Shown here: positions 1-64,000 of the stretch, piece after piece
Layout of the letters: each line of letters opens with the position of its first letter
Position numbering within the stretch: position 1 is the first letter of the stretch
Origin: Gammaproteobacteria bacterium
GTDB lineage: Bacteria; Pseudomonadota; Gammaproteobacteria; Eutrophobiales; Eutrophobiaceae
Length of the DNA: 64,000 nucleotides
Direction: 5' to 3'
Assembly: GCA_965229565.1 (NCBI GenBank)
Contig: OZ245888.1
Coordinates: 37,801 to 101,800, forward strand
The notes under the pieces: generated by a model
Seen by the model: only the letters and a program-made list of their open reading frames with translations
The model's database searches: none
Told to the model about the DNA's origin: nothing
Made by a program: the position numbers and the translations under genes

Positions 1-1343
1 TCAGATTTAACATCGGCCACAGAACAACAGCCGTTTTCGATTGAACTTATGATCGAACCCTTACTGACATTGTGACAGGAACAAATCGTGGCTGTGTCCG
101 GTAACAGGTCCGGGCCCAGTGCCGTCACATTTCCTTCTGTCGCGGGTAGTATTAACGTTTCCGGTTCGGTCGGTAATTCGATACCGTTCAGATAGTACTG
201 CAACAGGTTGTCGTACTCCGAGGTGTCACCGACCAATACAGCACCCAGTAATTTTTTACCGTCTGGTCTTGTAACGATACTCTTGTATACCTGCTCACGT
301 GGATTGCTGTAGATATATTGCAGGCTGTTTGGCGATTTACCCAATGAGTCCCCGATGGAACCGACCTCAACGCCAAGTAATTTCAGCTTGGTGCTCATAT
401 CTGCACCCTGGAATGAAGCCTTTTCATCAGTGAGTTGGCTAATGGCTACATCGGCCATGCGGTATCCAGGGCCAACGAGCCCCAGTGTCTGGCCTCCCCA
501 GGAAGCACATTCACCGATCGCGAAGATATCGCTATTGCTGGTTCGACAATGGTAATCAATAACAAAGCCACCACGTTCGCCTTTTTTCAAACCTGTCGGT
601 TCGGCCAGTTGATCGTTGGGACGAATACCGGCAGAGAATACGATCATGTCTGTTTCAAGTTCGTTTCCATCTGCAAAACACATTTTCAAACGATGCGTAT
701 CACCTTGCTCAATGGCTTCAGTCAGGGTACTGGTATGCACCTTCACACCCAGTTTCTCGATTTTTTTCTGTAGCATCTGGCTTCCACCTTCATCCAGCTG
801 TACGTTCATCAAGCCTTCAGAAATCTGCACCACGTGTGTTTCAAGTCCCAGGTTCAACAAGGCATTGGCACATTCCAGGCCCAACAGACCACCACCGACG
901 ACGACCCCGACCTTGCTGCTTTGTGCACTGGCCTTGATATCTCCCAGGTCATCAATGGTTCGATAGGTCAGACAATGCGGCCGGTCATGTCCCGGCACAG
1001 GAGGAACAAACGGATAGGACCCGGTAGCAAGTACCAGTTTGTCATAGCTGTACTTCCGGCCGTTTCCGGTAGAGACCGTTTTTTTATCCGGGTCGATTTC
1101 CGTAACAGCATCACCAAAAACAGCAGTGACACCGTTTTCCTCGTAGAACTCTCGAGTTGCCAGTGCCAGATCTTCAGGTTTTTTTCCGGCAAAGTATTCA
1201 GACAAGTGCACACGGTCATAGGCGGGTCTGGGCTCGGCACCAATCACGGTAATACTGTAGTCGAGCTCTTGCTCAAGTAATTTTTCGACATAGTAATGAC
1301 CCACCATGCCATTACCAATCACGATTATTTTTTTCTTACTCAT
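1..1343 (-). CDS. nirB: Assimilatory nitrite reductase [NAD(P)H] large subunit, N-terminal ~447 aa; gene runs off window start
   Basis: Manual translation of the minus strand from ATG at 1343 (MSKKKIIVIGNGMVGHYYVEKLL...). It shows FAD/NAD(P) motifs GNGMVGH and VVGGGLLGLE, then DIFAIGECA and VGPGY, then a BFD-type Cys cluster (CSCHNVSKG). The frame is open to the window edge, so it is absent from the ORF track. It sits downstream of nrtABCD on the same strand. Confidence 0.8.
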   Translation of the reverse strand, partial: MSKKKIIVIGNGMVGHYYVEKLLEQELDYSITVIGAEPRPAYDRVHLSEYFAGKKPEDLALATREFYEENGVTAVFGDAVTEIDPDKKTVSTGNGRKYSYDKLVLATGSYPFVPPVPGHDRPHCLTYRTIDDLGDIKASAQSSKVGVVVGGGLLGLECANALLNLGLETHVVQISEGLMNVQLDEGGSQMLQKKIEKLGVKVHTSTLTEAIEQGDTHRLKMCFADGNELETDMIVFSAGIRPNDQLAEPTGLKKGERGGFVIDYHCRTSNSDIFAIGECASWGGQTLGLVGPGYRMADVAISQLTDEKASFQGADMSTKLKLLGVEVGSIGDSLGKSPNSLQYIYSNPREQVYKSIVTRPDGKKLLGAVLVGDTSEYDNLLQYYLNGIELPTEPETLILPATEGNVTALGPDLLPDTATICSCHNVSKGSIISSIENGCCSVADVKS

Positions 1344-1361
1344 CGTATTTGTTTCCAGGTA

Positions 1362-3041
1362 TCAGTGGTTATCGCATTCGGCGAGGAAGGTTATGAGTTC
1401 TTCTCGATAGCGGTAATAGTCCGGGTGTGAGACCAGTGCCTTTCGACTGCGTGGACGTGGCAGATCAACATCCAGGACCTTACCCACCTTTGCGTTGGGA
1501 CCATTGGTCATCATCACCACACGGTCTGCCAGTAATATCGCTTCATCGACATCGTGTGTAACAACAATGGCAGTGACCTGTGTACGCGCCCAGACTTCCA
1601 TTAAAACTTCCTGTAATTCCCAGCGCGTCAGTGAATCCAGCATGCCAAAGGGCTCATCCAGCAACAGCAGCTTGGGTGATAAAGCAAAAGCACGGGCAAT
1701 ACCGACACGCTGTTTCATTCCATTGGATAATTCCGCTGCTTTTTTATGTAACGAGTCGCCGAGACCAACTCGAGTCAAGTAATATTCGATAATTTCATTG
1801 CGCTCTTTTCTTGAAGCATGTGGATAGACGCTTTCCACACCTAGCGCCACATTTTCTGCGGCTGTCATCCATGGAAACAGGCTAGGTGCCTGGAATACGA
1901 CGGCACGGTCCGGACCGGCACCATCAATCTCATGCTTGTCGAGTACGATACCGCCATCACTAATGTCATTCAGTCCCGCTGTCATGGACAGAACGGTGGA
2001 TTTACCACAGCCGGAGTGACCAATGATTGAAACGAACTCACCCTTCTGCATATTAAGATTAAAGCCATCGACTACAGTCAATGGTCCTTTAGGTGTCGGG
2101 TAAACCTTGGTGACGTTAAAAAATTCCAGGTACTTTCTCTCGCCCGGGTTATTCATATAGGGCTTGAGTGCATTGGGAACTTTATTCTTCTTTCCTTCAC
2201 CACTGCGATCAATTGGCTTGACCGGTGGTAGCTGAATCACGTTGTTGTCTACATCAGCGGTTTCATCGATGCCAATCTGCATCAGGTACTGCGTGATCTC
2301 ACTGCGCAGTTGCTTGAATTGCTCATCATGGTTCATGGCTGTTCTATCGCGTGGTCTATCCAGGTCAACAATAAACTCTGGACCAAACGTGGCATTAGGT
2401 CCCGGGTTGAGGGGAATAACACGGTCAGCCATGATCAGGCCTTCATCCACATCGTTGGTGATCAGGATGACGGTCTTCTGCTCCTGTTCCCAGATACGAA
2501 TGATCTCGTCCTGCAACTTGGCACGTGTTAACGCATCCAGTGCACTTAGCGGTTCATCCAGTAACAACACATCCGGACTCGCCGCGAGAGCCCGTGCAAC
2601 GTTTACGCGTTGACGCATTCCACCGGATAGTTCGGCCGGACGACGATTGACCGCGTGTGATAAACCCACCATCTCGATATATTTTTCGGTGTGGGCACGG
2701 CGTTGTTCACTGGACCAATCGGTATAGATAGCATCGACTGACAATGCAACGTTGCCATACACGGTTAACCAGGGCATTAGCGAGTAATTCTGAAAGACTA
2801 CTCCACGGTCAGGGCCGGGGCCGCTAACCGGCTTGTCTTTTTTGAAGATTTGTCCGGCATCGGCTTTTATCAGACCGGCAATTGCAGAAATGAGCGTGGT
2901 CTTGCCACTACCTGAAAATCCGACTATGGCAACAAACTCACCTTCATTAATTTCCAGATTAATATCCTTCAGGACATGGGTCTGTTTACTGCCCTTGCCA
3001 TAGGACTTGCGGAGGTTTTTTACGCTAAGAAATGACATCAC
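1362..3041 (-). CDS. nrtC: Nitrate ABC transporter ATP-binding protein, fused double ATPase (NrtC/NrtD-like)
   Basis: 559 aa with two ABC ATPase units: Walker [10 protein letters not shown] and [18 protein letters not shown] signature motifs, LLLDEP Walker B. Immediately downstream of nrtB. Confidence 0.85.
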
Positions 3042-3049
3042 TGAACTCC

Positions 3050-4177
3050 CTAGCGGCTCTCGCCGAACGTAAACAGCTTTTGCAGCGTCAACATAACGCG
3101 ATCGAGCAGGAAACCAATAAAGCCAATAGTGAATACTGCCACCATGATCTTGCCCAACGATTGCGAACTGCCATTCTGAAATTCATCCCAGACAAATTTA
3201 CCGAGGCCCGGGTTTTGCGCCAGCATTTCGGCCGCAATCAATACCATCCAGCCCACACCCAGTGACAAACGCAGACCGGTAAATATCAGCGGCAGGGCAC
3301 TTGGTAAAACAATCCTGGTGACAGTCTTCATCCAGCTAAGCTTCAATACCTTCGACACATTCATCAGGTCCTTGTCTATCGATGCCACACCAACCGCGGT
3401 ATTGATCAGCGTTGGCCACAGAGAACACAGCGTCACGGTAATCGCCGAGGTTAAAAATGACTTATCAAACCAGGAATCATCGGTTATCTCATAAGTGGCG
3501 CTCACGACCAGTGTCACAATGGGTAGCCAGGCCAATGGCGACACCGGTTTAAAGATTTGTATTAACGGATTTAACGCAGTATTAATAATATTGCTCAGGC
3601 CGCAGACGATACCAAGTGGTACTGCAACCAGTGTGGCAAGTATGAACCCGGTAAATACGGTATAAAGGCTGGTAAAAATCTGGTCCAGGTATGTCGGCGG
3701 ACCCGTGTATGGTCGAATCTTGACATTGGCATCCGGGTTACTGGCCAGTCTCTTCTCGTTACGCTCTACCTGGCGTTGAATAAAGTCTGATTCTTTTTCG
3801 CGTTCACGGTAATGATCATCCACCAGGTTTCCAGCCTCTTCCCAGACCGCGGCCGGACCGGGGATAGCACCGAGGCTGGTTTCAACCCTGGCCGCAGACC
3901 AGTCCCAGATCATCAGGAAAAAGATAAAGGCGATCACTGGCACACCAATCATTAATAACATTTGCTTGAACTGTTCCTGCGGATCCTCACCGGCACAGAG
4001 CTTGACTACTGGCACGAACCAGTTCAGTCCAACCATCTCAAAAAAATTACCGAGTCGAGTAGAAAATGGTACGCCAGATTGCTGCTTAACTTCGTTTGTA
4101 GCCTTTATTTCCCCGCTTGCTGGAGAATCTGTCGATGTTTCAGGCTGTTCCTGTTTTAGTGCTGTATTTGTTTCCAT
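3050..4177 (-). CDS. nrtB: Nitrate ABC transporter permease
   Basis: 375 aa polytopic membrane protein with a BPD_transp-like permease core. The N-terminal extension is typical of NrtB. It lies between nrtA and the ATPase gene. Confidence 0.8.
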
Positions 4178-4257
4178 AGTCTTTATCTATTCCAATATTT
4201 ATAAAGATCGGCGCCTGCTTTCACAGGCGCCTACCAAATGGCCTATCAGAGGGCTCA

Positions 4258-5616
4258 CTAGTTAACTGTTTCATCTCCCTTCAACCCAATCGGGAATTTA
4301 CTGAGGTAATCATTGGGAAACTTTCCATCAAACGTGATTTCATCGATGAACTCGGTTTGTGCCGGTTTGTAACCATCGGTATCCCACGGGATGTCTTCTT
4401 TCTTAATCAAACCTTCCTCAACCAGTTCCTTTGCCGCTGCCAGGTAGATGTCAGGTCGGTAAACTTTCTTAGCGACTTCGTGATACCAGCTATCCGGCCT
4501 GGATTCTGTAATCTGTCCCCAGCGACGCATCTGTGTCAGATACCAGATCGCATCGCTGTAAAACGGATAAGTGGCAAAGTAACGATAGAAAACGTTGAAA
4601 TCGGGAAGTGAGCGTTTATCACCCTTCTCGTATTCAAAGGTGCCTGTCATGCTGTTGGCAATCACCTCGTAGTCAGCGCCGACGTATTCAGAACGAGACA
4701 GGATCTCGACTGCTTCCTCGCGATTGGCGTCGTTATTGGCATCCAGCCATTGCGCTGCGCGTATTAATGCCTTGACTACAGCCTTGTGGGTATTCGGATT
4801 GGCCTCGGCCCACTCCGCGCTGACACCGAAGACTTTTTCCGGGTTATTTTTCCAGATCTCGTAGTCGGTAATGACTGGCACACCGATCCCCTTGAAGACG
4901 GCTTGCTGGTTCCAGGGCTCGCCCACGCAATAACCGTATATCGTGCCAGCCTCCATGGTTGCCGGCATCTGCGGCGGTGGTGTTACCGACAACAGTGCAT
5001 CGGCACTGATCTGACCGGTAATATCATTCTTTGAGTAATACCCCGGGTGGATGCCACCGGCTGCAAGCCAGTAACGTAATTCGTAGTTATGGGTAGACAC
5101 CGGGAACACCATACCCATGTTGAATGGTTTACCCTCGGCCTTGTACTCATCGACTACTGGTTTCAGGTAGTCGGCCTTAATGGGATGTACCGGCTTACCA
5201 TCTTCACCCTTAGGTACGTATTGTTTCATCTGTTCCCAGATATCATTGGAGACAGTAATTCCGTTTCCATTCAGGTCCATACTGAACGCGGTAATGACGT
5301 CAGCCTTGGTACCAAAACCGATGGTTGCGCCTAGTGGCTGGCCGGCCAGCATGTGTGCGCCATCCAGTTCACCATCAATAACTCGATCCAGTAATACCTT
5401 CCAGTTGGCCTGGGGTTCCAGAGTGACGTACAGACCTTCGTCCTCGAAATAACCTTTTTCATAGGCGATCGCCAGCGGCGCCATATCCGTCAGTTTGATA
5501 AAACCAAACTTGAGGTCTTCCTTCTCCAGATCTTCAAAAGCGTGAGCGTTGCCTGCAAGAAGCAGGGACGCCGCAAGAAAGCTTCTAATTACAGTATTCC
5601 AGTATTTACTACGCAT
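4258..5616 (-). CDS. nrtA: Nitrate/nitrite ABC transporter periplasmic substrate-binding protein
   Basis: 452 aa with a signal peptide ([26 protein letters not shown]) and an NrtA/NMT1-like fold. It is paralogous to the cytoplasmic NasS gene upstream. Confidence 0.8.
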
Positions 5617-5656
5617 TACTTATCTCCAGGTGACAATCCGGTCTTGAAAGACAGGC

Positions 5657-5699
5657 AAAAAAAAACGCCCAGGGAACGATACTCTGTTCCATGGACGCC
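5657..5699 (-). terminator. Rho-independent terminator in the nrtA leader (candidate NasT/ANTAR-controlled attenuator)
   Basis: On the minus strand, a GC-rich hairpin (GCGTCCATGGAAC / GTTCCCTGGGCG, loop AGAGTAT) is followed by a run of 9 T. It sits ~40 nt upstream of the nrtA start codon, inside the 300-nt leader between nasS and nrtA. Confidence 0.55.
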
Positions 5700-5920
5700 T
5701 TTGCCCGTTTACTTAAACCAGTGAAAGTTTACATATACGTGAGGCTAACGGTGCCTCAACTTAAATCTCTAATTATTGTTATCGCAAGAGCTATGCCAAA
5801 AAGCCTGCTCGTATAAAACCATTGTATATCAACATTTCATGAATATTTAGTCGATTAAGCAGGATATTTCGTGCACCAAAAAGATAAAACCGGTGTCAAT
5901 CGTGCACAATTTCAGCGCAT

Positions 5921-7219
5921 CTATCGATTCAGTTTTTCCAATTGTGCCAACTCGACCAGGCAGTTCTCGACCTTGTGCCCGGAGAGATAACTCACCACAT
6001 TGTCCGGATCGAAGACGATGTTATCCATGTATTTATCTGCACCCAGTTTGAAATCCAGGTCGTCATCATCCAGCTTCCATTCACTGCCCTGTTCACCCTC
6101 GGTCTTGTAATTGAAAGACGGGTAAGTCAGACCAAGACGACTGGCGGCCAATCGATACACATCCGGCCGATAAACTGCTTCTGCAATCTGCTTGATATCG
6201 ATGACTTCCTGTAATTGCCCCCAGCGATACATCTGGCTAATGATCCATGTGGCATGTGAACACCAGGGGAAATTGGCCTGGTAGCGATGAAATACATGCA
6301 TATCAGGAATTGACCTGGGTTCAGCATCGGCATGGTTATTAAAGTTGCCCGCCAGCGATGCACGAATAATATCGGGTTCTATACCAATGTACTCATCACT
6401 TGCGAGTACATTGGCAAAACTGTCACGATTATTAGCGTTATCTATCCATGCCGCAGCCTCGATCAAGGCCATTACCAGGCAAAGGTGTGTTTTCGGGTGT
6501 TTCGCGGCCCAGTCCCTTGTAACACCGAACACCTTCTCCGGCGAATTATTCCATATCTGGTAACCACTGGTTAACAGTTTCCCAACACCCATACTCACGG
6601 CACAACTGTTCCATGGTTCACCCACGCAGAAACCATCAATCAGTCCGTCCTTGAGGTTATCCACCATGTACTGAGGAGGAATGACTTTTAGTGCCACGTC
6701 CCTGTCCGGGTTAATCCCGGCGGCTGCCATCCAGTAACGTATCTCATAATTATGATTTGAATACGGGTAAACCATGGCAAAGTTAAGCATAGGCTTTCCC
6801 GCCGCACTGTCCTCCTGCAGAATTTGTTTCAATGCTTTTGCTGAAAGGTTGGGATCATTTTCTATGTTGGCGTCTTTTTCCAGCAATCTTTCATAAAGCG
6901 CTTTTGATACAGTAATTGCGTTTCCATTCAGGTTCATACTGAACGATGTCACCATGGGTTTCTTGTTAAAACCAAGTCCCAACGTCGTTGCGATGGTCAT
7001 GCCCGCCAGCATGTGAGCGCCATCCAGTGCGCCCACGCATACCTTGTCACGAATATTGGCCCAGGAGGCCTCGCGCGAAAGACTCACCTCCAGCCCGTAT
7101 TTTTTAAAGAAGCCCTGTTCCCTGGCTGCTACAAGCACACAGCAATCAACAAGAGGAATAAACCCCAGTGTTAATTCATGCTTTTCCGGTACAGGTAGCT
7201 TGCTTTTTTCAGTCATCAT
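5921..7219 (-). CDS. nasS: Nitrate/nitrite sensor NasS (cytoplasmic NrtA-like binding protein)
   Basis: 432 aa NrtA-like protein with no signal peptide (MMTEKSKLPVPEKHELTLGFIPLVDCC...). Its start overlaps the stop of the ANTAR regulator gene (ATGA), as in the classic nasT-nasS arrangement. Confidence 0.7.
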   Translation of the reverse strand: MMTEKSKLPVPEKHELTLGFIPLVDCCVLVAAREQGFFKKYGLEVSLSREASWANIRDKVCVGALDGAHMLAGMTIATTLGLGFNKKPMVTSFSMNLNGNAITVSKALYERLLEKDANIENDPNLSAKALKQILQEDSAAGKPMLNFAMVYPYSNHNYEIRYWMAAAGINPDRDVALKVIPPQYMVDNLKDGLIDGFCVGEPWNSCAVSMGVGKLLTSGYQIWNNSPEKVFGVTRDWAAKHPKTHLCLVMALIEAAAWIDNANNRDSFANVLASDEYIGIEPDIIRASLAGNFNNHADAEPRSIPDMHVFHRYQANFPWCSHATWIISQMYRWGQLQEVIDIKQIAEAVYRPDVYRLAASRLGLTYPSFNYKTEGEQGSEWKLDDDDLDFKLGADKYMDNIVFDPDNVVSYLSGHKVENCLVELAQLEKLNR

Positions 7220-7821
7220 TATTTTCCCGTTCTCAACAGTTCTGCCGCAGCAATAATGCTGCGAGCCAGGTCAACCAGTTTCATGTTCCTGCTCATGGCA
7301 ATTTTTTGCATTGTTTTATGCGCGGTTTCCTCGTCATAATTTTGCTGCTTCATGACGATGCCCTTGGCCCTCTCGATCAACTTGCGTTCTTCCAGCGTGT
7401 TTTTTGTTTTCTCCAACTCTTCCCTGATTGATTGGTACTCCTTGAAGCGCGCCATCGCGGTTTCCAGGATTGGCATTACTCGTTGTGGATGCATCCCGTC
7501 TACGATGTATGCCGTCACACCAGCCTTCACTGCTTTCTGTATGGTGTCGCTGTCATCATCATTGGTGAACATCACGATCGGTCTTGGTCTCTCTGCACTA
7601 ATACTGTGCATATGTTCGATGGTATCGCGGTCAGGTGAATCCATATCGATAATGATAATGTCTGGCTGGTAACGACTGACAAGTTGCGGAAGGTCATGCC
7701 CTGAAGAGGCGGTGGCCACAATCCTGTGACCCAGGTTGGTCAACAATTTTTCCATCGCCATCGAGCGCTCAGGCAATTCATCAATGATCATAATGTTGAG
7801 TTGTTTATTGTCTCTAGCCAT
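7219..7821 (-). CDS. nasT: ANTAR-domain RNA-binding response regulator NasT
   Basis: REC domain (NIMIIDELP...DIIIIDMD) plus a C-terminal ANTAR domain (ERKLIERAKGIVMKQQNYDEETAHKTMQKIAMSRNMKLVDLARSII). The ORF-track start at 7926 is probably too early. An ATG at 7821 gives MARDNKQLNIMIIDE and a ~200 aa product. Confidence 0.75.
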   Translation of the reverse strand: MARDNKQLNIMIIDELPERSMAMEKLLTNLGHRIVATASSGHDLPQLVSRYQPDIIIIDMDSPDRDTIEHMHSISAERPRPIVMFTNDDDSDTIQKAVKAGVTAYIVDGMHPQRVMPILETAMARFKEYQSIREELEKTKNTLEERKLIERAKGIVMKQQNYDEETAHKTMQKIAMSRNMKLVDLARSIIAAAELLRTGK

Positions 7822-7870
7822 ATTAATTATTGTGTTTTCAATGCTCTTAGCTAATTTTGCTCTTTCATAA

Positions 7871-7903
7871 TAAACAAAAGACCCCCGGCCTTTTTGGCCG
7901 GGG
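7871..7903 (-). terminator. Rho-independent terminator downstream of the porin gene
   Basis: CCCCGGCC-AAAAA-GGCCGGGG hairpin followed on the minus strand by TCTTTTGTTT. It lies between the porin stop (7956) and the nasT start. Confidence 0.5.
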
Positions 7904-7955
7904 ATCCTGTAATTAATCAACAACAAACTGATTATGATTTCTGGTTTATTACTGC

Positions 7956-9218
7956 CTAGTACTTGAAGGTAAAGTACGCCCAGTACTTACTTAAATCAGT
8001 CGATTTCGGGTTACCCACATCCGAAGATGCATCGTATCCTGCATATTTCAGACCAACGGTATAGTGCTTGGCAAATTTTTTGGTAAACCAGATATCCAGT
8101 TCGTCACCATAATCAAAGCCGGCGTTCTCCGCCTCAAGCATATGATAGGAAACGATCAGTTTGGTATCGTAAGCACCGGTCGCGACAACGGTAAAGTAAG
8201 TGTCTTCGATACCAGCAGCCGGGGTGGCGAGGAAATTATCAGCCCAACCCTGGAAGGCGTGACCGGTTGCCAGCGGTGTCTTGAACGCATTGACACCATC
8301 ACCCGCACTTTCAAGCACCTCGTAACTGACCTTGGCCATCAGCGATTTGATAAACATCCCGTCGAACCTGGTTTTAAAACCACCTTCAAACAGGTAATAA
8401 TCCGCGTCATAGCTCGCAGCCGAGTTACCACCTTCTTCCTGCATGGCATACTCGGCGGTATAGATTAACCTGGTTCCCTCTTTAAATATCGGGAAACCAC
8501 CGTCAGCGCGGAGACCATATGTTTCTGTAGACAACCCGGGTAAATCATCAAATTCCAGATCGTAGTAATAACCCTCGAGATTTACATATTTCAGGCCTTT
8601 GTATTGCGCATTCAGGATTGGGGCACTCATATCACGGTCGGTACCGAAGATGGTGTTGTTATTCCAGATATAACCAGCCAACAGCGTGGTATCAGGCAAC
8701 GAGGTGTTGGTAACGGTAATCGAATCCTGGGTCTGCCAGTTTTGACGCCAGAGGACAGTGCCCAGGAAACGATGAAACGGGGCGGCCCTGGGCGTAATAA
8801 TCTGGCGACCAACTTTCACGAGCGTATCATTCATGAAAGTACCACCAAGGAATGCCTGGTTGATTTCGGTTCCACTTGGATCAGCTATTGTAGGCAAAGT
8901 GCCACGACCATTACGGGTATCATTGTACTGGGTATCACTCAAAACATCGGTGGTGTTTTCAAACTGTATGTAGCCAAACACATTATGAAAACTGCCCGTT
9001 TTATATCCCAGCGTTGACCGTACGGTAAACGCATCACCATCGTCAGTCTTCGAGTCATCTTCTACAAATTCGTAACGTGGCCGGAAACTGAAGTCCACCT
9101 TGCCGCTGGTCAATGCTTCCATCAATGCATCGTCAGCCTGAACGCTCATGCTCGTAGCGGACATCCCCATTAAGATGACGCCAGATATCGTCAATTGCTT
9201 ATAAATATTAGTTTTCAC
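7956..9218 (-). CDS. Outer-membrane beta-barrel porin associated with the nitrate assimilation locus
   Basis: Signal peptide (KTNIYKQLTISGVILMGMSATSMSVQA), alternating amphipathic beta-strand pattern, and C-terminal aromatic residues (YFTFKY). The ORF-track start is a TTG at 9254. A GTG at 9218 preceded by GAGGGAGA is the more likely start. Substrate specificity cannot be read from the sequence. Confidence 0.55.
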   Translation of the reverse strand: MKTNIYKQLTISGVILMGMSATSMSVQADDALMEALTSGKVDFSFRPRYEFVEDDSKTDDGDAFTVRSTLGYKTGSFHNVFGYIQFENTTDVLSDTQYNDTRNGRGTLPTIADPSGTEINQAFLGGTFMNDTLVKVGRQIITPRAAPFHRFLGTVLWRQNWQTQDSITVTNTSLPDTTLLAGYIWNNNTIFGTDRDMSAPILNAQYKGLKYVNLEGYYYDLEFDDLPGLSTETYGLRADGGFPIFKEGTRLIYTAEYAMQEEGGNSAASYDADYYLFEGGFKTRFDGMFIKSLMAKVSYEVLESAGDGVNAFKTPLATGHAFQGWADNFLATPAAGIEDTYFTVVATGAYDTKLIVSYHMLEAENAGFDYGDELDIWFTKKFAKHYTVGLKYAGYDASSDVGNPKSTDLSKYWAYFTFKY

Positions 9219-9252
9219 TACTTTTCTCCCTCTGGTACTACTTTTTTGAAAC

Positions 9253-9284
9253 AAAAAAAAACCACGTCAGCGAGCTGAGCGTGG
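9253..9284 (-). terminator. Rho-independent terminator in the porin leader (second candidate antitermination site)
   Basis: On the minus strand, hairpin CCACGCTCAGC / GCTGACGTGG followed by 9 T, ending ~35 nt upstream of the porin start. No ORF lies upstream on that strand, so it acts as a leader attenuator rather than a gene-end terminator. Confidence 0.5.
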
Positions 9285-9843
9285 CTTCATTACCGATTAG
9301 TAAATCTTTTACTTTCTGATTACGCCATTGTAATCAATCGTGATACTGCAAATGTAACAACGTAAATGCAGTTACCACAAAACATGGAAAGCACTAGTGC
9401 AATTAACAGGCCAACATATTACGGGTTTGAATTTATTACGTTTTTGTTAATCCAGCGCGTGAACGGACAAGCGCTATTGCACAACATTAGTTCGAAACAG
9501 GTTTGATTTGCCCGATTTAAGTGCTCGAACAATAAATACACTGCTGCTAAAAGATTTTTACTATTCGTTCTTAACAAGAATTTTATTATCGATACTGACG
9601 TTTATGATCACAAGAAAGAAAATATTTGTTCAATAATGATGCAATGATTCATCAAAAGAGTGCACAAGTTCTCTATTAGAACACCATGTCAATAATATGA
9701 GAGCAACAATAACAAGAACTTATACTGCTATTAAATTATGGCATACATCATGCAATTATCTTTAGCGTTCTAACGTTGGAACTATATGAATTAATAATTT
9801 CGGTTGCTGCACATCAGCGACTTTAATTTCTAAGAGACAAAGG

Positions 9844-9894
9844 CGTCGCTTAGTTGATTGATAGAACTGTCAATCAACCAGCGGCGTTTTTTTT
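9844..9894 (+). terminator. Strong Rho-independent terminator 13 nt upstream of the start codon of the flavoprotein-membrane fusion gene (third candidate antitermination leader)
   Basis: Perfect 9-bp inverted repeat GTTGATTGA (9853-9861) / TCAATCAAC (9870-9878) plus an outer CGTCGC/GCGGCG stem, followed by T8 (9887-9894). A competing upstream pairing GCGAC (9817-9821) / GTCGC (9845-9849) could serve as the antiterminator. Confidence 0.55.
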
Positions 9895-9907
9895 GGACGA
9901 TATTTAA

Positions 9908-11890
9908 GTGAATACAGCCCTAAAGCTGGATAAAAATCTGGCTGAAAAAATACTATCAAGAAGTAACAAGCCGATAGTCATCGTTGGTACGGGACCGGTG
10001 GGCATGCGTTTTCTTAATGATTTGCTTGCCGACGGCATCAATCAGCCGGTAGTTATCTATGGCGGAGAGCCCTGGATGCCCTATAACCGGGTTCGCCTTT
10101 CTTCACTGCTGGCTGGAGAGATCAGCCACCAGGATATCCTGATTCCAGACTCGAATACTGGACCACAATCGCTAATTAAACGCTATAACTGCCGCGTCGT
10201 GCGTATCGATCCTGATAATAAACTGGTTGAAGATGAGCACGGGCAAACACAGGAATACGAAAAATTAATCCTTGCTACCGGTTCCAATGCATTCGTGCCC
10301 GAAATTCCCGGTATAAACATGAGGGGTGTTTACCAGTTTCGGGACCTAAAGGATACCGAGCACCTGATGGCCCGGCGCACAAGCAGTCGCCACACGGTAG
10401 TGTTGGGAGGAGGTTTACTGGGTCTTGAAGCCGCCCGGGCCATGCAACGTTACAGCACGCATGTATCAGTTATTGAACACAACCGTTTCCTCATGTTTCG
10501 ACAATTGGACGAAACCGCAGCAGGCATTTTCAAGCAACATGTTGAATCTATGGGCATCGATGTTTACCTGCAGGAATCAGTTAAACAGGTTCACGGCGAA
10601 GATCGTGTTACTCACATTGAATTACGTTCAGGCAAGGTACTGACCTGTGACACATTAATAGTATCTGCCGGTATTACTCCTAATATTGAACTGGCGAAGC
10701 AGGCCGGCCTGGCCTTTGGTAGAGGGATCAAGGTCAACGATGCGATGCAGACATCCAACCCTGATATATATGCAATCGGTGAATGTTGTGAGCATCAGGG
10801 ACAAATTTACGGCATTGTTGCGCCCGGTTATGAACAGGCCCTGATCGCGGCCATGAACATAGCCAGTAAACCCATGAAATACAAAGGCACGGTTCTGGCT
10901 ACCAGTCTCAAGGTTGTCGGCAAGCCTGTGTTCAGTATGGGTGATGTCGATGACAGTGTTCGTACCTACTCGACCTATACCTATCAAAAGGACGGTTTCT
11001 ATCGTCGCCTTAATGTGTATCGCGGCCGGTTACTTGGCGTTATAGCAATCGGTGAATGGTCGGAACTGATTCAACTCAAGGAACATGTCAAAAAAGGCAG
11101 GTTACTGTTTCCGTGGCAACTGCGACGTTTTACCAGTACTGGTGAGCTATGGGACAGCGATATTTTACAGGAAGTCACCCAGTGGCCTGCCGAGGCCACG
11201 GTTTGTTCGTGTAACGGCATATCTCGTGGGCAGCTCAGCAAGGAAATCAATAGCGGTTGCAGGACGATTTCACAACTTGCTGAAAAAACCGGGGCCTCCA
11301 CGGTTTGCGGTTCTTGTAAACCATTGCTGGTTAATATGCTCGGTCAGAAAGAGATTGAACCGACACGCGGCTGGAAACCATTATTGAAGGGTTCCGTGAT
11401 TGTAGTTGTTATGTGTTTCGTCGCTTACCTGCTCCCGGCCATACCCTATAACGATACGGTCCAGGTATCCTGGCGCTGGGACATGCTGTGGACCGAAAGC
11501 CTGTTCAAGCAGATCAGCGGTTTCACACTTCTGGCCATGTCTGTCCTGGTATTAATCCTGTCATTACGCAAGCGAATCAAATGGATCTCATGGGGAGATT
11601 TTCCAATCTGGCGCCTGCTTCATGCCCTGCTCGGCGGTAGCGCTATTTTTGTCCTGTTAATACATACCGGTTTTCGCCTTGGCGACAATCTGAATTTTTA
11701 TCTGATGATGAGTTTTACGTCGCTGTTATTGGTTGGCGCAATTATCGGTTCCGTGATTGCCATGGAACATAAGCTGGCCGCAAGCACAGTAAGACAGTTA
11801 AGAAATATCGGAACCTGGCTGCACATACTCCTGTTCTGGCCAATTCCAGTGTTGCTCGGCTTTCATATTTTTAAAACCTATTACTTTTAA
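9908..11890 (+). CDS. NirB-N-terminal-like NAD(P)H flavoprotein (FAD/NAD + BFD 2Fe-2S) fused to a C-terminal ferric-reductase-like di-heme-b membrane domain
   Basis: GTG start. Residues 1-~470 align motif-for-motif with the NirB N-terminus: GTGPVGMRF, YNRVRLSS, ATGSNAFVP, VLGGGLLGLEAA, NPDIYAIGECC, VAPGY, and BFD cysteines CSCNGISRG...CGSCKP. The C-terminal ~190 aa has 4-5 TM helices carrying two HX13H pairs (LLHALLGGSAIFVLLIH; WLHILLFWPIPVLLGFH), as in ferric-reductase/NOX heme-b domains. Confidence 0.7.
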   Translation: MNTALKLDKNLAEKILSRSNKPIVIVGTGPVGMRFLNDLLADGINQPVVIYGGEPWMPYNRVRLSSLLAGEISHQDILIPDSNTGPQSLIKRYNCRVVRIDPDNKLVEDEHGQTQEYEKLILATGSNAFVPEIPGINMRGVYQFRDLKDTEHLMARRTSSRHTVVLGGGLLGLEAARAMQRYSTHVSVIEHNRFLMFRQLDETAAGIFKQHVESMGIDVYLQESVKQVHGEDRVTHIELRSGKVLTCDTLIVSAGITPNIELAKQAGLAFGRGIKVNDAMQTSNPDIYAIGECCEHQGQIYGIVAPGYEQALIAAMNIASKPMKYKGTVLATSLKVVGKPVFSMGDVDDSVRTYSTYTYQKDGFYRRLNVYRGRLLGVIAIGEWSELIQLKEHVKKGRLLFPWQLRRFTSTGELWDSDILQEVTQWPAEATVCSCNGISRGQLSKEINSGCRTISQLAEKTGASTVCGSCKPLLVNMLGQKEIEPTRGWKPLLKGSVIVVVMCFVAYLLPAIPYNDTVQVSWRWDMLWTESLFKQISGFTLLAMSVLVLILSLRKRIKWISWGDFPIWRLLHALLGGSAIFVLLIHTGFRLGDNLNFYLMMSFTSLLLVGAIIGSVIAMEHKLAASTVRQLRNIGTWLHILLFWPIPVLLGFHIFKTYYF

Positions 11891-11907
11891 GTGAACCCTG
11901 AAACTGA

Positions 11908-13359
11908 ATGCTCAAAAACAAAAATCTATGGCTATGGTTGATATGGCTTTTACTCACGCTTGCATTTACAACATACCTGGTAATGAAGATTAATAACAAG
12001 GCGGCAGATAAATCAATTTTTCTCCCTGGTGAAACCACGCACGGTCATCATCAAATAGAACTCGCCTGCGGAGCCTGCCATAGCAAATCGTTTGCTGACA
12101 AGGAAGCAATACAGGAGTCCTGCATGAATTGTCATGGCAAGGCATTAAAAGACAATGATGACAAACATCCAAAAAGCAAGTTTACCGACCCACGTAATGC
12201 CGAACGTGTTGCGATACTGGATGCCCGCTATTGCGTCACCTGCCATATAGAACACAACCCGGAAGTTACATTGGAAATGGGCGTGACCATGCCGCCTGAC
12301 TATTGCCACCTCTGTCATGAAAAAATCGCGGAGGAACGCCCCAGTCATGAAGGTATGGCATTTACCACCTGTGCTTCGGCCGGTTGTCATAACTACCACG
12401 ACAACCAGGCACTGTATGAAGACTACCTGATCAAGCATTTACATCAGCCCGATATCCTCGATAAACAGGAATTTCCGCCGGACTTGAACCTTGATGAACT
12501 CGCACCGGTATTACCCGAGTATCCGATCAAGGATTATCCGCTCGAACGCCTGAAACTGGTCGATGCGAATGCGCCACTAAATATTGAATACGACGCCGAG
12601 ATTCTATACGAATGGTTTGACACCACGCATGCCAACTCCGGTGTGAACTGTACTGCCTGCCACCAGCAAACAATTAATGAAAAGACGGTATGGACCGACA
12701 CGCCCGATCACAAGGTTTGTGCAAGTTGCCATGGACCCGAGGTAGATGGCTTCCTGGCAGGCAAACATGGTATGCGCCTGGATAGCGAAAGACTAAAACA
12801 GGAACTCACAGCAATGACACCCGACCTGGCACGTCTCCCGATGAAGAAAGACGTGCAACACAAGGAGCTGGGTTGTAACAGTTGCCATGAAGCACACGAC
12901 TATAACACCACCACGGCCCGGGTAGAGGCCTGCCTGGGTTGCCATGATGATGAACACAGCCTGGCCTATATCGATTCGCCACACCATAAACTCTGGAAAC
13001 AGGAACTGGCGGGTGAACTACCCGAACACAGTGGCGTTACCTGTGCCACCTGTCATATGCCACGAATAGAAAAGGAATTCATGGACGGCATGTTTTACAT
13101 GGGCATCGTGCAACACAACCAGAACGACACACTGCAACCAAATGAAAAGATGCTGCGACCGGTATGCATGGACTGCCATGGACTGGGCTTTGGCATTGAT
13201 GCCCTTGCCGATGAAAAACTGATTCATAACAACTTCGACGGGCAGCCAGGCGTTCATATTGAAAGCATGGACATGGCCGAAGTCCGCATGAAAGAAGCAG
13301 AGGAAAAGAGGAGACGTCTACGCGAGCAGGCTAAAGACGAAAATTCACCAACCCCATAA
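11908..13359 (+). CDS. Membrane-anchored multiheme cytochrome c with 10 CXXCH motifs plus one CX4CH
   Basis: N-terminal TM anchor (LWLWLIWLLLTLAFTTYLV). Heme motifs: CGACH, CMNCH, CVTCH, CHLCH, CASAGCH, CTACH, CASCH, CNSCH, CLGCH, CATCH, CMDCH. Several occur as doubled CXXCH pairs. 483 aa. Confidence 0.8.
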   Translation: MLKNKNLWLWLIWLLLTLAFTTYLVMKINNKAADKSIFLPGETTHGHHQIELACGACHSKSFADKEAIQESCMNCHGKALKDNDDKHPKSKFTDPRNAERVAILDARYCVTCHIEHNPEVTLEMGVTMPPDYCHLCHEKIAEERPSHEGMAFTTCASAGCHNYHDNQALYEDYLIKHLHQPDILDKQEFPPDLNLDELAPVLPEYPIKDYPLERLKLVDANAPLNIEYDAEILYEWFDTTHANSGVNCTACHQQTINEKTVWTDTPDHKVCASCHGPEVDGFLAGKHGMRLDSERLKQELTAMTPDLARLPMKKDVQHKELGCNSCHEAHDYNTTTARVEACLGCHDDEHSLAYIDSPHHKLWKQELAGELPEHSGVTCATCHMPRIEKEFMDGMFYMGIVQHNQNDTLQPNEKMLRPVCMDCHGLGFGIDALADEKLIHNNFDGQPGVHIESMDMAEVRMKEAEEKRRRLREQAKDENSPTP

Positions 13360-13386
13360 AAAAACCAGCACTACAGGAGAAGTAAA

Positions 13387-13971
13387 ATGTTAAAACTGAA
13401 AAAAGTCATGATTACGGCCACACTGGTAGCAGCTTGTGCCCTGCCATTCACAGCATCGTCGGAGATAGCCGATACACCGACGTTTACGCCCAAGCAGTTG
13501 GCCGACTGGCTACACCTGGTTATGTCGACTGACCGGGCGGTTTATACCAAGAAGATTGTGAACAGACTGGTAAAGAAGGACAAGGTCATCAAGGCCAGCG
13601 AGCATTTTGAAGATGACAAGGCCCTGGTATTACCGGCACAGATGTTCCGCTTCGGTGCAGAAGAAGTCGCCAAGAAAACGGACCAGTTTACCTATTCTCT
13701 GCAATCACTATGGCCTATCAACAAGCAGAACGCCCCGCGCACTGAAATAGAAAAGGCCGGCCTCGCCTATGTTAGCGAGAACAAGGGAGAAAACTACTAC
13801 GGTGTTGAAGAACTCGGGGGCACCCAGTATTTCACCGCCGTGTATGCCGACCCCGCTGTTGCGCCTGTTTGTGTCAGCTGTCATAACGAACACAAGGACA
13901 CACCAAAGAGTGATTTCAAACTGGGTGATGTTATGGGCGGCGTGGTGATTCGTATACCTCTGAAGGGCTAA
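13387..13971 (+). CDS. Periplasmic heme-binding protein, DUF3365/Tll0287-like
   Basis: Signal peptide followed by a single C-terminal CVSCHNEH heme motif and GDVMGGVVIRIP. The overall length and motif placement match the DUF3365 family (assignment from memory of family features). Confidence 0.5.
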   Translation: MLKLKKVMITATLVAACALPFTASSEIADTPTFTPKQLADWLHLVMSTDRAVYTKKIVNRLVKKDKVIKASEHFEDDKALVLPAQMFRFGAEEVAKKTDQFTYSLQSLWPINKQNAPRTEIEKAGLAYVSENKGENYYGVEELGGTQYFTAVYADPAVAPVCVSCHNEHKDTPKSDFKLGDVMGGVVIRIPLKG

Positions 13972-13975
13972 CGAA

Positions 13976-14338
13976 ATGCGTTCTGCCATCACATTATCCA
14001 TGACTTTGTGCCTGATGCCTTTTTTCGTACACGCAGACGAAAGCCGGTATCGGGATTTTGACAGCGATCACCTGATTTTTGGCAAAAAAGTCTGGATTGA
14101 AACATGTGAAGGCTGCCACGGCTGGGGAATAGGTGGTGCACCTATTCCCCTCCACTACGACCAATGGGAAGACCGCATCGCCAAGGGTAAAGACATCCTG
14201 TACCAGCATGCTATCGATGGATACTTTGGACCCGATGACAGCATGATGCCCGAGCGTGGCGGTAACCCGGAACTCAGTGACGAAGAAGTCAAAGCTGCCG
14301 TGGATTACATGGTTGAACTGGCAAAAAGTCACCAATAA
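13976..14338 (+). CDS. Monoheme class I cytochrome c (c5/c-553-like)
   Basis: Signal peptide, a single CEGCHG heme motif, a downstream Met ligand region (MMPERGG). 120 aa. Confidence 0.7.
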   Translation: MRSAITLSMTLCLMPFFVHADESRYRDFDSDHLIFGKKVWIETCEGCHGWGIGGAPIPLHYDQWEDRIAKGKDILYQHAIDGYFGPDDSMMPERGGNPELSDEEVKAAVDYMVELAKSHQ

Positions 14339-14358
14339 ACGAGACGAGGAGAATTGCA

Positions 14359-14772
14359 ATGACCCCGAAACAAATTGAACTGGTTAGCGGCACCTGGGAA
14401 ATGGTGTTACCCATTTCAGACCAGGCTGCGGCCATGTTCTATGCCCGGCTATTTGAGATCGCGCCTGAAGTAAAACCGCTGTTTTCCGGTGATATGGAAG
14501 CACAGGGTAAGAAACTGATGCAAATGATCAACACCGCAGTGGATAACATCGAAGATGTGGAAAAGATCATTCCAGCACTTGAAGATTTGGGTAAACGCCA
14601 TGTTGGGTATGGCGTCACAGATGAACACTACGCCCAGGTGGCAGAAGCATTACTATGGACCCTGGAGCAAGGGCTGGGTGACGCTTTTACAGAGGATGTG
14701 AAACAGGCGTGGACGGAAACCTACATGACGCTGGCAGGCGTCATGATTGAGGCTTCAAAGGAAGCTGCTTAA
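14359..14772 (+). CDS. Single-domain bacterial hemoglobin (Vitreoscilla/Cgb-like globin)
   Basis: FYARLFEIAPEVKPLF resembles the VHb helix B/C region FYKNLFAKHPEVRPLF. A proximal His lies in GKRHVGYGVTDEHY. 137 aa, no signal peptide. Confidence 0.65.
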   Translation: MTPKQIELVSGTWEMVLPISDQAAAMFYARLFEIAPEVKPLFSGDMEAQGKKLMQMINTAVDNIEDVEKIIPALEDLGKRHVGYGVTDEHYAQVAEALLWTLEQGLGDAFTEDVKQAWTETYMTLAGVMIEASKEAA

Positions 14773-14839
14773 GTGAGAAACAACGTGACCAGGGACGGTC
14801 ATTACCGTGTACCGCAATGCAACCGTCTGTATACCATGT

Positions 14840-14870
14840 AAAAAAAACCCGCCAATGGCGGGTTTTTTTA
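14840..14870. terminator. Bidirectional Rho-independent terminator
   Basis: AAAAAAAA-CCCGCC-AAT-GGCGGG-TTTTTTTT. It ends the plus-strand redox operon and the convergent minus-strand small gene. Confidence 0.8.
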
Positions 14871-14886
14871 TTTCCTTAACCTGTGA

Positions 14887-15111
14887 TTACTCGGTAATCA
14901 CTACTTCAGCAGAGCCTTCAGCTTCTGAAGACGTACCAAGCTCTGCATTACAGTCCAGGATGAAGTTATCATATTCTTCACCAGCCAGACCAAGTTCTGC
15001 AGCTTCCTGTTCGCAGGTCATATCCACAACCTGGCCTTCCTCTGCAACAGCACGGGAAGAATAAACCATGCCTGACAGGCACAGGATTAGTAGTAGTTCT
15101 AACGATTTCAT
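14887..15111 (-). CDS. Small secreted acidic hypothetical protein (74 aa, 2 Cys)
   Basis: Signal peptide MKSLELLLILCLSGMVYSSRAVA followed by an acidic mature region. No recognisable family. Confidence 0.35.
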   Translation of the reverse strand: MKSLELLLILCLSGMVYSSRAVAEEGQVVDMTCEQEAAELGLAGEEYDNFILDCNAELGTSSEAEGSAEVVITE

Positions 15112-15416
15112 ACGTAAATCCTCAATAACAGTTAACAGTAAATTTCACTAACCATTACCTGGATCCAGCTTCGGCGGGCTTTTGGAGGCTACTTGGAAAG
15201 AAGGGCTTCTATACCAGTCTAGACACTTTACAAACTGCTTGGCAGTTCCAATTATTGGCAGCAGATTTATACGCCTGGCCAATTTACCTGTCAATGGGAT
15301 TTATACGGCGGCAGGCATACCCCGACTAGAAAGCGAATAGTGAGTCCTTTCATGTTCAGCTTCAATTCAGCTTACCTTCCTATACTCCTCCCATCTTTCA
15401 ACTTATTGGAGATTAA

Positions 15417-15776
15417 ATGATGAAAAACAGCAGTAAATACCTGTTAATTGCCGGGGGTATCGCGTTAGGTACCGTGGGCGGTATAACGATTGGCGTCTCA
15501 AGTGCGGACGATTTACATGAAGTCGCCCGGGCGCCACAGGACTTTATCCAGAAGGTAAACGGAAATAGCCCCAAAAAACCACTGTTACCGATTAACAAGA
15601 TCATCGGTCAATACGAAAACGATGGCAGCCAGGTCACGGAAATCGAGCTGGACCGCGAACTGTTCCGGGATGTTTACGAACTGGAACTTGTCGATGCCAG
15701 TGGCCAGGGCTGGGATATCGATGTAGATGCCCGAACTGGAGAGGAATTATCAAAATACAAGGATTGGGACGACTAG
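15417..15776 (+). CDS. PepSY-domain protein (membrane-anchored), BqsP-like
   Basis: N-terminal anchor followed by a PepSY signature (TEIELDRELFRDVYELELVDASGQGWDIDVDARTGEEL). Confidence 0.6.
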   Translation: MMKNSSKYLLIAGGIALGTVGGITIGVSSADDLHEVARAPQDFIQKVNGNSPKKPLLPINKIIGQYENDGSQVTEIELDRELFRDVYELELVDASGQGWDIDVDARTGEELSKYKDWDD

Positions 15777-15838
15777 TTCATTGTCGTATTATAGCCCGGT
15801 AACCTCAGGTTGCCGGGCCAATACCTGAAAAGCTGGAG

Positions 15839-16216
15839 ATGAAAATGAGAAATGTAATACTGATACTTGGAGGCCTGCTACTTATGGCTATTCAGCCCGG
15901 CATGGCAGCAACGAGTGAAAAAGGGCTCTCCCCGTTTGATATTGTACAACTGGAACAGATGGTAATCGTTGCCGAAGCCGATTTCTCGGCCGATGAAATT
16001 AAGCAGTTGAAAGACTCTGGTAACATCATGCCGCTCGAATCCATCCTGCAACTGGTACAAAAGAATTATGAGGGCCGGATCATCGAGGTTGAACTTGATA
16101 AAGAAGACAAAACGTATGTCTACGAAATAGAACTCGTCGATGATAATAATATTGTCTGGGAACTGGAAGTTGACGCGGCAACCGGCAAAGTGCTTAAACG
16201 TGAGCAGGACGACTAA
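15839..16216 (+). CDS. PepSY-domain periplasmic protein, BqsQ-like
   Basis: Signal peptide followed by a PepSY signature (IIEVELDKEDKTYVYEIELVDDNNIVWELEVDAATGKVL). Confidence 0.6.
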   Translation: MKMRNVILILGGLLLMAIQPGMAATSEKGLSPFDIVQLEQMVIVAEADFSADEIKQLKDSGNIMPLESILQLVQKNYEGRIIEVELDKEDKTYVYEIELVDDNNIVWELEVDAATGKVLKREQDD

Positions 16217-16881
16217 TGCGAATATTGCTGGTTGAAGATGACGTAGCACTGGCCAATGATCTGCAAAAAAAGCTACTTCAATCAGGATTCGTGGTAGACG
16301 TTAGCCATGACGGCATCGATGGTAAATTCAGGGCAGATACTGAATCCTATGATGCGGTCATTCTTGACCTGGGTTTGCCCGGCCAACCCGGCATAGAAGT
16401 CTTGCAACAGTGGCGCAACGATAATAATGACATTCCCGTATTAATACTGACCGCACGTGGTGCCTGGCACGAAAAAGTCGATGGCTTCAAGGCTGGTGCC
16501 GATGATTACCTAAGCAAACCATTCCATGTTGAGGAACTCATAGCCCGCCTGCAGGCTTTGATACGACGCCGAAATGGGCGTGCCGGGGCAACGTTAACGG
16601 CAGCCGGCCTCACACTGGATGAAGACACACAGCAACTCACGCTTGCCAACAACAGCAGCGTCGATCTCACCGCCACTGAATTTCGTATGCTCTCGTACCT
16701 GATGCAACATCCGGACAAGATCCTATCCAAATCGCGCCTGATAGAGCATGTACTGGCCAGCGACTCTGCCGGAGATGAAAATCTTATCGAGGTTTACATC
16801 AATCGGTTGCGACGCAAGATAGGCCCTGGGAAGATCGAGACACGACGCGGACAGGGATACATATTAAAGGACACGGATTGA
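16216..16881 (+). CDS. OmpR-family two-component response regulator
   Basis: REC domain (MRILLVEDDVALA...ILDLGLPG) plus a winged-helix C-terminus (RLRRKIGPGKIETRRGQGYIL). Its stop overlaps the kinase gene start. Confidence 0.85.
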   Translation: MRILLVEDDVALANDLQKKLLQSGFVVDVSHDGIDGKFRADTESYDAVILDLGLPGQPGIEVLQQWRNDNNDIPVLILTARGAWHEKVDGFKAGADDYLSKPFHVEELIARLQALIRRRNGRAGATLTAAGLTLDEDTQQLTLANNSSVDLTATEFRMLSYLMQHPDKILSKSRLIEHVLASDSAGDENLIEVYINRLRRKIGPGKIETRRGQGYILKDTD

Positions 16882-18206
16882 AATCATTAAAGGCACGTCT
16901 TGGGATAGAACTGGTTATCGCACTCATCGTTGTGTTCGCACTGCAGTGGGCACTGGTCAGTTATTTTATCAAGTACGTTACAGAAACCTATATCACTTCG
17001 CGTATCGAACATGACATTGATGTACTGCTAGCCAACATTGTTATAAACGAACAAGGCAATATAACGCTGGCCCGAGAACCGGAAGGAAGGTATAGCGAGG
17101 GACCATTTACCGGCCACTATTACGTGATCAGGGCCAACAACGAGATTTTACGCTCCCGCTCACTCTGGGATCAGTCTCTGGATATCAATACTGTTGGTGT
17201 TGGCGCTACATCCCTGCAACGTCTCCGGGGTCCGCTGGAACAGCCCTTGCTGATGGTAACCAAGGGCTTCAACAAGCTGTATACCGATATCAATGTGACC
17301 GTGGCCGAAGACATCACAACCCTGAATAGCGGCATCAAGACAATGCAGTCAGCATACTTGCTATTGTCGTCATGTCTGCTGTTATTGCTGTTATTGTCAC
17401 AACAGTGGATCGTGCATCGAGCATTAAAGTCACTAACTACGACCCGCCTGAACCTTGAGCGCGTCAGTCGTGGAGATACAGACAATTTGTCCGAGGCTGT
17501 TCCTGACGAAGTGTTACCACTGGTTCAGGAAATCAACCTGCTACTTGAATTATTATCGCGCCGTTTGCAAAAAACCCGTACGGCCGTGGGTAATCTTGCG
17601 CATTCGCTAAAGACGCCGTTAAGCCTTTTAAAAAATATAAAAGATGATCCGGCAATAAAAAACGAAACTGAATTATTAACTACCCTGGACAAACAAATCG
17701 AATCGATCCAGGTCACGCTGGAACGTGAACTGAATCGTGCCAGGCTTGCTGGCGATGCCAAATCCGGGCAGCGTTTTCTGCCGGGCAAGGAATTACCAGC
17801 ATTGGTTGAAACCCTGGAGCAAATATATAAAGAGCAGAACCTGGAAATTGTATTGGTCAACCAGCAACAAACCAGTTGGAACGCAGACCGCGAAGATATG
17901 CTGGAACTGTTCGGCAACCTCGCGGACAACGCCTGCAAATGGGCAAAATCAACAGTGACAATCACATTGGGCACTCAGCCTGGCCAGTTCACCATTGAGG
18001 ACGATGGCCCGGGCTTTCCTGCCGACCAGATCGAGTTGCTAAGCCAGCGCGGCCAACGCCTGGACGAATCTATACAGGGTCACGGACTGGGACTATCTAT
18101 TGTTCATGATATCGTGCAGTTTTATAAGGGTACGATTGAATTCGAACCATCTGCCGAGATAGGTGGGTTGCTTGTAAAGGTAAAACTCTTTAATAACCAG
18201 GAGTGA
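16878..18206 (+). CDS. Sensor histidine kinase with two TM helices and a periplasmic loop containing REPEGRYSE
   Basis: TM1, a ~140 aa periplasmic region, TM2 (LLLSSCLLLLLLL), HisKA H-box (LAHSLKTPLSLL) and HATPase_c (GHGLGLSIV). Confidence 0.8.
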   Translation: MKSLKARLGIELVIALIVVFALQWALVSYFIKYVTETYITSRIEHDIDVLLANIVINEQGNITLAREPEGRYSEGPFTGHYYVIRANNEILRSRSLWDQSLDINTVGVGATSLQRLRGPLEQPLLMVTKGFNKLYTDINVTVAEDITTLNSGIKTMQSAYLLLSSCLLLLLLLSQQWIVHRALKSLTTTRLNLERVSRGDTDNLSEAVPDEVLPLVQEINLLLELLSRRLQKTRTAVGNLAHSLKTPLSLLKNIKDDPAIKNETELLTTLDKQIESIQVTLERELNRARLAGDAKSGQRFLPGKELPALVETLEQIYKEQNLEIVLVNQQQTSWNADREDMLELFGNLADNACKWAKSTVTITLGTQPGQFTIEDDGPGFPADQIELLSQRGQRLDESIQGHGLGLSIVHDIVQFYKGTIEFEPSAEIGGLLVKVKLFNNQE

Positions 18207-18324
18207 TGTGTCGCTAGCAGATAATACTTCCAAACTTACATAGTGTTTATTGCTGGTATCTCATTCGTAAGCTATTGTCTGTTTGTCCAATTTTTCAGCA
18301 ACGATCTAAGCTAAAGATACAAAG

Positions 18325-18816
18325 TTAAAAATCATCGTTCTCCGGATCGACTATGTTATTCAACACATATTTCATAGATATCGGTTTTAGCTTTCTTATA
18401 CGCCCTGGTGATAACTGTCCGGATATTGCGTCCAGCGTTTTCGCTGCATTCATGTTGCCCTGTTTATAAGCCGCGTATAACCAAACATAGGCTTGCTCAA
18501 AGTCACGATTGCCCAATACACCAGATTCATAAAGGACACCGAGATTACGTTGCGCCTCGGGATTGCCGGATTTTGCCGATAATTCATACCATTTCAATGC
18601 CTGCCTGATATCACGCCGGACACCCAGACCAAGGTAGTATTGAATACCCAGATAATTCTGGGCCGTGCTATCACCCATCTTTGCTTGCTCTTTCCACAAC
18701 CGGAACGATGTCGCATAGTCGCCCTGGTCAAAGGCCTGCTTCGGGTCTACTTCATTATTACACCCCGTCAGCACTATCAAAAATAATAATACAATTATGT
18801 TGATCTGTTTTATCAA
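18325..18816 (-). CDS. Sel1-repeat (TPR-like) lipoprotein
   Basis: Lipobox LTGC followed by Sel1 repeats (AQNYLGIQYYLGLGVRRDIRQALKWYELSAKSGNPEAQRNLGVLYESG). Confidence 0.7.
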   Translation of the reverse strand: MIKQINIIVLLFLIVLTGCNNEVDPKQAFDQGDYATSFRLWKEQAKMGDSTAQNYLGIQYYLGLGVRRDIRQALKWYELSAKSGNPEAQRNLGVLYESGVLGNRDFEQAYVWLYAAYKQGNMNAAKTLDAISGQLSPGRIRKLKPISMKYVLNNIVDPENDDF

Positions 18817-19078
18817 GATAATTTCCGCTTATAGTCGAGATTAGTAAATCATTGAGTAAGGTTTCTGCCAACTTGATCATTACCTTGCCGATCGTAACAT
18901 TTCTTTTGTTAAGTTGACGCGATTGAAGGCCGAGGAACTCGAACCATGTTCGAAATCAGCGCCGACCATATCAAAACTAATATAAAACAATAACTTGTAA
19001 CGCTAGACTCTATTTATATTAGCTACAATAAGTTACAGTAAGTATGATTAAGCTTCAAAATTAGATATATAACAATAC

Positions 19079-19480
19079 ATGAAAGATTCTCTTACAAGTG
19101 GCACCCATCATATCGGCTTAACCGTATCGAACCTTGAAGAAAGTGCAGAGTTCTTCATATCACTACTTAATTGGCAGGAAGTACGTAGAAATGACGAATA
19201 CCCGGCCTTTTTTGTCAGTGATGGAGAGATTATGCTTACCCTTTGGGCTGTAAAAGATCAGCCCGGCAATTCATTCAACAGAAAATCTAACGTTGGACTT
19301 CACCATTTAGCGCTCACAGTAAGTAACGAAGAAGCTTTGGATATTCTTTATGAAAAATTATCATCCAGTAATATTGAAATTGAATTTGCACCGGAGCTTC
19401 TTAGAGATGGCCCAGCAAAGCATATGATGTGCTATGACCCAAGTGGCATACGCATAGAGTTCATATGGCCCGGAAAATAA
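19079..19480 (+). CDS. VOC/glyoxalase-family protein
   Basis: Two beta-alpha-beta-beta-beta half-domains with HHIGLTV and HHLALTV motifs. Confidence 0.6.
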   Translation: MKDSLTSGTHHIGLTVSNLEESAEFFISLLNWQEVRRNDEYPAFFVSDGEIMLTLWAVKDQPGNSFNRKSNVGLHHLALTVSNEEALDILYEKLSSSNIEIEFAPELLRDGPAKHMMCYDPSGIRIEFIWPGK

Positions 19481-19502
19481 TAGTAATTAGCTAGATAATA
19501 AA

Positions 19503-19602
19503 TGGCGGCCCGGAGGGATTGACTCGCTACATCCCTGCAGCTCGCACTTCGTGCAAACTGCGTTTGCCCAAATCGGCAATCCTACCGATTTGTCGAACAT
19601 CG
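19503..19602. repeat. tRNA-3'-end-derived structured repeat, copy B (family shared with 53957-54067)
   Basis: Begins TGGCGGCCCGGAGGGA, which is the reverse complement of a tRNA-Arg acceptor/T-arm 3' end. It is followed by hairpins that retain pairing through compensatory substitutions relative to copy A. It ends with a CAAATCG...CGATTTG hairpin. Confidence 0.5.
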
Positions 19603-19662
19603 TTCTCGTCCCACCAACAGTAATCCATAAAAAAAACCACCTTGCGGTGGCTTTCTTATGGA

Positions 19663-19739
19663 TGGCGCGCCCGGAGGGACTCGAACCCCCAACCCTCGGG
19701 TTCGAAGCCCGATACTCTATCCAGTTGAGCTACAGGCGC
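19663..19739 (-). tRNA. tRNA-Arg, anticodon TCG
   Basis: Reverse complement GCGCCTGTAGCTCAACTGGATAGAGTATCGGGCTTCGAACCCGAGGGTTGGGGGTTCGAGTCCCTCCGGGCGCGCCA folds as a cloverleaf with a 7-bp acceptor stem and anticodon loop CTTCGAA. A T-run terminator lies downstream on the minus strand (19631-19656). Confidence 0.75.
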
Positions 19740-19827
19740 GGCGTATAACCCGGTGTAGTTGGGCGCCATTCTAGCACAATCCTGCTGGACGAAAATGCCC
19801 CTGTTTGCCGCCCTGCAAGCCAGAAAC

Positions 19828-19841
19828 TTGATCTGAATCAA
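19828..19841 (+). promoter_or_regulatory. Consensus FNR/ANR-type box TTGAT-CTGA-ATCAA upstream of hemN
   Basis: Perfect TTGATnnnnATCAA match centred ~70 nt upstream of the hemN start codon. Confidence 0.6.
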
Positions 19842-19903
19842 TCTGCCAACAGCCCTGCTGGCCTAGTATTACAGACACTCAACTGTGAGACCAGGAAACC
19901 CGC

Positions 19904-21280
19904 ATGTTTAACAGAGAATTAATCGGCCGTTACGATTTATCAGGGCCCCGTTATACCTCCTACCCATCGGCGCTGGAATTCCATGAGCAATTTGGCATGG
20001 ACCAGTACCAGCGACTAACGGAAAGTACTAACGAGGAACTGGTGCCGCGACCGCTATCGTTATATGTTCACTTGCCTTTCTGTAATACCGTCTGCTACTA
20101 CTGCGCCTGCAACAAGATCATCACTGCTAACCGGGAACGGGCCCGCCCTTACCTGGAGGACCTGCACCGGGAAATTGCGATGCAGGGCAATCTGTTTGAT
20201 AAGGATCGCGTGGTTAAACAAATGCACTGGGGCGGAGGTACGCCGACGTTTATTTCAAATGAGCAAACCATCACTCTCATGCAGAAACTATGGCAGCACT
20301 TCAAGTTGCTTAATGACGATAGCGGTGAGTACTCGATTGAGATCGATCCGCGCCAAATTAAACCGGAAAGCATTGGCCTGCTCAGGACGCTGGGCTTTAA
20401 CCGGTTAAGCCTGGGTGTGCAGGACTTCGACCCAGCCGTTCAACAGGCCGTAAACCGTAACCAGTCATATGAACAAACCCTGTTTTCCTTTGAAGAGGCG
20501 CGTAAACATGGCTTTCACTCCGTGAATATGGATTTGATCTATGGCCTGCCCAGACAAACAGTGGATACTTTCAGCGATACCATTGACAAGGTAATTAATC
20601 TCTCCCCCGAGCGGATTGCTATCTACAACTACGCGCATTTACCACACGTGTTCAAGGTACAAAAGCAGATAAACGAAAACGAACTGCCAGATGCCGAAAC
20701 CAAGCTGCAAATACTGGAGCGCGCAATTCGGACGTTAACAGATGCCGGGTATGTCTATATCGGCATGGACCATTTTGCCAAACCGGATGATGAGCTGGCC
20801 GTGGCGCAGCGCGAGGGACACCTCTACCGTAACTTCCAGGGGTATTCAACCAATGCCAACTGTGATGTTGTTGGTCTCGGTGTTACTTCCATCAGCAAGA
20901 TTGGCAACAGCTATTCACAGAATTACCGCACGCTTGAAGACTATCACGCGGCCATTACGCAAGGGCGTATTCCCGTATTCAGGGGTTACCAGCTGGATTT
21001 TGATGACGAATTACGACGTGAGGTTATCTCCCAACTGATCTGTCATTTCAACGTTTACTTCACCGAGATAGAGAAATTATTCCATATCGATTTTCGTGGC
21101 TATTTCGACGATGAGTTATGCAGGCTTACTGGCATGGTTGATGACGAATTGTTATTCATTGATGCCGAGAAAATTAGGGTATTACCCGCCGGTCGTTTCT
21201 TTATTCGTAATATCTGCTCGGTTTTTGACCGTTACATGAACAAGGAAACCTCGACCAGGCGCTTCTCCAGGATGATTTAG
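19904..21280 (+). CDS. hemN: Oxygen-independent coproporphyrinogen III oxidase (radical SAM)
   Basis: MFNRELIGRYDLSGPRYTSYPSALEF N-terminus, radical-SAM CxxxCxxC (CNTVCYYCAC), 458 aa. Confidence 0.85.
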   Translation: MFNRELIGRYDLSGPRYTSYPSALEFHEQFGMDQYQRLTESTNEELVPRPLSLYVHLPFCNTVCYYCACNKIITANRERARPYLEDLHREIAMQGNLFDKDRVVKQMHWGGGTPTFISNEQTITLMQKLWQHFKLLNDDSGEYSIEIDPRQIKPESIGLLRTLGFNRLSLGVQDFDPAVQQAVNRNQSYEQTLFSFEEARKHGFHSVNMDLIYGLPRQTVDTFSDTIDKVINLSPERIAIYNYAHLPHVFKVQKQINENELPDAETKLQILERAIRTLTDAGYVYIGMDHFAKPDDELAVAQREGHLYRNFQGYSTNANCDVVGLGVTSISKIGNSYSQNYRTLEDYHAAITQGRIPVFRGYQLDFDDELRREVISQLICHFNVYFTEIEKLFHIDFRGYFDDELCRLTGMVDDELLFIDAEKIRVLPAGRFFIRNICSVFDRYMNKETSTRRFSRMI

Positions 21281-22602
21281 GAATTGGAATACAAGTCGTC
21301 ACGCCTTAATGGTAAAGGCCAGGGCTGCTTCGCCTTACACGCCAATACCTGGTAAATATTGGTTTCACCCTTGTTAAAGTAATAGGCTGAGCCAGACATA
21401 TATAACAGCCAGAGCCGATACGTCGCCTCACCGGCAAGATGTTCAGCCTGGTCCTTGTTGTTATTTAATGCTTGTAACCAGCTTCTCAAGGTCATTACAT
21501 AATGTGGTCGTAACGACTCGACATCGGCAATTTCAAAACCGCAATTTTCCATTGCTTTCAGCACGGTACTAATCCGTGCCAGTTCACCGTCAGGAAAAAT
21601 ATACTCGTTGATAAATCGACGCTCGGGAGAATCATCCCAGCCAGTGTCATTAGTAATACCATGATTCAGAAAAAGGCCATTATCTTTTAGCAGGCGATTA
21701 ATTAAACCAAAATACAATTCAAAGTTTCTTGTACCTATATGTTCAAACATGCCAACGCTTACAATACGGTCATAACTGGCTGTCTGTTCCAGTTCCCTGT
21801 AATCACGCAACTCAATACGAATATCATCCTGTAACCCCAGCTTTGTAATTCGTTGCTGTGCAAGATCATATTGTTGTTCACTGAGCGTGATACCATGCAC
21901 ACTGACTCCATAGCGTTGGGCAGCGTGTATGGCGAGCCCTCCCCAGCCACAGCCTATATCCAGGACATGCATACCGGGCTGCAACCGTAACTTTCGGCAG
22001 ATATGCTCCAGTTTGTCGCCTTGGGCCTCGTCCAGTGTCTGTTTTGCATCCCTGAAGTAGGCACAGGAATAAACCATTTGTTTATCGAGAAACAGGCGAT
22101 AGAAATCATTACCCACATCATAGTGGTGAGAAATCGTTTCACGACTGTTGTAACGCTTGTCTGATTTCAGCTCGTTGGCGTCGCTGATCCTGGCAGGACC
22201 GGACAGACGTGCCAGGGCCAGTATTAACCTGAACTGGTCAAGCAATGGTATTGAGCAATCACGTAAATAGTCCACCAGACTAAACAGATCCTCGAAATCA
22301 CCCTCGACCTCTACATCACCTTGCAGGTAGGCAACCACCAACCTGGACAAGTCTTTATTCAGGATCAGAATGCGCAGCGGATACTGCTTTTTGAAAATAA
22401 GTGTGCAGCTGGCATACCGCGAACCAATGACAGGCAACCCATCCCATAACTGCAACGCGACAGGCCCACGGTAAGATGAAAATAGAATTCGCAAAACATC
22501 CCGACACAGCGCCAGGCTTTGCTGGCCCTGATGCTTTTCTGCACGGTTCCCTTGCAAATAGTTTGATCGAAAATCCGTGTTGTACTGCCGCGTATTGGTC
22601 AT
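21277..22602 (-). CDS. cfa: Cyclopropane-fatty-acyl-phospholipid synthase family SAM-dependent methyltransferase
   Basis: SAM motif VLDIGCGWGGLAIHAAQRYG and a CFA-synthase-like N-terminal region. 441 aa. Confidence 0.7.
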   Translation of the reverse strand: MTNTRQYNTDFRSNYLQGNRAEKHQGQQSLALCRDVLRILFSSYRGPVALQLWDGLPVIGSRYASCTLIFKKQYPLRILILNKDLSRLVVAYLQGDVEVEGDFEDLFSLVDYLRDCSIPLLDQFRLILALARLSGPARISDANELKSDKRYNSRETISHHYDVGNDFYRLFLDKQMVYSCAYFRDAKQTLDEAQGDKLEHICRKLRLQPGMHVLDIGCGWGGLAIHAAQRYGVSVHGITLSEQQYDLAQQRITKLGLQDDIRIELRDYRELEQTASYDRIVSVGMFEHIGTRNFELYFGLINRLLKDNGLFLNHGITNDTGWDDSPERRFINEYIFPDGELARISTVLKAMENCGFEIADVESLRPHYVMTLRSWLQALNNNKDQAEHLAGEATYRLWLLYMSGSAYYFNKGETNIYQVLACKAKQPWPLPLRRDDLYSNS

Positions 22603-22724
22603 ATTCTACACAATAAGCATAGATCAAATTTTCTACCTGTCATCCCCGGGACGGACACATTTTTCAAAAGAAATGATAATGAATTACCGCAATTTCTTTA
22701 CAATCAAATACTTCACCCCAAGTG

Positions 22725-24044
22725 TTAAGACTGGGTGTCGTTATCCAGGTGCTTTAGCCTCAGAAACACCCTTTCGGCGGTAACTATCAGAGCCATCCCT
22801 ATTATGGCTGCCCATAAAATTAATACATCTGTTTGCGCCTTGACTATCAAGAATGCACAAAGTACGACTACATCCAGCACAATTGCGATGACCAGAATTA
22901 CCGGGTTCGCATTGATGTCCTTATAAAGATAACGTAGCACACCCCAGTGTATGACGATGTCCATAATGATATAAAATATAGCTCCGAGTGATGCAATACG
23001 ACTCAGATCGAAAAACACAGTAAGCAAGATGGCGATGACTACCGTATAAACCAGGGTATGTTTCTGGATGCTACCAGGCATGCCAAAATGGCTGTGTGGT
23101 ACCAGTTTCATGTCTGTCAGCATGGCCAGCATCCTGGAGACCGCAAATACACTTGCTATCACTCCGGATACCGTCGCAATGATTGCAAATCCAACTGTAA
23201 ACCAGAGGCCGTAGTCTCCAAACACAGGACGGGCAGCCTGGGCCAATGAATAATCCCTGGCCTTGACAATTTCATCAATTGACAAGTTGCCACCAACGGC
23301 AAGCGAGACAAGCAGGTAAAGACACACGCAGATGACCAGAGAAATGATAATCGCACGCCCTACATTACGATGCGGATCCTTTATCTCACCGCCACTATTC
23401 GTAATCGTGGTAAATCCCTTGTAGGCAAGAATGCCAAGAGCAACAGCCCCCAGAAAGCCACTTACTGACGTGTCTTCTGGTGTAACTGAAATGCTATCAA
23501 AACTGAAGCCTGATGCATATAACCCTCCGGCAGCCAGGATCACTAACCCACCAATCTTGACGAAGGCCATAAAGAAAGAAAACGTTTGAATAAACTTGTT
23601 GCTAAGAATATTAACCAGGAATGCAAATACCAGTAACGCCACGCCTAGCGCGGGCACAAGCCAGGAGTCAGTTCCCGTATCAAATAGTTGTAACGTATAG
23701 GTGCCGAATGTACGCGCGACAAGACTCTCATTGATGACCATGGAGAAATACATCAACAGTGCAGAGACAGCGGTAACAGCACCCTTGCCATAGGCCTTTT
23801 CCAGGAACATGGCGATGCCACCTGCACTGGGATAGGCATTGGCCATTTTTACATACGAATAGGCACTAAAGCCTGCTACCACAGCCGCCGCAAGAAATGC
23901 CAGGGGGAACCATTCTCTGGCAAGTTCGGCTACCTGTCCCGTTAAGGCAAATATTCCTGCACCGATCATGACACCGGTGCCCATGGATACAGCACCCACA
24001 AGACTAAGGCTGTCCTTATTGTAATGGTTATCGTGATTATTCAT
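22725..24044 (-). CDS. APC-family amino acid permease
   Basis: 12 predicted TM helices with an APC signature near the N-terminus (SLVGAVSMGTGVMIGAGIFALTG). Confidence 0.75.
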   Translation of the reverse strand: MNNHDNHYNKDSLSLVGAVSMGTGVMIGAGIFALTGQVAELAREWFPLAFLAAAVVAGFSAYSYVKMANAYPSAGGIAMFLEKAYGKGAVTAVSALLMYFSMVINESLVARTFGTYTLQLFDTGTDSWLVPALGVALLVFAFLVNILSNKFIQTFSFFMAFVKIGGLVILAAGGLYASGFSFDSISVTPEDTSVSGFLGAVALGILAYKGFTTITNSGGEIKDPHRNVGRAIIISLVICVCLYLLVSLAVGGNLSIDEIVKARDYSLAQAARPVFGDYGLWFTVGFAIIATVSGVIASVFAVSRMLAMLTDMKLVPHSHFGMPGSIQKHTLVYTVVIAILLTVFFDLSRIASLGAIFYIIMDIVIHWGVLRYLYKDINANPVILVIAIVLDVVVLCAFLIVKAQTDVLILWAAIIGMALIVTAERVFLRLKHLDNDTQS

Positions 24045-24108
24045 ATAAATAAGATACTTTAAAATAAGGGTTTAGACATGATTGTCAAATAAAATGTCTG
24101 CATCACTT

Positions 24109-24291
24109 CTATTGGCTACGAATTGAGATTCCCATCGTTACCGGCCGAGGTTTTAACCGAGTGTTTGGCAAAATGGAACCAGTAAAAGTCTTTGCATAAA
24201 CAGGAACCATCATATTTAAACTGGTCATCATCCCTGTCGCAGCCATCAACTTAAGTAACTTCCGGCGTTTTAAATAGTACTTGTCTTGCAT
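24109..24291 (-). pseudogene. 60-codon remnant encoding only a twin-arginine signal peptide
   Basis: MQDKYYLKRRKLLKLMAATGMMTSLNMMVPVYA has a Tat-like RRKLLK n-region and h-region, but the ORF ends after 60 aa in an AT-rich non-coding stretch. Confidence 0.25.
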
Positions 24292-24557
24292 TTTTCACTC
24301 CAAAATAATATAGTTTTGCTTCAACTAGGAAATTAATCATCATTAATATCAAATAACTATCCTCTTTTTAAATTAACATTGGTTAGAATTTGAAGACTCC
24401 AGCCTTCAAGTAAATTTGTATAACATGCAATTATTCGACAATATCAATTACTCCAAGCCTTGTTTATTAAAGTAATATTGAATTCACCTGCTTCTACAAA
24501 AATAGTCCGGTTTTCGTTAGCGCCATACTTAAAAAAGATCCGTTTTAAAAGTTAAGG

Positions 24558-24908
24558 TTAATCTTTTTTGTTATTTCCCTTGGTATTTACAGAAGAAAAT
24601 CCTTGTCTTAATTCATAGCTTATACTTAAACTCAAAACGGTCCTTACCAGGATTACCGATGCCAGTAATGCAATGTGTTCTATGGTGGGAGTATGTATTG
24701 TAGCAAGGATATCTGCTGCTATAAGGAATTCCAGCGCAAAAACCAATCGCTGACAAAATTGTAGACGGAGTGGTTCGACATCATTATTGAGCCCCTTATT
24801 CAACCATGTATGTATTAGATCATACAATGACAAACTGGCCGCTCCGACAATGAACAGGCCCCCAACCCCTTCCAGAATCAATATCATTATATTCAGTAAT
24901 ATTTCCAT
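24558..24908 (-). CDS. Small membrane protein (DUF1622-like)
   Basis: 116 aa with three TM helices. Last gene of the minus-strand redox operon, 17 nt after the cytochrome gene. Confidence 0.4.
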   Translation of the reverse strand: MEILLNIMILILEGVGGLFIVGAASLSLYDLIHTWLNKGLNNDVEPLRLQFCQRLVFALEFLIAADILATIHTPTIEHIALLASVILVRTVLSLSISYELRQGFSSVNTKGNNKKD

Positions 24909-24925
24909 AATGTATTCACCTTATG

Positions 24926-25690
24926 TTAATGATGCTTATACCAACCGATTTTAGGAATATCATTCCAGTCGTTGGTTTTATGACAGATAAAACATTGAGT
25001 GACATCTGCATGTTTCACGTCGGCTACTTTCATTGACACCATCTTGAAATGTTCCATGTAATGGCTGGGCGGTGCCTGATGACATTGGGCGCAATCCGTT
25101 GACTTCGAACTGGGATGGAGAAATTCGGGGATAGTCCATGTGATGGTTGAATGGCATGTAGTACAGTCTGTGCCAAACAGGTCACGATGAGGGTCTTCAT
25201 TGGAATGACAACTAGCGCAGTTTAACCATGTTTCCTGAACTGATATACGTGCATGTGGTGCTGACATCTTTTCCAGATGGAGTTTTTTATCGACCGACAG
25301 CTCATTACTACCAATCCTTGCCAGCGTCACATGGTTCATTTCCGTCGGGCGCCGTTCACTATCCAGATGCTCGATATGACAGCTACGACAATTGCCTATC
25401 TCTGCATGAAAAGCGGTGGATTGCTTACCCAGTAACGTCTGGTTGCTAGCATGGCAGGTGATGCAGTTAAGCGGTTCCGGTCCCTTAACGGCAGTATGGC
25501 AGGCGGCACAGTTATGCTCCAGAAAAGTATGACCTGCCGATAAGGGACCGGGGCTGGCCATGCGTTGCCAGGTATTCGCGTCCAGCCAACCTGTGATCGT
25601 ATCGTCAGGATGTGGCTTTCCATATTGTGCCCACAGTAAGAGAATGCCGACTATCACTATCGAGCACAGCAAATATGGCCAGAGTTTCAT
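24926..25690 (-). CDS. Heptaheme cytochrome c, periplasmic with an N-terminal anchor
   Basis: ORF-track start at 25810 rejected in favour of the ATG at 25690 (MKLWPYLLCSIVIVGILLLWA), which overlaps the upstream gene stop as ATGA. Heme motifs: CAACH, CITCH, CRSCH, CASCH, CTTCH, CAQCH, CFICH, including doubled-CXXCH pairs. Confidence 0.75.
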   Translation of the reverse strand: MKLWPYLLCSIVIVGILLLWAQYGKPHPDDTITGWLDANTWQRMASPGPLSAGHTFLEHNCAACHTAVKGPEPLNCITCHASNQTLLGKQSTAFHAEIGNCRSCHIEHLDSERRPTEMNHVTLARIGSNELSVDKKLHLEKMSAPHARISVQETWLNCASCHSNEDPHRDLFGTDCTTCHSTITWTIPEFLHPSSKSTDCAQCHQAPPSHYMEHFKMVSMKVADVKHADVTQCFICHKTNDWNDIPKIGWYKHH

Positions 25691-26445
25691 GTAAACCACC
25701 TCAGCCCGAAATGTATGCCCCCCCAAATATGCAGAACCAGAAGACCGTAAAGAACAAACGCAATGGTGATATGAAACCTGAGCCACCACTGGAATGCGGA
25801 TTTGAACCATTCATGCATCCTGATTGCATACTCAACCTCGGCCATAGCATCGGCTAGAGCGAGTGCTCGCAAGTGCGGTAAACTTCCTTGCCCAATGTCT
25901 TCCCGTAACAAAATCCGGTTGGCGATCCAGCGTGTGAACAGACCGGAAAACGGACGTACCAGTGCAGCCTGTCCCTGATTGGTAGCCAACTCAGAGGCGA
26001 CCTGACGGTAATTGATTTCCAGTTCGGTAAGTATCTCTTTCTTTTCACTGATAGTTTGCGAAAAACGTTTCAACAAGTAACGGCCTACAAATCCGCTCAG
26101 CACTACCACCAGTGTCATCCCCGTAAGTGCAATACCCAGAGTGCTATCGAATTTGTGGCTTGAATGGATGATTACTAGAATAGGTCCCAGCACCCCGGCG
26201 TAAATATGCCAGGCCAGCAAGGTTCGCATGGAAACAAACTGTGTAACCCAGCGATTAAGTAGCTTAACGCGCTTCACCACAAGATAAACCAATGGAACCA
26301 GCATCAACACTGCACCTGTCACACCAAATACGCCACCCCAAAGACTACCGGCAAATCGCGGAGATTGATGAAACAGGAATCCCAGCCAGAAGATCAGCAT
26401 TAACAAAACTAGCGCTGTGACTATGATCGGTTCGCGCTCCTTCAT
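25687..26445 (-). CDS. Ferric-reductase-domain-like di-heme-b integral membrane protein
   Basis: ~6 TM helices with two HX13H pairs (HIYAGVLGPILVIIH; HITIAFVLYGLLVLH). Translationally coupled to the flavoprotein gene upstream (ATGA) and the heptaheme gene downstream (ATGA). Confidence 0.6.
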   Translation of the reverse strand: MKEREPIIVTALVLLMLIFWLGFLFHQSPRFAGSLWGGVFGVTGAVLMLVPLVYLVVKRVKLLNRWVTQFVSMRTLLAWHIYAGVLGPILVIIHSSHKFDSTLGIALTGMTLVVVLSGFVGRYLLKRFSQTISEKKEILTELEINYRQVASELATNQGQAALVRPFSGLFTRWIANRILLREDIGQGSLPHLRALALADAMAEVEYAIRMHEWFKSAFQWWLRFHITIAFVLYGLLVLHIWGGIHFGLRWFT

Positions 26446-28337
26446 GCTTTCACCAATATGTCGCCGGATGCCTTAGCCTGGCATGCGAGAATAATGTTTT
26501 TCTCCTTATCTCCCGGTTGCAAGCCGTCCTCAACAGCCATGCTGACTTTACCAGCGAGTAATTCCACCCGACACAGACCACACACGCCCGACCGGCAGGA
26601 GAAGTCAATGTCCACTCCCAAATCTTCGGCTACGTCCAGCACCACCTTGTCTGGAGATAGTTGCCCGGCTTTGTTCGAATCCGTAAAAGTCACAGTGGAC
26701 AACTCTTCCGCTGTTGTTTCCAAACCCTCCAGATTCACATTCTGATCAGCTTTAGGTGTCCGCTCCTGTTTACCAAGAGCAGGGCCAAAGGCTTCAGTCT
26801 TGATACGATCAGTCGGGACACCCAGATCAGCCAGCAGCTGTTTTGTAGCCTCCATCATGGGTACCGGACCACAAATGTGTATGTAACGTGTCGGCAGATC
26901 AGGCACGCTTGCAACAATCAGATCTTTGGTAATATGCCCCTTTTGTCCTGACCATTCTGTTCCCTCGCTTTGCCCCACAGTGATAACGACGTGCAGATTA
27001 GCGTGACGGCGCTGCAGGTAGTCCAGTTCTTCACGGAATATGATGTCGGCGGGGCTGCGGCAACCATAAATAAGGAAAATATCGCCATCCCAACTACGAT
27101 CCGTAAGATAACGCAATACACTCATAAGAGGAGTAATCCCGACTCCTCCGCCAATCAGCAAAATGCATTTACATTCACGGCCAGTGAAAACAAGGGAACC
27201 ACTTGGACCTGAAAGATCCAGTAAATCCCCTTCTTGTACTTTCGTATGCAGATGTCCCGATACCTGCCCTTCCGGTGCTAGTTTAACCGTAATTTCAATG
27301 TAATCCCTTTGCGTAGGAGAAGAGGCAATCGTATAGCTTCGACGGTCAATAGATCCGTTGTTTGAAACGGCAACGGTAATAAATTGACCAGGAAGAAAAT
27401 CAAACGGCAGAAAGCCGCCAGCAGGGTTCATGAGTCGGAAAGTCTTGACGTCGGCAGTCTCCTGAAATATACGGCCTACACGCAACTGTCCCGACCAACG
27501 TTTGCCGCTATGTCTGGGAACTGCTGTAAGTATTTTTTCAGGTTGACTATCCGGTTGCTCTGCAAGACGAAAATTTATACCTTGTTCATCATCACGGTTT
27601 ATCTCCGTCAGGTTGTGTAAGAGTTGCGATGCTCGCCGCATCTTTAGAAAGTAGATCCACAGAAAACCCGCAATGAAGACAATCGAACTGAACATAATCC
27701 AGAAATGAAACCAGGATACTCCCAAGATTGCAGACTCTTTCTGAACAGAAACCGGACCGGGAAGTTCCATTTCCCTCCGGAACCAGTCGAGTGCTATTGC
27801 TTGTGGATCATCGATGCCGGAAAGGGCACGATGCGCTGCAAGGCCGCTCTCGAAACGGGCCATGCCCTCATGCAATAGATCTACCGCCTGTTGTATCGTT
27901 TCATAATCATCGGTAGCAACGGAATCAGCAAGACGGTTTAGTCCATCCGTCATTAGTTCAGTTCCACTTGCCATGCGTTCATTAGCTGCAGATTCAACCT
28001 CCTCTCGTTTTTCCTGCGTAAGAACGGCCAGTGTCATGAGTGAAGGGTAAATTTCCTTAGGCGGTGGCACACCCATATTGCGCATCATCTCTCCCATAGC
28101 TTCCATTGGTCCCGGAGCTGTTGCCGGTCCCGGTAAAGATGAGGCAGAGTCCTGTTGTGACATTGATGGAGGACCGGGATGGTGCGCATTATGCTCCTCA
28201 GGCGATACCCCTGCCTGGGTTATTCTTACAGAGAATATAAGCAGCATAAGCAATATTGATAGTGAGACACGGCTGCGTGAATGGAAAAATCTAAAGATGT
28301 TCACAGCTCTCACTTTCTTATGTAGTTGTTTATCCAT
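26442..28337 (-). CDS. Membrane-anchored FNR-type flavin reductase with a C-terminal 2Fe-2S ferredoxin domain and an N-terminal His/Met-rich periplasmic domain
   Basis: - Signal peptide.
- ~190 aa periplasmic region (EEHNAHHPGPP...MEAMGEMMRNMGVPPP).
- One TM helix.
- FAD site RSYTIASSP.
- NAD site LLIGGGVGITP.
- C-terminal CRSGVCGLCRV plant-type ferredoxin motif. Confidence 0.65.
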   Translation of the reverse strand: MDKQLHKKVRAVNIFRFFHSRSRVSLSILLMLLIFSVRITQAGVSPEEHNAHHPGPPSMSQQDSASSLPGPATAPGPMEAMGEMMRNMGVPPPKEIYPSLMTLAVLTQEKREEVESAANERMASGTELMTDGLNRLADSVATDDYETIQQAVDLLHEGMARFESGLAAHRALSGIDDPQAIALDWFRREMELPGPVSVQKESAILGVSWFHFWIMFSSIVFIAGFLWIYFLKMRRASQLLHNLTEINRDDEQGINFRLAEQPDSQPEKILTAVPRHSGKRWSGQLRVGRIFQETADVKTFRLMNPAGGFLPFDFLPGQFITVAVSNNGSIDRRSYTIASSPTQRDYIEITVKLAPEGQVSGHLHTKVQEGDLLDLSGPSGSLVFTGRECKCILLIGGGVGITPLMSVLRYLTDRSWDGDIFLIYGCRSPADIIFREELDYLQRRHANLHVVITVGQSEGTEWSGQKGHITKDLIVASVPDLPTRYIHICGPVPMMEATKQLLADLGVPTDRIKTEAFGPALGKQERTPKADQNVNLEGLETTAEELSTVTFTDSNKAGQLSPDKVVLDVAEDLGVDIDFSCRSGVCGLCRVELLAGKVSMAVEDGLQPGDKEKNIILACQAKASGDILVKA

Positions 28338-28508
28338 AGAACATGCTATTCGAGTATTTAATTAAAATAAGTAACTAAGTTTTTAGCATTAATTTACAGT
28401 TAACAAGCTAAATCAGCTCGTTCAAATTGCACTCCATGCTTATTAACTACCACGAATCAATGACGTGGATATACGCTTTGATAACAACTGCAAAAATTGC
28501 ATCAACAT

Positions 28509-28919
28509 TTACATATGACCCATGCCACCAGACATACCTTTCATTTGCTGCATCATTTGCTGCATCATTTGCTGCATCATTTCCATATTATGATTCATCA
28601 TGTCCATACGCTTATCCGAATCCATTGATTTCGGCTGGAAATTTTTGTTCATGTTATCATTCATCATTTGCATTGCATGTTGCATGGTCGCCATATGCTC
28701 CTTCGTCAGTTGTTCCCGCGTTTCCGGATTTTGTTCTGATTTGATGCGTTCCATCAACCCTGTCATTTTTTCCATTTGTACTTGTAAATCTGTACTTTGA
28801 GATTTTTCTATCTGAGTATTCATACTCTTTGTATCCATATTGTGATCATGCATTTCTGCTGAGAAAGCTGACACAGTGAAAAGAGTCAAAAACCCTATTA
28901 CTATGAAAGTATGTTTCAT
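28509..28919 (-). CDS. Periplasmic Met/His-rich metal-binding protein (SilE/PcoE-like composition)
   Basis: Signal peptide and repeated MxxM/MxxH motifs (MNHNMEMMQQMMQQMMQQMKGM). 136 aa. Confidence 0.55.
   Translation of the reverse strand: MKHTFIVIGFLTLFTVSAFSAEMHDHNMDTKSMNTQIEKSQSTDLQVQMEKMTGLMERIKSEQNPETREQLTKEHMATMQHAMQMMNDNMNKNFQPKSMDSDKRMDMMNHNMEMMQQMMQQMMQQMKGMSGGMGHM
28544..28592. repeat. In-frame 12-bp tandem repeat (4 units, GCTGCATCATTT) encoding (MMQQ)n
   Basis: Four perfect tandem copies inside the Met-rich protein gene. Confidence 0.8.
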
Positions 28920-29041
28920 TATGTTTCTCCTAAGTTGACGCTACGATTGGCAAGTATGTATTAACTTTTTTACCATGTTCATATGTAACCATATCGTGTA
29001 AAAACAATATGTATAGTAACTAGTAGGCTTTATTGATATTA

Positions 29042-29620
29042 CTAATGTCCATGCTCTGCCGAATTTTCACCACGAGCGGTGAGTATCTGGTATTGCGCTG
29101 GTGAAAGTTCTGGCAGGCGTCTGAGGAAGGCGACCATGTTCCAGATACGCTCGTCGTCGTGCCCCGCCCCCCAGGCGGGCATGCCGGAGGCTTTGATACC
29201 ATGCTTGATGATCCAGAACTGGCGCTGCAGGGTGTATTGCCCCCCATCCTGACCGCCATAACCGTGCTCGTGTTCATCCATTGTCAACCTGGGCGGTGAG
29301 GGATAAAGCCCTAATGTAAAATCGCTTTGCTTCATACCCGGTTTCAGATGGCAACCAACGCACATGTCGTTATAGTCAGCACCGCCTTTGAGAAGGCGAT
29401 CAGGCAAGTTCAGATTATCGGGAATAACGATATCGCTTGCCGCCCGTGCGATCGAACGCTCGCGCAAGGTTTCCAGCGCCCAGTAGGTCATTGAATTGTG
29501 TGGGACGTCGGCTCCCATGGGATAGAGACCGGAATAAATTAATACCAGCCCACCGGAGATGGCAATGCCTGCTGCTAGCAGCAGGCATTTGCCACAAGAT
29601 ATAAATTTGCTTACGGACAT
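29042..29620 (-). CDS. c-type monoheme cytochrome in the copper resistance cluster (CopJ-like by context)
   Basis: Single CVGCH motif. Probable start is MSVSKFISCGKCLLLAAGIAISGG (ATG at 29620), not the ORF-track start at 29704. Confidence 0.55.
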   Translation of the reverse strand: MSVSKFISCGKCLLLAAGIAISGGLVLIYSGLYPMGADVPHNSMTYWALETLRERSIARAASDIVIPDNLNLPDRLLKGGADYNDMCVGCHLKPGMKQSDFTLGLYPSPPRLTMDEHEHGYGGQDGGQYTLQRQFWIIKHGIKASGMPAWGAGHDDERIWNMVAFLRRLPELSPAQYQILTARGENSAEHGH

Positions 29621-29768
29621 GTTGCCCCGCGATGTATGGGCCCTGGTGACACCACCATGATTGGTATTTCCTCTTGAATATCGGTAACGGTGCCCGACAG
29701 ACAAATTATCCTTGCCATGCTTCGGATGCTCGGCCTGATGTTGTACAGGATTATCGATCGCATCATCA

Positions 29769-30092
29769 TTACATGTCCTTGTGGTCCATGTCTTCTTGCT
29801 TCATGTCTTTGTGATCCATGCCTTTATGCATCATATCTTTGTGATCCATGTCCATATGCTCCATGCCATCATGCTTCATGTCTTTATGATCCATGCTTTC
29901 CTTGCATTTCTGCATCATGGCCTGCATTACGGGATCGTTTTTGTCCATCTTGCTTTCATCCATGTTTTTCATGGTGGCGCAGTCTGGCTTTTGTGCATCT
30001 TTCATATGCTCTTTGGGATCGTGCGCCTGCGCGGTTACGGCAAACAGCAGAGACTGGATAATGACAAGGGTAGTTAAAGTAATCTGTTTCAT
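29769..30092 (-). CDS. Periplasmic His/Met/Asp-rich repeat protein with (M-D-H-K-D-M)n motifs
   Basis: Signal peptide followed by repeated MDHKDM/MEHMDM units. Composition typical of periplasmic copper-binding proteins. Confidence 0.5.
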   Translation of the reverse strand: MKQITLTTLVIIQSLLFAVTAQAHDPKEHMKDAQKPDCATMKNMDESKMDKNDPVMQAMMQKCKESMDHKDMKHDGMEHMDMDHKDMMHKGMDHKDMKQEDMDHKDM

Positions 30093-30149
30093 TTGACATT
30101 CCTCACGTTAATGGATTATGTGTTAAGACTAAATGCTGTAAATTAAATT

Positions 30150-30995
30150 CTAAAACCAGAATCGCAAACCGGCAACAAAGCGTGTGTCACTGTCATTTTC
30201 TCCGGCAGCGCGCAGGTAATCCGCCGTTTCGCCGAAGGCAGAAGACCACTCTACTCCGATATAGGGCGCAAACTGGCGGCTGAACTCGTAGCGAAGACGC
30301 ACCCCAATTTCAAGATCGGTGAGACCATCACCCAGACCGTTGGCACGATCTTCTTTCCCGTACAGGTTCAGTTCTGTACGTGGTTGCAAAATCAGTCTTT
30401 GCGTTAATAACAGCTCATATTCGGCTTCCAGGTTAACTGCAGTGCGCCCGTTTTCGCCCAGGTAGGCGGTCACATCCAACTCAAACCAGTATGGTGCGAG
30501 ACCCAGGATCCCTAGTGCTAACCAACGGCGATTCTTGCCTTCATCATACTGGTCGAAACGGACGCCGAGCTGCGTGTCGAAAAAAGCATTCACTGCATGC
30601 GACCAGAATACTTCAGTCTGGCTGCTTTCCAGACGGTCATCGACAATGTCACCTTCCGCCTTGACGTAAAACCGGTCAAAGGTGGTGCCATACCAACCCT
30701 GGAAATCATACAGTGTGCTACCATCGCTCTCGCTGTATTCTAGGCGATCACCGAGCACGGCCCAGAAGGCATGTTCATCGGCCAATTTGAGTTGCCTGAC
30801 ACCGGGTTGGGCATAGGGACCCTCGGTCAGGGTGTAGCCATCTGCATAGTCATGGGGATCGCGAGCGTCCTCGGGCGCGCTGCCTCCCTGCATTTGCATA
30901 TTTCCATGCTCCTTTTGCGCCAACGCAGTATCAGTCTGAACTAGGCCAAAAGTCAGCAGCAACAGACTTATCAAAGTTCCTGTTTTAAAATTCAT
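30150..30995 (-). CDS. copB: Copper resistance outer-membrane protein CopB/PcoB
   Basis: Signal peptide, Met/His-rich N-terminal segment (HGNMQMQGG), beta-barrel ending in WF. Overlaps the copA stop (ATGA). Confidence 0.75.
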   Translation of the reverse strand: MNFKTGTLISLLLLTFGLVQTDTALAQKEHGNMQMQGGSAPEDARDPHDYADGYTLTEGPYAQPGVRQLKLADEHAFWAVLGDRLEYSESDGSTLYDFQGWYGTTFDRFYVKAEGDIVDDRLESSQTEVFWSHAVNAFFDTQLGVRFDQYDEGKNRRWLALGILGLAPYWFELDVTAYLGENGRTAVNLEAEYELLLTQRLILQPRTELNLYGKEDRANGLGDGLTDLEIGVRLRYEFSRQFAPYIGVEWSSAFGETADYLRAAGENDSDTRFVAGLRFWF

Positions 30996-32788
30996 GACAC
31001 AACCACCTCGCGGAACATGCCCGCATCCATATGAAACAGCAGGTGGCAGTGCCAGGCCCAGCGGCCCAGATCGTGGGGTGTCGTCAGGAAGCTGATGCGC
31101 TGGGCCGGTTGCACTGGAATGGTGTGACGCCGCACCCGCAGTTCTCCCTGATCAGTTTCTAATTCGCTCCACATTCCGTGCAGATGCATGGGGTGGGTCA
31201 TCATAGTGTCATTCTGCAGAATTATCCTGACGCGCTCATTATGGTGCAGGGACACAGGTGTACTCTGCCCAAATTCCAGACCATCGAAAGACCAGCTGTA
31301 GCGCTCCATATTCCCGGTGAGATGCAGCTCAAGTTCCCTGCCAGGCGACCGAGGATCATCCAGAACCGCGTCGATGGATTTCAAATCCGCCAGCGTTAGT
31401 ACGCGGCGGCCGTTGTCACGAAGACCAATGCCCGGGTCATCGAGATTGGTGCGTGGCGTTTCTACGCGCATGTCTACCGATGGACCGTATTCTGTGCGTG
31501 CGTGACGCACGGTTTGCGATGGCTTGGACAGTGAGCTTTCATCAGCTTGCGACATATCATGCATGCTGTGATCCATGGCCATACCGCCATGCTTGCCGGA
31601 ATGATCCATACCCGTATTATCCATGGCCCCCATCATATCCTTCATAGTCAACCATTCCACCGCATCGGGTTCCGGCACCGGTGCCGACAGGCCCGGCTGT
31701 ACGGCCAGGGTACCGCGAGCGTAGCCGGTTCGTTCCATGCTCTGGGCAAAAATGGTGTAGACATCGTCTCTCGGCTCGACCATCACATCGTAGGTTTCGC
31801 CAGGGCCAAAACGGAACTCATCTACCGTTACCGGCTCCACATCCTGACCGTCGGCCTGGACGACAGTCAGCTTCAAGCCGGGAATACGAACATCATAAAA
31901 GGTGTTACCGGCACCATTAACAAAGCGCAGACGGACGCGATCACCACGTTTGAAAAGGCCCGTCCAGTTTCCTGCCGGGGTGGTGCCGTTCATGAGATAG
32001 GTCAGTGTGGCTGCCGAAAGGTCTGCCAGATCTGTCGGACTCATGCGCATCCGGTTCCACATCTGCCGTTTTTCAAGTGCTCCCTTCAAGCCCATCGCGG
32101 AGACATCGCGGGTAAAATCAAAAAGCGTAAGCTGATTAAAATTAAACGTATCGGATTGTACTTTTAGTTTGCTGAGAACATGCATGGGATCTTCGTCGGT
32201 CCAGTCGGAAAGCTGAACTACGTAATCCTGATCGGCACGATGTCGTTCGCCTGACCTTGGTTCAATGATCATCGCGCCATACATGCCGGTCATTTCCTGA
32301 AAACCCGAATGGCTATGGTACCAGTATGTTCCACTTTGTCTGAGCGTGAAACGGTAGATAAAAGTCTCACCTGGCGCGATGCCGTCAAAGCTGATCCCGG
32401 GTACACCGTCCATCTGGTAGGGCAGTAAAATGCCGTGCCAATGAATGGAGGTGCTTACCGGCAAGCGGTTGGTCACCTTTATCGTCACGTCATCGCCCTC
32501 GCGTAAACGTAACGTGGGGGCCGGGATGGAACCATTTATCGTCGTGGCCATACGAGCCACGCCAGTATAGTTGACCGGCGTTTCAGCAATGACAAGATCG
32601 ATTTCCTGCCCACTCAATACCGGGGCGGAACCCAGCAATGTTTCATCTTTTTCCCTGGCCAATAACCAGGGGGGTGCTGCGGCTAAAACCCCTCCGGCGA
32701 CCAAACCCTGTACAAAACGGCGGCGGCCAAAGTCAACGGCGGGTAATAAAGGTTGTGGAAATTGTCTAGTCACTAATAGTGCCTCCAT
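30992..32788 (-). CDS. copA: Multicopper oxidase CopA/PcoA
   Basis: Tat signal (RRRFVQGLVAGG), Cu-site motifs HWHGILLPY and HCHLLFHMDAGM, and an internal Met-rich insert (MKDMMGAMDNTGMDHSGKHGGMAMDHSMHDM). Confidence 0.85.
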   Translation of the reverse strand: MEALLVTRQFPQPLLPAVDFGRRRFVQGLVAGGVLAAAPPWLLAREKDETLLGSAPVLSGQEIDLVIAETPVNYTGVARMATTINGSIPAPTLRLREGDDVTIKVTNRLPVSTSIHWHGILLPYQMDGVPGISFDGIAPGETFIYRFTLRQSGTYWYHSHSGFQEMTGMYGAMIIEPRSGERHRADQDYVVQLSDWTDEDPMHVLSKLKVQSDTFNFNQLTLFDFTRDVSAMGLKGALEKRQMWNRMRMSPTDLADLSAATLTYLMNGTTPAGNWTGLFKRGDRVRLRFVNGAGNTFYDVRIPGLKLTVVQADGQDVEPVTVDEFRFGPGETYDVMVEPRDDVYTIFAQSMERTGYARGTLAVQPGLSAPVPEPDAVEWLTMKDMMGAMDNTGMDHSGKHGGMAMDHSMHDMSQADESSLSKPSQTVRHARTEYGPSVDMRVETPRTNLDDPGIGLRDNGRRVLTLADLKSIDAVLDDPRSPGRELELHLTGNMERYSWSFDGLEFGQSTPVSLHHNERVRIILQNDTMMTHPMHLHGMWSELETDQGELRVRRHTIPVQPAQRISFLTTPHDLGRWAWHCHLLFHMDAGMFREVVVS

Positions 32789-32834
32789 ATATGATTAAAT
32801 TTACAGTAATGTAGATACATGAACTGAACGACTC

Positions 32835-34199
32835 CTACGCTATTCCATAAGCAAGCATTGCATCTGCAACTTTTACAAAGCCCGCGATATTGGCACCATC
32901 AACATAATTAATTTTTCCGTCGTCACCATTCCCGTACTGTAAACATTGACTATGTATATGCTTCATAATTTGCTTTAATTTTTCATCAACTTCTTCTCTA
33001 GTCCAGGCAAGTCTTAATGCATTCTGACTTTGCTCAAGCCCGGACACGGCAACTCCTCCAGCATTCGCTGCTTTTGCTGGAGCAAATAGAACTTCATTAT
33101 CTTGAAATAACCTAACAGCCTCTAATGTTGTTGGCATGTTAGCGCCTTCTGCCAAGGCTATTACTCCATTGTCAATTAAGGCTCTAGCGTGATTTAAGTC
33201 TAATTCATTTTGAGTAGCACAAGGAAAAGCCAGGTCAGATTTAATAACCCAAGGTCGTTGATCAGGAAAATATTCTGCTGAAGCGTATCTATTGACATAT
33301 TCTCTAATACGACCTCGTTTGACAAACTTTAACTCTCTAACCCAGCTTAGCTTTTCACCATCAATACCATCAGGATCATGAATAAATCCGCTTGAGTCAG
33401 AAAGTGTTAATACTGTTACTCCTTCATCTATCAATTTTTCTGCACAAAATAAGGCAACATTTCCTGAGCCGGAAATGACAGCACTTTTCCCGTCCAATCG
33501 CATATCATGATATGTAAGCATCTGTTTAGTAAAATATACAACGCCATACCCTGTTGCCTCGGATCTAATTAAGCTTCCACCAAAAGATAGACCTTTACCT
33601 GTTAATGTCCCGACAAAACGATTATTTAGCCTTTTATACTGTCCAAACAAGAAGCTAATCTCTCTTGCTCCCACACCAATGTCACCAGCAGGAACATCTG
33701 TATCCTCTCCAATATGGCGAGATAATTCAGTCATTAATGATTGGCAAAATCTCATTACCTCTCTTTCACTTTTACCTTTGGGATCGAAATTACTTCCACC
33801 TTTAGCACCACCCATTGGAAGTCCTGTTAGCGCATTCTTATAAACTTGCTCAAACCCCAAGAACTTTAGAATACTTTGTGTAACTCCCGGGTGAAATCTA
33901 AGGCCGCCTTTATAAGGACCAATGGCGTTATTAAATTGAACTCGCCAGGCACGATTGCAACAGATATGTCCGTCATCGTTTTCCCAACATACTCGAAATA
34001 TCACAATTCTATCAGGCTCAGTCATTCGTTCGAGAATGTGACCATCAGCATATTGTTCATTGTTCATGGCGAAAGGCATGACTGACTCTGTAAACTCTCT
34101 AACAGCCTGATGAAATTCATACTCTGCAGGATTTCGCTCAGTCACTCCCTGGTTAAATAATTCGGTTTCATGTTTAATATTTTCATTGTTATATATCAT
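32835..34199 (-). CDS. gdhA: NADP-specific glutamate dehydrogenase
   Basis: GLPMGGAKGGS catalytic motif with the Glu/Leu/Phe/Val dehydrogenase N- and C-domains. 454 aa. Confidence 0.85.
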   Translation of the reverse strand: MIYNNENIKHETELFNQGVTERNPAEYEFHQAVREFTESVMPFAMNNEQYADGHILERMTEPDRIVIFRVCWENDDGHICCNRAWRVQFNNAIGPYKGGLRFHPGVTQSILKFLGFEQVYKNALTGLPMGGAKGGSNFDPKGKSEREVMRFCQSLMTELSRHIGEDTDVPAGDIGVGAREISFLFGQYKRLNNRFVGTLTGKGLSFGGSLIRSEATGYGVVYFTKQMLTYHDMRLDGKSAVISGSGNVALFCAEKLIDEGVTVLTLSDSSGFIHDPDGIDGEKLSWVRELKFVKRGRIREYVNRYASAEYFPDQRPWVIKSDLAFPCATQNELDLNHARALIDNGVIALAEGANMPTTLEAVRLFQDNEVLFAPAKAANAGGVAVSGLEQSQNALRLAWTREEVDEKLKQIMKHIHSQCLQYGNGDDGKINYVDGANIAGFVKVADAMLAYGIA

Positions 34200-34331
34200 G
34201 GTATTAACTCACTAGCGTTAACAGGCCCTTTACTGAAAATAGTCCCTCAATAATTGGAAAATTATATTTTTTCTTACCATTATTGTTTAAACTTGTTTAT
34301 ATATACTCAATCTTAGATTACAAAAAACTAA

Positions 34332-34985
34332 TTACGTTTCTGCCTTAAATCGCGTCCAATCGGGTAAAAATGCAGGTGTAGCTTGCATATAATTTATGTA
34401 TTTATCGCCAAAAGTTAAAATTGCGTTTTCCTCTTCGCGTTTAGCCAAACGAATATAGATATATACAAGTATTGGAAACATAATGAGTGTAGGCAATGTA
34501 GGCCATTGCAACAAAAAACCAAACATGATGATAATAAAGGCTACGTATTGCGGATGCCGAATATAGGAATAAGTACCACTGCAAGCGAGTGTTCTATCCT
34601 TTTGAGATTTGTAGAGAACATTCCACGATGAAGCAAGTAACCAAAATCCTAGAATGATAAAGACGTAACTTAAAATATGCAGGATATCAAAATGTGCATT
34701 ACCCCCTAGCCCCAACAAGGTATGCCATAAATGACCATTCTCATGCGATAGGAAATCAACACCTGGATAATTTTGTGTAAGCCACCCGGACAATAAATAG
34801 ATGGTTAATGGAAAGCCATACATTTCAGTGAACAATGCCACAATGAAAGCCGAGTACATGCCAAATGAACGCCAATCTCTTTTTGTCTGTGGTTTAGCAA
34901 AACTAAACGCAAAAATAATAAATATGGTCGAATTGATAATTACTAATGACCAAAGCCCATAGTCTGAAGCAGTTCCATGATCCAT
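34332..34985 (-). CDS. Membrane methyltransferase-family protein (ICMT/PEMT/NnrU-like)
   Basis: Multi-TM protein with an RHPQY motif. Confidence 0.5.
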   Translation of the reverse strand: MDHGTASDYGLWSLVIINSTIFIIFAFSFAKPQTKRDWRSFGMYSAFIVALFTEMYGFPLTIYLLSGWLTQNYPGVDFLSHENGHLWHTLLGLGGNAHFDILHILSYVFIILGFWLLASSWNVLYKSQKDRTLACSGTYSYIRHPQYVAFIIIMFGFLLQWPTLPTLIMFPILVYIYIRLAKREEENAILTFGDKYINYMQATPAFLPDWTRFKAET

Positions 34986-34987
34986 GA

Positions 34988-35218
34988 TTATTCCTCCTTA
35001 TGAAGTGAATGGTCATCATGCGAACCATGGCTATGACCATGACTACCATGCATGAAAAAATGCATTAATGGACAAAGTAAAAATATCAAATAGGGTAAGT
35101 ATGGAACTATATGCGCCCAATGTTCAGTGATTAAAAGATAAGCAACAAACCCCATAAAGACCCACATCACAGAATTGTGCTTTTTTATTTGTTTGGCATG
35201 CGTATCGTGTTCATTCAT
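34988..35218 (-). CDS. Small membrane protein with His-rich C-terminus (DUF2933-like)
   Basis: 76 aa with two TM helices followed by HGSHGHSHGSHDDH. Confidence 0.45.
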   Translation of the reverse strand: MNEHDTHAKQIKKHNSVMWVFMGFVAYLLITEHWAHIVPYLPYLIFLLCPLMHFFMHGSHGHSHGSHDDHSLHKEE

Positions 35219-35251
35219 GATGGCATCCTCGATAAATAAATATTATTAGCG

Positions 35252-35527
35252 TCAACATGAACCAGATTTGGTATTTTTTGAAACTACGTAGTTATAAATC
35301 GGAACCCAAATTAAAGCGAAGTACCAACCATAGGCATAACTTTCTATTGCCCCTATAAAAAAACTTTTCCAGTTAATAAACTCAAACCCTGGCAAAAGAT
35401 CTTGCCATGCCTTAAACATGGCATGTTCAGGGAATAATAAATCAAACGCAACGCAGATTGAAAAAGTAAACAACAATAACAAACTCGTTGCATGACCAAA
35501 TGCCAATAGCGATAGTCTTCTGTTCAT
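35252..35527 (-). CDS. Small integral membrane protein, hypothetical
   Basis: 91 aa, 3 TM helices, no recognisable motif. Confidence 0.35.
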   Translation of the reverse strand: MNRRLSLLAFGHATSLLLLFTFSICVAFDLLFPEHAMFKAWQDLLPGFEFINWKSFFIGAIESYAYGWYFALIWVPIYNYVVSKNTKSGSC

Positions 35528-35602
35528 ATGGCTATTCCTTATTTAACAAATTGTGTCTCGAACATGCATGTTGTTAATCACACACATCCGAGACACTTTT
35601 AT

Positions 35603-35926
35603 TTAATGATGTTTTCTAGGGTCAAGCCTCCAGACTTTACCCTCATCAATCATTACCTTGCCACCGTCCTTCAGTTCCATTGGCGGATGATGTCGTCTGG
35701 GATCCAGACGCCATACATTCTTGTTTTTCATCATAATTAATGTGCCATCTTCCAACTCCATTGCAACACCATCTTTCATTTTAATAGAGTTACCGTCTTT
35801 ATCCTCCATCCTCATTGTTTCATCATCATTAATAATCAAATAAGAACCATCTTTTAATGACAACTTTTCAGCTGCCATTGCAGAGAAACTTACCATTAAT
35901 AACAAAATGTATATTAATTTACGCAT
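35603..35926 (-). CDS. Periplasmic Met-rich copper-binding protein, CopK-like
   Basis: Signal peptide followed by LKDGSYLII..MRMEDKDGNSIKMKDGVAMELEDGTLIMMK, with an internal duplication VWRLDPR(R/K)HH. Confidence 0.45.
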   Translation of the reverse strand: MRKLIYILLLMVSFSAMAAEKLSLKDGSYLIINDDETMRMEDKDGNSIKMKDGVAMELEDGTLIMMKNKNVWRLDPRRHHPPMELKDGGKVMIDEGKVWRLDPRKHH

Positions 35927-35966
35927 TACTTTTCTCCTTTTAATTAAAAAGTAAACATGCTTTTTT

Positions 35967-36248
35967 TCACAGAACTTCTTTGTCTTCCTCCTTTAGGTTG
36001 AGATATTGTTCCGGATTATCATCAAATTTATCCAGACAATTTTTTGAACAAAATCGATAAAGCTGACTCTCATATATTTTTCCATAGCCCTTATCAGGTT
36101 CGACATGCATGCCGCAAACAGGATCAGCATGATTTGGTTGACTATGCGAGTGAGTGTGAGAGCCATGAACCATATGAGCACCACAACCAAAACGCATCAT
36201 CAAGTAAAAGAATAATGCGAATAACAAAAATGAACCTAAACCTTCCAT
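35967..36248 (-). CDS. YHS-domain membrane protein with His-rich segment
   Basis: TM helix, HGSHTHSHSQPNH, and a YHS motif (DPVCGMHV...YRFCSKNC). Confidence 0.55.
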   Translation of the reverse strand: MEGLGSFLLFALFFYLMMRFGCGAHMVHGSHTHSHSQPNHADPVCGMHVEPDKGYGKIYESQLYRFCSKNCLDKFDDNPEQYLNLKEEDKEVL

Positions 36249-36306
36249 AACGTTACCCTCATGCTTAACCTGTTTTAAAGCATTAAAAATTCTTCCTCAT
36301 ATAAAT

Positions 36307-38829
36307 TTACTCAACACCAAGCTTTGCCCGTTTAAGTAAGATGGAGTTGCCAATAACGGATAATGAACTTGTCGTCATAGCAATAACGCCGATCATGGGA
36401 TGTAACAAACCAATGGCGGCAATAGGAATGGCGGCAAGATTATAAAACCAGGCCCAGAAAAGATTTTGCACTATCTTGTTAAAGGTAGATTTCGAAAGAC
36501 GAATAGCCTCAACTACTTTGGTTAACTCACCTTTAACCAATGTCACATCAGCTGCTTCAATTGCGACATCGGCACCTGCACCAATTGCTATTCCAACATT
36601 GGCCTGTTTTAAAGCTGGCGCATCATTAATACCATCACCTACCATGGCAACCTGTTCGCCATATTTAGATTGTAAATTTCTTACCTCATCGACTTTTCCT
36701 TGAGGTAAAACTCCGGCAAGTACTTCATCGATATTAACTTGTGTTGCAACATGTTTTGCTGTGCGTTCATTGTCACCAGTAATCATGACCACGCGTATAT
36801 CCATTACGTGTAAAGCAGCTATGGCCTCTTTTGAATCAGCCTTAATCGTATCTGCAACGGCCACAATGCCTGCTGCTTGATTGTCGATGGCAACAAGCAT
36901 GGCAGTCTTTCCTTCGGATTCGAGTCGCACCATGTCTTTTTCTAAACCGTTAAGTGAAATACTTGACTCTTGTAACAAGCGCCGATTGCCTACTAGTACA
37001 TTTTGATTCTCTACTACACCCTGAACACCACGTGCCGTTAATGCTTTAAAGTTTTCCACAGTTGGAATAGATAATCCTTTCTCCTTTGCACCGATCACAA
37101 TTGCTTGCCCTAAAGGATGTTCCGATCCTGCTTCAATTGCAGCTGCTGCTTTTAATACAGAGTCTTCATCAAAACTACTTGTAGTTATAATGTCCGTTAA
37201 TGCCGGTTTACCTTCAGTAATAGTCCCTGTCTTATCAAGTACAACAACCTTAATATCTTTGAGTGTTTGAATGGCTTCACCAGATCGAATTAATACACCT
37301 CTTTCTGCGCCCAAGCCTGAGCCCACCATGATGGCTGTTGGTGTTGCTAATCCCAATGCACAGGGACATGCGATTACTAATACAGATATAGCTGCCAATA
37401 TGGCTAGCATAATGGGACTTAAATCTGGATCGACCCAGGGCAGAAATGATTCACCCCATATCAATATGGGATTCAATGCATCAGCAAATAACAGCCATAT
37501 CAGGAAACTGGCTGAGCTTATGACAATAACTGCCGGAACAAATTTCGCAGTAACTTTATCGGCAAATTCTTGAATGGGTACTTTTGAACCCTGTGCTTCT
37601 TCAACCAGTTTTATGACTTGTGAAAGAAATGTATCTGCACCTACTTTAGTTGCCCGTATCTTTAACATTCCCTCTTTATTAATTGTGGCCCCAATAACCG
37701 GTTCTCCGGCCCCTTTCTCGACTGGAAAAGATTCGCCGGTTGCCAATGATTCATCCAGATGGCTATTTCCTTCAATGATTTCTCCATCTGTAGGTACTTT
37801 TGCACCCGGACGTACAACCATCAGATCACCTACAATCAATTCTGAAATCGGGATATCAACCTCTTCCCCGTCTTTGATAACGGTTGCAGACTTTGCACCC
37901 ATCTTAAGTAATTTTTTTATGGCTTGTGAGGCACGTCCCTTTGCGCGGGTTTCAAGATAACGCCCTAACATATGAAACGTCATAATAGTGGAAGCCATTT
38001 CGATAAATGAAGTCATCGGATAAAAGAAACCCACCAAACCAATACAGTAAGGTGGCAAACTTCCCATAGAGATCAACACATCCATATTAGCCGTTCGATT
38101 GGTTAGGGAGCGCCAGGCTGATACATGGGTAGACCAACCGCCATAGAGAAAAACAACAGGGAAAGCCAATAAAGAAATTATTGCGAGATAAGCGGGAATC
38201 GGTTTCCAGAACATTTCAAACCCCATTAATATCATGATTAATGTTGTTGGAACGCCTGCTATCCAAAGTCGATGCCATGCCTGTTTCAAGTATCGTTCTT
38301 CAATCTCACCTTCATCGACTTGATTAGATTTCGAAGTTTTTATTTCATCTACGGCAGCAACATCATAACCCGCATGAACAATCGCTTCTTTAATTGTAGA
38401 TACATCAACTTCATTTGATAAAAACCGGACTGTTACACGATGATTACTAATATTTGTACTGATACCGATAATGCCGGGTAAACGTTCTATTGAACTGGAT
38501 ACCAGCCCGGCACAATGATCACTTCCCATACCTGGAACAATAATTCTTATCTCACTATCTTTAGTATCTACTTCCTTACTCTTAACATCAGCAACATCAT
38601 AACCTGCATTAATAATGGCAGACTTTACAGCCTCAAGAGATATCTCATTATTATCAAAGTCAACTTCAACATGATGGTTAGCAATGTTTGTTTTTACGGA
38701 ATTGATTCCATTTAACCGTTTTAACGACGTGCTTATAATTCCGGCACAATGATCGCTGCCCATGTTTGGCACAATAAACAATCCATGATTGCCAATCACT
38801 TTATCAGTTGAAGTTGATTGATTCATCAT
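36307..38829 (-). CDS. P1B-type heavy-metal (likely copper) translocating ATPase with two atypical N-terminal metal-binding domains
   Basis: DKTGT, CPC (ACPCALG), GDGINDAP and HP motifs. Both N-terminal HMA-like domains carry GMGSDHCAG in place of the canonical GMxCxxC. Confidence 0.85.
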   Translation of the reverse strand: MMNQSTSTDKVIGNHGLFIVPNMGSDHCAGIISTSLKRLNGINSVKTNIANHHVEVDFDNNEISLEAVKSAIINAGYDVADVKSKEVDTKDSEIRIIVPGMGSDHCAGLVSSSIERLPGIIGISTNISNHRVTVRFLSNEVDVSTIKEAIVHAGYDVAAVDEIKTSKSNQVDEGEIEERYLKQAWHRLWIAGVPTTLIMILMGFEMFWKPIPAYLAIISLLAFPVVFLYGGWSTHVSAWRSLTNRTANMDVLISMGSLPPYCIGLVGFFYPMTSFIEMASTIMTFHMLGRYLETRAKGRASQAIKKLLKMGAKSATVIKDGEEVDIPISELIVGDLMVVRPGAKVPTDGEIIEGNSHLDESLATGESFPVEKGAGEPVIGATINKEGMLKIRATKVGADTFLSQVIKLVEEAQGSKVPIQEFADKVTAKFVPAVIVISSASFLIWLLFADALNPILIWGESFLPWVDPDLSPIMLAILAAISVLVIACPCALGLATPTAIMVGSGLGAERGVLIRSGEAIQTLKDIKVVVLDKTGTITEGKPALTDIITTSSFDEDSVLKAAAAIEAGSEHPLGQAIVIGAKEKGLSIPTVENFKALTARGVQGVVENQNVLVGNRRLLQESSISLNGLEKDMVRLESEGKTAMLVAIDNQAAGIVAVADTIKADSKEAIAALHVMDIRVVMITGDNERTAKHVATQVNIDEVLAGVLPQGKVDEVRNLQSKYGEQVAMVGDGINDAPALKQANVGIAIGAGADVAIEAADVTLVKGELTKVVEAIRLSKSTFNKIVQNLFWAWFYNLAAIPIAAIGLLHPMIGVIAMTTSSLSVIGNSILLKRAKLGVE

Positions 38830-39036
38830 CTCTCCTTTATTTAAACGTTATTCATTAATATTCTGTCCATGCATATGTTCCATGTCTTTTATCATGGCAC
38901 CAATAATAAAATAAGGATATTCCAGTCCGTCTGAAAGATGATATTTAAAGTCAAAGTATGTCCTGCATAAAATATCAATACGCCTATTAAAAACGCAATA
39001 TTTCCTAGAAAAGCCGCCAATTCGCACCATGTATAA

Positions 39037-39474
39037 CTAAGTAATACTCTCTATCAAATGACATATGGAGTCGCCAACCGGAATAGAATCGTCCATGTTT
39101 TCCCATTGCCGTAATGCTTTTTCCATTCTTTTTTGTAATACCATTGCTTCATTAAATTGATTTTTATTCTTTTCTATCCTTTTCTTAATTATATCCCTCA
39201 CCAATGGGCAAGGGCTTTCGCTTTTTTCACTTGCTATAATAATCTGCTTAATTTCATTAAGCGTATATCCCAATATTTTTGCTTTTCCTATAAATTTCAA
39301 GCGAATCAGATCTGCATGACTGTACATCTGATAATTATTGGTTTTATTTCGTACTGGCTTTAGTAATCTCTTTTTTGTATAAAATCGGACCGCGTCAGTT
39401 GTCACATGGGCTGCATCAGCAAGTTCCTTAACCTGATAAAAACTTATTTTTTTACTATACACTTCTGAATTCAT
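39037..39474 (-). CDS. MerR-family transcriptional regulator
   Basis: N-terminal HTH (VKELADAAHVTTDAVRFYTKKRLLKP) and a coiled-coil dimerisation region. Likely start is MNSEVYS (39474) rather than the ORF-track 39504. Confidence 0.65.
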   Translation of the reverse strand: MNSEVYSKKISFYQVKELADAAHVTTDAVRFYTKKRLLKPVRNKTNNYQMYSHADLIRLKFIGKAKILGYTLNEIKQIIIASEKSESPCPLVRDIIKKRIEKNKNQFNEAMVLQKRMEKALRQWENMDDSIPVGDSICHLIESIT

Positions 39475-39690
39475 TAGCATCGACACCAAAAATGTTTCAT
39501 ACACGTAATTACTCTATTAATTCATCAGTCTAAAACATAGGTCTTAGACACAGGTCAAGCCTGACTTTGATTTTATATAATTCCCATAACTCTGTCTCAA
39601 CCACTACCATATTATTTTTAAATTTTCTCATGTCTATATCTATTCTAATTTTATTATTCATAAATAGTTTGGTTTCTATATATCTAGAAG

Positions 39691-40008
39691 CTATTTATTT
39701 TTTATACTGTCATTATTAATCTTAATCACATCATCAACAGGTGAAATTGATATGAAGCCATCATCATATGTGCCCGCATATGCATTGGTAACAATACAGT
39801 CAGTAATTTTTTTTATGCCTTCTTCTTCTGATACTATTTCTACACGTATATGTGTAATTAGGTCTGGCATTTCAAATAATCTGTGTGGGTTTTCGTAACC
39901 ACTCACACCAACAGTAGTGATATGTGGCACATTCAATTCTTTAAGTTTTGTTTTAATCTGCGCGAGCATTTCGCTGCGGATCACGGCAGTCACTTTTTTT
40001 AGCCTCAT
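39691..40008 (-). CDS. P-II (GlnB)-like small protein adjacent to the RND pump
   Basis: 105 aa with a P-II-like N-terminus (MRLKKVTAVIRSEMLAQIKTKLKELNVPHITTVGVSGYE). Confidence 0.4.
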   Translation of the reverse strand: MRLKKVTAVIRSEMLAQIKTKLKELNVPHITTVGVSGYENPHRLFEMPDLITHIRVEIVSEEEGIKKITDCIVTNAYAGTYDDGFISISPVDDVIKINNDSIKNK

Positions 40009-40058
40009 AATTTCACCTGTTATTTATTTTTTGATAACTTTAAATGAAAATTTACAAG

Positions 40059-43000
40059 TCAAAATTTCAGCGCATAGTTCTTCCATACAAAATAAACAAC
40101 TGGAATTACGATCAATGTTAAAGCTGTCGCACTTATCATCCCTCCGATCATGGGTGCTGCGACACGCGTCATAATTTCAGAGCCTGATCCTTTTATAAAC
40201 ATGATTGGAAGTAAGCCGGCAACGGTCGAACATGTTGTCATCATGATAGGTCTGACACGTTGGCTTGCAGCATCGATAATATTGCTAATCAACTTTTCTC
40301 TACTAATCTTTTTTTCTGGTGAATCAATAGATTTATTTAGAAACTCAAGCATAACAACGCCAGACTCAACTGCGATACCTGCTAATGCGATAAAACCCAC
40401 GCCGACAGCTACAGATAAATTATAATTTAAGAGATATAAAAACCATGCCCCCCCACCAAGCGCAAAAGGCAAAAAGCCCATGATTAAAAATACATCACCT
40501 AATTTTTGAAAGTTAAGATAAAGCAAAATAAATATAATGACTAAGGTAATTGGCACAACGATAGTTAACCGCTCCATTGCCCTTAGCATATATTCATATT
40601 GTCCGGACCAACTTATAGAATAACCTGAAGGTAAATCCACATTTTTTGCAACATGTTCTCGAGCTTCATTCACGTAACTGCCCAAATCACGACCTTTTGT
40701 ATCAACGAATATCCAGCCATTTATTCGCGCATTTTCGCTTTTTATCATTGGTGGGCCATCTGTTATATTTACAGATGCTACATCCTCTAACGGGACTCTC
40801 GCACCAGATGGCGTCACTACGGGCAATAAACGTAATTGTTCCAGTGAGTCACGAAGTTCATGTGGATAGCGGATATTTATTGGATAACGCTCCAGTCCCT
40901 CTACTGTTTCAGCAACATTCATCCCGCCTACTGCAGTACGAACAATGTCCTGAATATCACTGATATTAAGCCCCAATCTAGCGGCATCAATCCTATTAAT
41001 ATCCACAATAAGGTAGCGTCCGCCTGCAACTCGCTCCGCATAAACCGAAGCAGTACCTGGAACATCTTTAAGTGCTTTTTCAATCTGACGGCCGATATCT
41101 TCAATAACTTCAAGATCTGTACCGGCAATTTTTATACCAACAGGAGTCTTTATACCGGTAGCTAACATATCGATACGTGTTTTAATTGGCATTACCCATG
41201 CGTTAGTAATTCCAGGCAATTTTACTAAAGCATTAAACTCTGCTTTTAGTTTTTCAAGTGTCATACCCTCACGCCATTCATTACGAGGTTTAAAACGAAT
41301 AAGTGTTTCAATCATTGTTAGAGGAGCTGGGTCAGTTGCTGTTTCAGCACGGCCAATCTTTCCAAATACGGTATCAACTTCCGGGACAGTACGAATCAAT
41401 TTATCCGTCTGCTGTATAATTTGCTGCGCCTTGCCAATGGAAATAGCAGGCAATGTTGTCGGCATATACATCAAGTCGCCTTCATCCAGATCCGGCATAA
41501 ACTCACTACCTAACTGAGTGAATGGCCAGAGTCCGATAACCATGATCAATAATGCAACAAATACTGTTGAAATAGGGAAATGAAGCACGAATCGTATGAT
41601 TGGCTCATAAAAAATATTTAATAAACGGGTTATAGGATTTTTTTCCGAGGATATGACCCGGCCTTTTACAAAATATCCCAGTAACACAGGCACGACAGTA
41701 ACAGCAAGAATGGTTGCTGATATCATTGCATAAACCCAGGTAAATGCCAGTGGTGAAAACATACGGCCTTCCTGCGCCTGTAGTGTAAAAATAGGTAATA
41801 CACTTAGTCCGGTTATGAGCAAGGAAAAGAACAATGGCGGTCCCACTTCTGTTGTTGCCTTCATAATAACTTTCCAATGATCAGCATCATCATTATTTCG
41901 TTCAATATGTTTATGAACGTTATCAATCATGACGATTGCAGCGTCAACCATGACGCCTATTGCAATAGCAATTCCTCCCAAAGACATAATATTGGCATTG
42001 ATTCCCTGAATATTCATAATGATAAATGCCATTAATATCCCAAGAGGGAGACTAATAATAACAACCAAGGCGGACCGAAAATGTAGAAGAAAAAAGATAC
42101 AAACCAACACCACTAAAAGTAGTTCCTGTAGCAATGCATCTTTTAACGTTTTAATTGCCCGTTCAATTAAGCCGGAACGATCGTAGGTTTCAACAATTTC
42201 GACGCCATCTGGCAATCCTTTTTTCAGCTCGTTTAACTTTTCTTTAACGGAATCGATTACTCTTTTAGCATTTTCACCCCAGCGCATTACGATAACGCCA
42301 CCAACTACTTCTCCCTCACCATTAAGTTCAGCTATACCACGGCGTAACTGTGGGCCGATTCGTACTTGTGCTACGTCTTTGAGTAAAATCGGCGTTCCTC
42401 TGACATTGACACCTAACGGAATATTACGTAATTGTTCAAGACCGGTAATATAACCGGTAACCCTGACCATATATTCAGCTTCTGCCATTTCAATAACAGA
42501 TGCCCCTGCTTCTTGATTGGCTTTTTTAATAGCATTGCTAATTGTTGAAATGGGAATATCGTAGGCACGTAACTGATTAGGATCGACAATTACCTGGTAT
42601 TGTTTGACCATTCCACCAATAGTGGCAACTTCAGCAACACCTGGAACAGTTTGTAATTCATATTTCAGGAACCAGTCTTGCAATGATCGCAATTGTGATA
42701 AGTCATGATTCCCTTTTCGATCAACCAAAGCATATTCATAGACCCAACCTACTCCTGTAGCATCAGGACCAAGTTCAGGCTTAGCACCTGGAGGTAATCT
42801 ACTCGTCACCTGACTTAAGTATTCAAGTACTCTGGATCTTGCCCAATATAAATCCGTTCCTTCTTCAAAAATGACGTAGACATATGAATCACCAAAAAAA
42901 GAATATCCCCTGACAGTAACAGCATAAGGAACAGATAACATTGCAGTGGTTAGTGGGTAGGTAATCTGATCTTCAACAACCTGCGGCGCCTGCCCCGGAA

Positions 43001-43157
43001 AAGGTGTTTTTATTATGACTTGCACATCAGAAAGGTCCGGTATTGCATCTACTGGCGTCTGCTTAATGATATATACGCCACTAATCATGACAACGACAGT
43101 AGCAAGTATAATTAAAAATCGATTATTGATTGACCATTTTATGATCTGCTCTATCAT
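40059..43157 (-). CDS. cusA: Heavy-metal efflux RND transporter, CusA/CzcA family
   Basis: 1032 aa with the 12-TM RND topology and an HME-type N-terminus (PVDAIPDLSDVQVII...). Confidence 0.85.
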   Translation of the reverse strand: MIEQIIKWSINNRFLIILATVVVMISGVYIIKQTPVDAIPDLSDVQVIIKTPFPGQAPQVVEDQITYPLTTAMLSVPYAVTVRGYSFFGDSYVYVIFEEGTDLYWARSRVLEYLSQVTSRLPPGAKPELGPDATGVGWVYEYALVDRKGNHDLSQLRSLQDWFLKYELQTVPGVAEVATIGGMVKQYQVIVDPNQLRAYDIPISTISNAIKKANQEAGASVIEMAEAEYMVRVTGYITGLEQLRNIPLGVNVRGTPILLKDVAQVRIGPQLRRGIAELNGEGEVVGGVIVMRWGENAKRVIDSVKEKLNELKKGLPDGVEIVETYDRSGLIERAIKTLKDALLQELLLVVLVCIFFLLHFRSALVVIISLPLGILMAFIIMNIQGINANIMSLGGIAIAIGVMVDAAIVMIDNVHKHIERNNDDADHWKVIMKATTEVGPPLFFSLLITGLSVLPIFTLQAQEGRMFSPLAFTWVYAMISATILAVTVVPVLLGYFVKGRVISSEKNPITRLLNIFYEPIIRFVLHFPISTVFVALLIMVIGLWPFTQLGSEFMPDLDEGDLMYMPTTLPAISIGKAQQIIQQTDKLIRTVPEVDTVFGKIGRAETATDPAPLTMIETLIRFKPRNEWREGMTLEKLKAEFNALVKLPGITNAWVMPIKTRIDMLATGIKTPVGIKIAGTDLEVIEDIGRQIEKALKDVPGTASVYAERVAGGRYLIVDINRIDAARLGLNISDIQDIVRTAVGGMNVAETVEGLERYPINIRYPHELRDSLEQLRLLPVVTPSGARVPLEDVASVNITDGPPMIKSENARINGWIFVDTKGRDLGSYVNEAREHVAKNVDLPSGYSISWSGQYEYMLRAMERLTIVVPITLVIIFILLYLNFQKLGDVFLIMGFLPFALGGGAWFLYLLNYNLSVAVGVGFIALAGIAVESGVVMLEFLNKSIDSPEKKISREKLISNIIDAASQRVRPIMMTTCSTVAGLLPIMFIKGSGSEIMTRVAAPMIGGMISATALTLIVIPVVYFVWKNYALKF

Positions 43158-43160
43158 GAT

Positions 43161-44468
43161 TTATTCCTCGCCCATATCCATTTGTTCCATTGAGTTATTA
43201 CTCATGGGTTCTTCAACGGATTGCATTCGACTCAGACTGGCTTTGAGATTTGATTCGGAATCAATCAAAAATTGTGAAGAGGTAACAACATTATCTTCTT
43301 TGTTTAATCCCGAAATAATTTCCACCCTATCTCCACTTTCAATACCTGCTACAACTTCCTGCGCATGGAAACGACCATCACCAAGCATTTTAATAACTCG
43401 TTGCTGTTTAGCATCTCGTATCAAGGCTTCACGTGGAATACTTAATGCCTCCTTTTTTTCTCCAGCATAAACAGTAACGTGCGCGTACATATTCGGCATT
43501 AATTTTTCTTCGGAGTTATCAAAACGTAACCGAATGCGTAACGTCCGTGTAACAGGATCAAGATCAGGGTAAATATATTCAACTTCACCTTTCCAGATAA
43601 CACCCGGCATTGAAGGTAATGTAGCTTCTGCACTTTGACCTATTTCAACCCAATTCGCTTGTCGTTCAAATACTTCAGCTAACAACCAAATCGTATCAAG
43701 ATTGGCAATACTTAATATCTGGGTCTCCGGTTTGATATACATTCCTTCACGTACACCAAGATTTATTAACACACCTGATTGTGGCGCATAAAAACGAATA
43801 TTCTGGGTAACTCTTTTTTCTTTTTCCAATCTATCAATCTGAGACTTTGAAATACCCAATGCAGAAAGCTTCTCTTTCGATGCTTCTGCCAGTGATCGAT
43901 TGCCACCCGCTAATGCCTGTAAGTATTCTTCCTGTGCATTTACCAATGGTGGAGAATAAAGCTCAAATATAAGTTGCCCACGTTTAACCTCTTCTCCCTC
44001 AGCACGAACTTGTAGTTTTTCTATCCAACCTTCTGTTCTTGTATGAATATGATTAATTCGTGTTTCGTCGTAATCAATATAACCAACCGTACTTATTCTT
44101 TTCCATAGAGGTCCGAGTTCAACCCTGGTTGACCGTACGCCCAGATTATTGATCACCTCTGGACTTATTTTGACTACAGATGTCTCCTCATCCATGTTCT
44201 CTTCACTGCCTTCATAAACAGGAATAAGGTCCATGCCCATTGGAGACTTTCCAGGTTCATCCCGACGATAGCCTGGATTCATAGGAGCAACCCAATACAT
44301 TATTTTCTTCTCTTTTGATTCAGAGTTTGAATGCCCCGTATGCCCATCCGGATTCATGTCCATATTGAACTTGAACACTAGTTGCGAGGTATCAAATTTC
44401 TTTTCAATGAAAGCGCCAACTAAAATCCCGATGGCAAGCAGAATTAATATCTGAATTATTTTTTTCAT
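43161..44468 (-). CDS. cusB: RND periplasmic adaptor (membrane fusion protein), CusB-like
   Basis: N-terminal anchor with HlyD/biotin-lipoyl-like and beta-barrel domains. Overlaps the cusC stop. Confidence 0.75.
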   Translation of the reverse strand: MKKIIQILILLAIGILVGAFIEKKFDTSQLVFKFNMDMNPDGHTGHSNSESKEKKIMYWVAPMNPGYRRDEPGKSPMGMDLIPVYEGSEENMDEETSVVKISPEVINNLGVRSTRVELGPLWKRISTVGYIDYDETRINHIHTRTEGWIEKLQVRAEGEEVKRGQLIFELYSPPLVNAQEEYLQALAGGNRSLAEASKEKLSALGISKSQIDRLEKEKRVTQNIRFYAPQSGVLINLGVREGMYIKPETQILSIANLDTIWLLAEVFERQANWVEIGQSAEATLPSMPGVIWKGEVEYIYPDLDPVTRTLRIRLRFDNSEEKLMPNMYAHVTVYAGEKKEALSIPREALIRDAKQQRVIKMLGDGRFHAQEVVAGIESGDRVEIISGLNKEDNVVTSSQFLIDSESNLKASLSRMQSVEEPMSNNSMEQMDMGEE

Positions 44469-45730
44469 ATCGTTTCTCTTACGTAATACAATAGATTGGC
44501 TTGTGACTTGGCACGATCAACACGAATCTTCAACATATCTAGTTGTGTATTTAACTCAGTTAATCGAGCACGCATTAATGTTGTAAAGTCAGTTAGATCA
44601 TTTTGATACGCTTTTAACGTGGATGATGAATTTTGCTCGGCATCAACCATTGCTCTTGTTTCATATAATTCAAGTCGTTTACCAAGACGTATCCAATTCG
44701 CATATTCCTTTTCCAACGACTGTCTGAATTCCAGTAAACGATCGCTGCGCGCGAACTGTGAGGCCGCGTGATCCAGCTTGCTCGCAGATAGGCGTTTATC
44801 CTGTCTTTTATTCGTGAAGATAGGCAGATCGACCAGGATCATGGCCGAGGCAAAGTCATCCCTACTACTACCATCCAGATTATTACCTGACCGGTTACCG
44901 TAGGTGAGATCAAGCATCCAACCCGGCTTGTATTGCTGTTCAGCAAGATTAATATCCTTCTCGTTAACCGCAATCATGGCATCTTCAATTTGAATTCTGG
45001 GATGTCGAGGTAATTCCTGGACCAGTTGCTGTAAATCTCTTATCGGCGTTAAGAAGGGAAAGTTGTCGCTTACCCTGTCAAATTGAATACTGTTACCGAG
45101 CCAACGTTTCAACTCGGCCAGTGTCATGGCATGCTTGCCCTGAACCTCTACCAGGCGGTCATCAACCAATGACAGTTCAAGTTGTGCACGCAGCACATCA
45201 TGCTGGTTATCTCGCCCCACTGCATATTGCCTTTCGGTCACTTCCAGTAACTGGCTGAACAAATCACGATTTTCGAGTAATAACTTTTCTGTCTCCTGGC
45301 TAAGGTAAACATCCAGGTAATTGCTGCGTACTGATAACAAGACATTGCGGGCCTGTAACCTTGCTCGTGCGGCATCAATGTCTGCATAATGCCCGGTCTT
45401 TTCCTGCCGCAGTTCTAACGTGTCGCCACGCGGAAAAGACTGCTGTATTCCAACCTGTACCTGCGTCATTGGTTCCTGACTTCGATCGAAACTGTTTATT
45501 GGTAGATTCATCATGCCAAACTTCATAACGGGATCAGGCAATTGGCCTTCAGCAACAGCTAATTCATCATATTTTTCAGCCGTTACTTCAAGCTTCTTGA
45601 TGGTCAAATCAGATGAAAGAGCAAACTCTTCTGCTGCTTGCAACGTCAATTCATTTGCAAATAATTGCGTAGAAACAATGGCAGATAAAATAATCAGAAA
45701 TAATTTATTTAGTATGGATAGGCCCATCAC
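44465..45730 (-). CDS. cusC: Outer-membrane efflux protein (TolC family), CusC-like
   Basis: Signal peptide and two OEP repeats. 421 aa. Confidence 0.75.
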   Translation of the reverse strand: MMGLSILNKLFLIILSAIVSTQLFANELTLQAAEEFALSSDLTIKKLEVTAEKYDELAVAEGQLPDPVMKFGMMNLPINSFDRSQEPMTQVQVGIQQSFPRGDTLELRQEKTGHYADIDAARARLQARNVLLSVRSNYLDVYLSQETEKLLLENRDLFSQLLEVTERQYAVGRDNQHDVLRAQLELSLVDDRLVEVQGKHAMTLAELKRWLGNSIQFDRVSDNFPFLTPIRDLQQLVQELPRHPRIQIEDAMIAVNEKDINLAEQQYKPGWMLDLTYGNRSGNNLDGSSRDDFASAMILVDLPIFTNKRQDKRLSASKLDHAASQFARSDRLLEFRQSLEKEYANWIRLGKRLELYETRAMVDAEQNSSSTLKAYQNDLTDFTTLMRARLTELNTQLDMLKIRVDRAKSQANLLYYVRETI

Positions 45731-45801
45731 ACACCTCGTTTATTAAAAATAAGACGAACTTTTGATCTGTGAATACAGATCAATAATAAAGAGGGTGGTG
45801 T

Positions 45802-46251
45802 TTAAATCAGGAGTTTGTTATAGAGAGAAACAGGTGAGTTTTGAGCAAGCGCAGACGACCTGTCTGGAACAACATGCTCTATGCAGAAATTGAAAGTGTA
45901 GCCGGATTTTTTATGAATAATATAAACAATATCAGGGGAAAACTTGTAACTGTTCTTTTCTTTATTTTGTTCCTTGGAGTGCATCAGAATGGTGCTTTCA
46001 TCGCAATCACAAACGCCAGTACAATGTTCTTCAGTTTCGTAATTCTGTGTCAGGTCGGCTTGCTGCGAATCATCATGACAGTGTTCCAATTCAACAACTT
46101 TATCATGCAGCGCTGCACTATTGACTTCATCATTCGCAAAACAAGACTGGCACAATAACAATAACCAGGCGCCCATAAACAACGATAAGGTTGCTATGGC
46201 CATGGTTTGTTGCCTTTTTCTAATTAGTGCGAACATTGATATTCCTGTCAT
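45802..46251 (-). CDS. Secreted Cys/His-containing hypothetical protein
   Basis: Signal-peptide-like MAIATLSLFMGAWLLLLCQSCFA. Mature region contains HCHDD...EEHCTGVCDCDE. No confident family. Confidence 0.35.
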   Translation of the reverse strand: MTGISMFALIRKRQQTMAIATLSLFMGAWLLLLCQSCFANDEVNSAALHDKVVELEHCHDDSQQADLTQNYETEEHCTGVCDCDESTILMHSKEQNKEKNSYKFSPDIVYIIHKKSGYTFNFCIEHVVPDRSSALAQNSPVSLYNKLLI

Positions 46252-46332
46252 TTAACAGATTAAATATCGCCCGATTTGACTTGGAAATCAATAGCAAGTA
46301 AAGAAATGATAGGGGAAAAAGCATCATTTATT

Positions 46333-46761
46333 TTAATGCTGGACATGACTGGCATCCGCCAGTGTATCTACGGTGCTCCAGATCAGCTTGCTTTTGTAGG
46401 TCACCATGCTGGGGGCAGATGAAATATGAAACAGGTGGTTAATCATCAAATCATGAATATCCTTGAATTCATGGTCCATGATCAGGCGCATACCCCAACC
46501 TGTGAATTTTCTTTGCTCGATATCATGCCGGATATAGTGTGTGATTCGATGACGGTTATCCCGGTAAATGGAATCAAACAGTTGTTGTAAATCCGTCTCT
46601 TCACTCTCGATGTACTGGATAAAGCGGTCTTCGCTATCGTAGGAAAGGTAACCGGTAATATTGTTATTTTTGTTCCTGGCTGCGGCAGTTTGTGCCAATT
46701 GTGTCAATTCATCTTCTGAAAAAGGATTTGTTGCCCTACTTATATAAACCAGACCTTTCAT
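46333..46761 (-). CDS. BLUF-domain blue-light FAD photoreceptor (short, stand-alone)
   Basis: LVYISRA...ITGYLSYDSEDRFIQYIESEE...LFDSIYRDNRH matches the BLUF signature Y-x-S...ITG-L-Y...F-Q-x-E...D-x-RH. Confidence 0.7.
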   Translation of the reverse strand: MKGLVYISRATNPFSEDELTQLAQTAAARNKNNNITGYLSYDSEDRFIQYIESEETDLQQLFDSIYRDNRHRITHYIRHDIEQRKFTGWGMRLIMDHEFKDIHDLMINHLFHISSAPSMVTYKSKLIWSTVDTLADASHVQH

Positions 46762-46828
46762 CTATTTCTGCTTATGAACTATTAAAGTTTTTGTTTAATT
46801 ATTTTAGTCAACATTAAATAAATGTCAC

Positions 46829-47695
46829 TTAAATATTAATGGCGAGAACCTGACTCAGGTCAATGCAGTTGGAAGCGTGAGGAATAGTGTTACAGGTAAC
46901 GACCCTGGCTGCACCTGCCTGTTTAATCTGCTGCCATGCAGCATCGGCAAATACAGCGTGGATTCCAATGCATACCGGGGCTGAAAGCCCTGCCGCAAGT
47001 AAATGCTTAATGGTTTCTATCATAGTTTTACCGGTAGAAATAATATCATCAAATAATACTGGCGTGCAGTCTGTCCATTTTTCAACCTGCGGCACAATCA
47101 CTTCCACATCCCGGTCGCCTCGCCTTGTCTTTTCCAAAACTAAAAATGGTGCGCCACTGTTTTTTGCCAACTTTTTAACCCACTGTGCGCTTTCACTGTC
47201 GGGGCCTATAATGACCGGCGAACTAACGTTAGCTTTTAACCAATTACTGACGGCAGGTGCAGCCCTGACCAGTTTTGTTTCAATAGAATATATATCAGCC
47301 AGATCGTGGATTCGGTGCAAATGAGGATCTACAGTAACCAATTTATCAAAACAGGATGATAAGAGTCTGGCATAGTAACGGGCCGTAACACCTTGCCCAC
47401 TTTTGAAAATCTTATCCTGCCGCATGTAGGCAAGATAAGGCGCAACGAGTGTGATGTGCTGCACTCCATAGTCACGTAGTGTATGTGCAAGAAAAAAAAG
47501 AGGCAGCGTGATATTATCAGGTTGCACCAGGCTAGCGTAAACAACACAAGAATCGGCAATCAGCTCTGGTTCGATTTGAATACAACTCTCGCCATCCGGG
47601 AAACGATGACATTCAACGATACTGCAGGCCGTTCCCAGTTCTGTAGCCAGTGCCTGGGCAGGTTCTTGCTGCTGTGCAAATGCAAAGACAGTCAT
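46829..47695 (-). CDS. Ribose-phosphate pyrophosphokinase (PRPP synthetase)-like PRTase-fold protein
   Basis: PRPP-binding loop VLFDDIISTGKTM with the two-domain Prs-like organisation. 288 aa, with a divergent N-terminus. Confidence 0.6.
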   Translation of the reverse strand: MTVFAFAQQQEPAQALATELGTACSIVECHRFPDGESCIQIEPELIADSCVVYASLVQPDNITLPLFFLAHTLRDYGVQHITLVAPYLAYMRQDKIFKSGQGVTARYYARLLSSCFDKLVTVDPHLHRIHDLADIYSIETKLVRAAPAVSNWLKANVSSPVIIGPDSESAQWVKKLAKNSGAPFLVLEKTRRGDRDVEVIVPQVEKWTDCTPVLFDDIISTGKTMIETIKHLLAAGLSAPVCIGIHAVFADAAWQQIKQAGAARVVTCNTIPHASNCIDLSQVLAINI

Positions 47696-47707
47696 TGATA
47701 TAACAAT

Positions 47708-49219
47708 TCAGTTCGGGTTGATAACAATGATATCTTCCTGCGCGTTGATATAGTCGAGGGCATAGGCCAGTTCCCCTGCGGATTCGGCATGGAGTGTAAA
47801 TAGCGGCTGGTTGTTGTCCACTGATTGTCCCTGTCTTATATGAAGATCGATCCCGGCCGCTGCGGCCAATGGCGCACCCGCGAGCTTGGCACAGAGTGCC
47901 AGCCGCCTGTTGTCGATACTTTGTACAGTTCCCGCCTGGCGGGCCAGATGTTCATGCTGGAATCTTGCAAGTTTCAAAGTGCGCATACCGCCCTGTGCCT
48001 CGCAGATAGCCTGGAATTTATTCCAGGCTGTACCGTTGTTTAGTATGTTCTCGGCGATCACAAAACCTTCATCGCTGGCTACTTTGCCCGAAAATTCCAG
48101 GATTTCACCAGCTAGCACCAATGCCTTTTCCCGAAGGTCTTGTGGCGCATCCGGATCGTTTTGCAAAACCTGTAGCACATCCCTTGCCTCCAGCGCTGGT
48201 CCAATTCCACGACCAACAGGTTGCTCACCCACAGTGAGCTTGACGCGGACATTCATATCAATTTCGGAGCCTATATCGACCAGCGTATCCGCTAGTTGTC
48301 TGGCCAGGTTCATGGAACGGACCTTTGCTGTCTCCCCCACGGGAACATCAATCAGTACATGCGTGGAACCTGCCGCAGATTTTTTAGAAAGCACCGATGC
48401 GATCAACTGCCCCTCACTATCTATATCAAGCTGTCTTTCGACCGATATCAAAATGTCATCTGCGGGACTGATTTGCATGGCGCCGCCCCAGACGATGCAG
48501 CCATTTTCCTGGTATACAACACGTTGCATCTGTTCAATAGTGAGATTGACCGGTGCCAGCGTCTCCATGGTATCTGCCGTGCCAGCCGGCGAAGTGATGG
48601 CACGTGATGAGGTTTTAGGCATAATCAGTCCAAAGGCAGCAATGATAGGTACCAGGATGATAGTCGTGCGATTACCAGGTAGCCCACCAACACAATGTTT
48701 ATCCACCACGATATCACTGTCCCAGTAAAGGCGGGTACCGGCATTAATCATGGCGCGGGTAAGCGACACAATTTCATCCATGTTCAGTCGGTTACCTGCA
48801 CACGCCGTAATGAATGCAGACAGGTGAATATCATCAAAATTTCTGGCGACAATATCCTGAATGATGGCATCAAATTGCCATTGTTCCAGTGCGCGACCAT
48901 GGATCTTGGCACGCACATAGGAGAGTGACTGCATCGGTTCGGGATGAGATAGAAAAGCAATGTCATCTTCCTGTGCATGTAATATTTCCCAGGCCGCATC
49001 GGACAAACCTAACTCCCCCGAACGCAGGATAGAGTCCCGGATTATATGTAAGGTCGCGATTATCGATCGTTCCCTGATGCGCACATTGATCCGTGAAAAC
49101 GCTTCAAAGCCCTCGATTCGACAAATTGGGCAATCGTGACGCATATAGATGACTGCCTGTCGGTAGGTATCAATACCGATACGTTTTACCCGCATGGTAT
49201 TTTTATTCTTGTTATCCAT
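47708..49219 (-). CDS. Thymidine-phosphorylase-family protein, long form (putative thymidine/AMP phosphorylase-like)
   Basis: Glycosyltransferase family 3 (nucleoside phosphorylase II) core preceded by a ~90 aa N-terminal extension. 503 aa. Confidence 0.65.
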   Translation of the reverse strand: MDNKNKNTMRVKRIGIDTYRQAVIYMRHDCPICRIEGFEAFSRINVRIRERSIIATLHIIRDSILRSGELGLSDAAWEILHAQEDDIAFLSHPEPMQSLSYVRAKIHGRALEQWQFDAIIQDIVARNFDDIHLSAFITACAGNRLNMDEIVSLTRAMINAGTRLYWDSDIVVDKHCVGGLPGNRTTIILVPIIAAFGLIMPKTSSRAITSPAGTADTMETLAPVNLTIEQMQRVVYQENGCIVWGGAMQISPADDILISVERQLDIDSEGQLIASVLSKKSAAGSTHVLIDVPVGETAKVRSMNLARQLADTLVDIGSEIDMNVRVKLTVGEQPVGRGIGPALEARDVLQVLQNDPDAPQDLREKALVLAGEILEFSGKVASDEGFVIAENILNNGTAWNKFQAICEAQGGMRTLKLARFQHEHLARQAGTVQSIDNRRLALCAKLAGAPLAAAAGIDLHIRQGQSVDNNQPLFTLHAESAGELAYALDYINAQEDIIVINPN

Positions 49220-49248
49220 ATCTGGGCAAAATTACGGCTTCCAGGTTT

Positions 49249-50619
49249 CTACTTAATTACCACAGACTGTCCATGCACCGGGATTTCTACATTCCATCCC
49301 AGTTGATTAACCAGATAGCTACGAAATGCATCCTGGCTCTGTGGCTCACCATGAACAATATAAGTCATCCGAGGCCGCCCAGGCATGGTTGCCAACCAGT
49401 CGGTCAACTCCTGGTAATCGGCATGTGCTGACAGGCAATCTATTGATGTCAGTTTCGCCCGTACCGGGTAATACTCCCCGTGGATCTTGATTCGGTCCAT
49501 GCCTGCCAGCATGTTTGCACCACGAGTTCCTTCTGCCTGATAGCCTACAAAGATTATCGTGTTGCGATTATCACCAAGGTATACTTTCAAATGATGTAGA
49601 ACCCGGCCACCAGTCAACATCCCGCTCGCGGACAGGATTATCTTCGGTACTGACTGAAACTCGATTCCCTTCGACTCCTCGACAGCAGGTGTAAAAGTCA
49701 CCAGTTGGCCAAGTTTATGACACTCATCTTCACTGAGTTTGTGTAAATCCTTGTGGCGGAAAAAGATATCGGTTGCATCAATCGCCATTGGGCTATCGAG
49801 GTATATCGGTACCCTGGGTATCCTTTTTTCAATAATCAATTTTGTGATCACGTGTAACAGACTTTGTGCTCGACCCACAGCAAAGGTGGGTATCAACACG
49901 GCTCCACCCTTGCCAAACGTGCTATTAATAACTTTTTCCAGCAATTCAAATGGATCGGCTTCAGGGTGTCTGCGATTTCCATAGGTTGATTCGATCACCA
50001 GGAAATCTGCATTGGGTAATGACTCCGGCGCATGCATCACTACATCATCAGGTCGTCCTACATCACCGCTGAACAGGATACTCTTTTCACCATCATGCAC
50101 ATGGACACAGGCAGCACCAAGTATATGGCCGGCATTAGTCATTGATACCTTGATACCTGGCACTGGTTCGAAGGACTGGTGATAGGCAACTGGAAAAAAT
50201 TGTTCCAGTGAACGATAGGCATCCATTTCGGTGTAGATTGGCAGGGCTGGATGGTGTTTCGTATAGCCGTATCGGTTGGCGCGATCCGCTTCTTCCTCTT
50301 GCAAATGTCCTGCATCCGGTAACAGGATTCTGCAGAGATCCATCGTCGCATGCGTGCAGTAAATTTTACCTTTGAAGCCTTCTCTGCAAAGAGCCGGTAT
50401 AAAACCACTGTGGTCAAGGTGAGCATGGGTTAACACAATGGCATCGATAGTGCCTGGCTCAACAGGAAATGGTTGTCTGTTCCTGATCCGAATCTTTTTT
50501 ATCCCCTGGAAAAGTCCACAATCAATGAGTATCCGTTTGTCGTCTTTTTCCAGCAGAAACCTTGAACCGGTAACTGTTTCGGCCGCACCCCAGAATGTCA
50601 GCTTACAGCCCACAGGCAC
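49249..50619 (-). CDS. MBL-fold metallo-hydrolase of the beta-CASP family
   Basis: HxHxDH motif (LTHAHLDHSG) followed by downstream beta-CASP motifs. 456 aa. Confidence 0.7.
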   Translation of the reverse strand: MPVGCKLTFWGAAETVTGSRFLLEKDDKRILIDCGLFQGIKKIRIRNRQPFPVEPGTIDAIVLTHAHLDHSGFIPALCREGFKGKIYCTHATMDLCRILLPDAGHLQEEEADRANRYGYTKHHPALPIYTEMDAYRSLEQFFPVAYHQSFEPVPGIKVSMTNAGHILGAACVHVHDGEKSILFSGDVGRPDDVVMHAPESLPNADFLVIESTYGNRRHPEADPFELLEKVINSTFGKGGAVLIPTFAVGRAQSLLHVITKLIIEKRIPRVPIYLDSPMAIDATDIFFRHKDLHKLSEDECHKLGQLVTFTPAVEESKGIEFQSVPKIILSASGMLTGGRVLHHLKVYLGDNRNTIIFVGYQAEGTRGANMLAGMDRIKIHGEYYPVRAKLTSIDCLSAHADYQELTDWLATMPGRPRMTYIVHGEPQSQDAFRSYLVNQLGWNVEIPVHGQSVVIK

Positions 50620-50896
50620 CTCTCTTTCGGTTTTATTGTAAGCGTTATAACAATCGCAACATTTATTGACGAGTACAGGTCAGAAGCAATGCGCCGGACT
50701 GTCCTGCTGTCAATTGTTATTATTATAGTTGACTTAACTTTATAATGGACTACAAAAAATACTTGATATTATTTTATACACTGCTATTGCATTGGTAGTC
50801 AGCGTATTAGAACATTCAAACAGGTATAGTATTAATAACCAATAACGATAAACAGACTGAATAGAGAATCTAGCTGGTGTCATTCCAGGCAGAAGT

Positions 50897-50995
50897 GAAC
50901 ATTCCAGTTAAAAGAATCCTGGTAACCGGTGCAACCGGTTACATTGGCAGGCACGTGGTGAAGAAACCGGGTGACCATACCATGTTCTCATGAGT
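50897..50995 (+). pseudogene. 33-codon remnant of an NAD(P)-binding SDR/epimerase N-terminus
   Basis: Encodes VNIPVKRILVTGATGYIGRHVVKKPGDHTMFS then a stop, overlapping the hydrolase start as ATGA. Confidence 0.3.
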
Positions 50996-51907
50996 AGTGA
51001 CTCACTTAACCACGCCCTGCCGGGTCAACGCCGGGAGCTAAAAAGTAATGCGGGCATTATTAGTTACTATACTGATGCGCCTGCAAATACTGACAACAAC
51101 ACACCTTTGCTGTTAATACATACGATTAATGCGGCCGCCGGCGCCCATGAAGTGCGCCCCCTGTACGAACAATATCGACAGACGCGCCCGGTCTATGCGC
51201 TGGACTTGCCCGGTTATGGTTTTTCGGAGCGCAGTGACAGGGATTACACGCCACGGCTGATGACAGATGCCATTCACAACATCGTAGCGGAAATACAAAC
51301 AATTCATGGGGACGTAGATATTGATGCTTTGGCCGTGTCCACTTCCTGCGAGTTCCTGGCACGGGCCGCGCATGAAAACACCTCAAGCTTTCGTAGCCTG
51401 GCACTGGTAGCGCCGACCGGTTTCAGCAGAATGTATCCCTACAAGGGAGAAGAATTAAGTAACAGGGGTATGCCAGGTTTTCTCAAGTTCCTGAAACTAC
51501 CTTTTGTCGGTGGAGCTTTATTTAACCTGCTTACATGCAGGAAAAGCGTTCGATTTTTCCTGCAAAAAACCTGGGGCTCAAAACAGATCGATGAAACCAT
51601 GTACGAGTATTCATGGCAGACGACACGACAACCCGGTGCGCGCTTCGCACCTTTTTACTTTTTATCCGGTTATCTATTCAGCCAGGACATCAATGCCATT
51701 TACGAGGACTTGTCTGTTCCCGTATGGATGAGTCATGGTGTGCGTGGTGACTTTACGAACTATTGCTGGAAGGAAACACTGAAAGATAATAGCAACTGGA
51801 ACTTTAGCGTGTTTGAAACAGGTGCATTATCGTATTACGAGGTGTTGAATGATTTCTGCCAGAATTACGATGCATTCCTGTCATCGCTGGCAGCAAAAAA
51901 CAGCTAG
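50990..51907 (+). CDS. Alpha/beta-hydrolase fold protein
   Basis: 305 aa with an alpha/beta-hydrolase core. The nucleophile motif is not clear-cut. Confidence 0.55.
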   Translation: MSSDSLNHALPGQRRELKSNAGIISYYTDAPANTDNNTPLLLIHTINAAAGAHEVRPLYEQYRQTRPVYALDLPGYGFSERSDRDYTPRLMTDAIHNIVAEIQTIHGDVDIDALAVSTSCEFLARAAHENTSSFRSLALVAPTGFSRMYPYKGEELSNRGMPGFLKFLKLPFVGGALFNLLTCRKSVRFFLQKTWGSKQIDETMYEYSWQTTRQPGARFAPFYFLSGYLFSQDINAIYEDLSVPVWMSHGVRGDFTNYCWKETLKDNSNWNFSVFETGALSYYEVLNDFCQNYDAFLSSLAAKNS

Positions 51908-51910
51908 AAG

Positions 51911-52129
51911 TCAGGCGCAATCCTCTTTTTCTTCCTCTTTTTCCAGGTGCTCGGCAAGCTGTTCCAACACGAGTTTGGCCGAATACTGGAGATCGACCAG
52001 GCGAACCTGTGTCAATTTGCTCAATTCATTAGCGAGCCTGACATCCTGTACATCAGACATCAGTAACTCAATCTTATGCATGAGCTCAGCGAGCTGCTGA
52101 TCGCTATCAAATTTATTTTTTGCGTCCAT
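51911..52129 (-). CDS. Small acidic coiled-coil hypothetical protein
   Basis: 72 aa, predicted helical, no recognisable motif. Confidence 0.3.
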   Translation of the reverse strand: MDAKNKFDSDQQLAELMHKIELLMSDVQDVRLANELSKLTQVRLVDLQYSAKLVLEQLAEHLEKEEEKEDCA

Positions 52130-52491
52130 CTAATACATCGAGGCCTTGCTGCAATGCACAAAGTATAAACCTTCAAGCTGTAATTGCAAGGCGAGTAATA
52201 TTATTAATATTCAATCATTTATCTAAATAAAATAGTAAATCTTACTTAGCTGTTTGATTTAAACCGCAAACCTTAATAAATTCATTTATATAACGCTGTG
52301 ATAATCAGGGGAAACCTCCCTGATACTTCAAAAGAAGGTTAAAGGGTTGTTTTTAAGAGATTTAATTTAAACAAGTGCAGATGCACCAAATTGAGCGCAT
52401 CGCGCCTAAATGCTGCAGTCAAGCTGCATTACAGTTGTCGATGTCTGGTTTGTTAGCCTTATAGCAAGTATTAGCCACGTTTGGCGCTATT

Positions 52492-53748
52492 TCAGGAGAA
52501 AGTCATTGTTCTCTCGGTGGGTAGTTCATCGATATCCCCTGCCATGATGCGGTTACGAACATAAACACTGATTCGGTAGCGTTCCATATCCTGAAGGTCA
52601 TGAAAACTTACACCGATAGAGATATCGTCCTGATCCTCGTTGAGGTCTTTCCATAACACTGTCGCATTCGTGGTGACCTTGAGGTAATCATCCTCGGAAT
52701 CAGATGGAATATAAAATTCCAGGAAAAGTTTACTCCCCAGTTCGATGTCAGAGGTAACACGCAGGTTGGCACCGCTGACGGAAAGATTCACTTTCTCTGC
52801 AAAGATAAAACCCTCATCAGGCTGACATTGAATTCTTACCTTGAGTGTCACAGCGGCACGATGATCCCAGCGCAATTCTTTATCCATATCTTCTATGTTG
52901 CAATCGATACCCATTGCTTTTTCCAGGGCCAGTGCAAACTCACGACAGGAATGGAAACGTTTACGCGAATTCTTTTCCAGTGCCTTCAGTACCACCTTGT
53001 CAACTTTCTCGGGAATATCCTTGACCAAGCTTGATGGTTTATTAACCGGTGTTTCCTGATGACTTTTGAGCATCTCGCTGACAGTGCTGGCTTTTGTAAA
53101 AGGATGTCTGCCGGTCAACATCTTGTAGAGGATGATCCCAAGCGAATAAATATCTGCACGGGCATCCATGTGCTGGCAATTGATATGTTCCGGTGACATG
53201 TAACCCGGTGTACCGTTGGGTTTACCTTCAAGGAAAGACTGTTCTTCAAGAAATTTGGCAATACCAAAATCCATAATCAACACTTCACCACTGAGACTGA
53301 TGCGGATATTGCCGGGCTTCAAGTCGAGATGAACAATACCAAGGTTGTGTGCATATTCCATTGCCCACAGTATCTTTTGCATGATCTTTAGCGCCTGGCT
53401 TACCTTGAATGGTTTTTTTTGATTGGCAAGTATCTGATCCAGGTCGCCACCGCTGATCAGGCGCATAACGATCAGTACCGATTTCTTATAATCCAGGATG
53501 TCGTACACGGGGACAATATTGGAGTGTTCTGCCAGCGCGTGTATGCGGGCCTCGCGGATGATGGATTCCTTGTTGAATTTCCTGTTCACCAGGTCAGTTG
53601 AACGGACCTTGATCGCGACATATCGCTGTAGCTCATGGTCATAGGCCTTGTACACGTCTCCGAAGGTGCCACTGCCAATGACGTCCTTAAGCTCGTACCG
53701 GCCTATCCTTGTTCCCTCTAGCGTCACTGGTTTGGTCTTCGCGAACAT
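52492..53748 (-). CDS. Hanks-type Ser/Thr protein kinase fused to a C-terminal PilZ (c-di-GMP-binding) domain
   Basis: - Kinase motifs: GSGTFGDVYKA, VAIK, HLDLKPGNI, DFGIAK, SPE.
- C-terminal ~130 aa carries RWDHR (RxxxR) and, 27 residues later, NLSVSG ((D/N)xSxxG). Confidence 0.6.
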   Translation of the reverse strand: MFAKTKPVTLEGTRIGRYELKDVIGSGTFGDVYKAYDHELQRYVAIKVRSTDLVNRKFNKESIIREARIHALAEHSNIVPVYDILDYKKSVLIVMRLISGGDLDQILANQKKPFKVSQALKIMQKILWAMEYAHNLGIVHLDLKPGNIRISLSGEVLIMDFGIAKFLEEQSFLEGKPNGTPGYMSPEHINCQHMDARADIYSLGIILYKMLTGRHPFTKASTVSEMLKSHQETPVNKPSSLVKDIPEKVDKVVLKALEKNSRKRFHSCREFALALEKAMGIDCNIEDMDKELRWDHRAAVTLKVRIQCQPDEGFIFAEKVNLSVSGANLRVTSDIELGSKLFLEFYIPSDSEDDYLKVTTNATVLWKDLNEDQDDISIGVSFHDLQDMERYRISVYVRNRIMAGDIDELPTERTMTFS

Positions 53749-53931
53749 GTCGATAAATTAAATTCTAGTATAAAAAGCCCTGTCCAGGCATCTCACCGTT
53801 CTGGACATACAGATACCTGACTGCAGCCATCACCTCTATATCGGACGATACAGATTGTTCTTGAGAAATGATTGTTAGATCGTGTATTCGAGAATTAGTC
53901 GAACTGCGCTTTCATCCTGCTGAAAACAATC

Positions 53932-53956
53932 CATAAAAAAACCTGCACATGGCAGG
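53932..53956. terminator. Hairpin plus A/T runs (AAAAAAAA-CCTGC-ACATG-GCAGG-TTTATTTAT)
   Basis: Follows the 3' end of repeat A on the minus strand, and the kinase gene on the plus side. Confidence 0.45.
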
Positions 53957-54067
53957 TTTATTTATATGGCGCGCCCGGAAGGACTGACTCGCGACGTCCT
54001 GTCGCTCGCACTGCGTACAGACTAGCGTCTGCCCAAATCGTCTATCCTGACGATTTGTCGAACCGAC
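53957..54067. repeat. tRNA-Arg-3'-end-derived structured repeat, copy A (degenerate tRNA-like unit)
   Basis: Begins TGGCGCGCCCGGAAGGA, identical to the reverse complement of the adjacent tRNA-Arg 3' end. The rest is ~80% identical to copy B (19503-19602), with compensatory changes in three hairpins. There is no 5' acceptor strand. Confidence 0.55.
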
Positions 54068-54145
54068 TTGTTTATTGTCGGAGGGTCAAATTCATGCAAC
54101 TCCATAAATAAAAAAACCCGCACAAGGCAGGTCTGTTTATTTATA

Positions 54146-54222
54146 TGGCGCGCCCGGAAGGATTCGAACCTCCGACCCCCTAGTTCGTAGCCAGGTACTC
54201 TATCCAACTGAGCTACGGGCGC
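54146..54222 (-). tRNA. tRNA-Arg, anticodon ACG
   Basis: Reverse complement GCGCCCGTAGCTCAGTTGGATAGAGTACCTGGCTACGAACTAGGGGGTCGGAGGTTCGAATCCTTCCGGGCGCGCCA, with anticodon loop CTACGAA and a T-run terminator downstream. Confidence 0.85.
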
Positions 54223-54272
54223 GTTGCAAAATTTGAGCGGCGAATAATATCTGACTTGCGTATTTAGTCAAA

Positions 54273-54378
54273 TGGCGGAGAGAGAGGGACTACAAAATAC
54301 ATCCTGTATTTTGCCCTGCGGGCCAGCCTGCGGCTGTTCCGATTTGTTCCCGACAAATCGGTCAAACCCTCTTCTCGG
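54273..54378. repeat. tRNA-Ser-3'-end-derived structured repeat, copy C
   Basis: Begins TGGCGGAGAGAGAGGGA, which is the reverse complement of the tRNA-Ser 3' end. Followed by hairpins GCCCTGCGGGC, CAGCCTGCGGCTG and CCGATTTGT-TCCCG-ACAAATCGG. The tail CCCTCTTCTC can pair with the head. Confidence 0.5.
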
Positions 54379-54442
54379 CTATCGCATCTACCTTTCGTGA
54401 ATCATTCAAATATTCATATCATTAATATGAATATTTGAATGA

Positions 54443-54534
54443 TGGCGGAGAGAGAGGGATTCGAACCCTCGATACGGGATAAACCGTATACTCCCTTAGC
54501 AGGGGAGCGCCTTCAGCCACTCGGCCACCTCTCC
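54443..54534 (-). tRNA. tRNA-Ser, anticodon GCT
   Basis: Reverse complement GGAGAGGTGGCCGAGTGGCTGAAGGCGCTCCCCTGCTAAGGGAG...GGTTCGAATCCCTCTCTCTCCGCCA, with a long variable arm and anticodon loop CTGCTAA. Confidence 0.85.
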
Positions 54535-54567
54535 TAATAAACTACTATGATTTATAAATTCTTTTCA

Positions 54568-54686
54568 CTGGCGCTCCTGTCGCGCCCTACTCCGGGCATC
54601 CTGCCCTTCGCCCTTCGGGCCAGTCCACTTCGTGGACTGTTCAAAATCGTTTCCGACGATTTTGTCAGCAATTACAGCTTCCTCTC
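54568..54686. repeat. Structured repeat, copy D (homologous to copy C)
   Basis: Shares GCCCTTCGGGC, CAGTCCACTTCGTGGACTG and AAAATCGTTTCCGACGATTTT hairpins with copy C, with covarying stems. Lies between tRNA-Ser and csrA. Confidence 0.45.
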
Positions 54687-54806
54687 CGAAAAAAACACGG
54701 CTTAACGCCGCGAGTATTGTAATGATTTAGCGAGCAAAATGCTCAGAAATATCAGATAAAAAGCATAACCCTGCAGCGAGGCAGGGTAAAGTCCCGGGGT
54801 GGACTG

Positions 54807-55004
54807 TTACTCTGAAGCTTCTGACGGTACGTCGTCAGATTGCTCTTTCTGTATTCGGTCGTAGATTTCTTCGCGGTGTACGGCGACGTCCTTGGGGGCG
54901 TTCACACCAATTCTCACCTGGTTTCCTCTGATACCCAGTACGGTAACGTTGACCTCGTCACCGATCATGAGCGACTCACCGACTCTTCTGGTCAATATCA
55001 ACAT
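54807..55004 (-). CDS. csrA: Carbon storage regulator CsrA/RsmA
   Basis: [48 protein letters not shown] is near-identical to canonical CsrA. Confidence 0.95.
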
Positions 55005-55125
55005 CTCAATTCTCCTGTTGCTTCCTTAGTCTTAATAATATCTTTTCCTTAATTATAGCCACATGTAGCGTTGTGCTCGCCTATTATTTGCACGACCGCT
55101 GCACTCGGCATCCTCTCCCCGTTAT

Positions 55126-56355
55126 CTATTCTGCCAATGCGCCGTTTTCCAGCCCAAAGGCCGCATGCAGTGTACGAACTCCCAGCTCTAGGTATTTTTC
55201 GGCCACAACCACAGAAACCTTAATTTCGGAGGTGGAAATCATCTGGATATTGATACCTTCATCCGCCAGCGCCTTGAACATTTTGCTGGCAATACCGGCA
55301 TGAGAGCGCATACCAACACCCACTACCGAGATCTTGGCGATCTTGTTATCACCCGTGACGGCCTTGGCCTTGATGTCCGCGGCCGTAGTTTTCAGGATCT
55401 TCATGGCCTGGTCGTAATCGTTACGGTGCACCGAGAAAGTAAAGTCGGTGGTGTTATCCACGCCGACGTTTTGCACGATCATATCGACCTCGATGTTCGC
55501 ATCGGCAATGGGGCCCAGTATTTGCGAGGCAATACCGGGTTGATCGGGCACGCCGACAATAGTCAGCTTGGCCTCGTCACGGTTGTGGGCAATGCCTGAA
55601 ATCAGTGCCGCTTCCATATTTTCATCCTCATCTGTTATCAGTGTACCCGGCCCGTCCTTGAAACTGGAGAGCACGCGGAGATTTACATTGTATTTTCTGG
55701 CAAATTCTACGGATCGTATCTGCAGTACCTTGGAGCCTAGACTGGCCATTTCCAGCATTTCCTCGTAGGTAATGCGGGGCAGGCGCTGGGCATCCTCGAC
55801 AATACGGGGATCGGCGGTGTAAACGCCGTCTACATCGGTATAGATCCGGCATTCGTCGGCATTCAGTGCCGCTGCCATGGCCACCGCCGTGGTATCTGAG
55901 CCACCTCGACCCAGCGTGGTGATATTGCCTTCCTCGTCGATACCCTGGAACCCGGCGATCACGACGACCTTGCCCGCATCCAGTTGTTTATGCACACGTT
56001 CTGATTCGATATCAAGGATGCGTGCCTTGCTATGCGCATTATCGGTACGGATATGGACCTGGCCACCGGTAAATGAAACGGCCGGCTGGCCTTTCTCAGA
56101 CAGCGCCATGCTGAGCAGCGCGATGGTGACCTGTTCACCGGTCGATAACAGGACGTCGAGTTCCCTTGCGGGCATTTCGTTGGAAATACTTTTTGCCAGC
56201 CCCAGCAACCGATCGGTCTCGCCGCTCATGGCCGATACCACGACCACCACCTGGTGCCCCTGGCCAATGGTCTTAATAACCTTGTCGGCAACGGCCTGGA
56301 TACGCTCGATTGTACCTACCGACGTACCGCCATATTTTTGAACTATAAGCGCCAT
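55126..56355 (-). CDS. lysC: Aspartate kinase (monofunctional, ACT-domain regulated)
   Basis: MALIVQKYGGTSVG N-terminus, kinase core and two C-terminal ACT domains. Confidence 0.85.
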   Translation of the reverse strand: MALIVQKYGGTSVGTIERIQAVADKVIKTIGQGHQVVVVVSAMSGETDRLLGLAKSISNEMPARELDVLLSTGEQVTIALLSMALSEKGQPAVSFTGGQVHIRTDNAHSKARILDIESERVHKQLDAGKVVVIAGFQGIDEEGNITTLGRGGSDTTAVAMAAALNADECRIYTDVDGVYTADPRIVEDAQRLPRITYEEMLEMASLGSKVLQIRSVEFARKYNVNLRVLSSFKDGPGTLITDEDENMEAALISGIAHNRDEAKLTIVGVPDQPGIASQILGPIADANIEVDMIVQNVGVDNTTDFTFSVHRNDYDQAMKILKTTAADIKAKAVTGDNKIAKISVVGVGMRSHAGIASKMFKALADEGINIQMISTSEIKVSVVVAEKYLELGVRTLHAAFGLENGALAE

Positions 56356-56538
56356 GCAGCGATCCTGTTAAAAAGCGCGGGATTCTAGCCGATTCACCGG
56401 CTTTAGGAAAGAAAAGTGGCTTGTATGGCTTTGCTATACAAGCCATCCCGGGCATTAGCGAGGGGCCTTTTGTTGACTGGATTTCTCGGCTAGCGCTCGA
56501 AATGACAGCGTTAGTAGCTTCGAAAAGACGAGATTATT

Positions 56539-59142
56539 TTAGAGCTGACTCCGGATCCAGTCGGGAACCTGTTTTAATGCGGCTTCCAGTGCGGTCGGAT
56601 CATTACCCCCGGCCTGGGCCATATCCGGGCGACCACCACCGCGACCACCCACCTGCTCGGCCACGAAATTCACCAGGTCGCCAGCCTTGATACGGTCAAC
56701 ACTGTCCTTGGTCACACCGGCCACCAGGCTCACCTTGGAATCGTTCACTGTGGCCAGTATAAGCGCGGCCGTACCGAGCTTGTTCTTGAGTTGGTCAACG
56801 GTATCACGCAGCGTTTTTGGATCGGCACCATCCAGTGTCTTGGCTATCACCTTGATACCGTCAATCACCTCGGCTTCATCGGCCATGTTGGTACCGGCAC
56901 TGCTGGCGAGTTTACCCTTCAACTGTTCCAGTTCCTTTTCCAGTTTCCGGATGCGGTCGACCTGCTGTGACAAACGACTATCGACGCTATCGATATCTGT
57001 CTTTAATAACTCGGAGACATGTTGCAATTTGCCTTCCACGTTTTCAGCCCAGTTCAGCGCACCGATACCGGTAACGGCTTCCACCCGGCGTACACCAGCG
57101 GCAATACCGGTCTCGGAGATAATCTTGAATAAACCAATATCGCCGGCTCGCTCCACGTGCGTGCCGCCACACAATTCTTTTGAAAATTCACCACCGATGC
57201 TGAGTACGCGTACCGTATCGTCATACTTTTCACCGAACAGCGACATGGCACCGGACTCTTTTGCTTTTTCCAGTGGCATTACCTGTACCAACGTTTCCTC
57301 GTTGGCCAGTATCTGTGCATTGATCATTTGTTCCAGTTGCACGATCTCTTCACGGGTTAATGGATCGTTATGGGAAAAATCAAAACGCAGGCGATCATCG
57401 GCAACCAGCGAGCCCTTTTGAGTCACATGATCGCCAAGTACCTTGCGCAGTGCCGTGTGCAACAAGTGTGTAGCAGAATGGTTGCGCATGATGTGTTCAC
57501 GGCGCGACGCATCAACGGAGGCATTCACGATATCGCCGACATGTAACTCGCCGGTACGTAACACACCAAGATGAATATGTGACTTGCCCTGCTTCTTGGT
57601 GTCTTCAACTTCGAAAAAGACATCACCTTCAAATAACTCACCGCGGTCACCTACCTGGCCACCCGACTGCGCGTAAAAAGGTGTTTCCAGTAATATGACG
57701 CCACCGATATCACCCTGCTTCAAGGTCTGTACGTTACGGCCATCCTGGTAGAGTCCGGTGACAGTGGTCTTCTGCTGTGTTCTTTCATAGCCGGTAAAGT
57801 TGGTAACAAGGTTGTCGTCGGCACTGACCATAATGCCCGCGTCAAACTTGCTGGCCGCACGGGCCCGTTTGCGCTGTTCGGCCATGGCCTTGTTAAAGCC
57901 ATCCATGTCGACACCTAAGCCGCGTTCGCGGGCGATGTCAGCAGTGAGATCAACCGGGAAACCGTAGGTGTCGTAGAGTCGAAATACATCATCACCGGCA
58001 ATCTGTTTATTTTTACCAAGTTCCGCGATGACCTCGTCCAGTACTTTCAGCCCCTGCTCCAGTGTCTCGGCAAAACGCTCTTCTTCTGCCAGCAGCACAC
58101 GCTCTATATGTTGAAGGGCTTTACCCAGTTCCGGGTAGGCGGCACCCATCACCTGTTCCAGCGGCACAACCAGTTTATGAAAGAACGGCTCCTTGAATCC
58201 CAGCTTGTTACCATGACGGATAGCACGACGAATGATACGCCGTAACACGTAACCACGACCCTCGTTAGCGGGAATTACACCATCGGTTATCAGGAAGGCA
58301 CAGGAACGGATGTGGTCTGCAACGACACGACTGGATGTCAATTCCAGTTCATCATTGCCTGCAAGATCTTTCGTTGCATTGATCAGATGCTGAAACAGAT
58401 CGATGTCGTAGTTGTTGTGGACGTGTTGCATAACCGCGGTAATGCGTTCAAGACCCATACCGGTATCCACCGAGGGATGCGGGATAGGTTTAAGTTCACC
58501 ATCCGATCCACGATCAAACTGGGTAAAAACCAGGTTCCAGATCTCGATATAACGATCCAGTTCGGCATCGGCGCTTCCGGGCGGACCACCAGGGACGTCT
58601 TCGCCATGGTCATAAAAGATCTCACTGCACGGACCACAAGGGCCGGTATCACCCATGGACCAGAAATTGTCTTTTTCGCCGCAACGACTGAAACGATCTT
58701 TCGATACACCGATTTCCTTTAACCAGATATCAGCGGCTTCATCGTCGTCCTCGAACACCGTGACCCAGAGTTTTTCTTCCGGTATTTTCAATACGTCTGT
58801 CAGGTATTCCCAGGCAAAACCGATTGCCTCTCTTTTGAAATAGTCGCCGAAGCTGAAATTACCGAGCATTTCAAAAAAGGTATGGTGACGCGCAGTGTAA
58901 CCCACGTTTTCAAGGTCGTTATGCTTACCACCGGCACGCACACAGCGTTGCGAACTCACCGCCCGCTGGTAGTTACGCTTCTCCCTGCCAAGAAACAGGT
59001 CCTTGAATTGCACCATGCCGGCGTTGGTAAATAAAAGGGTCGGGTCGTTACTCGGTACGAGCGAACTGCTGGGCACCTCAGTGTGCCCTTTCGATTTAAA
59101 GAAATCGATAAATGACTGGCGGATATCGTTACTGCTTTTCAT
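56539..59142 (-). CDS. alaS: Alanine--tRNA ligase
   Basis: 867 aa with class II aaRS motifs, editing-domain HxxxH/CxxxH, and a C-terminal DHHA1-like region. Confidence 0.9.
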
Positions 59143-59558
59143 TCTTTCAGGACGAGACTGATCTGTTCCGATGTAAAACCGCGACTATATAGGAAACGCG
59201 ACTGTTTTGCCTTATTTTGGTAGTCGCGTGGAACGTCACTGCCGAATTTTTTTACCCTGGTTTGCTCGGCCAACGCCAGCCAGTCCAGCTGATCGGCATT
59301 CAGACAATCTGCTATCAGCCCGGTGTCTATACCACGCTGATTCAGTTCCTGTTTGATCTTGAGTGGGCCCTGTCCCTTGTTGTAACGCTGTTGCACAAAA
59401 CTCTCTGCAAAGCGGGCATCGCTTTGTAGCCCCTCTGCAGAGAGTTTATCCAGTAGCTCTTCGATTAATTCATCGTCTTTACAGTTGCGAGACAGCTTTT
59501 GCCGCAGTTCCCTGCGGCTGTGCTCACGTCTTGCCAGGAAGTCGCAGGCTTTCTGCAA
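59139..59558 (-). CDS. recX: RecA regulator RecX
   Basis: 139 aa three-helical-repeat protein between recA and alaS, with a RecX-like repeat pattern. Confidence 0.7.
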
Positions 59559-59578
59559 GACTTCCTGGCGTTCTGTGA

Positions 59579-60643
59579 TCAGGCTACTACCTCTTCATCC
59601 GGGGCGTCCTCGGCCACGTCTTCTTCAGTGACCGGTAACACGGTGGGGAGTAATTGTGCGCGAATCTTTGCCTGTAGTTGATCCGCGATTTCCGGGTTTT
59701 CTTTCAGGTAGGTTCGTACATTGTCCTTGCCCTGGCCGATGCGCTCATCGCCGTAGCTGTACCAGGCACCGGCCTTGTCGATCAGCCCCAACTGCACGCC
59801 GAGATCGATGATCTCACCATGACGGGAGATGCCCTCACCGTAAAGAATATCAAACTCGGCCTGCTTGAACGGGGGTGCTATCTTGTTCTTGACGACCTTG
59901 ACGCGGGTCTCGTTGCCTACTACTTCATCACCCTTCTTGATGGCACCGATACGGCGAATGTCGAGTCGCACACTGGAATAAAACTTCAGTGCATTACCAC
60001 CGGTTGTCGTTTCCGGGTTACCAAACATAACACCGATCTTCATACGGATCTGGTTAATAAAGATGACGCAGCAATTGGCGCGCTTGATGTTACCGGTCAG
60101 TTTACGTAGTGCCTGTGACATCAGGCGTGCAGCCAGACCCATGTGCGAGTCACCCATTTCACCTTCAATTTCTGCCTTGGGTACCAGTGCCGCTACCGAG
60201 TCGATGACGACCAGTTCTACCGCGCCACTGCGAACCAGCATGTCGCAGATTTCCAGTGCCTGTTCGCCCGTGTCCGGTTGCGATACCAGCAGTTCATCAA
60301 TATCCACGCCCAGCTTTTCAGCATAGATAGGGTCCAGTGCATGCTCGGCATCGATAAAGGCGCAGGTTTTACCCTGTTTCTGTGCCTCGGCGATGGCCGA
60401 CAGGGTCAGCGTGGTTTTACCAGAGGATTCCGGACCGTATATTTCAACGATACGACCATACGGTAAACCGCCTGCGCCCAGCGCAATATCCAGTCCCAGG
60501 GAACCGGTACTGACAGTCGGAATTGCCGCAACCGGCTGGTCTCCCATTTTCATGACCGAGCCCTTGCCGAACTGTTTTTCGATCTGGCCCAGTGCCATAC
60601 TCAGTGCACGTTTCTTGTCGTCATCTACCTTTGCTGTTGCCAT
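59579..60643 (-). CDS. recA: Recombinase RecA
   Basis: GPESSGKTT Walker A, L1/L2 loops, canonical length (354 aa). Confidence 0.95.
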
Positions 60644-60677
60644 CGTAATATCTCCTTATCCAGTTTATCGATGCCTG

Positions 60678-60697
60678 TCGTTCCCCCTCGAACGACC
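60678..60697. promoter_or_regulatory. Perfect 7-bp inverted repeat GTCGTTC-N6-GAACGAC in the recA upstream region; candidate operator
   Basis: Located 35-55 nt upstream of the recA start, in the divergent intergenic region shared with the WYL regulator gene. I found no CTGT-N8-ACAG LexA box by inspection of 60644-60812. Confidence 0.35.
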
Positions 60698-60812
60698 AGT
60701 TGCCGATAGAATAGGCAATACTTTTTTTGATGTCAATATTTTTTATTACCTTTATATTTTTTACTATGTAATAAATTCTATCGAGGTATTTTCATTTCGG
60801 TATACTTTGACC

Positions 60813-61682
60813 ATGTTGAATGAAATCAAGTGGGCCACCCGCCAGCGGCTGCAGTTTATAGAAGTAATGGCTTACTACACAGGTGTGGTCACACGCAGCG
60901 ACGTGGCACGGGCCTTTGCCATTTCCGACGCGGCCGCGACAAAGGACCTCAAGTACTACGGGGATATTGCCCCTGGCAACCTGAACTACAAGCACAGCGT
61001 GTTCGGTTTCGTTCCTACGGCCGATTTCAGCGCCGTATTCGCCGATCTGTCGCCCACCACCGTATTACCCATGCTGGAAGCCAACCTGACCGTGGTTGGC
61101 AGTCCTGACCCGGATGAACCGGTATTTGGCGTTGCCTCGGAAAACCTGGTGTTGCCCAACCGTTTGCCCGGCCAGGAGGTACTGAGCCAGATTACACGGG
61201 CCATCCATGGTAGCAACAGGCTAAAAGTCAGCTATCACTCACTATCTGAAAATTCAAATATTGAAAGGATTATTGAGCCACATGCCCTGGTGAACACCGG
61301 TTTTCGCTGGCACGTACGTGCCTACAACGAGGACAGTTTTGATTTCCGGGATTTCGTTCTGTCACGTTTCGTGGAGGCCACCTGTCTCGAGGAAGCGGCC
61401 GAATCCAGTGCCCGCTACGACGAGGACTGGATAGAATTCGTGGTATTGAAGCTTGGCCCCCACCCAGCTCTGAGCCAGAAACAGAAGGCTAGCCTGCTGA
61501 TCGACTACAAGGCAGAAAAAGAGATCATTGAAATACGCATTCGCCGGGCACTGATCGGCTACCTGTTACGACAGTTAAGCGTCGATACCAGTGCAGACCA
61601 TTCGCGTGACCCGATACAGTATCAACTGGTGGTATTGAACCGCGACGAGATCGAGCCGTTTGCGAGTTGGGCGTTTAACTAA
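60813..61682 (+). CDS. HTH-WYL domain transcriptional regulator (PafBC/DriD-like architecture), divergent from recA
   Basis: The ORF-track 5' extension overlaps recA and is rejected. ATG at 60813 gives MLNEIKW... N-terminal wHTH (RQRLQFIEVMAYYTGVVTRSDVARAFAIS), central WYL-like segment (IIEPHALVNTGFRWHVRAYNEDSFDFRDFVLSRF), and a C-terminal extension. Confidence 0.6.
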   Translation: MLNEIKWATRQRLQFIEVMAYYTGVVTRSDVARAFAISDAAATKDLKYYGDIAPGNLNYKHSVFGFVPTADFSAVFADLSPTTVLPMLEANLTVVGSPDPDEPVFGVASENLVLPNRLPGQEVLSQITRAIHGSNRLKVSYHSLSENSNIERIIEPHALVNTGFRWHVRAYNEDSFDFRDFVLSRFVEATCLEEAAESSARYDEDWIEFVVLKLGPHPALSQKQKASLLIDYKAEKEIIEIRIRRALIGYLLRQLSVDTSADHSRDPIQYQLVVLNRDEIEPFASWAFN

Positions 61683-62187
61683 ACAGCCAGGACTTTAAAA
61701 CGCGGTACGTCACCCCACCTGGCCCTGATTCGGAAACGATCAGTGCAAAACGATTTATATGCCAATCGATAGAAAATCGATTTTTAGCAATGATGTTTTG
61801 TTTGACCTTTCTGGCAAAGGTCACGTGTGGTTTATAGCGACGTTTATCGGGCTTGATGCCATGCGGTTTCAGTATTACAGCGATAGCTTCGACAAGATCT
61901 AACAACTGTGGCGGGTGCTGTTCCGGCCCAAGCCAGGCAATACGGGGTTTTTCCCACCAGCCAACGCGCGTGAGTGTCAGCGTAAACTGTTTAGCCTTTA
62001 TTGATGCCGCATCCCTGGTCACTTCCTTTTGAACATGTTCGGAAACCTCGCCGAGAAATGCGAGTGTCATGTGCAGGTTTGATTTTGCTACCAGTCGAAC
62101 AGGCTCATCTTGAAACTGCGTCGCAACCTGGTAAAGCTGGTCACGCGTTTCATCATCCGGCCACAAGGCAAAGAACAGGCGCGACAT
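61675..62187 (-). CDS. thpR: RNA 2',3'-cyclic phosphodiesterase (2H family, LigT/ThpR)
   Basis: Two HxT/S motifs (HMTLAF, HVTFAR). 170 aa. Confidence 0.75.
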   Translation of the reverse strand: MSRLFFALWPDDETRDQLYQVATQFQDEPVRLVAKSNLHMTLAFLGEVSEHVQKEVTRDAASIKAKQFTLTLTRVGWWEKPRIAWLGPEQHPPQLLDLVEAIAVILKPHGIKPDKRRYKPHVTFARKVKQNIIAKNRFSIDWHINRFALIVSESGPGGVTYRVLKSWLFS

Positions 62188-62192
62188 GACTG

Positions 62193-63359
62193 TCAGGAAG
62201 AAATGGTAACCATGACCAGCGTCTGGTCATCCTGTTCATTGGAATTACTGACGTGCTGATGATAAGTATCCATGAAGTTTGACATTAACAACTCTGCCGA
62301 GCCGGCCGGGCTTTGTTCCAGTACCGATTTCAAACGATCAAAACCAAACTGTTCACCGGAGATCGATTCGGCCTCGGTAATACCATCGGTATATAAAACA
62401 ATGGTATCGCCCTGCTCGAGCTGCGTGGTTTCCGTAGTCCAGCTATAGTCGCGTTCTATGCCAATCGGTATGCCGGTTTTACTTTGCAGTACGCTGACGT
62501 GGCCTTCATGGTGCTTGATCAATATTGGCAGATGACCGGCAGAGGCGTAGGAAAAAATATCTGTCGATGCATCATAGTTACAAAGAATACCGGTACTGAA
62601 GCCACCGCGATATTCGCGCGTGAAATAATACTTGTTGACGTATTTCAGCACATCGCCGGGGCCGGAGCCGGCCTGGTACTCGTACGTACGCAGGATGGCA
62701 TCGACCATGGCGACCTCTACTGCGGCACCTGGACCATGGCCCGAGACATCCATCAGCCCGACTCCCCAGATCAATGGCGGATTTTCAACCCCGGCGCGTT
62801 TACGAGATGGACGCAGGTCAATCACATCGAAGTAATCGCCGCCGCCGCCAACACTGGGACGGTAATAGGTTGCATAGTCCAGGCCCTCGATACGATGACC
62901 TTCAGATGGCAACAGCTTTTCCTTGATGGTTTTTACTTCACGGATATAGTCCTGGTATTTCTTTTCTTTCCTGTCATTTATTTTTACCAGTCGATCATTT
63001 TCAACCAGTGCATCAACCAGGTTTAATAATAGTTGCGGCTCATAACTATCCATCACTTTTTTACCGGGTGCGGCAGCAAGCAGGTAGTGAGCCCTGGGTT
63101 GTAGTTGCAAGGGAGACAAGATCACGTCATCACAGTCAGTAAATAGTCCCTGCAATACTTCAGGTAAATTTTCAATGGCAAGATACAGGCTGTGGTTATT
63201 ATTAGTTGGTACTTCGAATGGTGCATCGAGCTGTATGTCTTTCTCGTTTCCAAGTACATGCTGCACACCGTCGACTGTGGTCAATTCATACACAGTCATG
63301 CCGGGTAATGCCTGCAGGACCCGCTGCATAAGTGAGGAATAGGCAGAGCCCGTTTTCAT
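62193..63359 (-). CDS. PP2C-family (SpoIIE/RsbU-like) Ser/Thr phosphatase with N-terminal sensory region
   Basis: GLMDVSGHGPGAAVEVAM, LYTDGITEA and DDQTLVMV metal-binding motifs. Confidence 0.65.
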   Translation of the reverse strand: MKTGSAYSSLMQRVLQALPGMTVYELTTVDGVQHVLGNEKDIQLDAPFEVPTNNNHSLYLAIENLPEVLQGLFTDCDDVILSPLQLQPRAHYLLAAAPGKKVMDSYEPQLLLNLVDALVENDRLVKINDRKEKKYQDYIREVKTIKEKLLPSEGHRIEGLDYATYYRPSVGGGGDYFDVIDLRPSRKRAGVENPPLIWGVGLMDVSGHGPGAAVEVAMVDAILRTYEYQAGSGPGDVLKYVNKYYFTREYRGGFSTGILCNYDASTDIFSYASAGHLPILIKHHEGHVSVLQSKTGIPIGIERDYSWTTETTQLEQGDTIVLYTDGITEAESISGEQFGFDRLKSVLEQSPAGSAELLMSNFMDTYHQHVSNSNEQDDQTLVMVTISS

Positions 63360-63856
63360 TCAAGTTCCTGGCTGGTTATGTCAATCAAACCCTGCAAGGC
63401 AAGTAAACAGGCCTGTTCCCTGACCTGCTGTCGATCACCATTGAATTGCACCCGCGTTGTTTTTATTTCACCGGTTGCACCATACCAGCCAAAACAAACC
63501 GTACCCACCGGCTTGTCATCTGTCCCTCCATCAGGCCCGGCAATTCCGGTAACAGACACGCCAAACTGCGCGTGGCTGTTGGCCAGTGCACCGGCCACCA
63601 TCTCTGCAGCAGTTTGCTCGCTGACAGCGCCGAACTGTTCGAGTGTTTCCCGGGAGACGTTCAGCAGTTCCACCTTGGCTTCATTTGAATAAGTCACGAA
63701 ACCGCGATCAAACCATGCCGAACTGCCGGCGATGCTGGTCAGATGCTCCGCCAGGCCGCCGCCAGTACAGGATTCCGCTGTTACCAGCGCGGCTGACAGC
63801 CTGGTCAGGTTTTCAGCCAATTGTTCAACCGTATTAATAATGTTTGGATTTGGCAT
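63356..63856 (-). CDS. CinA-family / NMN amidohydrolase PncC-like protein
   Basis: CinA C-terminal domain signature (ESCTGGGLAE...VSVTGIAGPDGG). Overlaps the phosphatase start. Confidence 0.7.
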   Translation of the reverse strand: MPNPNIINTVEQLAENLTRLSAALVTAESCTGGGLAEHLTSIAGSSAWFDRGFVTYSNEAKVELLNVSRETLEQFGAVSEQTAAEMVAGALANSHAQFGVSVTGIAGPDGGTDDKPVGTVCFGWYGATGEIKTTRVQFNGDRQQVREQACLLALQGLIDITSQELE

Positions 63857-64000
63857 ATATTCAGTTATTCAAACCATGATAATACCCCAGGTACTAAACC
63901 TGGTTTCTCTTCTTCCTGAAAAACCCTTGAATAAGTGTCTTACTCTCGTCTTCCATAACGTTAGTGGTAATCCCGGTTCTGTGATTAAGCTCGTCTGATT

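Follow-up and report, generated by a model that had tools for sequence, protein, structure and literature searches.

A conserved flavin, iron-sulfur and haem protein trio linked to copper genes, with a putative role in outward electron transfer

In the window analysed here (the whole 64,000-nucleotide stretch of DNA), three adjacent genes were identified that encode a flavin/2Fe-2S reductase (gene 1), a putative two-haem cytochrome b (gene 2) and a seven-haem cytochrome c (gene 3). Their cofactor motifs are conserved among relatives, gene 2 has a five-helix membrane fold, the gene order is strictly maintained and the trio is linked to copper genes. We propose that the three proteins form an inner-membrane complex that would take electrons from cytoplasmic NAD(P)H and deliver them to the periplasm, with a role in copper stress and with copper as the most likely acceptor; our confidence in this reading as a whole is evenly balanced. 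The initial annotation had suggested a periplasm-directed flavin/2Fe-2S/haem b/haem c chain tied to copper. The domain content, predicted topology and strict synteny fit that suggestion, whereas its six-helix membrane protein and its DUF1622 component were not retained. A literature search for the trio found no paper, and it appears to be an uncharacterised, apparently unstudied system.

Operon layout and protein architecture

The locus comprises four ORFs on one strand (Table 1). Gene 1 overlaps gene 2 by an ATGA (gcATGAagg), as gene 2 does gene 3 (acATGAaac), whereas gene 4 follows gene 3 after a 17-nt spacer containing an AAGGTGA ribosome-binding site, so the coupling first assigned to all four genes holds for the first three. 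A search for a copper-responsive operator or a convincing promoter found none. Gene 4 matched Pfam DUF1622 (E 6e-19), as had been annotated, and is present in just 18 of the 87 loci; it is an occasional neighbour outside the conserved core, not a component.

Table 1. Features of the locus and its upstream neighbours (positions within the window)
Feature	Position	Strand	Basis and remarks
Gene 1	26442..28337	(-)	ORF, 631 aa; membrane-anchored flavin/2Fe-2S reductase, periplasmic His/Met-rich domain
Gene 1 residues 1-42, probable signal peptide	28212..28337	(-)	Hydrophobic 22-40, then TQA/G; hydropathy and AF2 N-terminal helix
Gene 1 residues 43-205, periplasmic helical domain	27723..28211	(-)	Two conserved metal-type motifs
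Gene 1 residues 206-231, transmembrane helix	27645..27722	(-)	Conserved F210-H211; then KMRRA, cytoplasmic side
Gene 1 residues 293-623, cytoplasmic FAD, NAD(P)H and C-terminal plant-type 2Fe-2S domains	26469..27461	(-)	Pfam and motifs
Gene 2	25687..26445	(-)	ORF, 252 aa; five-TM putative two-haem cytochrome b, unnamed family
Gene 2 TM3, residues 74-96	26158..26226	(-)	H80-x13-H94; W79-H80
Gene 2 residues 125-215, charged helical hairpin extending TM4/TM5	25801..26073	(-)	Predicted cytoplasmic
Gene 2 TM5, residues 218-243	25717..25794	(-)	W221-x3-H225-x13-H239
Gene 3	24926..25690	(-)	ORF, 254 aa from MKLWPY; N-terminally anchored periplasmic cytochrome c, seven haem-binding motifs
Gene 4	24558..24908	(-)	ORF, 116 aa; DUF1622 small membrane protein, accessory neighbour
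136-aa secreted Met-rich protein, directly upstream of gene 1	28509..28919	(-)	ORF
Cytochrome_CBB3-type cytochrome c, Met/His-rich 107-aa ORF, CopB, CopA multicopper oxidase	29042..32788	(-)	
NADP-specific glutamate dehydrogenase	32835..34199	(-)	NF006929, 707 bits vs cut-off 536

For gene 1, hydropathy analysis gave two hydrophobic segments (22-40 and 204-222), and three domains scored above their Pfam cut-offs, namely FAD_binding_6 (residues 293-383, E 1.9e-14), NAD_binding_1 (residues 394-499, E 4.3e-22) and Fer2 (residues 563-623, E 3.7e-13). This agrees with the single transmembrane helix, FNR-type FAD/NAD module and terminal 2Fe-2S cluster described initially. The cytoplasmic motifs RSYT, GGGVGITP, CGP and C581-x4-C586-x2-C589...C619 are all invariant in the orthologue alignment. 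The signal-peptide cleavage site was placed by eye only. The His and Met motifs quoted earlier for the periplasmic domain are present, although the domain measures about 160 residues (about 43-205), not about 190. These motifs, SPEEHxxHHP (H49, H52 and H53) and MxxMMxxM (M81, M84, M85 and M88), have all seven residues conserved at 90% or more across 79 orthologues and look, from their sequence, like direct metal sites. The domain may also have a regulatory role. At one locus (L007) it is encoded by a separate gene, so a covalent link through the membrane is not essential.

The gene 2 product had been described as a six-helix, ferric-reductase-like protein with two HX13H pairs. Both pairs were observed, H80/H94 on TM3 and H225/H239 on TM5, matched in depth and with all four His invariant in 60 relatives, down to 25% identity. 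The hydrophobic segments number five rather than six, with a helical hairpin of about 90 residues between TM4 and TM5 (AF2 helices 102-155 and 190-245). No Pfam family exceeded its threshold for gene 2, Ferric_reduct included, whereas the other models first suggested for searching were the three that matched gene 1; any likeness to ferric reductases goes no deeper than the two-haem cytochrome b superfamily. The predicted four-helix core most resembles the two-haem b cytochromes. With twelve Lys and Arg residues in the insert and another five in loop 2-3, the positive-inside rule places both on the cytoplasmic side; the N-terminus and hairpin are predicted to be cytoplasmic and the C-terminus periplasmic. 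The hairpin may act as a docking surface for the 2Fe-2S domain of gene 1. The family, annotated as "hypothetical" in database records, gave 1926 matches, and that of gene 3 is of similar size (1849).

Gene 3 contains seven CXXCH motifs, a number shared by 79 of 81 orthologues, and scored 28 bits with Cytochrom_c3_2 (cut-off 25). Ten further His and two Met are conserved, so every haem can gain a second ligand with some to spare, and the conserved His would be enough for bis-His ligation of all seven c-haems. Since an N-terminal hydrophobic anchor is retained (residues 3-21), the periplasmic heptahaem cytochrome c proposed initially is probably membrane-tethered, not free in the periplasm.

Conservation and linkage to copper genes

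The trio is syntenic in about 84-85 of 87 loci, mostly from Planctomycetota: the gene 1 orthologue adjoins a gene 2 homologue in 85, and gene 3 is present in 84. At least eight bacterial lineages carry it, including Planctomycetota, Nitrospirota, Nitrospinota, Verrucomicrobiota, Hydrogenedentota, Chloroflexota and Proteobacteria. It was also found on 54 plasmid records, several of them within annotated copper islands. In Alteromonas macleodii, the copy of the trio on plasmid pAM1A3 lies immediately ahead of a [NiFe]-hydrogenase cluster. The synteny across many lineages and the ATGA coupling argue against the genes belonging to separate systems, in which gene 1 would work with an unrelated protein of the cytoplasm while genes 2 and 3 were fed by quinol. 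Gene 1 is, moreover, anchored in the membrane beside gene 2, and no oxygenase partner was observed among the annotated recurrent neighbours; we consider such a division highly improbable.

Among the 50 loci with full 10-kb flanks, 37 have a multicopper oxidase, P1B-ATPase or RND pump gene within 10 kb, and 43 are positive with a wider metal-gene list, while 7-13 have none of the tested metal genes within that distance. The copper link holds at 44% identity on a Variovorax plasmid, and in two loci a P1B-ATPase gene is inserted between genes 1 and 2. Linkage of the orthologues to metal-resistance genes, set beforehand as a test of the proposal, was thus consistent. Directly upstream of the trio, 56 of 84 loci carry a Met/His-rich gene of the 'heavy-metal sensor'/'Metal_resist' type (C6 family). 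In the window this position is occupied by the 136-aa Met-rich protein, for which hhalign found no homology to that family. CopA (TIGR01480, 915 bits), CopB, two Met/His-rich ORFs and the Cytochrome_CBB3-type cytochrome c lie upstream on the same strand, as had been noted from the start. The NADP-specific glutamate dehydrogenase recurs beside the trio in 30 of 84 loci (cluster C11).

Relation to known systems

The closest known systems include the ferric-reductase-domain oxidoreductases of the NOX/FRE/FRO type (among them the bacterial SpNOX and CsNOX5). In these, as proposed for the trio, electrons leave the cell by way of an FNR-type FAD/NAD(P)H module in the cytoplasm and two b-haems stacked in the membrane, whose ligands are two HX13H-type pairs on TM3 and TM5. 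Yeast Fre1 reduces Cu(II) for Met-motif transporters (PMC7558416). The trio differs from this group in its separate polypeptides and in the added 2Fe-2S cluster and seven-haem cytochrome c; gene 1 bears its own periplasmic metal-type domain, and gene 2 has five helices with a cytoplasmic hairpin and fails the Ferric_reduct model. The MsrQ-Fre/MsrPQ system of E. coli shares the division between a flavin reductase in the cytoplasm, a haem-b protein in the membrane and an acceptor in the periplasm, and is linked to copper stress (PMC9302797). It contains neither a 2Fe-2S cluster nor c-haems, and MsrQ, unlike gene 2, belongs to the ferric-reductase-domain family and has a molybdoenzyme as its acceptor.

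The order of flavin, NAD and C-terminal plant-type 2Fe-2S domains in gene 1 is that of PDR/PaaE/Hcr/GbcB-type reductases. Its best NCBIfam matches were GbcB (E 3.7e-73), Hcr and PaaE, every one far under its equivalog cut-off (246 versus 500 bits for GbcB). Such enzymes are soluble and serve either oxygenases or the hybrid-cluster protein, whereas gene 1 encodes a signal peptide as well as a periplasmic domain and a transmembrane helix, and lacks an oxygenase neighbour. Bacterial cytochrome b561/CybB, FdnI, HyaC (Ni_hydr_CYTB) and DUF4405 proteins are quinone-linked; none of these models reaches its Pfam threshold for gene 2, which differs from them in carrying its His ligands on two helices as HX13H pairs.

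By their described features, the PCC3/PCC4 inner-membrane proteins of Fe(II) oxidisers, which are computational predictions only, share with gene 2 five TM helices, a TM4 SGXXG motif (S117-G118-F-V-G121) and HX13H pairs on TM3 and TM5 (He et al. 2017, PMC5566968). They lie, however, beside porins and large extracellular cytochromes rather than an NAD(P)H reductase or copper genes, and TM3 of gene 2 has W79-H80 instead of WX3H. The shared signature, the His pattern that gene 2 has in common with ferric reductases and the multihaem nature of gene 3 would suit a role in Fe(III) reduction or as a conduit for extracellular respiration, alternatives already raised in the initial annotation. Yet no porin-cytochrome, outer-membrane multihaem cytochrome, TonB receptor, siderophore or iron-uptake gene was found among the annotated recurrent neighbours, and the recognised hosts are aerobic (e.g. 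Alteromonas, Legionella, Sphingobium and Nitrospira-type organisms). The NAD(P)H electrons would also bypass the quinone pool, so the chain would run without energy conservation. Iron reduction or extracellular respiration looks unlikely, and we give it very little weight.

The bacterial cupric reductases CcoG, NDH-2, RclA and the proposed CrpH (PepSY_TM) share a proposed Cu(II) to Cu(I) activity with the trio but belong to unrelated protein families. Reduction by CcoG is cytoplasmic, and CrpH is a haem-b membrane protein with suggested periplasmic action (PMC13038864). CcoG, unlike the trio, has 4Fe-4S clusters, while CrpH, its activity itself putative, serves copper supply to oxidases rather than resistance.

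Proposed electron path and acceptor

In the proposed complex, the FAD of gene 1 would be reduced by NAD(P)H and would pass electrons to the C-terminal 2Fe-2S cluster. They would then cross the membrane through the cytoplasm-side haem b (H80/H225) and the periplasm-side haem b (H94/H239) of gene 2, continue along the seven c-haems of gene 3 and reach a periplasmic acceptor, most likely copper. In reductases with the domain order of gene 1, electrons normally travel from NAD(P)H towards the 2Fe-2S cluster. This argues against inward flow, in which electrons from periplasmic H2 (via a hydrogenase) or from reduced metals would enter at gene 3 and pass through genes 2 and 1 to give NAD(P)H. The gene arrangement on pAM1A3 would suit this inward direction, and H2 is a strong enough reductant for NAD(P)+; however, hydrogenase linkage is limited to that one plasmid locus, and electron donation by Cu(I) or Fe(II) would run steeply uphill. 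We regard inward flow as extremely improbable.

As regards the acceptor, haem-dependent extracytoplasmic cupric reductases (Fre, Steap and Dcytb) are established in eukaryotes (PMC7558416). Against copper reduction, periplasmic production of Cu(I) runs counter to the neighbouring Cu(I)-oxidising CopA, with which a copper-reducing chain would form a futile cycle unless the two were active under different conditions. In addition, gene 2 is extended at its C-terminal, periplasmic side by a DUF547 domain in 16 of 84 loci; the CAAVSCP motif of this domain is invariant and points to thiol chemistry in some lineages. This fusion is consistent with the same chain serving periplasmic redox repair or protection under copper stress (disulfides, oxidised Met/Cys-rich copper proteins or ROS) instead of metal reduction, as are the Cys/Met-rich periplasmic proteins among the neighbours (c24, c30 and the TRASH-like c32). 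MsrPQ and CusF offer a precedent, a haem-b membrane protein serving periplasmic repair under copper stress (PMC9302797). On the other hand, DUF547 is absent from the window, and the annotated recurrent neighbours include no MsrP-type, thioredoxin-type or peroxidase partner. The HxxHH and MxxMMxxM motifs resemble direct metal sites, and bis-His ligation, available to all seven c-haems, is atypical of a peroxidase. We judge a repair role fairly unlikely.

The end point of the chain may also differ, with Ag(I), Au(III), Cu(II) or Cu(I) being reduced to insoluble particles, or with another toxic metal of the same islands as the acceptor. Silver is handled by the same copper genes (RND pumps of the Cus type and Met-rich proteins), multihaem cytochromes of the low-potential, bis-His kind are able to reduce a wide range of metals, and an NAD(P)H-driven chain would have ample driving force. 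However, no mer, ars, chr or tellurite genes were observed among the annotated recurrent neighbours, and one-electron and two-electron outcomes look alike at the sequence level; we hold this option to be quite unlikely.

Under the preferred reading of a copper-reducing chain, the HxxHH motif of gene 1, or else gene 3, would bind Cu(II) for reduction to Cu(I). The MxxMMxxM cluster of gene 1 would then take up this Cu(I) and pass it on, either to periplasmic proteins rich in Met or to efflux specific for Cu(I).

Operon organisation and the gene 1 reductase

Genes 1–4 are arranged head to tail on the minus strand (see table), in an uncultured gammaproteobacterial MAG whose annotation names gene 1 a "FAD-binding oxidoreductase" and genes 2 and 3 each a "hypothetical protein". 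In database records, gene 2 is likewise "hypothetical", and genes 1 and 3 carry generic names only. The initial annotation had described all four genes as coupled by ATGA overlaps. Two of these overlaps were confirmed, between genes 1 and 2 and between genes 2 and 3, whereas gene 4 comes after a 17-nt spacer that includes a ribosome-binding site. The proposed assignment of gene 4 to DUF1622 (PF07784) was borne out at 68.2 bits against a cut-off of 24, and this gene lies beside the trio (genes 1–3) in only 18 of the 87 loci compared. A search for the CusR/CopR operator (CusR-box) returned three sites at three mismatches, fewer than the 4.9 that chance alone would give, and a promoter and terminator scan gave signal at or below shuffle levels.

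Coordinates of the operon and of other features in the window
Feature	Position	Strand	Description
Gene 1	26442–28337	minus	631-aa ORF; flavin/2Fe-2S reductase
Gene 2	25687–26445	minus	252-aa ORF; putative haem-b membrane protein
Gene 3	24926–25690	minus	254-aa ORF; start is the ATG overlapping the gene 2 stop; seven-haem cytochrome c
Gene 4	24558–24908	minus	116-aa ORF; DUF1622
136-aa protein	28509–28919	minus	secreted
Glutamate dehydrogenase (GDH)	32835–34199	minus	NADP-specific; inside the copper island
Low-GC block	34000–44000		GC 0.35–0.41
CopK-like ORF	35603–35926		68 bits, under its cut-off
BLUF protein	46333–46761	minus	stand-alone blue-light sensor, E 4.7e-23; just past the Cus-like genes
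"First version" locus	9908–13971	plus	three parts
Region upstream of "first version"	1362–9254	minus	

Pfam searches of gene 1 identified FAD_binding_6 (54.2 bits, cut-off 21.1), NAD_binding_1 (79.3, cut-off 22) and Fer2 (49.6, cut-off 21), in that order, within residues 293–623. The motifs R333-S-Y-T336 (flavin), G397-GGVGITP (nucleotide) and C489-G-P, together with the 2Fe-2S cysteine pattern Cx4Cx2C...C (C581/C586/C589/C619), are invariant in A1, an alignment of gene 1 orthologues from four lineages. These domains and motifs represent the PDR/PaaE/Hcr architecture, an FNR-like flavin reductase with a C-terminal plant-type ferredoxin. The protein fell far under the NCBIfam equivalog cut-offs for GbcB (246.5 vs 500 bits), Hcr (188.7 vs 383) and PaaE (161.3 vs 420.8); the earlier "PDR-type" label is therefore correct for the architecture and does not extend to membership of a named family.

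The first 280 residues of gene 1 gave no family match in Pfam. Hydropathy and an AF2 model (pLDDT 79.6) place a signal-type helix at the N-terminus, followed by a predicted periplasmic helical domain with a hairpin at 108–173 and a single predicted transmembrane helix at about 206–231, after which comes KMRRA. Across 79 orthologues, the most conserved periplasmic residues were H49, H52, H53 and P54, which form the motif SPEEHxxHHP immediately past the signal peptide, and M81, M84, M85 and M88; F210 and H211 within the membrane helix were also conserved. Clusters of His and Met such as these typify Cu(II) and Cu(I) sites in general. In one locus (L007), the periplasmic domain is encoded by a separate, ATGA-coupled gene. 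Homology between this domain and the upstream "Metal_resist" proteins (CnrX/Spy/CpxP-like) was considered and dropped, as the profile–profile match covered only 11 LTxxQ-like columns at a probability of 17%. The apparent gene 1–gene 2 fusion in protein P0187, in which the 2Fe-2S domain stops before the fourth Cys and continues as an Arg-rich linker, looks like a frameshift artefact and was thus left out of the evidence.

The locus that the initial annotation regarded as the first version of this arrangement consists of a 660-aa flavoprotein resembling the N-terminal half of NirB (Pyr_redox_2, Rubredoxin_C and Fer2_BFD; TIGR02374 at 392 bits, under its cut-off), a 483-aa multihaem cytochrome c and a Tll0287-like protein. 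It adjoins two NMT1_2 binding proteins, an ANTAR response regulator and a nitrate/nitrite-type ABC transporter.

The putative cytochrome b and the seven-haem cytochrome c

Gene 2 has no match in Pfam or NCBIfam, and its family comprises 1926 hits in a 90%-clustered collection, with 1270 representatives at 50% clustering. Among 60 members, down to 25% identity, H80, H94, H225, H239, G118, G247 and W250 are invariant. The two HX13H pairs noted in the initial annotation are thus present in all 60 sequences, as H80-x13-H94 on TM3 and H225-x13-H239 on TM5. The six transmembrane helices also claimed there were not recovered: five hydrophobic segments were found, and the AF2 model (pLDDT 90.9) likewise contains five membrane helices, with a charged helical hairpin of about 90 residues prolonging TM4 and TM5. 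According to the positive-inside rule, the N-terminus, loop 2–3 and the hairpin are predicted to be cytoplasmic and the C-terminus periplasmic. From this topology, H80/H225 and H94/H239 are predicted to form two depth-matched pairs, one by each membrane face.

The spacing of these pairs agrees with that of the FRD family (PF01794, NOX/FRE/MsrQ), in which 13 (12–14) residues separate the histidines on TM3 and TM5. The Ferric_reduct model (PF01794) gave no hit to gene 2 at E <= 0.01, and its matches across the family were weak and sub-threshold (18 of 60 members, best E 0.004), as were those to DUF4405 (25/60) and Ni_hydr_CYTB (15/60). The description of gene 2 as ferric-reductase-like therefore holds for the bis-His HX13H pattern, but not for the PF01794 model or the helix number. 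Gene 2 is not a member of the ferric-reductase-domain family; the description that fits it best is that of an unnamed branch, with putative haem binding, within the superfamily of two-haem transmembrane cytochromes b. A Foldseek comparison of the model with the PDB returned nothing significant, with coiled-coil and ABC-transporter hits drawn by the long hairpin, nor did the gene 2 profile find a significant PDB sequence (CsNOX5 membrane domain, E 1.2). Because talin-like helical bundles score level with CybB in the structural match list, the fold evidence for a two-haem cytochrome b is suggestive, and it is the His pattern that carries the argument.

Gene 2 was also compared with the published motif description of the PCC3/PCC4 inner-membrane proteins: it has five transmembrane helices, SGXXG on TM4 (SGFVG) and HX13H on TM3 and TM5, and W221-x3-H225-x13-H239 on TM5 fits WX3HX13H, while TM3 differs in having W79-H80 instead of WX3H. 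He et al. (2017) described five helices with SGXXG (TM4) and HX13H (TM3, TM5) in inner-membrane proteins predicted for iron oxidisers (PMC5566968). Among five alternatives to the copper reading, iron reduction or extracellular respiration ranks fourth in weight. The PCC3/PCC4 genes have as neighbours a porin and multihaem cytochromes that are periplasmic or extracellular, whereas the module studied here lies beside an NAD(P)H reductase, a seven-haem cytochrome and copper genes, and no porin-cytochrome genes were found among its annotated recurrent neighbours.

A C-terminal DUF547 domain of about 290 aa, in which the motif CAAVSCP is invariant, extends the gene 2 homologue in 16 of 84 loci, mostly from Planctomycetota (loci L016, L023–L026, L030, L039, L052, L053, L060, L068, L077, L078, L083, L085 and L087; proteins P0122 and P0107). 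This extension is predicted to lie on the periplasmic side.

Gene 3 was confirmed as a seven-haem cytochrome, with seven CXXCH motifs in the window protein and in 79 of 81 orthologues. It begins with a hydrophobic anchor and belongs to the Class III / c7 type by its Pfam scores (Cytochrom_c3_2, 28 bits with a cut-off of 25; Cytochrome_C7, 25.1 with a cut-off of 24.8). A comparison with PDB sequences gave no significant match (best E 0.46). Outside the CXXCH motifs, ten more His and two Met are conserved. These spare residues would be enough to supply a second ligand to every haem, leaving a few surplus (SHYMxHF and the C-terminal YKHH), and gene 3 looks like an electron wire and not a catalytic haem enzyme. 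Its family (1849 hits) is similar in size to that of gene 2.

Distribution of the trio and its copper gene neighbourhood

A genome scan with the gene 2 profile yielded 80 loci, which together with those fetched earlier gave the 87 compared. Gene 2 was adjoined by the gene 1 N-terminal domain in 85 of them, by the gene 1 reductase part in 85 and by gene 3 in 84, and the loci missing a member are cut contigs. The possibility that the three proteins do not form a single system takes third place in weight among the alternatives. Planctomycetota represented the majority of hosts in the scan, and the remainder were Nitrospirales, Nitrospinaceae, Verrucomicrobiota, Hydrogenedentota, one Anaerolineaceae genome, and Alpha-, Beta- and Gammaproteobacteria. 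Overall, the module amounts to about 1,900 clusters at 90% identity in at least eight bacterial lineages. It was also identified on 54 plasmid records, including Sphingobium (17), Alteromonas (7) and Legionella (5, Legionella pneumophila among them). Carriers available in culture include Parahaliea mediterranea DSM 21924, Methylophaga pinxianii, Alteromonas macleodii HOT1A3, Variovorax sp. WDL1, Legionella pneumophila H3 and species of Stieleria or Rhodopirellula. On plasmid pBBta01 of Bradyrhizobium sp. BTAi1 (L093), three places match gene 2, one gene 1 copy is interrupted by an IS3 insertion, and the stretch shown closes with another gene 1-like "2Fe-2S" gene, preceded by a "Spy/CpxP family" gene.

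Copper linkage was counted in the 50 loci with full 10-kb flanks. Within this distance, a multicopper oxidase was present in 18 loci, a P1B-type ATPase in 14 and an RND pump in 18, and at least one of the three in 37. The count rose to 43 of 50 when the list was widened to CopB, outer-membrane factors, CusB-type adaptor proteins and the ICMT-type gene often found in copper islands. As a rough yardstick in place of a matched control, we estimate that a genome holding about two oxidase genes per 5 Mb would have one in less than 1% of random 20-kb windows. Together with the annotated plasmids, these counts show the consistent linkage to metal-resistance genes on which the initial annotation had made its copper proposal depend.

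Unbiased clustering of neighbouring ORFs (crude six-frame calling, at least 70 aa, with part of the recurrent clusters annotated) revealed a larger recurring gene cluster around the trio. Its members include an ECF sigma factor, small CBM48-like and Cys-rich proteins, and TRASH-like and DUF5676 proteins, and a Met/His-rich "Metal_resist"-type periplasmic protein was encoded directly upstream of the module in 56 of 84 loci. A copper ATPase lies between genes 1 and 2 in two loci. The Nitrospirales gene order equals that of the window: GDH, CopA, CopB, a Met-rich protein and genes 1, 2 and 3. The Variovorax WDL1 plasmid encodes a "periplasmic heavy metal sensor", the trio, DUF1622, DUF411, copper-binding proteins, CopA and CopB, and Legionella plasmid pH3-D-14 (L089) carries the trio with ICMT, DUF2933, GDH, a multicopper oxidase and an RND pump. 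In this L. pneumophila plasmid, a full F-type ATP synthase operon with an AtpZ/AtpI gene (3094–9273) adjoins the module and the copper genes.

The Met-rich 136-aa and 107-aa ORFs of the window were examined as members of the Metal_resist-type family, and neither is related. The 136-aa protein, which ends in MQQMMQQMMQQMKGMSGGMGHM and has no Pfam match, is also unrelated to the Met/His-rich protein found at the same position in most loci.

GDH is a recurrent neighbour of the module (30 of 84 loci) and often immediately precedes gene 1. One role could be to supply NADPH, given that L096 and L097 have a malic enzyme in a comparable position. Another could be an iron-sulfur-free route to glutamate under copper stress, an idea from the E. 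coli literature. The block of low GC content, compared with about 0.47–0.50 elsewhere in the window, contains an ICMT-type gene, the CopK-like ORF, a copper P1B-ATPase, a MerR-type regulator and CusCBA-like genes. This drop in GC and these contents suggest horizontal acquisition.

Proposed electron path, candidate acceptors and significance

The order of cofactors and the predicted topology most likely allow one sensible electron path, directed outward. Electrons would pass from NAD(P)H to FAD and the 2Fe-2S cluster of gene 1, traverse the membrane by way of gene 2, first its inner and then its outer haem b, and be brought to the periplasm by the seven c-haems of gene 3. The NOX/FRE enzymes and the MsrQ-Fre pair follow the same electron-export logic, but the module is built of separate parts and adds an iron-sulfur step and a haem-c wire. 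Among the alternatives, most weight goes to redox repair or protection of the periplasm, which such an export chain might serve. Inward electron flow carries the least; it is favoured by L088, the Alteromonas macleodii plasmid pAM1A3, where the trio (10067–13550) is flanked by copC/copD on one side and by a cluster of [NiFe]-hydrogenase structural and maturation genes on the other. Among the contexts seen, this one alone hints that the periplasm might provide an electron donor instead of an acceptor.

Copper is favoured as the acceptor by the gene neighbourhood, the conserved His/Met motifs in the gene 1 periplasmic domain and the eukaryotic precedent of haem-dependent surface cupric reductases; PMC7558416 lists such extracytoplasmic enzymes for eukaryotes only. 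Second in weight among the alternatives is that other metals are reduced, or that reduction proceeds to the metallic state. The chief difficulty for copper as the acceptor is that Cu(I) production would work against the adjacent CopA oxidase. Speculatively, this may be reconciled by the requirement of Cu(I)-specific efflux and Met-rich carriers for Cu(I), with oxic water delivering Cu(II).

The cofactor modules of the trio are all familiar, and a full-text literature search found no paper on this module. Among the closest functional proposals, CcoG has 4Fe-4S clusters, and the periplasmic PepSY_TM protein CrpH, which acts in copper supply, is still a speculative candidate (PMC13038864). We tentatively propose, as a possibility somewhat short of even, that the trio represents the first metalloreductase in bacteria that is haem-based, powered by NAD(P)H and turned towards the periplasm. 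It would be the functional equivalent of Fre1/STEAP in prokaryotes, and a widespread but overlooked core component of copper-resistance islands. It would set the periplasmic Cu(II)/Cu(I) balance or reduce copper to metal, upstream of Cus-type efflux and opposing the CopA oxidase, with its own periplasmic His/Met domain as substrate site or gate.

In models of periplasmic copper handling, oxidases (CopA, CueO), chaperones and Cu(I)-specific pumps appear and a dedicated electron source is missing, a gap that the module could fill. If copper reduction holds true, it would account for the way in which Cu(II) is made a substrate of Cus-type efflux in aerobes, establish a new family of two-haem cytochromes b and provide an additional marker gene set for metal-resistance islands. 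If the acceptor is other than copper, an NAD(P)H-to-periplasm chain bypassing the quinone pool would still be unusual in bacteria.

Follow-up and report, generated by a model that had tools for sequence, protein, structure and literature searches.

Three conserved genes forming a putative nucleotide-recycling module beside a copper-resistance island in a gammaproteobacterium

What purpose is served when a beta-CASP hydrolase, a thymidine-phosphorylase-like protein and a PRPP-synthetase-like protein are encoded side by side, and does the blue-light receptor gene that follows them belong to the same system? The question is raised by a 64,000-nucleotide stretch of contig OZ245888.1 from a Gammaproteobacteria bacterium, here called the window. 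The original prediction described an uncharacterised nucleotide or ribose-phosphate salvage or signalling module, possibly modulated by light. ORF calls and translation of the window place four minus-strand genes as follows, and Pfam domain matches agree with the families to which all four proteins had been assigned. Also given are a promoter-like site and the upstream intergenic region.

49249..50619, minus strand: beta-CASP metallo-beta-lactamase-fold (MBL) RNase-type hydrolase, gene 1 of the triad, 456 aa, GTG start
47708..49219, minus strand: AMP-phosphorylase-like protein of the 'thymidine phosphorylase family' (TP-like), 503 aa
46829..47695, minus strand: accessory class-III-like PRPP synthase paralogue (Prs-like), 288 aa
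46333..46761, minus strand: short BLUF photoreceptor, adjacent resident gene, 142 aa, PF04940 (5e-23)
46801..46828, minus strand: sigma-70-like promoter match in the Prs-BLUF spacer, GTGACA-16-TAAAAT, 10/12 matches
50620..50989, no strand: divergent intergenic region upstream of the triad, presumed promoter region

The four genes are co-oriented, with spacers of 29 nt (MBL/TP-like) and 12 nt (TP-like/Prs-like), as originally described, and of 67 nt between Prs-like and BLUF. In plasmid copies from Sphingobium, Ralstonia and Acidovorax the triad genes are joined by 4-nt start/stop overlaps, and in a Legionella copy TP and Prs overlap by 4 nt and MBL and TP by 43 nt. Because of the short gaps in the window and the overlaps in these other copies, we read the first three genes as one operon. 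This is part of the explanation that we judge best, with a confidence that is about evenly balanced.

The TP-like protein contains Glycos_trans_3N, Glycos_transf_3 and PYNP_C domains (Pfam) and exceeds the cutoffs of NCBIfam NF003338 (score 689, cutoff 434) and TIGR02645 (605, cutoff 434.6). The AMP_phos equivalog model TIGR03327 aligns with it from end to end at a score of 498.5, below the cutoff of 535, and thus its substrate could differ. The closest solved structure is the AMP phosphorylase of T. kodakarensis (4GA5, E 4e-105). Classical thymidine phosphorylases match at ~1e-41 only, and the earlier assignment to the long, AMP-phosphorylase-like type was correct. Among 67 homologues, conservation of the active-site motifs DKHxxGGLPGNRTT, PKTSSRAITSPAGTAD and SKK is 95% or higher. 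The protein is a predicted nucleoside-5'-monophosphate phosphorylase. The T. kodakarensis enzyme phosphorolyses all NMPs to the base and ribose-1,5-bisphosphate (PMC8376864), and the same chemistry (NMP + Pi to base + ribose-1,5-bisphosphate) is likely for the TP-like protein.

The Prs-like protein, with Pribosyltran_N and Pribosyltran domains (Pfam), passes the NCBIfam subfamily model NF005537 (392, cutoff 322) and the general Prs model TIGR01251, but fails the models for housekeeping class I Prs. Its closest solved structure is the class III PRPP synthase of M. jannaschii (1U9Y, E 3e-40). The ATP, catalytic-loop and ribose-5-phosphate-loop motifs are intact, and FPDxE, RQD, DPHLHR, KxRxGD and DDIxSxxxT are kept across 44 syntenic homologues.

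The MBL protein combines Lactamase_B, Beta-Casp (8e-36) and RMMBL (2e-17) domains, and its closest solved structure is the T. thermophilus RNase TTHA0252 (2DKF, E 6e-78). A second GTG candidate start at 50613 has a better placed ribosome-binding site (AGAGAGG). The full set of beta-CASP motifs is intact in the protein, and HxHxDH, GHIxG, GD, ESTYG, SxHxD and HGE are kept among 37 syntenic homologues; an HGE motif C goes with beta-CASP members that act on RNA. The protein also resembles the Cas14 of type VII CRISPR systems (NCBIfam 385 bits, cutoff 800), although model positions 426-612, the C-terminal part, have no match in it.

Whether the three genes are syntenic in other genomes was the question on which the original prediction turned, and synteny is in fact kept across many phyla: Alpha-, Beta- and Gammaproteobacteria, Bacteroidota, Leptospira, Chlamydiota and others. 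We sampled 80 loci from other genomes or species, 74 of them with enough flank for adjacency tests. Prs-like lies directly downstream of TP-like at 59 of the 74; MBL lies directly upstream at 38/74 and anywhere within 10 kb at 46/74. These placements go far beyond chance. The complete adjacent triad occurs at 28/68 loci. About 40% of the loci with TP and Prs lack MBL, and many plasmids carry MBL-like genes without TP, so that the RNase could be more loosely tied to the other two. More than 100 plasmid records were found for each gene (TP-like 126, Prs-like 110, MBL-like 228), with matching taxon counts. The triad is a widely distributed module with plasmid-borne copies, and in the explanation that we judge best it is accessory and horizontally mobile. 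Neighbors at other loci include phosphoketolase, acetate kinase, PPK2, universal stress proteins and CBS-domain proteins, as well as ATP-cone proteins, GAPDH and 2-hydroxyacid dehydrogenase. These neighbors point to energy or phosphate stress. The description of the module as uncharacterised holds, as we found no functional study of it, and no measured activity for any bacterial member, in the searchable open literature.

In the window, the triad and BLUF gene are flanked by a copper-resistance island, delineated from ORFs and Pfam matches, and GC content falls to 0.35-0.42 across 34-46 kb. A glutamate dehydrogenase (GDH) gene is also present within the island.

30150..46251, minus strand: flanking copper-resistance island, including the following
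45802-46251, minus strand: Cys/His-rich small ORF
40059-45730, minus strand: CusC, CusB and CusA
39037-39504, minus strand: MerR/CueR-type regulator
36307-38829, minus strand: P1B ATPase (CopA) with two HMA domains
34332-34985, minus strand: ICMT-like gene
30992-32788, minus strand: PcoA
30150-30995, minus strand: PcoB

CusCBA, the CueR-type regulator, CopA and PcoAB thus lie within 16 kb of the triad. Elsewhere, copper-gene homologues occur within 10 kb of the triad at 34 of 80 loci, and at seven of eight annotated plasmid loci. Some of the clusters are tight and co-directional, among them MerR-OEP-multicopper oxidase-ATPase-PPK2-MBL-TP-Prs (L088) and ATPase-YHS-x-PPK2 fragment-MBL-TP-Prs, with a MerR gene just upstream (L082). 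This recurrent embedding of the triad in copper-resistance islands was not part of the original prediction.

Within the presumed promoter region we identified neither an FNR/FixK-type box (up to two mismatches) nor an Rfam element. Present at 50922-50942, nearer the divergent hydrolase gene, is the perfect palindrome GTAACCGGT-gca-ACCGGTTAC. For expression of the module we found data from B. diazoefficiens alone, where bll3117-bll3116-bll3115 form a predicted operon with the same three annotation names, the match being by name only. All three products are counted in the core microoxic proteome (log2 fold changes 2.1, 4.4 and 2.9; PMC6515984). Expression of the operon depends on FixK2, and a FixK2 box lies at -74 (PMC9104804), whereas the triad in the window has no FNR-type box upstream. 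The gene order also differs (TP-Prs-MBL, rather than MBL-TP-Prs), and the two papers assign no function (PMC6515984, PMC9104804). Low-oxygen, FixK2-dependent regulation of this like-named operon is a further point that the original prediction did not include.

We propose, with the chances about equal for and against, that the triad is a module for recycling nucleotides and ribose phosphate in times of stress. The beta-CASP enzyme would break RNA down to 5'-mononucleotides, from which, with phosphate, the AMP-phosphorylase-like enzyme would release ribose-1,5-bisphosphate and the free base. The third enzyme, the accessory PRPP synthase paralogue, could then keep up the supply of PRPP, either from ribose-5-phosphate and ATP (the normal reaction) or by phosphorylation of ribose-1,5-bisphosphate. 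Sugar and bases may in this way become re-usable when normal supply fails, for example under low oxygen or copper stress. The conserved gene order, the protein families with their intact catalytic motifs, plasmid mobility, copper-island linkage and published microoxic induction in one species are established; we infer each of the enzymatic steps, which way the flux runs and what physiological signal triggers the module in this organism. PRPP synthase makes AMP and AMP phosphorylase destroys it, so that the pair, taken naively, is an ATP-consuming cycle; of the three enzymes, Prs has the least secure role in the proposed pathway.

A more specific reading, which we regard as possible but doubtful, is that Cu(I) poisons the housekeeping PRPP synthase and that the module travels with copper-resistance genes for this reason. 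The island would bring a second, perhaps copper-tolerant, Prs, and the route from RNA through NMPs to ribose-1,5-bisphosphate would restore PRPP while pumps clear the metal. The copper genes near the triad in the window, at other loci, in the tight clusters and on plasmids are consistent with this, as is the finding that Cu(I) inhibits S. aureus Prs in vitro, that copper lowers PRPP and that prs overexpression protects (PMC10249872). However, this sensitivity comes from one Gram-positive enzyme and not from the Prs-like paralogue, more than half of the loci lack a copper gene within 10 kb, and the linkage may merely mirror common residence on mobile islands; the sole expression data concern low oxygen, not copper (PMC6515984, PMC9104804). 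That blue light, sensed through BLUF, governs how the three enzymes are expressed or how active they are, as the original prediction had suggested, is scarcely credible. BLUF follows in the same orientation, no terminator-like site was found between it and Prs, its photoactive residues Y6, Q49, W89 and M91 are intact as read from the sequence, and the order TP-Prs-BLUF is seen again in three relatives (L081, L092, L093). Nevertheless, BLUF is absent from 80/80 triad loci of other genomes, and three other relatives (L089, L090, L091) keep a BLUF gene (74-79% identical) between the same neighbors, with an NmrA-like gene where the triad would be. A copper gene follows BLUF in every relative whose next downstream gene could be identified, and is a steadier neighbor of BLUF than the triad. 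The promoter-like site in the Prs-BLUF spacer, a consensus match only, is the best sigma-70-like match in 45700-52500. BLUF is a neighbor gene with its own likely promoter, outside the module.

The nucleotide-recycling proposal must also be set against readings that give the triad other chemistry. It is unlikely that the TP-like protein is a PRPP-dependent phosphoribosyltransferase, like its distant relative TrpD, using PRPP from the adjacent Prs to form a specialised ribotide that the MBL enzyme processes. A PRPP synthase beside a PRPP user would be common operon logic, TP and Prs are translationally coupled in several plasmid copies, and TrpD belongs to the same fold family (NCBIfam TIGR01245, E 4e-11); yet AMP phosphorylase is nearer by ~90 orders of magnitude in E-value, phosphorylase motifs are conserved, and tailoring or export genes are not consistently linked to triad loci. 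A bacterial copy of the archaeal AMP pathway, in which ribose-1,5-bisphosphate passes through an isomerase to type III RuBisCO, is largely refuted at this locus and most improbable. The likeness to archaeal proteins noted in the original prediction stands for both enzymes, and the end-to-end AMP_phos alignment agrees with it, but it does not extend to the pathway: the RuBisCO active-site motif was found neither in the window nor in 93 loci (1.68 Mb in total), isomerase and RuBisCO are not among the annotated neighbor clusters or the 25 commonest neighbor families, the AMP_phos score is under the equivalog cutoff, and the constant partner of the TP-like gene is instead Prs. Very unlikely, too, is an anti-phage or plasmid-competition system in which RNA is degraded and nucleotides are depleted on infection. 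Residence on plasmids and islands, the resemblance to Cas14 and the frequency of ATP-cone and Mrr-type nuclease genes as neighbors could be taken to favor it. Against it, the like-named Bradyrhizobium operon responds to a physiological cue, being induced at low oxygen (PMC6515984), the Cas14 cutoff is far off with the C-terminal part unmatched, none of the three triad proteins had a significant match in a PADLOC search, and the neighbor genes are metabolic and metal-related rather than defensive.

Among known systems, E. coli offers functional analogies only, for AMP removal and for alternative entry to PRPP: PhnN converts ribose-1,5-bisphosphate to PRPP and AMP nucleosidase converts AMP to adenine and ribose-5-phosphate, and the protein families are unrelated. 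TTHA0252 shares the three-domain architecture and motifs of the MBL protein, but TP or Prs partners are not reported for it. The 'metal-dependent RNase' BCAM0300 in the low-oxygen locus of B. cenocepacia, induced 30-fold by low oxygen (PMC3721108), fits the stress theme, the likeness being taken from its annotation. The M. jannaschii enzyme 1U9Y and housekeeping Prs have the two-domain fold and catalytic motifs of the Prs-like protein, which differs from them as an accessory paralogue on plasmids and islands with a family-specific KxRxGD loop. T. kodakarensis DeoA/TK0353 (PDB 4GA4-4GA6) and the TP-like protein have the same fold with an extra N-terminal domain and shared active-site loops, including 'GGxPGN(K/R)T', although the residue after the catalytic His is Cys in the TP-like protein and Ser in the archaeal enzyme. 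The TP-like gene is bacterial and plasmid-borne, and its partners are a PRPP synthase paralogue and a beta-CASP RNase, whereas those of the archaeal AMP phosphorylase are R15P isomerase and RuBisCO.

At the positions named by the original prediction we found four minus-strand open reading frames, separated by gaps of 29, 12 and 67 nt, and Pfam bore out every domain call:

49249-50619, minus strand: MBL/beta-CASP hydrolase (MBL), 456 aa, Pfam domains
47708-49219, minus strand: AMP-phosphorylase-like protein (TP-like), 503 aa, Pfam domains
46829-47695, minus strand: PRPP synthase paralogue (Prs-like), 288 aa, Pfam domains
46333-46761, minus strand: BLUF photoreceptor, 142 aa, PF04940

The first three genes (the triad) and BLUF lie in a run that begins with recA, alaS, lysC, csrA, tRNA-Ser and tRNA-Arg and continues through a kinase-PilZ gene, a small ORF and a hydrolase gene to MBL, TP-like, Prs-like and BLUF. 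Beyond BLUF are a Cys/His-rich small ORF, CusCBA, a MerR-type regulator, a P1B ATPase, an ICMT-like gene, GDH, PcoA and PcoB.

The three genes are syntenic in other genomes. With a 17-sequence alignment of TP-like proteins, 80 loci, all of different species, were retrieved and scored by tblastn with the window proteins; they come from Alpha-, Beta- and Gammaproteobacteria, Bacteroidota, Acidobacteriota, Planctomycetota, Leptospira and Legionella. Prs-like is directly 3' of TP-like and on the same strand in 59/74 loci with enough flank, and MBL is directly 5' of TP-like in 38/74 (within 10 kb in 46/74). The full adjacent triad occurs in 28/68 loci, and only 4/68 have TP-like with neither partner. 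Catalytic motifs of all three enzymes are kept across the syntenic homologues. The window copy is an ordinary member of its operon family, which is already visible in annotations and in two expression tables.

Triad homologues number in the thousands and occur on more than 100 plasmids, with 126 PLSDB plasmid records for TP-like, 110 for Prs-like and 228 for MBL-like proteins. Plasmid counts by taxon agree for TP-like, Prs-like and MBL-like (Sphingobium 29/29/28, Ralstonia 7/7/7, Legionella 5/5/5), and many of the triad-bearing plasmids are conjugative. Annotated copies on Sphingobium, Ralstonia and Acidovorax plasmids have 4-nt gene overlaps; on the Legionella plasmid the overlap is 4 nt between TP and Prs and 43 nt between MBL and TP. 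These overlaps indicate co-translation.

A universal fourth partner gene was rejected, as the immediate neighbours of the triad are heterogeneous. Among the genes that recur near the triad are those for phosphoketolase, acetate kinase, PPK2, tandem USP, CBS and ATP-cone/Mrr proteins, type II GAPDH, 2-hydroxyacid dehydrogenase and a UbiB-type kinase. The divergent alpha/beta hydrolase and the kinase-PilZ gene of the window were detected by tblastn in none of the 80 triad loci. In the product of the latter gene (52492-53748, minus strand), a Ser/Thr protein kinase is joined to a PilZ (c-di-GMP-binding) domain at the C-terminus, and the kinase part matches the PADLOC PD-T4-6 and Mad6 kinase models. 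The Acidovorax plasmid p1-T1 (L099, 1-17263) and loci L023, L025 and L026 share a co-directional run of at least 16 genes that includes MBL-TP-Prs, with PPK2, P1B ATPase, MFS, LemA and two TPM genes 5' of the triad and genes for a trypsin-like peptidase, VTT, DUF6629, a methyltransferase, hydroxyacid dehydrogenase, UbiB-type kinase and type II GAPDH 3' of it. Type II GAPDH is of the archaeal type; TP-like and Prs-like of the window also have archaeal enzymes as their closest solved relatives. Many loci, among them the Criblamydia plasmid (L084), L098 and L037-L051 of Bacteroidota, have immediately 5' of MBL a gene, absent from the window, for a ~280-aa protein with an ATP-cone domain and an Mrr-type nuclease domain.

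Window positions 48360-52560 are 100% identical at the DNA level, over ~4.2 kb, to a related 2.75-Mb contig (L081). The small ORF and the hydrolase and MBL genes lie in this tract, as does the greater part of the TP-like gene. Outside it, identity is ~92% towards the kinase gene and only 65-72% in the Prs-like gene and beyond, and the two BLUF proteins are 77% identical. The tract reflects either a recent recombination with an end point within the operon or a chimeric assembly of a metagenome-derived genome.

The original prediction had called the module possibly light-modulated, with BLUF immediately downstream; the gene contexts speak against such a link. The protein itself has a BLUF domain (PF04940 score 81.6 vs 25) with the photoactive Tyr, Gln and Trp/Met residues (Y6, Q49, W89, M91). 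Only nine homologues were detectable, and tblastn with the window protein found BLUF in 0/80 triad loci. L089, L090 and L091 have BLUF (74-79% identical to the window protein) but no triad. There BLUF is flanked by the divergent hydrolase known from the window (73-83% identical) and by a copper ATPase, in L089 also by the kinase-PilZ gene (86% identical), and the triad's place is taken by an NmrA-like gene. The TP-Prs-BLUF order of the window recurs in L081, L092 and L093. Based on these contexts, the triad is a variable cassette beside a resident BLUF gene. Within the region, the Prs-BLUF spacer contains the best sigma-70-like match; no terminator-like site was found between the two genes, and read-through from Prs-like into BLUF may occur. 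Light control of the triad via BLUF is unlikely given the absence of BLUF from the surveyed triad loci; the association is coincidental, with no support for a functional link, and the gene should not be labelled part of the operon in annotations of the window.

A copper gene is next 3' of BLUF on the same strand in the window (45802-46761), L081, L089 (5910-10645), L090 (675-4619) and L092 (2449-3798), an adjacency steadier than that of BLUF and the triad. The gene varies: a small Cys/His-rich ORF with CusCBA, a P1B ATPase or a PcoA-like oxidase. In L091 the ORF 3' of BLUF is cut off and lacks a family assignment.

TP-like (503 aa vs ~440 aa in classical TPs) has the three-domain TP/PyNP fold plus an N-terminal extension of ~85 residues, as in AMP phosphorylase, according to Pfam and to an alignment of positions 2-492/500 of the AMP_phos model TIGR03327 with residues 9-499. 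Among NCBIfam models, it scores just below the equivalog cutoff of that model (AMP phosphorylase, EC 2.4.2.57; 498.5 bits vs 535) and far below the DeoA/Pdp equivalog cutoffs (NF004490 228.8 vs 269; TIGR02643 157.1 vs 570.7; NF004747 165 vs 559), and exceeds the cutoffs for 'thymidine phosphorylase family protein' (NF003338 689.4 vs 434; TIGR02645 604.9 vs 434.6). The closest solved relative is the T. kodakarensis AMP phosphorylase (E 4e-105, vs ~1e-41 for classical TPs), which phosphorolyses all NMPs and dNMPs, yielding base and ribose-1,5-bisphosphate (PMC8376864). From motif conservation with the archaeal enzyme, TP-like is predicted to phosphorolyse nucleoside 5'-monophosphates to base and ribose-1,5-bisphosphate. 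A CxxC redox/metal motif in the TP N-terminus was rejected: C30 and C33 are invariant in 17 sequences, but only C33 in 67.

Prs-like scores above the PRPP synthase models NF005537 (392.1 vs 322) and TIGR01251 (191.4 vs 113), and below the housekeeping class I Prs models (NF002320 123.3 vs 297). The catalytic motifs FxDGE, RQD, His, the KxR loop and the DDxxxTGxT loop are present and conserved, and the closest solved relative is the M. jannaschii class III PRPP synthase (3e-40). On these scores and motifs, Prs-like is predicted to be a PRPP synthase (ribose-phosphate diphosphokinase), which would use ribose-5-phosphate and ATP to make PRPP. The MBL protein has the features of a beta-CASP ribonuclease: MBL, Beta-Casp and RMMBL domains, MBL motifs 1-4 and beta-CASP motifs A-C, with His in motif C; its closest solved relative is the T. 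thermophilus RNase TTHA0252 (6e-78). Two other assignments were rejected. The type VII CRISPR Cas14 model scored 384.9 vs 800, only its positions 2-425/612 matched and the neighbours are not cas genes; the match to archaeal aCPSF1 (298.5 vs 580.2) begins at model position 176 and lacks the N-terminal KH domains.

We see an even chance that the triad is a stress-induced recycling module. The beta-CASP RNase would free NMPs from RNA, the AMP-phosphorylase-like enzyme would turn NMPs and phosphate into bases and ribose-1,5-bisphosphate, and the accessory Prs would keep up PRPP. Family membership and conservation are established here; each catalytic step and the inducing signal are inferred. The role of Prs is the weakest point, as AMP made by one enzyme of a canonical pair would be destroyed by the other. 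Should this flow hold, archaeal nucleotide-phosphorolysis chemistry would extend to mainstream bacteria, with another downstream partner, and the flow would account for recurrent passenger genes in copper-resistance islands and low-oxygen regulons.

We found no functional study of the triad in the searched full-text literature, only Bradyrhizobium expression tables and a B. cenocepacia locus. The B. diazoefficiens genes bll3117 (thymidine phosphorylase family protein), bll3116 (ribose-phosphate pyrophosphokinase) and bll3115 (MBL fold metallo-hydrolase), equated with the triad by annotation name only, all belong to the 62-protein core microoxic proteome, with transcript fold changes of 5.1, 7.7 and 15.4, respectively (PMC6515984, Table 2). 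They are predicted to form a single operon, for which a FixK2 box is listed at -74, and in a fixK2 mutant their expression is down 6.6-fold (bll3117) and 30.6-fold (bll3115) (PMC9104804). The phosphoketolase-acetate kinase operon is co-regulated with them. At the B. cenocepacia low-oxygen locus a 'metal-dependent RNase' is induced 30-fold, and a term search of that paper found no phosphorylase (PMC3721108).

FNR/FixK control of the window triad was rejected, as no box of this type with up to 2 mismatches was found upstream of MBL. Elsewhere in the window, a perfect FNR-type box, TTGATCTGAATCAA, is located at 19828-19841, beside tRNA-Arg (19663-19739) and 63 nt 5' of a radical-SAM (HemN-like) gene (19904-21280). 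Next comes a CFA-synthase-like gene (21277-22602); in L089 and L090 these HemN/CMAS genes flank BLUF-ATPase. Loose FNR-box matches are commoner in the window than in shuffles (74 vs 49.7). An Rfam search for riboswitches and sRNAs yielded nothing but tRNAs and noise below threshold. A perfect 9+9 palindrome, GTAACCGGT-gca-ACCGGTTAC, occupies 50922-50942 in the divergent intergenic region, ~48 nt 5' of the alpha/beta hydrolase start and ~300 nt 5' of the MBL start, and may be an operator site.

Homologues of the window copper genes are within 10 kb of the triad in 34/80 loci, with P1B ATPases in 27-30 of these. By a rough, uncomputed estimate, a P1B ATPase is expected in about 1% of random 20-kb stretches. 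In many cases the linked genes are closely spaced and point the same way, as in L088 (MerR-OEP-multicopper oxidase-ATPase-PPK2-MBL-TP-Prs-MacB/YHS) and L082 (ATPase-YHS-x-PPK2 fragment-MBL-TP-Prs, with a MerR gene just 5'). Copper linkage is found in 7/8 annotated plasmid loci, including those of Ralstonia (HMA-DUF2933-ICMT-MBL-TP-Prs-CFA synthase-x-ATPase-MFS) and Criblamydia (CusA-ATPase-phosphoketolase-GlgP-ATP-cone-MBL-TP-Prs-acetate kinase).

In the window, GC content is 0.35-0.42 over 34000-46000 (CusCBA-MerR-CopA) vs 0.45-0.53 elsewhere, and the Cus cluster is only ~66% identical to the cluster at the same position in L081, which suggests that the copper island beside the triad was separately acquired. 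The small ORF at 45802-46251 (minus strand, 149 aa), 71 nt 5' of cusC, has an N-terminal hydrophobic segment, the Cys/His-rich stretches HCHDD and EEHCTGVCDCDES, and no Pfam or NCBIfam match; L081 has a 133-aa ORF at the matching position. The product is a candidate periplasmic copper-binding protein encoded within the cus operon.

A more tentative possibility, to which we give a rather low probability, is that the triad is a PRPP-rescue metabolic accessory to copper resistance. Copper islands would carry a second Prs and an RNase/NMP-phosphorylase route regenerating PRPP precursors from RNA because Cu(I) would inhibit the housekeeping PRPP synthase. This inhibition is known for S. aureus only, where PRPP drops under copper stress and extra prs protects (PMC10249872). 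Such a role would tie PRPP synthase, a recently found copper-toxicity target, to a mobile counter-measure. Low-oxygen induction would also fit, since the toxicity of copper, as Cu(I), is greatest under anoxia. If true, the triad would be the first cassette for a metabolic bypass to be recognised in copper-resistance islands, and an AMP-phosphorylase-type enzyme would have its first physiological role in ordinary aerobic bacteria. A defence system is unlikely, as none of the three triad proteins has a significant PADLOC 2.0 match (best E 0.005 and 0.0016, over short stretches only), and it is also unlikely that TP-like is a PRPP-dependent transferase.

The remaining alternative, that the triad is the archaeal RuBisCO pathway, is unlikely as well: no RuBisCO active-site motif was found in the window or in 93 loci, a search covering the flanks of the triad, and R15P isomerase and type III RuBisCO are absent from the 25 most frequent neighbour families. 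The original prediction of a likeness to the archaeal AMP phosphorylase pathway is upheld by the closest solved relative of TP-like and not by the RuBisCO search. That pathway is the nearest characterised system, from which the triad differs in having other partners and another genomic setting.

Follow-up and report, generated by a model that had tools for sequence, protein, structure and literature searches.

Two of the principal signalling systems of bacteria are based on c-di-GMP and on Hanks-type phosphorylation of Ser/Thr, respectively, and the question raised by this locus is whether the former directly controls the latter within a single protein. The gene belongs to a marine gammaproteobacterial MAG and lies in the 64-kb window that constitutes the whole stretch of DNA analyzed here. 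It is a complete CDS from the ORF list, located on the minus strand (52492..53748), which starts with ATG and encodes 418 aa followed by a stop codon. The product is 100% identical to the NCBI entry 'MAG: serine/threonine-protein kinase [Gammaproteobacteria bacterium]' (P0001), found on contigs of up to 2.7 Mb. The maximum Kyte-Doolittle value over a 19-residue window is 1.23 and there is no transmembrane segment; thus, the protein is predicted to be soluble and cytoplasmic.

The initial annotation described this product as a complete eukaryotic-like kinase domain followed by a C-terminal PilZ domain with the motifs RWDHR and NLSVSG, and both parts of the description hold. Residues 18-266 (52951..53697, minus strand) match the Pfam kinase family PF00069 with E=3.9e-57 and a score of 194.1 bits against a cut-off of 31.7. 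The full set of kinase motifs is present, namely GSGTFG (residues 25-30), VAIK with K47, E66, HLDLKPGN (140-147), DFG (160-162), SPE (185-187), and R264. The signature residues, including H140, D142, K144, and N147, are invariant in our alignment set of 30 homologues with 37-87% identity, and the kinase half is predicted to be catalytically competent. In the AlphaFold2 model of the full-length protein, built on the alignment of 30 homologues (pLDDT 79.7, pTM 0.80), the domain adopts the bilobal kinase fold with pLDDT values mostly of 80-97, and the pTM of the model hints at a defined packing of the domains against each other.

The closest solved folds found by Foldseek are those of PknB, PknA, and PknE from Mycobacterium tuberculosis and Stk1/PknB from Staphylococcus aureus (TM-score normalised to the target 0.84-0.89, identity 30-34%). 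The catalytic fold and motifs are shared with the PknB/Stk1 PASTA kinases. The NCBIfam model PknB_PASTA_kin (NF033483) covers only the kinase part, residues 16-282, and yields 265 bits, which is below its equivalog cut-off of 450. Assignment to the PASTA kinases PknB/Stk1 was rejected on this score and on the lack of both a transmembrane helix and PASTA repeats in the protein.

Unlike PknB/Stk1, the protein has a non-RD catalytic loop and no conserved TxT phosphosites in the activation loop. In the catalytic loop HLDLKPGN (residues 140-147; 53308..53331, minus strand), leucine replaces the arginine of the HRD motif. Among the 30 homologues, this position 141 is occupied by Leu (24), Gln (4), or Lys (2); in the wider set of 35 fusion proteins, where the identity of the PilZ domains falls to about 25%, it is Leu, Gln, Lys, or Ala and in no case Arg. 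The activation segment of the homologues, from DFG to SPE, contains no conserved Ser or Thr besides the structural threonine of the GT pair. Non-RD kinases are a known active subclass that is generally independent of activation-loop phosphorylation. Since the kinase is non-RD and conserved loop phosphosites are missing, no regulatory input other than the PilZ domain is evident. Neither the non-RD state nor the bare activation loop had been mentioned in the initial annotation.

The region C-terminal of the kinase spans approximately 139 aa and in the AlphaFold2 model is composed of a linker, a beta-barrel (residues 298-382), an alpha-helix (387-403), and a disordered tail. The PilZ domain proper, defined by Pfam, AlphaFold2, and Foldseek, covers residues 293-403 (52540..52872, minus strand), including the barrel and the helix. 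The Pfam model PF07238 matches residues 293-392 with E=8.9e-9 and 36.1 bits, above the gathering cut-off of 22.5. The domain thus passes the profile threshold on which the initial annotation had let its PilZ assignment depend. The match is modest in score, and in the orthologue P0009 the Pfam label is 'weak'.

Both c-di-GMP-binding motifs were confirmed by motif search and conservation, with 23 residues between them, a gap within the range of about 20-30 residues seen in canonical PilZ domains. The first one, RWDHR of the RxxxR type, occupies residues 293-297 (52858..52872, minus strand); R293, W294, and R297 do not vary, and 28 of the 30 homologues retain D295. The second one, NLSVSG of the D/NxSxxG type, occupies residues 321-326 (52771..52788, minus strand); S323 and G326 are invariant, and position 321 is Asn in 26 homologues, Asp in two, and Ser in two. 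These five residues (R293, W294, R297, S323, and G326) account for five of the eight positions C-terminal of the kinase domain that are invariant in the 30 homologues. In the C-terminal helix of PilZ, the arginines R390 and R398 are strictly or almost strictly conserved. All six-frame ORFs of 100 aa or more in the 64-kb window were scanned for the pattern RxxxR-(18-32)-[DN]xSxxG, which proved unique to the kinase ORF.

Searched against the PDB as a single sequence, the PilZ part produced no significant match, and profile and fold searches were needed. An AlphaFold2 model of residues 279-418 alone (pLDDT 80) consists of six strands and a helix (model positions 109-125), and its top 48 Foldseek matches in the PDB are all PilZ structures. 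These include MotI/DgrA (5vx6, E=1e-6), Alg44, BcsA, PP4397, YcgR, VCA0042 (with the L135R structure 3kyg), PlzA, MrkH, MapZ, and PA0012; many of the 48 were solved with c-di-GMP, and their identity to the domain is only 9-19%. A profile of 18 kinase-linked PilZ segments retrieved MotI/YpfA of Bacillus subtilis with E=1.8e-9, in agreement with the fold. In the family profile alignment, RWDHR (RWDpR) falls on RNSHR in the PilZ domain of cellulose synthase (4i86), and NLSVSG (NLSvsG) on NISAGG in MotI and on DLSMGG in the PilZ domain of cellulose synthase. Based on the profile, motifs, and modelled fold, the C-terminal domain is assigned to PilZ domains of the canonical c-di-GMP-binding type, and binding of the ligand is predicted.

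The same architecture is found elsewhere. Our survey yielded 30 further clusters of proteins of 411-458 aa in which Pfam recognizes both Pkinase and PilZ, and automatic Pfam annotation tags all homologues in this way. The hosts are uncultured marine Gammaproteobacteria and their relatives. All 35 fusion proteins carry RW[DN]xR and [DNS]xSxxG separated by 22-23 residues, and in distant members the PilZ domain scores 41-54 bits with Pfam. An exhaustive single-sequence phmmer search with the PilZ part against 1.84 billion representative sequences gave only 23 matches; all six full- or partial-length matches with a Pfam-confirmed PilZ domain also contain Pkinase. Hence, this PilZ lineage appears to have evolved mainly within the kinase. 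The PilZ family profile, compared with 5.8 billion proteins, recovered 19 stand-alone PilZ proteins, all assigned to PF07238, and no fusions, which confirms membership of the PilZ family; the PilZ part alone, used as the query of a word-indexed search, gave no scorable candidates. A scan of genome contigs with generic kinase motifs confirmed at least one locus (L009, from an uncultured gammaproteobacterial MAG).

The segment that joins the two domains is nearly constant in length. The junction (residues 280-292; 52873..52911, minus strand) is predicted to be flexible by its AlphaFold2 pLDDT, which is below 50 over residues 283-296, and it is here that the RxxxR segment is situated. In ligand-free PilZ structures this segment is expected to be disordered, as it is in the model. 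In 31 of the 35 fusion proteins, exactly 25 residues separate the invariant cysteine of kinase subdomain XI from the RW motif. A junction that kept its length while the PilZ domains drifted apart to about 25% identity suggests that the two domains are physically coupled and that the junction is under structural constraint. Three distant members (P0030, P0031, and P0130) have inserts or linkers of 60-77 residues, which would suit a rigid clamp less well. As judged from the alignments, the family is set apart by three features: the intact motifs with an invariant RW, a kinase that is always non-RD and lacks a conserved phosphosite in the activation loop, and the fixed junction.

The initial annotation considered the coupling of c-di-GMP to a bacterial Ser/Thr kinase to be undescribed. 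For the architecture this does not hold, as the combination of a Ser/Thr kinase and PilZ is already known from Pkn1 (MXAN_1467) of Myxococcus xanthus, the first bacterial Hanks kinase (PMC8316039; 10.1101/814665; PMC8844925), and Galperin and Chou cite Pkn1 among PilZ fusion proteins (bioRxiv 10.1101/814665). For the response to the ligand the statement stands: in the literature on PilZ or c-di-GMP combined with Hanks or Ser/Thr kinases, we found no Hanks kinase regulated by c-di-GMP. Conserved binding motifs are missing from the PilZ domain of Pkn1, the only fusion of this sort that has been studied, which 'is predicted not to bind c-di-GMP' (PMC8316039; PMC8844925); this speaks against ligand control in the present family. 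Recent reviews list control of kinases by c-di-GMP only for the histidine kinases CckA, ShkA, and RavS (PMC12189002; PMC12564702). Given the motif-less PilZ of Pkn1 and the restriction of the reviews to histidine kinases, a c-di-GMP-responsive Hanks kinase appears not to have been demonstrated so far.

The comparison with Pkn1 defines the gammaproteobacterial family more closely. In both, the Hanks kinase is N-terminal and is followed by a PilZ domain for which a C-terminal helix is predicted, and both are cytoplasmic; the host of Pkn1 is a myxobacterium, and that of the protein described here is a marine gammaproteobacterium. Unlike the PilZ domain of Pkn1, in which the motifs are degenerate, the PilZ domain of this family keeps both of them invariant and adds an invariant tryptophan (RWDxR). 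The fixed short junction and the non-RD catalytic loop are further differences. The family may thus be regarded, on its sequence features, as a variant of an established architecture, with intact motifs, a non-RD kinase, and a junction of fixed length.

Comparison with other c-di-GMP-dependent systems points to common elements as well. MotI/DgrA, Alg44, BcsA, YcgR, PP4397, VCA0042/PlzD, and MapZ have the same beta-barrel and C-terminal helix, as well as RxxxR and D/NxSxxG at the same spacing. As in VCA0042 and PP4397, another domain precedes the linker that bears RxxxR; ligand binding re-orients the two domains in both these proteins. The difference lies in the output, which here is a Hanks kinase, whereas in canonical PilZ receptors it is a glycosyltransferase, a flagellar brake, a methyltransferase partner, or the YcgR-N domain. 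The likeness to CckA, ShkA, and RavS is in concept only, that is, c-di-GMP directly switching a protein kinase, which is predicted here and experimentally demonstrated there. These three proteins belong to the histidine kinase superfamily with HATPase_c, unlike the Hanks kinase, and bind c-di-GMP at the PAS/CA interface or at a pseudo-receiver rather than by a PilZ domain.

A natural explanation of these observations, which we favour with moderate confidence, is that the protein is a two-domain signalling device, in which a predicted c-di-GMP receptor is tethered to a non-RD kinase and acts as an allosteric switch. We infer that c-di-GMP controls phosphorylation directly, as the initial annotation had suggested. 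The arginines of RWDHR, which are located in the flexible junction immediately past the last helix of the kinase, and the barrel strand with NLSVSG would hold the ligand between them. The bound c-di-GMP is probably a monomer, since the residue before the first arginine is Leu, as in VCA0042; it is Leu in 20 of the 30 homologues. Ko et al. (2010) reportedly associated the leucine before RxxxR in VCA0042 with monomeric c-di-GMP. Binding would order the junction, and the PilZ barrel together with the arginine-rich C-terminal helix would re-dock on the C-lobe of the kinase, which may change either the catalytic output or the access of substrates. As for the direction of this presumed allosteric effect, we lean weakly towards the view that the ligand relieves autoinhibition and so activates the kinase, as it does in BcsA and ShkA. 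If such gating by c-di-GMP is real, it would represent a novel mode of regulation for bacterial kinases of the non-RD class.

The genomic context contains few clues to partners. The kinase gene comes after the conserved recA-recX-alaS-lysC-csrA-tRNA-Ser-tRNA-Arg block and is isolated from the tRNA/csrA transcription unit by a hairpin terminator (53939..53959, minus strand), which is located upstream of the kinase gene after a 3'-end fragment of tRNA-Arg. Because of this hairpin and approximately 360 nt of non-coding DNA downstream, the gene appears to be monocistronic. A promoter-like site GTGAGA-18-TATACT (53767..53796, minus strand) is situated about 20 nt upstream of the ATG as a consensus match only; the promoter call is weak, as promoter-like sites in the region are no commoner than in shuffled sequence. 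In the window and at 12 related loci, we detected neither a PP2C phosphatase gene nor one for an FHA protein, nor a GGDEF/EAL gene next to the kinase gene, and the neighbourhoods at these 12 loci have no partner gene in common. One of the loci (L004) has a GGDEF gene 3.5 kb from the kinase-PilZ orthologue, a point in favour of c-di-GMP sensing. The neighbourhood of an 86%-identical orthologue shares only a downstream ORF for a 72-aa coiled-coil protein (70% identity), a hydrolase gene, and a nearby BLUF gene. Near the kinase gene, Rfam elements are represented only by tRNAs, with no c-di-GMP riboswitch. A genomic island at tRNA-Arg was considered and rejected, as the duplicated tRNA 3' ends are about 175-180 nt apart, both are upstream, and they do not bracket the gene.

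In another scenario, the PilZ domain does not sense c-di-GMP and works independently of ligand as an adaptor or interaction module, providing for substrate docking, oligomerisation, or localisation of the kinase. To this we assign a low yet appreciable probability. Such a role has been suggested for Pkn1, PlpA, and the type II PilZ domains, among them the PilZ protein of type IV pili. Pkn1 is functional in development in spite of its motif-less PilZ domain (PMC8316039; PMC8844925), and PlpA, which has the motifs, is reported not to bind the ligand (PMC8316039). The C-terminal helix of PilZ domains, with R390 and R398 conserved here, is described as a protein-interaction surface (10.1101/814665), and a motif search of the 64-kb window recognized no GGDEF, EAL, or HD-GYP ORF and hence no gene of c-di-GMP metabolism. 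However, non-binding PilZ domains typically lose RxxxR and D/NxSxxG, whereas in this family the motifs are invariant in 35 proteins with PilZ identity down to about 25%, which is hard to explain unless ligand binding is under selection. Should the protein fail to bind, these kinases would provide a further example of PilZ as a ligand-independent adaptor.

A reading of low probability accepts the predicted binding, to which the same evidence applies equally, and places the output elsewhere: c-di-GMP would recruit the kinase to a partner or to the cell pole, or would dimerise it through intercalated ligand, and the substrates would change. Precedents are MapZ and YcgR, which act through ligand-dependent partner binding (5xly and 5y6f are among the fold matches). 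The long, flexible linkers of P0030, P0031, and P0130 fit a tethered module, and these same proteins have arginine before RxxxR (RRWDPR), a residue that, again according to Ko et al. in 2010, is said to favour dimeric c-di-GMP. The constant 25-residue junction in 31 of the 35 members and the lack of a conserved neighbouring partner gene favour the intramolecular mechanism instead. Far less credible, and in our opinion very improbable, is a role in anti-phage defence, in which the gene alone would constitute a kinase system like PD-T4-6 or Stk2 and PilZ would serve as the sensor. The PADLOC models of PD-T4-6 do match with E=1e-77, and the gene is an orphan beside tRNA genes with duplicated 3' ends in a neighbourhood that varies among homologues. 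However, the matches extend only over the generic kinase portion (residues 14-280), and the model for housekeeping PknB does just as well, with the 265 bits given above. The PD-T4-6 models also flag the core PASTA kinase of every Streptococcus thermophilus genome (PMC11514479) and are therefore non-specific. Moreover, no defence genes flank the kinase gene in the window or at loci L001-L012, and its neighbours are housekeeping genes (csrA, lysC, alaS, and recA). The PADLOC assignment was set aside as unlikely because its models are non-specific.

Returning to the allosteric switch, we consider it possible, though short of probable, that these proteins are the first Hanks-type kinase family gated directly by c-di-GMP, in which the non-RD loop and the family-specific RWDxR, positioned exactly 25 residues past the kinase core, would together form the switch, and which would link Ser/Thr phosphorylation to the level of c-di-GMP in uncultured marine Gammaproteobacteria and some other lineages. 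With its compact soluble chain of 418 aa, invariant motifs, and rigid spacing, the protein offers a tractable test of c-di-GMP-driven Ser/Thr phosphorylation. The same proposal includes the TxTF tail as a possible autophosphorylation or pseudosubstrate element. The tail, DELPTERTMTFS, covers residues 407-418 (52495..52530, minus strand) and is disordered in the AlphaFold2 model (pLDDT <50). It is missing from the distant members P0028-P0031 and conserved elsewhere: of 26 sequences that bear it, T414 is retained in 25 and T416 in 21, and as a speculation the segment may be viewed as a candidate phospho-acceptor or pseudosubstrate.

The kinase ends in a disordered C-terminal tail (residues 407-418, window positions 52495-52530) with the consensus DELP(S/T)ERTxTF. 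Within the family of kinase-PilZ fusions, this motif is kept in the gammaproteobacterial core, where T414 is conserved in 25 of 26 proteins and T416 in 21 of 26; more distant members of the family do not have it. The tail could be a target of autophosphorylation, dock an FHA domain, or act as a pseudosubstrate.

A protein of 388 aa (62193-63359, minus strand), flanked by cinA and a LigT-like gene, combines an unassigned N-terminal half of ~190 aa with a C-terminal SpoIIE/PP2C-type phosphatase domain. Located 8.5 kb from the kinase, its gene is the sole Ser/Thr phosphatase-like gene in the scanned part of the window (~40-64 kb). The minus-strand gene at 46333-46761 encodes a short, stand-alone blue-light sensor of the BLUF type, 142 aa long. 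In other bacteria, short BLUF proteins are often regulators of c-di-GMP phosphodiesterases. In the related locus L010, which carries a kinase orthologue with 86% identity, a BLUF gene (10666-11091) is also situated near the kinase.

The same locus retains the ORF located 360 nt downstream of the kinase (51911-52129, minus strand), which encodes a coiled-coil protein of 72 aa with no match in Pfam. In L010 the ORF (8351-8572) is conserved at 70% identity, and so is its upstream region; beside more distant homologues of the kinase the ORF is missing.

Upstream of the kinase are two tRNA genes, and an exact duplicate of each one's 3' end lies ~170-180 nt further downstream. The tRNA-Arg(ACG) repeat (53956-53983 and 54135-54162) spans 28 nt, made up of the final 17 nt of the tRNA and 11 further nt, and a near-identical hairpin terminator follows each copy. 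The tRNA-Ser(GCT) repeat measures 18 nt (54272-54289 and 54442-54459). These repeats may have arisen as tandem copies of the tRNAs that have decayed, or as att-like scars left by small insertions; neither pair brackets the kinase gene.

Horizontal acquisition may explain the low-GC stretch at 34000-44000, with a GC content of 35-41%, compared to 45-53% elsewhere. Part of a CusCBA-like RND operon for heavy-metal efflux (40059-45730, minus strand) falls within this stretch; the operon consists of an AcrB-family pump, an HlyD/CusB protein that carries an HMBD domain, and an outer-membrane factor.

Three minus-strand genes at 46829-50619 form what looks like an unusual grouping for nucleotide metabolism: they encode an RNase-like protein of the beta-CASP metallo-beta-lactamase type, a 503-aa thymidine-phosphorylase-like protein, and a 288-aa protein similar to PRPP synthetase. 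Finally, an ORF of 429 aa on the plus strand (60393-61682) has a WYL domain match (E=7e-14). This ORF shares ~250 nt with the 5' portion of recA, which lies on the minus strand (59579-60643), and its real start is probably located further downstream.

What the first reader, a model, noticed from the sequence alone, without database searches (positions are those of the whole stretch)
53932..54700. Family of tRNA-3'-end-initiated structured repeats with compensatory base changes around tRNA-Ser/tRNA-Arg (and again at 19503-19602)
**What the sequence shows**

- Four elements of 100-120 nt each are present.
- Two begin with the exact 17-nt 3' end of the neighbouring tRNA: Arg-type for copies A and B, Ser-type for copy C.
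- They then diverge into two or three hairpins.
- Copies A and B are ~80% identical and 34 kb apart.
- Copies C and D share the module GCCCTKCGGGC, a covarying second hairpin, and a CGATTTG/CAAATCG hairpin that also appears in A and B.
- Stems keep pairing through compensatory substitutions, for example GGGAT/ATCCC versus GGAC/GTCC and CAGAC/GTCTG versus CAAAC/GTTTG.
- Copy A has its own downstream terminator, as a tRNA gene would.

**Interpretation**

These are either degenerate tRNA gene copies that have been recruited as structured small RNAs or att-site-like repeats, or a small non-autonomous element that targets tRNA 3' ends.
Basis: seen in the sequence. Interest (0 to 1): 0.55.

Follow-up and report, generated by a model that had tools for sequence, protein, structure and literature searches.

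The report
Hairpin insertion module in tRNA pseudo-copies
The four repeats are copies of a small four-hairpin insertion element, widespread in Gammaproteobacteria, that sits inside decayed partial duplicates of the neighbouring tRNA genes. The same arrangement is seen in the poorly understood RtT repeats behind E. coli tyrT and in the spacer between the rrnB T1 and T2 terminators.

Summary
The window holds exactly four related elements, all on the minus strand, co-oriented with the tRNAs. Each contains a 71-77 nt core ("X") of four hairpins.

- **Homology.** A covariance model built from other genomes' copies finds A and B at E 1e-7 and 4e-10.
- **Covariation.** Across 60 copies, 93% of cells pair, against 23-46% with slid partners.
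- **Position.** X is not tRNA-derived. It is inserted after a GA in a tRNA loop: the T-loop for A, B and C, and probably the D-loop for D.
- **The 17 nt "tRNA end".** This is the pseudo-tRNA sequence 3' of the insertion point.
- **Distribution.** The same core occurs in Yersinia, Serratia, Methylomonas, Halomonas and other genera, in tRNA loops, 5S rRNA fragments, ERIC repeats and rhs and IS genes. It is present or absent between close relatives.
- **Known relatives.** The E. coli RtT repeats (Rfam RF00391) and the rrnB T1-T2 spacer share the layout. The window copies do not reach the RtT model.
- **Open point.** Two near-invariant GGA loops resemble CsrA binding sites. This is untested.

Verdict: a divergent variant of a known, poorly understood kind. 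The mobilising enzyme and the function are unknown. Interest is moderate.

The parts
53985..54057 (-). Copy A, X core (73 nt, four hairpins; divergent 'type 1')
   Evidence: R1 hit 53974-54069, 32.6 bits, E 1e-7, not in the training set. Sequence.
53967..53983 (-). Exact 17-nt copy of tRNA-Arg(ACG) positions 60-76, including CCA. This is the 3' part of a pseudo-tRNA.
   Evidence: D2 (28-nt identity 53956-53983 = 54135-54162).
53939..53959 (-). Terminator after A, a copy of the tRNA-Arg terminator
   Evidence: D1 (88% identity).
54058..54064 (-). GGTTCGA, the T-loop-like 5' junction of A. The insertion point lies after GA.
   Evidence: junction statistics.
54077..54091 (.). Inverted, decayed copy of the tRNA-Arg T-arm in the spacer
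   Evidence: I5 (87% complementary to 54162-54176).
53898..53932 (-). Remnant of the left part of a second, older unit (GGATTGTTTTCAGCAGGATGAAAGCGCAGTTCGAC). It is orthologous to the spacer that precedes X in L004 and L012.
   Evidence: Comparison by eye.
54114..54134 (-). Terminator of tRNA-Arg(ACG)
54146..54222 (-). tRNA-Arg(ACG), intact
54244..54271 (-). Promoter-like site (TTGACT-16-TATTAT) for tRNA-Arg. It follows tRNA-Ser directly in relatives that lack C.
54273..54289 (-). Exact 17-nt copy of the tRNA-Ser(GCT) 3' end
   Evidence: D5.
54291..54361 (-). Copy C, X core (71 nt). The helix 4 apex reads AUACAGGAUGUAU.
   Evidence: R1, 89.5 bits.
54362..54369 (-). GGGTTTGA, the T-arm-like 5' junction of C
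54401..54443 (.). Perfect 19-bp palindrome directly after tRNA-Ser. It is part of the 170-bp unit that is absent in L004 and L012.
   Evidence: I1.
54443..54534 (-). tRNA-Ser(GCT), intact
54588..54664 (-). Copy D, X core (77 nt, long helix 2)
   Evidence: R1, 73.7 bits.
54665..54687 (-). Decayed 5' fragment of tRNA-Ser (GGAGAGGAAGCTGTAATTGCTGA, compared with GGAGAGGTGGCCGAGTGGCTGA) ending at the D-loop GA
   Evidence: About 16 of 23 positions match by eye. The same D-loop site is used in L018, L019 and L028.
54569..54587 (-). 3' flank of D: GGCGC-GACA-GGAGCGCC, a fold-back of the tRNA-Ser segment that follows the D-loop
   Evidence: inference.
19520..19592 (-). Copy B, X core (73 nt, type 1)
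   Evidence: R1, 41.4 bits, E 4e-10, not in the training set.
19503..19519 (-). Copy of tRNA-Arg(TCG) positions 59-76 with one nucleotide deleted
19636..19648 (-). Terminator of tRNA-Arg(TCG)
19663..19739 (-). tRNA-Arg(TCG), intact

Best explanation
Each element is a copy of a ~72-nt, four-hairpin, non-autonomous insertion module (X). It sits inside a redundant, decaying partial duplicate of the adjacent tRNA gene.

**Shown**
- X lies exactly after a GA and before an A or T, and nothing is duplicated at the site.
- In A, B and C the site is in a T-loop, between positions 58 and 59. In D it is probably a D-loop.
- The resulting layout is: tRNA, terminator, spacer, GGTTCGA, X, tRNA positions 59/60-76, second terminator.
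- The RtT repeats behind E. coli tyrT/tyrV and the rrnB T1-T2 spacer have the same layout.
- X is gained and lost between close relatives.

**Inferred**
- X is mobilised in trans and strand-specifically. It probably moves as single-stranded DNA, as IS200/IS605-derived or REP-like hairpin elements do.
- Insertions into single-copy essential tRNA genes survive only when the target segment is duplicated. This would explain why every tRNA-linked copy lies beside an intact cognate tRNA.
- The units are co-transcribed with the tRNA operon: C as a trailer, A and B by terminator read-through. That would yield RtT-like RNAs.
For: **Family membership and structure**
- R1, built from copies in other genomes, hits A and B full length.
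- On 60 copies, 93.3% of cells pair, against 23-46% with slid partners. 18 of 26 pairs change on both sides, and 0 of 500 shuffles reach this.

**Distribution**
- nhmmer finds 170 copies in 1.04 Mb of fetched loci.

**Precise junctions**
- The two bases 5' of X are G (107 of 144) and A (132 of 144), and nothing further upstream is conserved.
- X interrupts known sequences exactly:
  - tRNA D-loops in L018, L019 and L028;
  - an anticodon loop in L125;
  - T-loops in L084 and L119;
  - the 5S rRNA 3' region in E. coli, Salmonella and Citrobacter;
  - a Proteus rhs gene, where removing 72 nt restores QYFDKDTGLHYNTFRYYAPD;
  - X itself, nested in the helix 3 loop.

**Presence or absence between relatives**
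- C and D are absent from L004 and L012, whose LysC is 91-92% identical. There tRNA-Ser is followed directly by the sequence that follows C in the window.
- More distant relatives have no X at this locus.
- The E. coli queA-acpH ERIC carries X in 2 of 5426 genomes. The empty ERIC reads ...GTGA|AGGC....

**tRNA association**
- 42 of 144 copies lie within 600 nt of a tRNA, and 40 of those 42 are on the tRNA's strand.

**RtT link**
- Rfam RtT hits the four tyrT units at 133-137 bits.
- R1 aligns the same units full length at E 5e-5 to 5e-4.
Against: - No transposase or other mobilising enzyme was identified, and no full-length autonomous element was found.
- T-loop copies in several genomes and tRNA species share a conserved 5' flank, (G)GATGAGAAC-NNN-GGTTCGA. 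This flank does not come from the local tRNA, while the 3' flank is exactly local. Simple insertion of X alone into a local duplicate does not explain this. It suggests that a larger unit moves or recombines at the T-loop.
- An inverted copy of the tRNA 3' end often precedes X. My complementarity test did not separate T-loop copies from the others.
- The 3' junction of the E. coli ERIC insertion is off by 2-3 nt.
- Copies within this genome are only 70-80% alike, so nothing shows recent activity here.
- Absence in relatives could equally be loss by recombination between the 17-nt repeats.
Confidence: 0.7

Rival explanations
1. X is primarily a selected, functional RNA module. It would be transcribed from tRNA and rRNA operon trailers, and its two GGA hairpin loops would bind or titrate CsrA, like a unit of CsrB or RsmX/Y/Z. 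Its spread would be secondary. This reading is compatible with mobility.
For: - GGA is present in the helix 1 loop in 142 of 144 copies.
- The helix 4 apex reads CA(N)GGANG in 120 of 131 distinct copies, and 21 match ACA(R)GGAUGU.
- Window copy C reads AUACAGGAUGUAU, against the SELEX consensus RUACARGGAUGU with GGA in a hairpin loop (PMC7652899).
- The two GGA motifs are 32-55 nt apart (median 44). This lies within the 10-63 nt range that a CsrA dimer can bridge.
- The helix 4 stem varies freely but keeps pairing, as expected if only the loop and the fold matter.
- Element A gives a weak Rfam rsmX hit: 22.7 bits, E 0.088.
- RtT is reported as a stable processed RNA in E. coli (cited in PMC4986893).
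Against: - There are no expression or binding data.
- The E. coli RtT units have lost both GGA loops.
- Many copies lie inside genes or other repeats, where a titrating RNA makes little sense.
- A and B lie behind efficient-looking terminators and have no promoter of their own.
- No GacA-type box is nearby.
- The rsmX score is far below the gathering score of 56.
- GGA loops could equally be what a mobilising protein recognises.
Confidence: 0.25
2. Insertion happens at the RNA level. X RNA would enter loops of folded tRNA, 5S rRNA or mRNA, for example by reverse splicing or cleavage and ligation, and would be fixed in the genome through a cDNA.
For: - All tRNA and 5S sites are single-stranded loops of the folded RNA.
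- 40 of 42 tRNA-linked copies are in the sense orientation, although TTCGAA is a palindrome.
- Duplicated segments run up to and include the terminators.
Against: - No reverse transcriptase or ribozyme signature was found.
- No Rfam ribozyme family hits the elements.
- Loops of a tRNA gene also form in single-stranded DNA.
- Sense bias is equally expected from insertion into the lagging-strand template of co-oriented genes.
- GNA triloops (GCA, GAA, GGA) are typical of stable DNA hairpins (from my own knowledge).
Confidence: 0.1
3. The repeats are attL/attR remnants left by integrase-mediated integration and deletion of genomic islands at tRNA genes.
For: - The tRNA 3' end is directly repeated, starting in the T-loop, which is a classic integrase crossover site (from my own knowledge).
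- Other relatives carry islands at this tRNA-Ser: L008 has a serine recombinase and T4SS genes, and L014 has Zorya-like genes.
- The conserved non-local 5' flank combined with an exactly local 3' flank looks like an attR junction.
Against: - No integrase lies near either locus.
- Three units all have a 160-180 bp period.
- The same core is inserted in D-loops, an anticodon loop, 5S rRNA, rhs, IS genes and ERIC.
- Scans of viral contigs gave only chance hits.
Confidence: 0.05
4. The elements are simply degenerate tRNA genes, and their bodies have drifted into hairpins.
For: The flanks are tRNA fragments. E. coli has tandem tRNA-Arg genes at the equivalent csrA-serV locus (from my own knowledge).
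Against: - The core is homologous between Arg-, Ser-, Gln-, Tyr- and 5S-linked copies and copies unrelated to tRNA.
- Neither ARAGORN nor the Rfam tRNA model scores the elements.
Confidence: 0.03

Closest known systems
RtT RNA / RttR (Rfam RF00391): the 178-bp repeats distal to E. coli tyrT and tyrV
   Same: - Both lie behind a tRNA gene and end with that tRNA's last 17-19 nt, including CCA.
- Both have a period of about 160-180 bp.
- Both read GGTTCGA + core + ATCC...
- Both carry an upstream inverted T-arm segment: GGATGAGAAG in RtT, GGGACGAGAAC in B.
- The core aligns to the same four-helix model.
- Copy number and location vary between strains (PMC7542023).
   Different: - The window copies give no RF00391 hit, even at E <= 10.
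- They are linked to Arg and Ser tRNAs.
- They keep both GGA loops, which RtT has lost.
- D is a D-loop insertion upstream of its tRNA.
Spacer between the rrnB (and rrnA) T1 and T2 terminators of Enterobacteriaceae
   Same: The architecture is identical. It runs: 3' end of the 5S rRNA gene, T1, a decayed 5S fragment ending GGA, X, an 18-nt copy of the 5S 3' end (AACTGCCAGGCATCAAAT), then T2. R1 scores these copies 71-77 bits.
   Different: The host gene is 5S rRNA, not a tRNA. The copies are conserved across Escherichia, Salmonella and Citrobacter.
IS200/IS605-derived palindrome-associated elements and REP/RAYT repeats (hairpin elements moved as single-stranded DNA)
   Same: - No terminal inverted repeats and no target duplication.
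- Hairpins next to both ends.
- Insertion 3' of a short specific sequence.
- Strong strand bias.
   Different: - No Y1/HUH transposase was linked to X here.
- The hairpins sit 0-3 nt from the ends.
- The stem of the 3' hairpin is not conserved in sequence.
Csr/Rsm titrating sRNAs (CsrB, RsmX/Y/Z)
   Same: GGA motifs lie in hairpin loops with a CA(N)GGANG context, and two sites sit at bridging distance.
   Different: - There are only two sites per unit.
- The element has no promoter of its own.
- It is a dispersed repeat.
- The Rfam score is well below threshold.

Membership tests
RtT RNA (Rfam RF00391) | Scores at or above the family's gathering score of 45 bits | tested here: not met
   No RtT hit in the window at the gathering threshold, nor at E <= 10 in 53700-54900. 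The E. coli units score 133-137 bits.
RtT RNA (Rfam RF00391) | Lies in a tRNA operon trailer and ends with the last 17-19 nt of the upstream tRNA, including CCA | tested here: met
   A and C carry an exact 17 nt. B lacks one nucleotide. D does not meet this feature.
RtT RNA (Rfam RF00391) | Core homologous to the RtT core | tested here: met
   One model (R1) aligns A-D and all four tyrT units full length at 17-20.5 bits, E 5e-5 to 5e-4. The RtT scores are weak and the E-values rough.
RtT RNA (Rfam RF00391) | Released as a stable RNA by processing of the tRNA precursor | not testable with these tools
   No expression data are available for this organism.
X module family (defined here; no published name found) | Four helices in the order H1-AA/GG-H2-H3-H4-(G/A)UA, with pairing kept through covariation | tested here: met
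   H3 is CAC/GUG (B) and UAC/GUG (A) instead of CCC/GGG.
X module family (defined here; no published name found) | GGA in the loops of H1 and H4 | tested here: met
   All four window copies have both. Family frequencies are 142 of 144 and 120 of 131.
X module family (defined here; no published name found) | 5' junction directly after GA, with no target duplication | tested here: met
   A and B follow TTCGA, C follows TTTGA and D follows GCTGA.
Classical bacterial MITE | Terminal inverted repeats and a target-site duplication | tested here: not met
   The ends, CAAAT... and ...GTA, are not inverted repeats. Filled-versus-empty comparisons show no duplication.
IS200/IS605-type or REP-type hairpin elements moved as single-stranded DNA | Hairpins near the ends, insertion 3' of a fixed short sequence, no duplication, strand bias | tested here: met
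IS200/IS605-type or REP-type hairpin elements moved as single-stranded DNA | A cognate Y1/HUH transposase, with matching ends on an autonomous element | not tested
   None was seen next to the copies examined. No genome-wide co-occurrence analysis was possible.
Integrase att-site remnants at tRNA genes | An integrase or island between or beside the direct repeats | tested here: not met
   The neighbouring genes are csrA, lysC, alaS, a kinase-PilZ protein, a hydrolase, a glyoxalase-family protein, a HemN-like protein and a Sel1 protein.
Csr/Rsm titrating sRNAs | Matches a Csr/Rsm covariance model, and has its own GacA-dependent promoter | tested here: not met
   rsmX scores 22.7 bits against a gathering score of 56. 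No GacA-like box lies near the elements.
Csr/Rsm titrating sRNAs | Binds CsrA | not testable with these tools
   Only motif resemblance is available.

The most novel reading that the evidence does not exclude
X would be an unrecognised class of small, strand-specific hairpin insertion elements of Gammaproteobacteria. On this reading it does three things:
- it homes to GA^A in hairpin loops of stable-RNA genes;
- it generated both the E. coli RtT repeats and the tandem rrnB T1-T2 terminator used in cloning vectors;
- it carries two near-invariant CsrA-type GGA loops, so that tRNA and rRNA operon read-through would produce mobile CsrA-binding RNAs that couple stable-RNA transcription to the Csr system.
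Probability: 0.2. Interest if true: 0.75.

Novelty: new variant of a known kind. Interest (0 to 1): 0.5.

Why it matters
RtT has been an orphan since 1991. It has an Rfam family and an annotated E. coli sRNA, but no mechanism.

Placing the window's repeats, RtT and the rrnB T1-T2 spacer in one family makes RtT testable. The family is defined by:
- a four-helix core;
- a precise GA^A/T insertion site;
- clear gain and loss between relatives.

It also gives an origin for the partial tRNA and 5S duplications that flank many gammaproteobacterial stable-RNA genes.

The conserved CsrA-like loops give one concrete biochemical hypothesis. If X is only a selfish hairpin element, the result is mainly useful for annotation: it explains pseudo-tRNA ends that could otherwise be mistaken for att sites.

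Tried and rejected
- **Rfam.** Only the tRNAs pass the thresholds. The sub-threshold hits (plastid UTR families, miRNAs, leaders) are tRNA antisense, palindrome or terminator artefacts.
- **Viral contigs, both core patterns.** The three hits were collagen-like or helicase coding sequence with no tRNA, so chance matches.
- **Metagenome scan with the A/B-type pattern.** It gave one locus, which R1 does not recognise. The A/B subtype was therefore not found outside this species.
- **Literature search by sequence string and by topic.** No description of the module was found.
- **Integrase or att reading.** No recombinase lies near either locus.
- **GacA box near the elements.** None was found.
- **In-frame peptide insertion, as in Rickettsia RPEs.** Rejected: core lengths show no bias towards multiples of three.
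- **Inverted tRNA-end arm upstream of T-loop copies.** The longest exact complementary run averaged 5.5 nt in T-loop copies and 5.1 nt in the others. The arm is visible by eye in about half the cases but is not statistically established.
It competes with family helix 4. It follows trivially from a GGA loop lying next to the ...TCC of a T-stem.
Full report
**Locus layout.** All features lie on the minus strand. The order is:
- alaS, lysC, csrA, then two terminators;
- element D, then tRNA-Ser(GCT), then a perfect 19-bp palindrome;
- element C, then a promoter-like site, then tRNA-Arg(ACG) and its terminator;
- element A, then a second terminator, then a Ser/Thr-kinase-PilZ gene.

Element B follows tRNA-Arg(TCG) and its terminator, 34 kb away. 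The contig belongs to an uncultured gammaproteobacterium (GCA_040217615.1). Its aspartokinase relatives include one MAG named Thiotrichaceae.

**Checking the observation.**
- A shares 28 identical nucleotides with tRNA-Arg(ACG): the last 17 nt of the tRNA plus part of its terminator.
- C shares the last 17 nt of tRNA-Ser.
- B carries the matching end of its own neighbour, tRNA-Arg(TCG), minus one base.
- Read in the direction of the tRNA genes, the elements end with the tRNA 3' end rather than start with it.
- The hairpin motif CAAATCG-N10-CGATTTG occurs twice, against 0.39 expected by chance.
- RNA folding z-scores range from -1.6 to -4.7.

**The core is a widespread module, not tRNA.** The genera include Yersinia, Serratia, Brenneria, Pragia, Methylomonas, Methylobacter, Halomonas, Marinobacter, Alishewanella, Thalassolituus, Kangiella and Ectothiorhodospira, plus Lysobacterales and many MAGs.

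I aligned sixty non-redundant copies. They fit four helices, H1 to H4.
- 93.3% of cells pair, against 23-46% when the partners are slid.
- 18 of 26 pairs change on both sides.
- 0 of 500 shuffles reach the observed values.
- H2 and H3 were partly fixed by my search pattern. H1 and H4 were not, and they carry most of the covariation.

A covariance model built from this alignment (R1) was run over the window with filters off.
- It finds exactly four hits.
- A (E 1e-7) and B (E 4e-10) were not in the training set.
- The next best hit scores 9 bits.
- A and B are therefore a divergent subtype of the same family. Their H3 is CAC/GUG (B) and UAC/GUG (A).

The family does not conserve it.

- The two bases 5' of the core are G (107 of 144) and A (132 of 144). 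Positions further upstream are not conserved.
- The core is most often 71-73 nt long, with no bias towards multiples of three.
- Removing the core restores known sequences:
  - tRNA-Ser D-loops (GGTTGA|A) in L018, L019 and L028;
  - an anticodon loop (CTCGA|A) in L125;
  - T-loops (GGTTCGA|ATCC) in L084, L119, L050, L071 and others;
  - the 5S rRNA 3' region (GGGA|ACTGCC);
  - a Proteus rhs reading frame.
- Copies are also nested in the GAA loop of another copy's H3 (L031, L069, L135).
- Other copies lie inside an IS91-like gene (L055, L126) and inside ERIC repeats (L026, L030, L088, L140).
- Every site in a tRNA or 5S sequence is a loop of the folded single strand.
- Of the 144 copies, 42 lie within 600 nt of a tRNA gene. 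40 of those 42 are on the tRNA's strand.

**Gain and loss.**
- Relatives with 91-92% identical LysC (L004, L012) have neither C nor D. In them tRNA-Ser is followed directly by TTTGACTAAATA..., the sequence that follows C in the window. C plus its palindrome and its 17-nt repeat is therefore a 170-bp indel.
- Both relatives have one C/D-type unit behind tRNA-Arg. Its copy of the tRNA-Arg 3' end is exact (18 nt) in L012 and decayed in L004.
- The window has an A-type unit at that place. Just beyond A's terminator lies a remnant of the relatives' spacer (53898-53932).
- Relatives at 81-89% LysC identity have no X at this locus.
- Within E. coli, the queA-acpH ERIC carries X in 2 of 5426 genomes. 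About 820 genomes have the ERIC without X, reading ...GTGA|AGGC.... The 3' junction differs by 2-3 nt.

**Link to known biology.**
- A consensus query hit cloning vectors at the rrnB T1-T2 region.
- In E. coli K-12 the order is: rrfB, T1, a decayed 5S fragment ending GGA, X, an 18-nt copy of the 5S 3' end, T2. The names T1 and T2 are from my own knowledge. Salmonella and Citrobacter have the same arrangement.
- The tyrT-tyrV locus of K-12 shows four units of the form GGGGAAGGATGAGAAGC...GGTTCGA + core + ATCCTTCCCCCACCACCA. These are the RtT repeats (RF00391, 133-137 bits).
- R1 aligns all four units full length, weakly, at E 5e-5 to 5e-4.
- RF00391 does not detect the window elements or the other loci tested.
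- Published notes say that RtT-family hits lie next to other tRNA genes and vary between strains, and that their function is unknown (PMC4986893, PMC7542023).
- I found no paper that describes the core as an insertion module or links it to rrnB.

**How it most likely works.**

*Shown:*
- insertion is precise and produces no duplication;
- the site lies after GA;
- the core is polymorphic between relatives;
- it is co-oriented with the tRNA genes;
- each tRNA-linked copy examined sits in a partial copy of a stable-RNA gene beside the intact gene.

*Inferred:*
- X is non-autonomous and is moved in trans on a single strand. The lack of terminal repeats and duplications, the hairpins at both ends, the short fixed target and the GNA triloops all resemble IS200/IS605-derived or REP-type elements.
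- Hits in essential single-copy genes persist only where the target segment is duplicated.

*Unexplained:*
- T-loop copies next to Gln, Arg, Ser and Tyr tRNAs in different genomes share the flank (G)GATGAGAAC-NNN-GGTTCGA. This flank is not local, while the 3' flank is exactly local.
- An inverted copy of the tRNA 3' end often sits between the terminator and X. This gives a sense-antisense-sense layout that pivots on the terminator and T-arm palindromes. My statistical test of this was negative.
- A larger unit may therefore recombine at the T-loop.

**A functional lead.**
- GGA is nearly invariant in the loops of H1 (142 of 144 copies) and H4. The H4 apex reads CA(N)GGANG in 120 of 131 distinct copies.
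- The two motifs are 32-55 nt apart.
- Copy C reads AUACAGGAUGUAU. This matches the CsrA SELEX consensus RUACARGGAUGU with GGA in a hairpin loop, and the spacing fits bridging by a CsrA dimer (PMC7652899).
- This is resemblance only:
  - the RtT units lack the GGA loops;
  - the only Rfam hint is a sub-threshold rsmX hit on element A;
  - the position next to csrA simply reflects the conserved csrA-tRNA-Ser gene order.

**Verdict.** The elements are divergent, RtT-like members of a broad family of hairpin insertion modules embedded in tRNA pseudo-copies. They are a variant of a known but unexplained kind. The mobilising enzyme and any RNA function remain open.

Noticed in passing
L141 328-424 (E. 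coli K-12 rrnB); L138 3301-3370 (vector pAK51); L143, L144: The spacer between the rrnB (and rrnA) T1 and T2 terminators, carried by many cloning vectors, contains an X copy followed by an 18-nt duplicate of the 5S rRNA 3' end. The RefSeq records examined do not annotate it.
   Followed up: partly
window 54401-54443: A perfect 19-bp AT-rich palindrome with a 5-nt loop lies directly after tRNA-Ser. It belongs to the 170-bp unit that is missing in L004 and L012. Its role, whether terminator or recombination pivot, is unknown.
   Followed up: no
window 53898-53932: After A's terminator lies a remnant (..CAGGATGAAAGCGCAGTTCGAC) of the spacer that precedes X in L004 and L012. No X follows it. This suggests a former second unit truncated by a rearrangement that brought in the kinase gene.
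   Followed up: partly
L012 about 4860-4905: A partial 5' copy of tRNA-Arg (GCGCCCGTAGC...GGATAGAGTAC), with an insertion in the D-loop region, lies just upstream of the intact tRNA-Arg.
   Followed up: no
L069, L135, L031: X copies are nested inside other X copies, inserted at the GA^A of the helix 3 GAA triloop.
   Followed up: partly
L140 2501-2577 compared with L146; L026, L030, L088: X is inserted inside ERIC repeats. In E. coli the queA-acpH ERIC carries X in only 2 of 5426 complete genomes, about 820 have the ERIC alone, and the rest have neither.
   Followed up: yes
L145 about 601-672 (Proteus mirabilis); L055 and L126; L024 and L053; L132: X interrupts protein-coding sequence. The hosts are an rhs gene (the frame is restored when X is removed), an IS91-like transposase gene, the same site of a transposase-like gene in both Marinobacter and Halomonas, and one 1-kb stretch holding five copies.
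   Followed up: partly
L008 5455-8251; L014 4830-7233: In other relatives the tRNA-Ser next to csrA is followed by islands. One has a serine recombinase and T4SS coupling-protein genes. The other has the 3' fragment of a different tRNA and then ZorA-like/OmpA-like (Zorya-type) genes.
   Followed up: no
window 52492-53748 (-): The gene next to element A encodes a Ser/Thr protein kinase fused to a C-terminal PilZ domain. A relative (L017) has a kinase fused to a cNMP-binding domain at the same place, on the opposite strand.
   Followed up: no
L059, L060, L029, L040 and other Methylomonas or Methylobacter loci: In methanotrophs X sits inside a longer species-specific repeat with its own inverted flanks (GATACTTTC...GAAAGTATC), so X is amplified as part of a composite element.
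   Followed up: no
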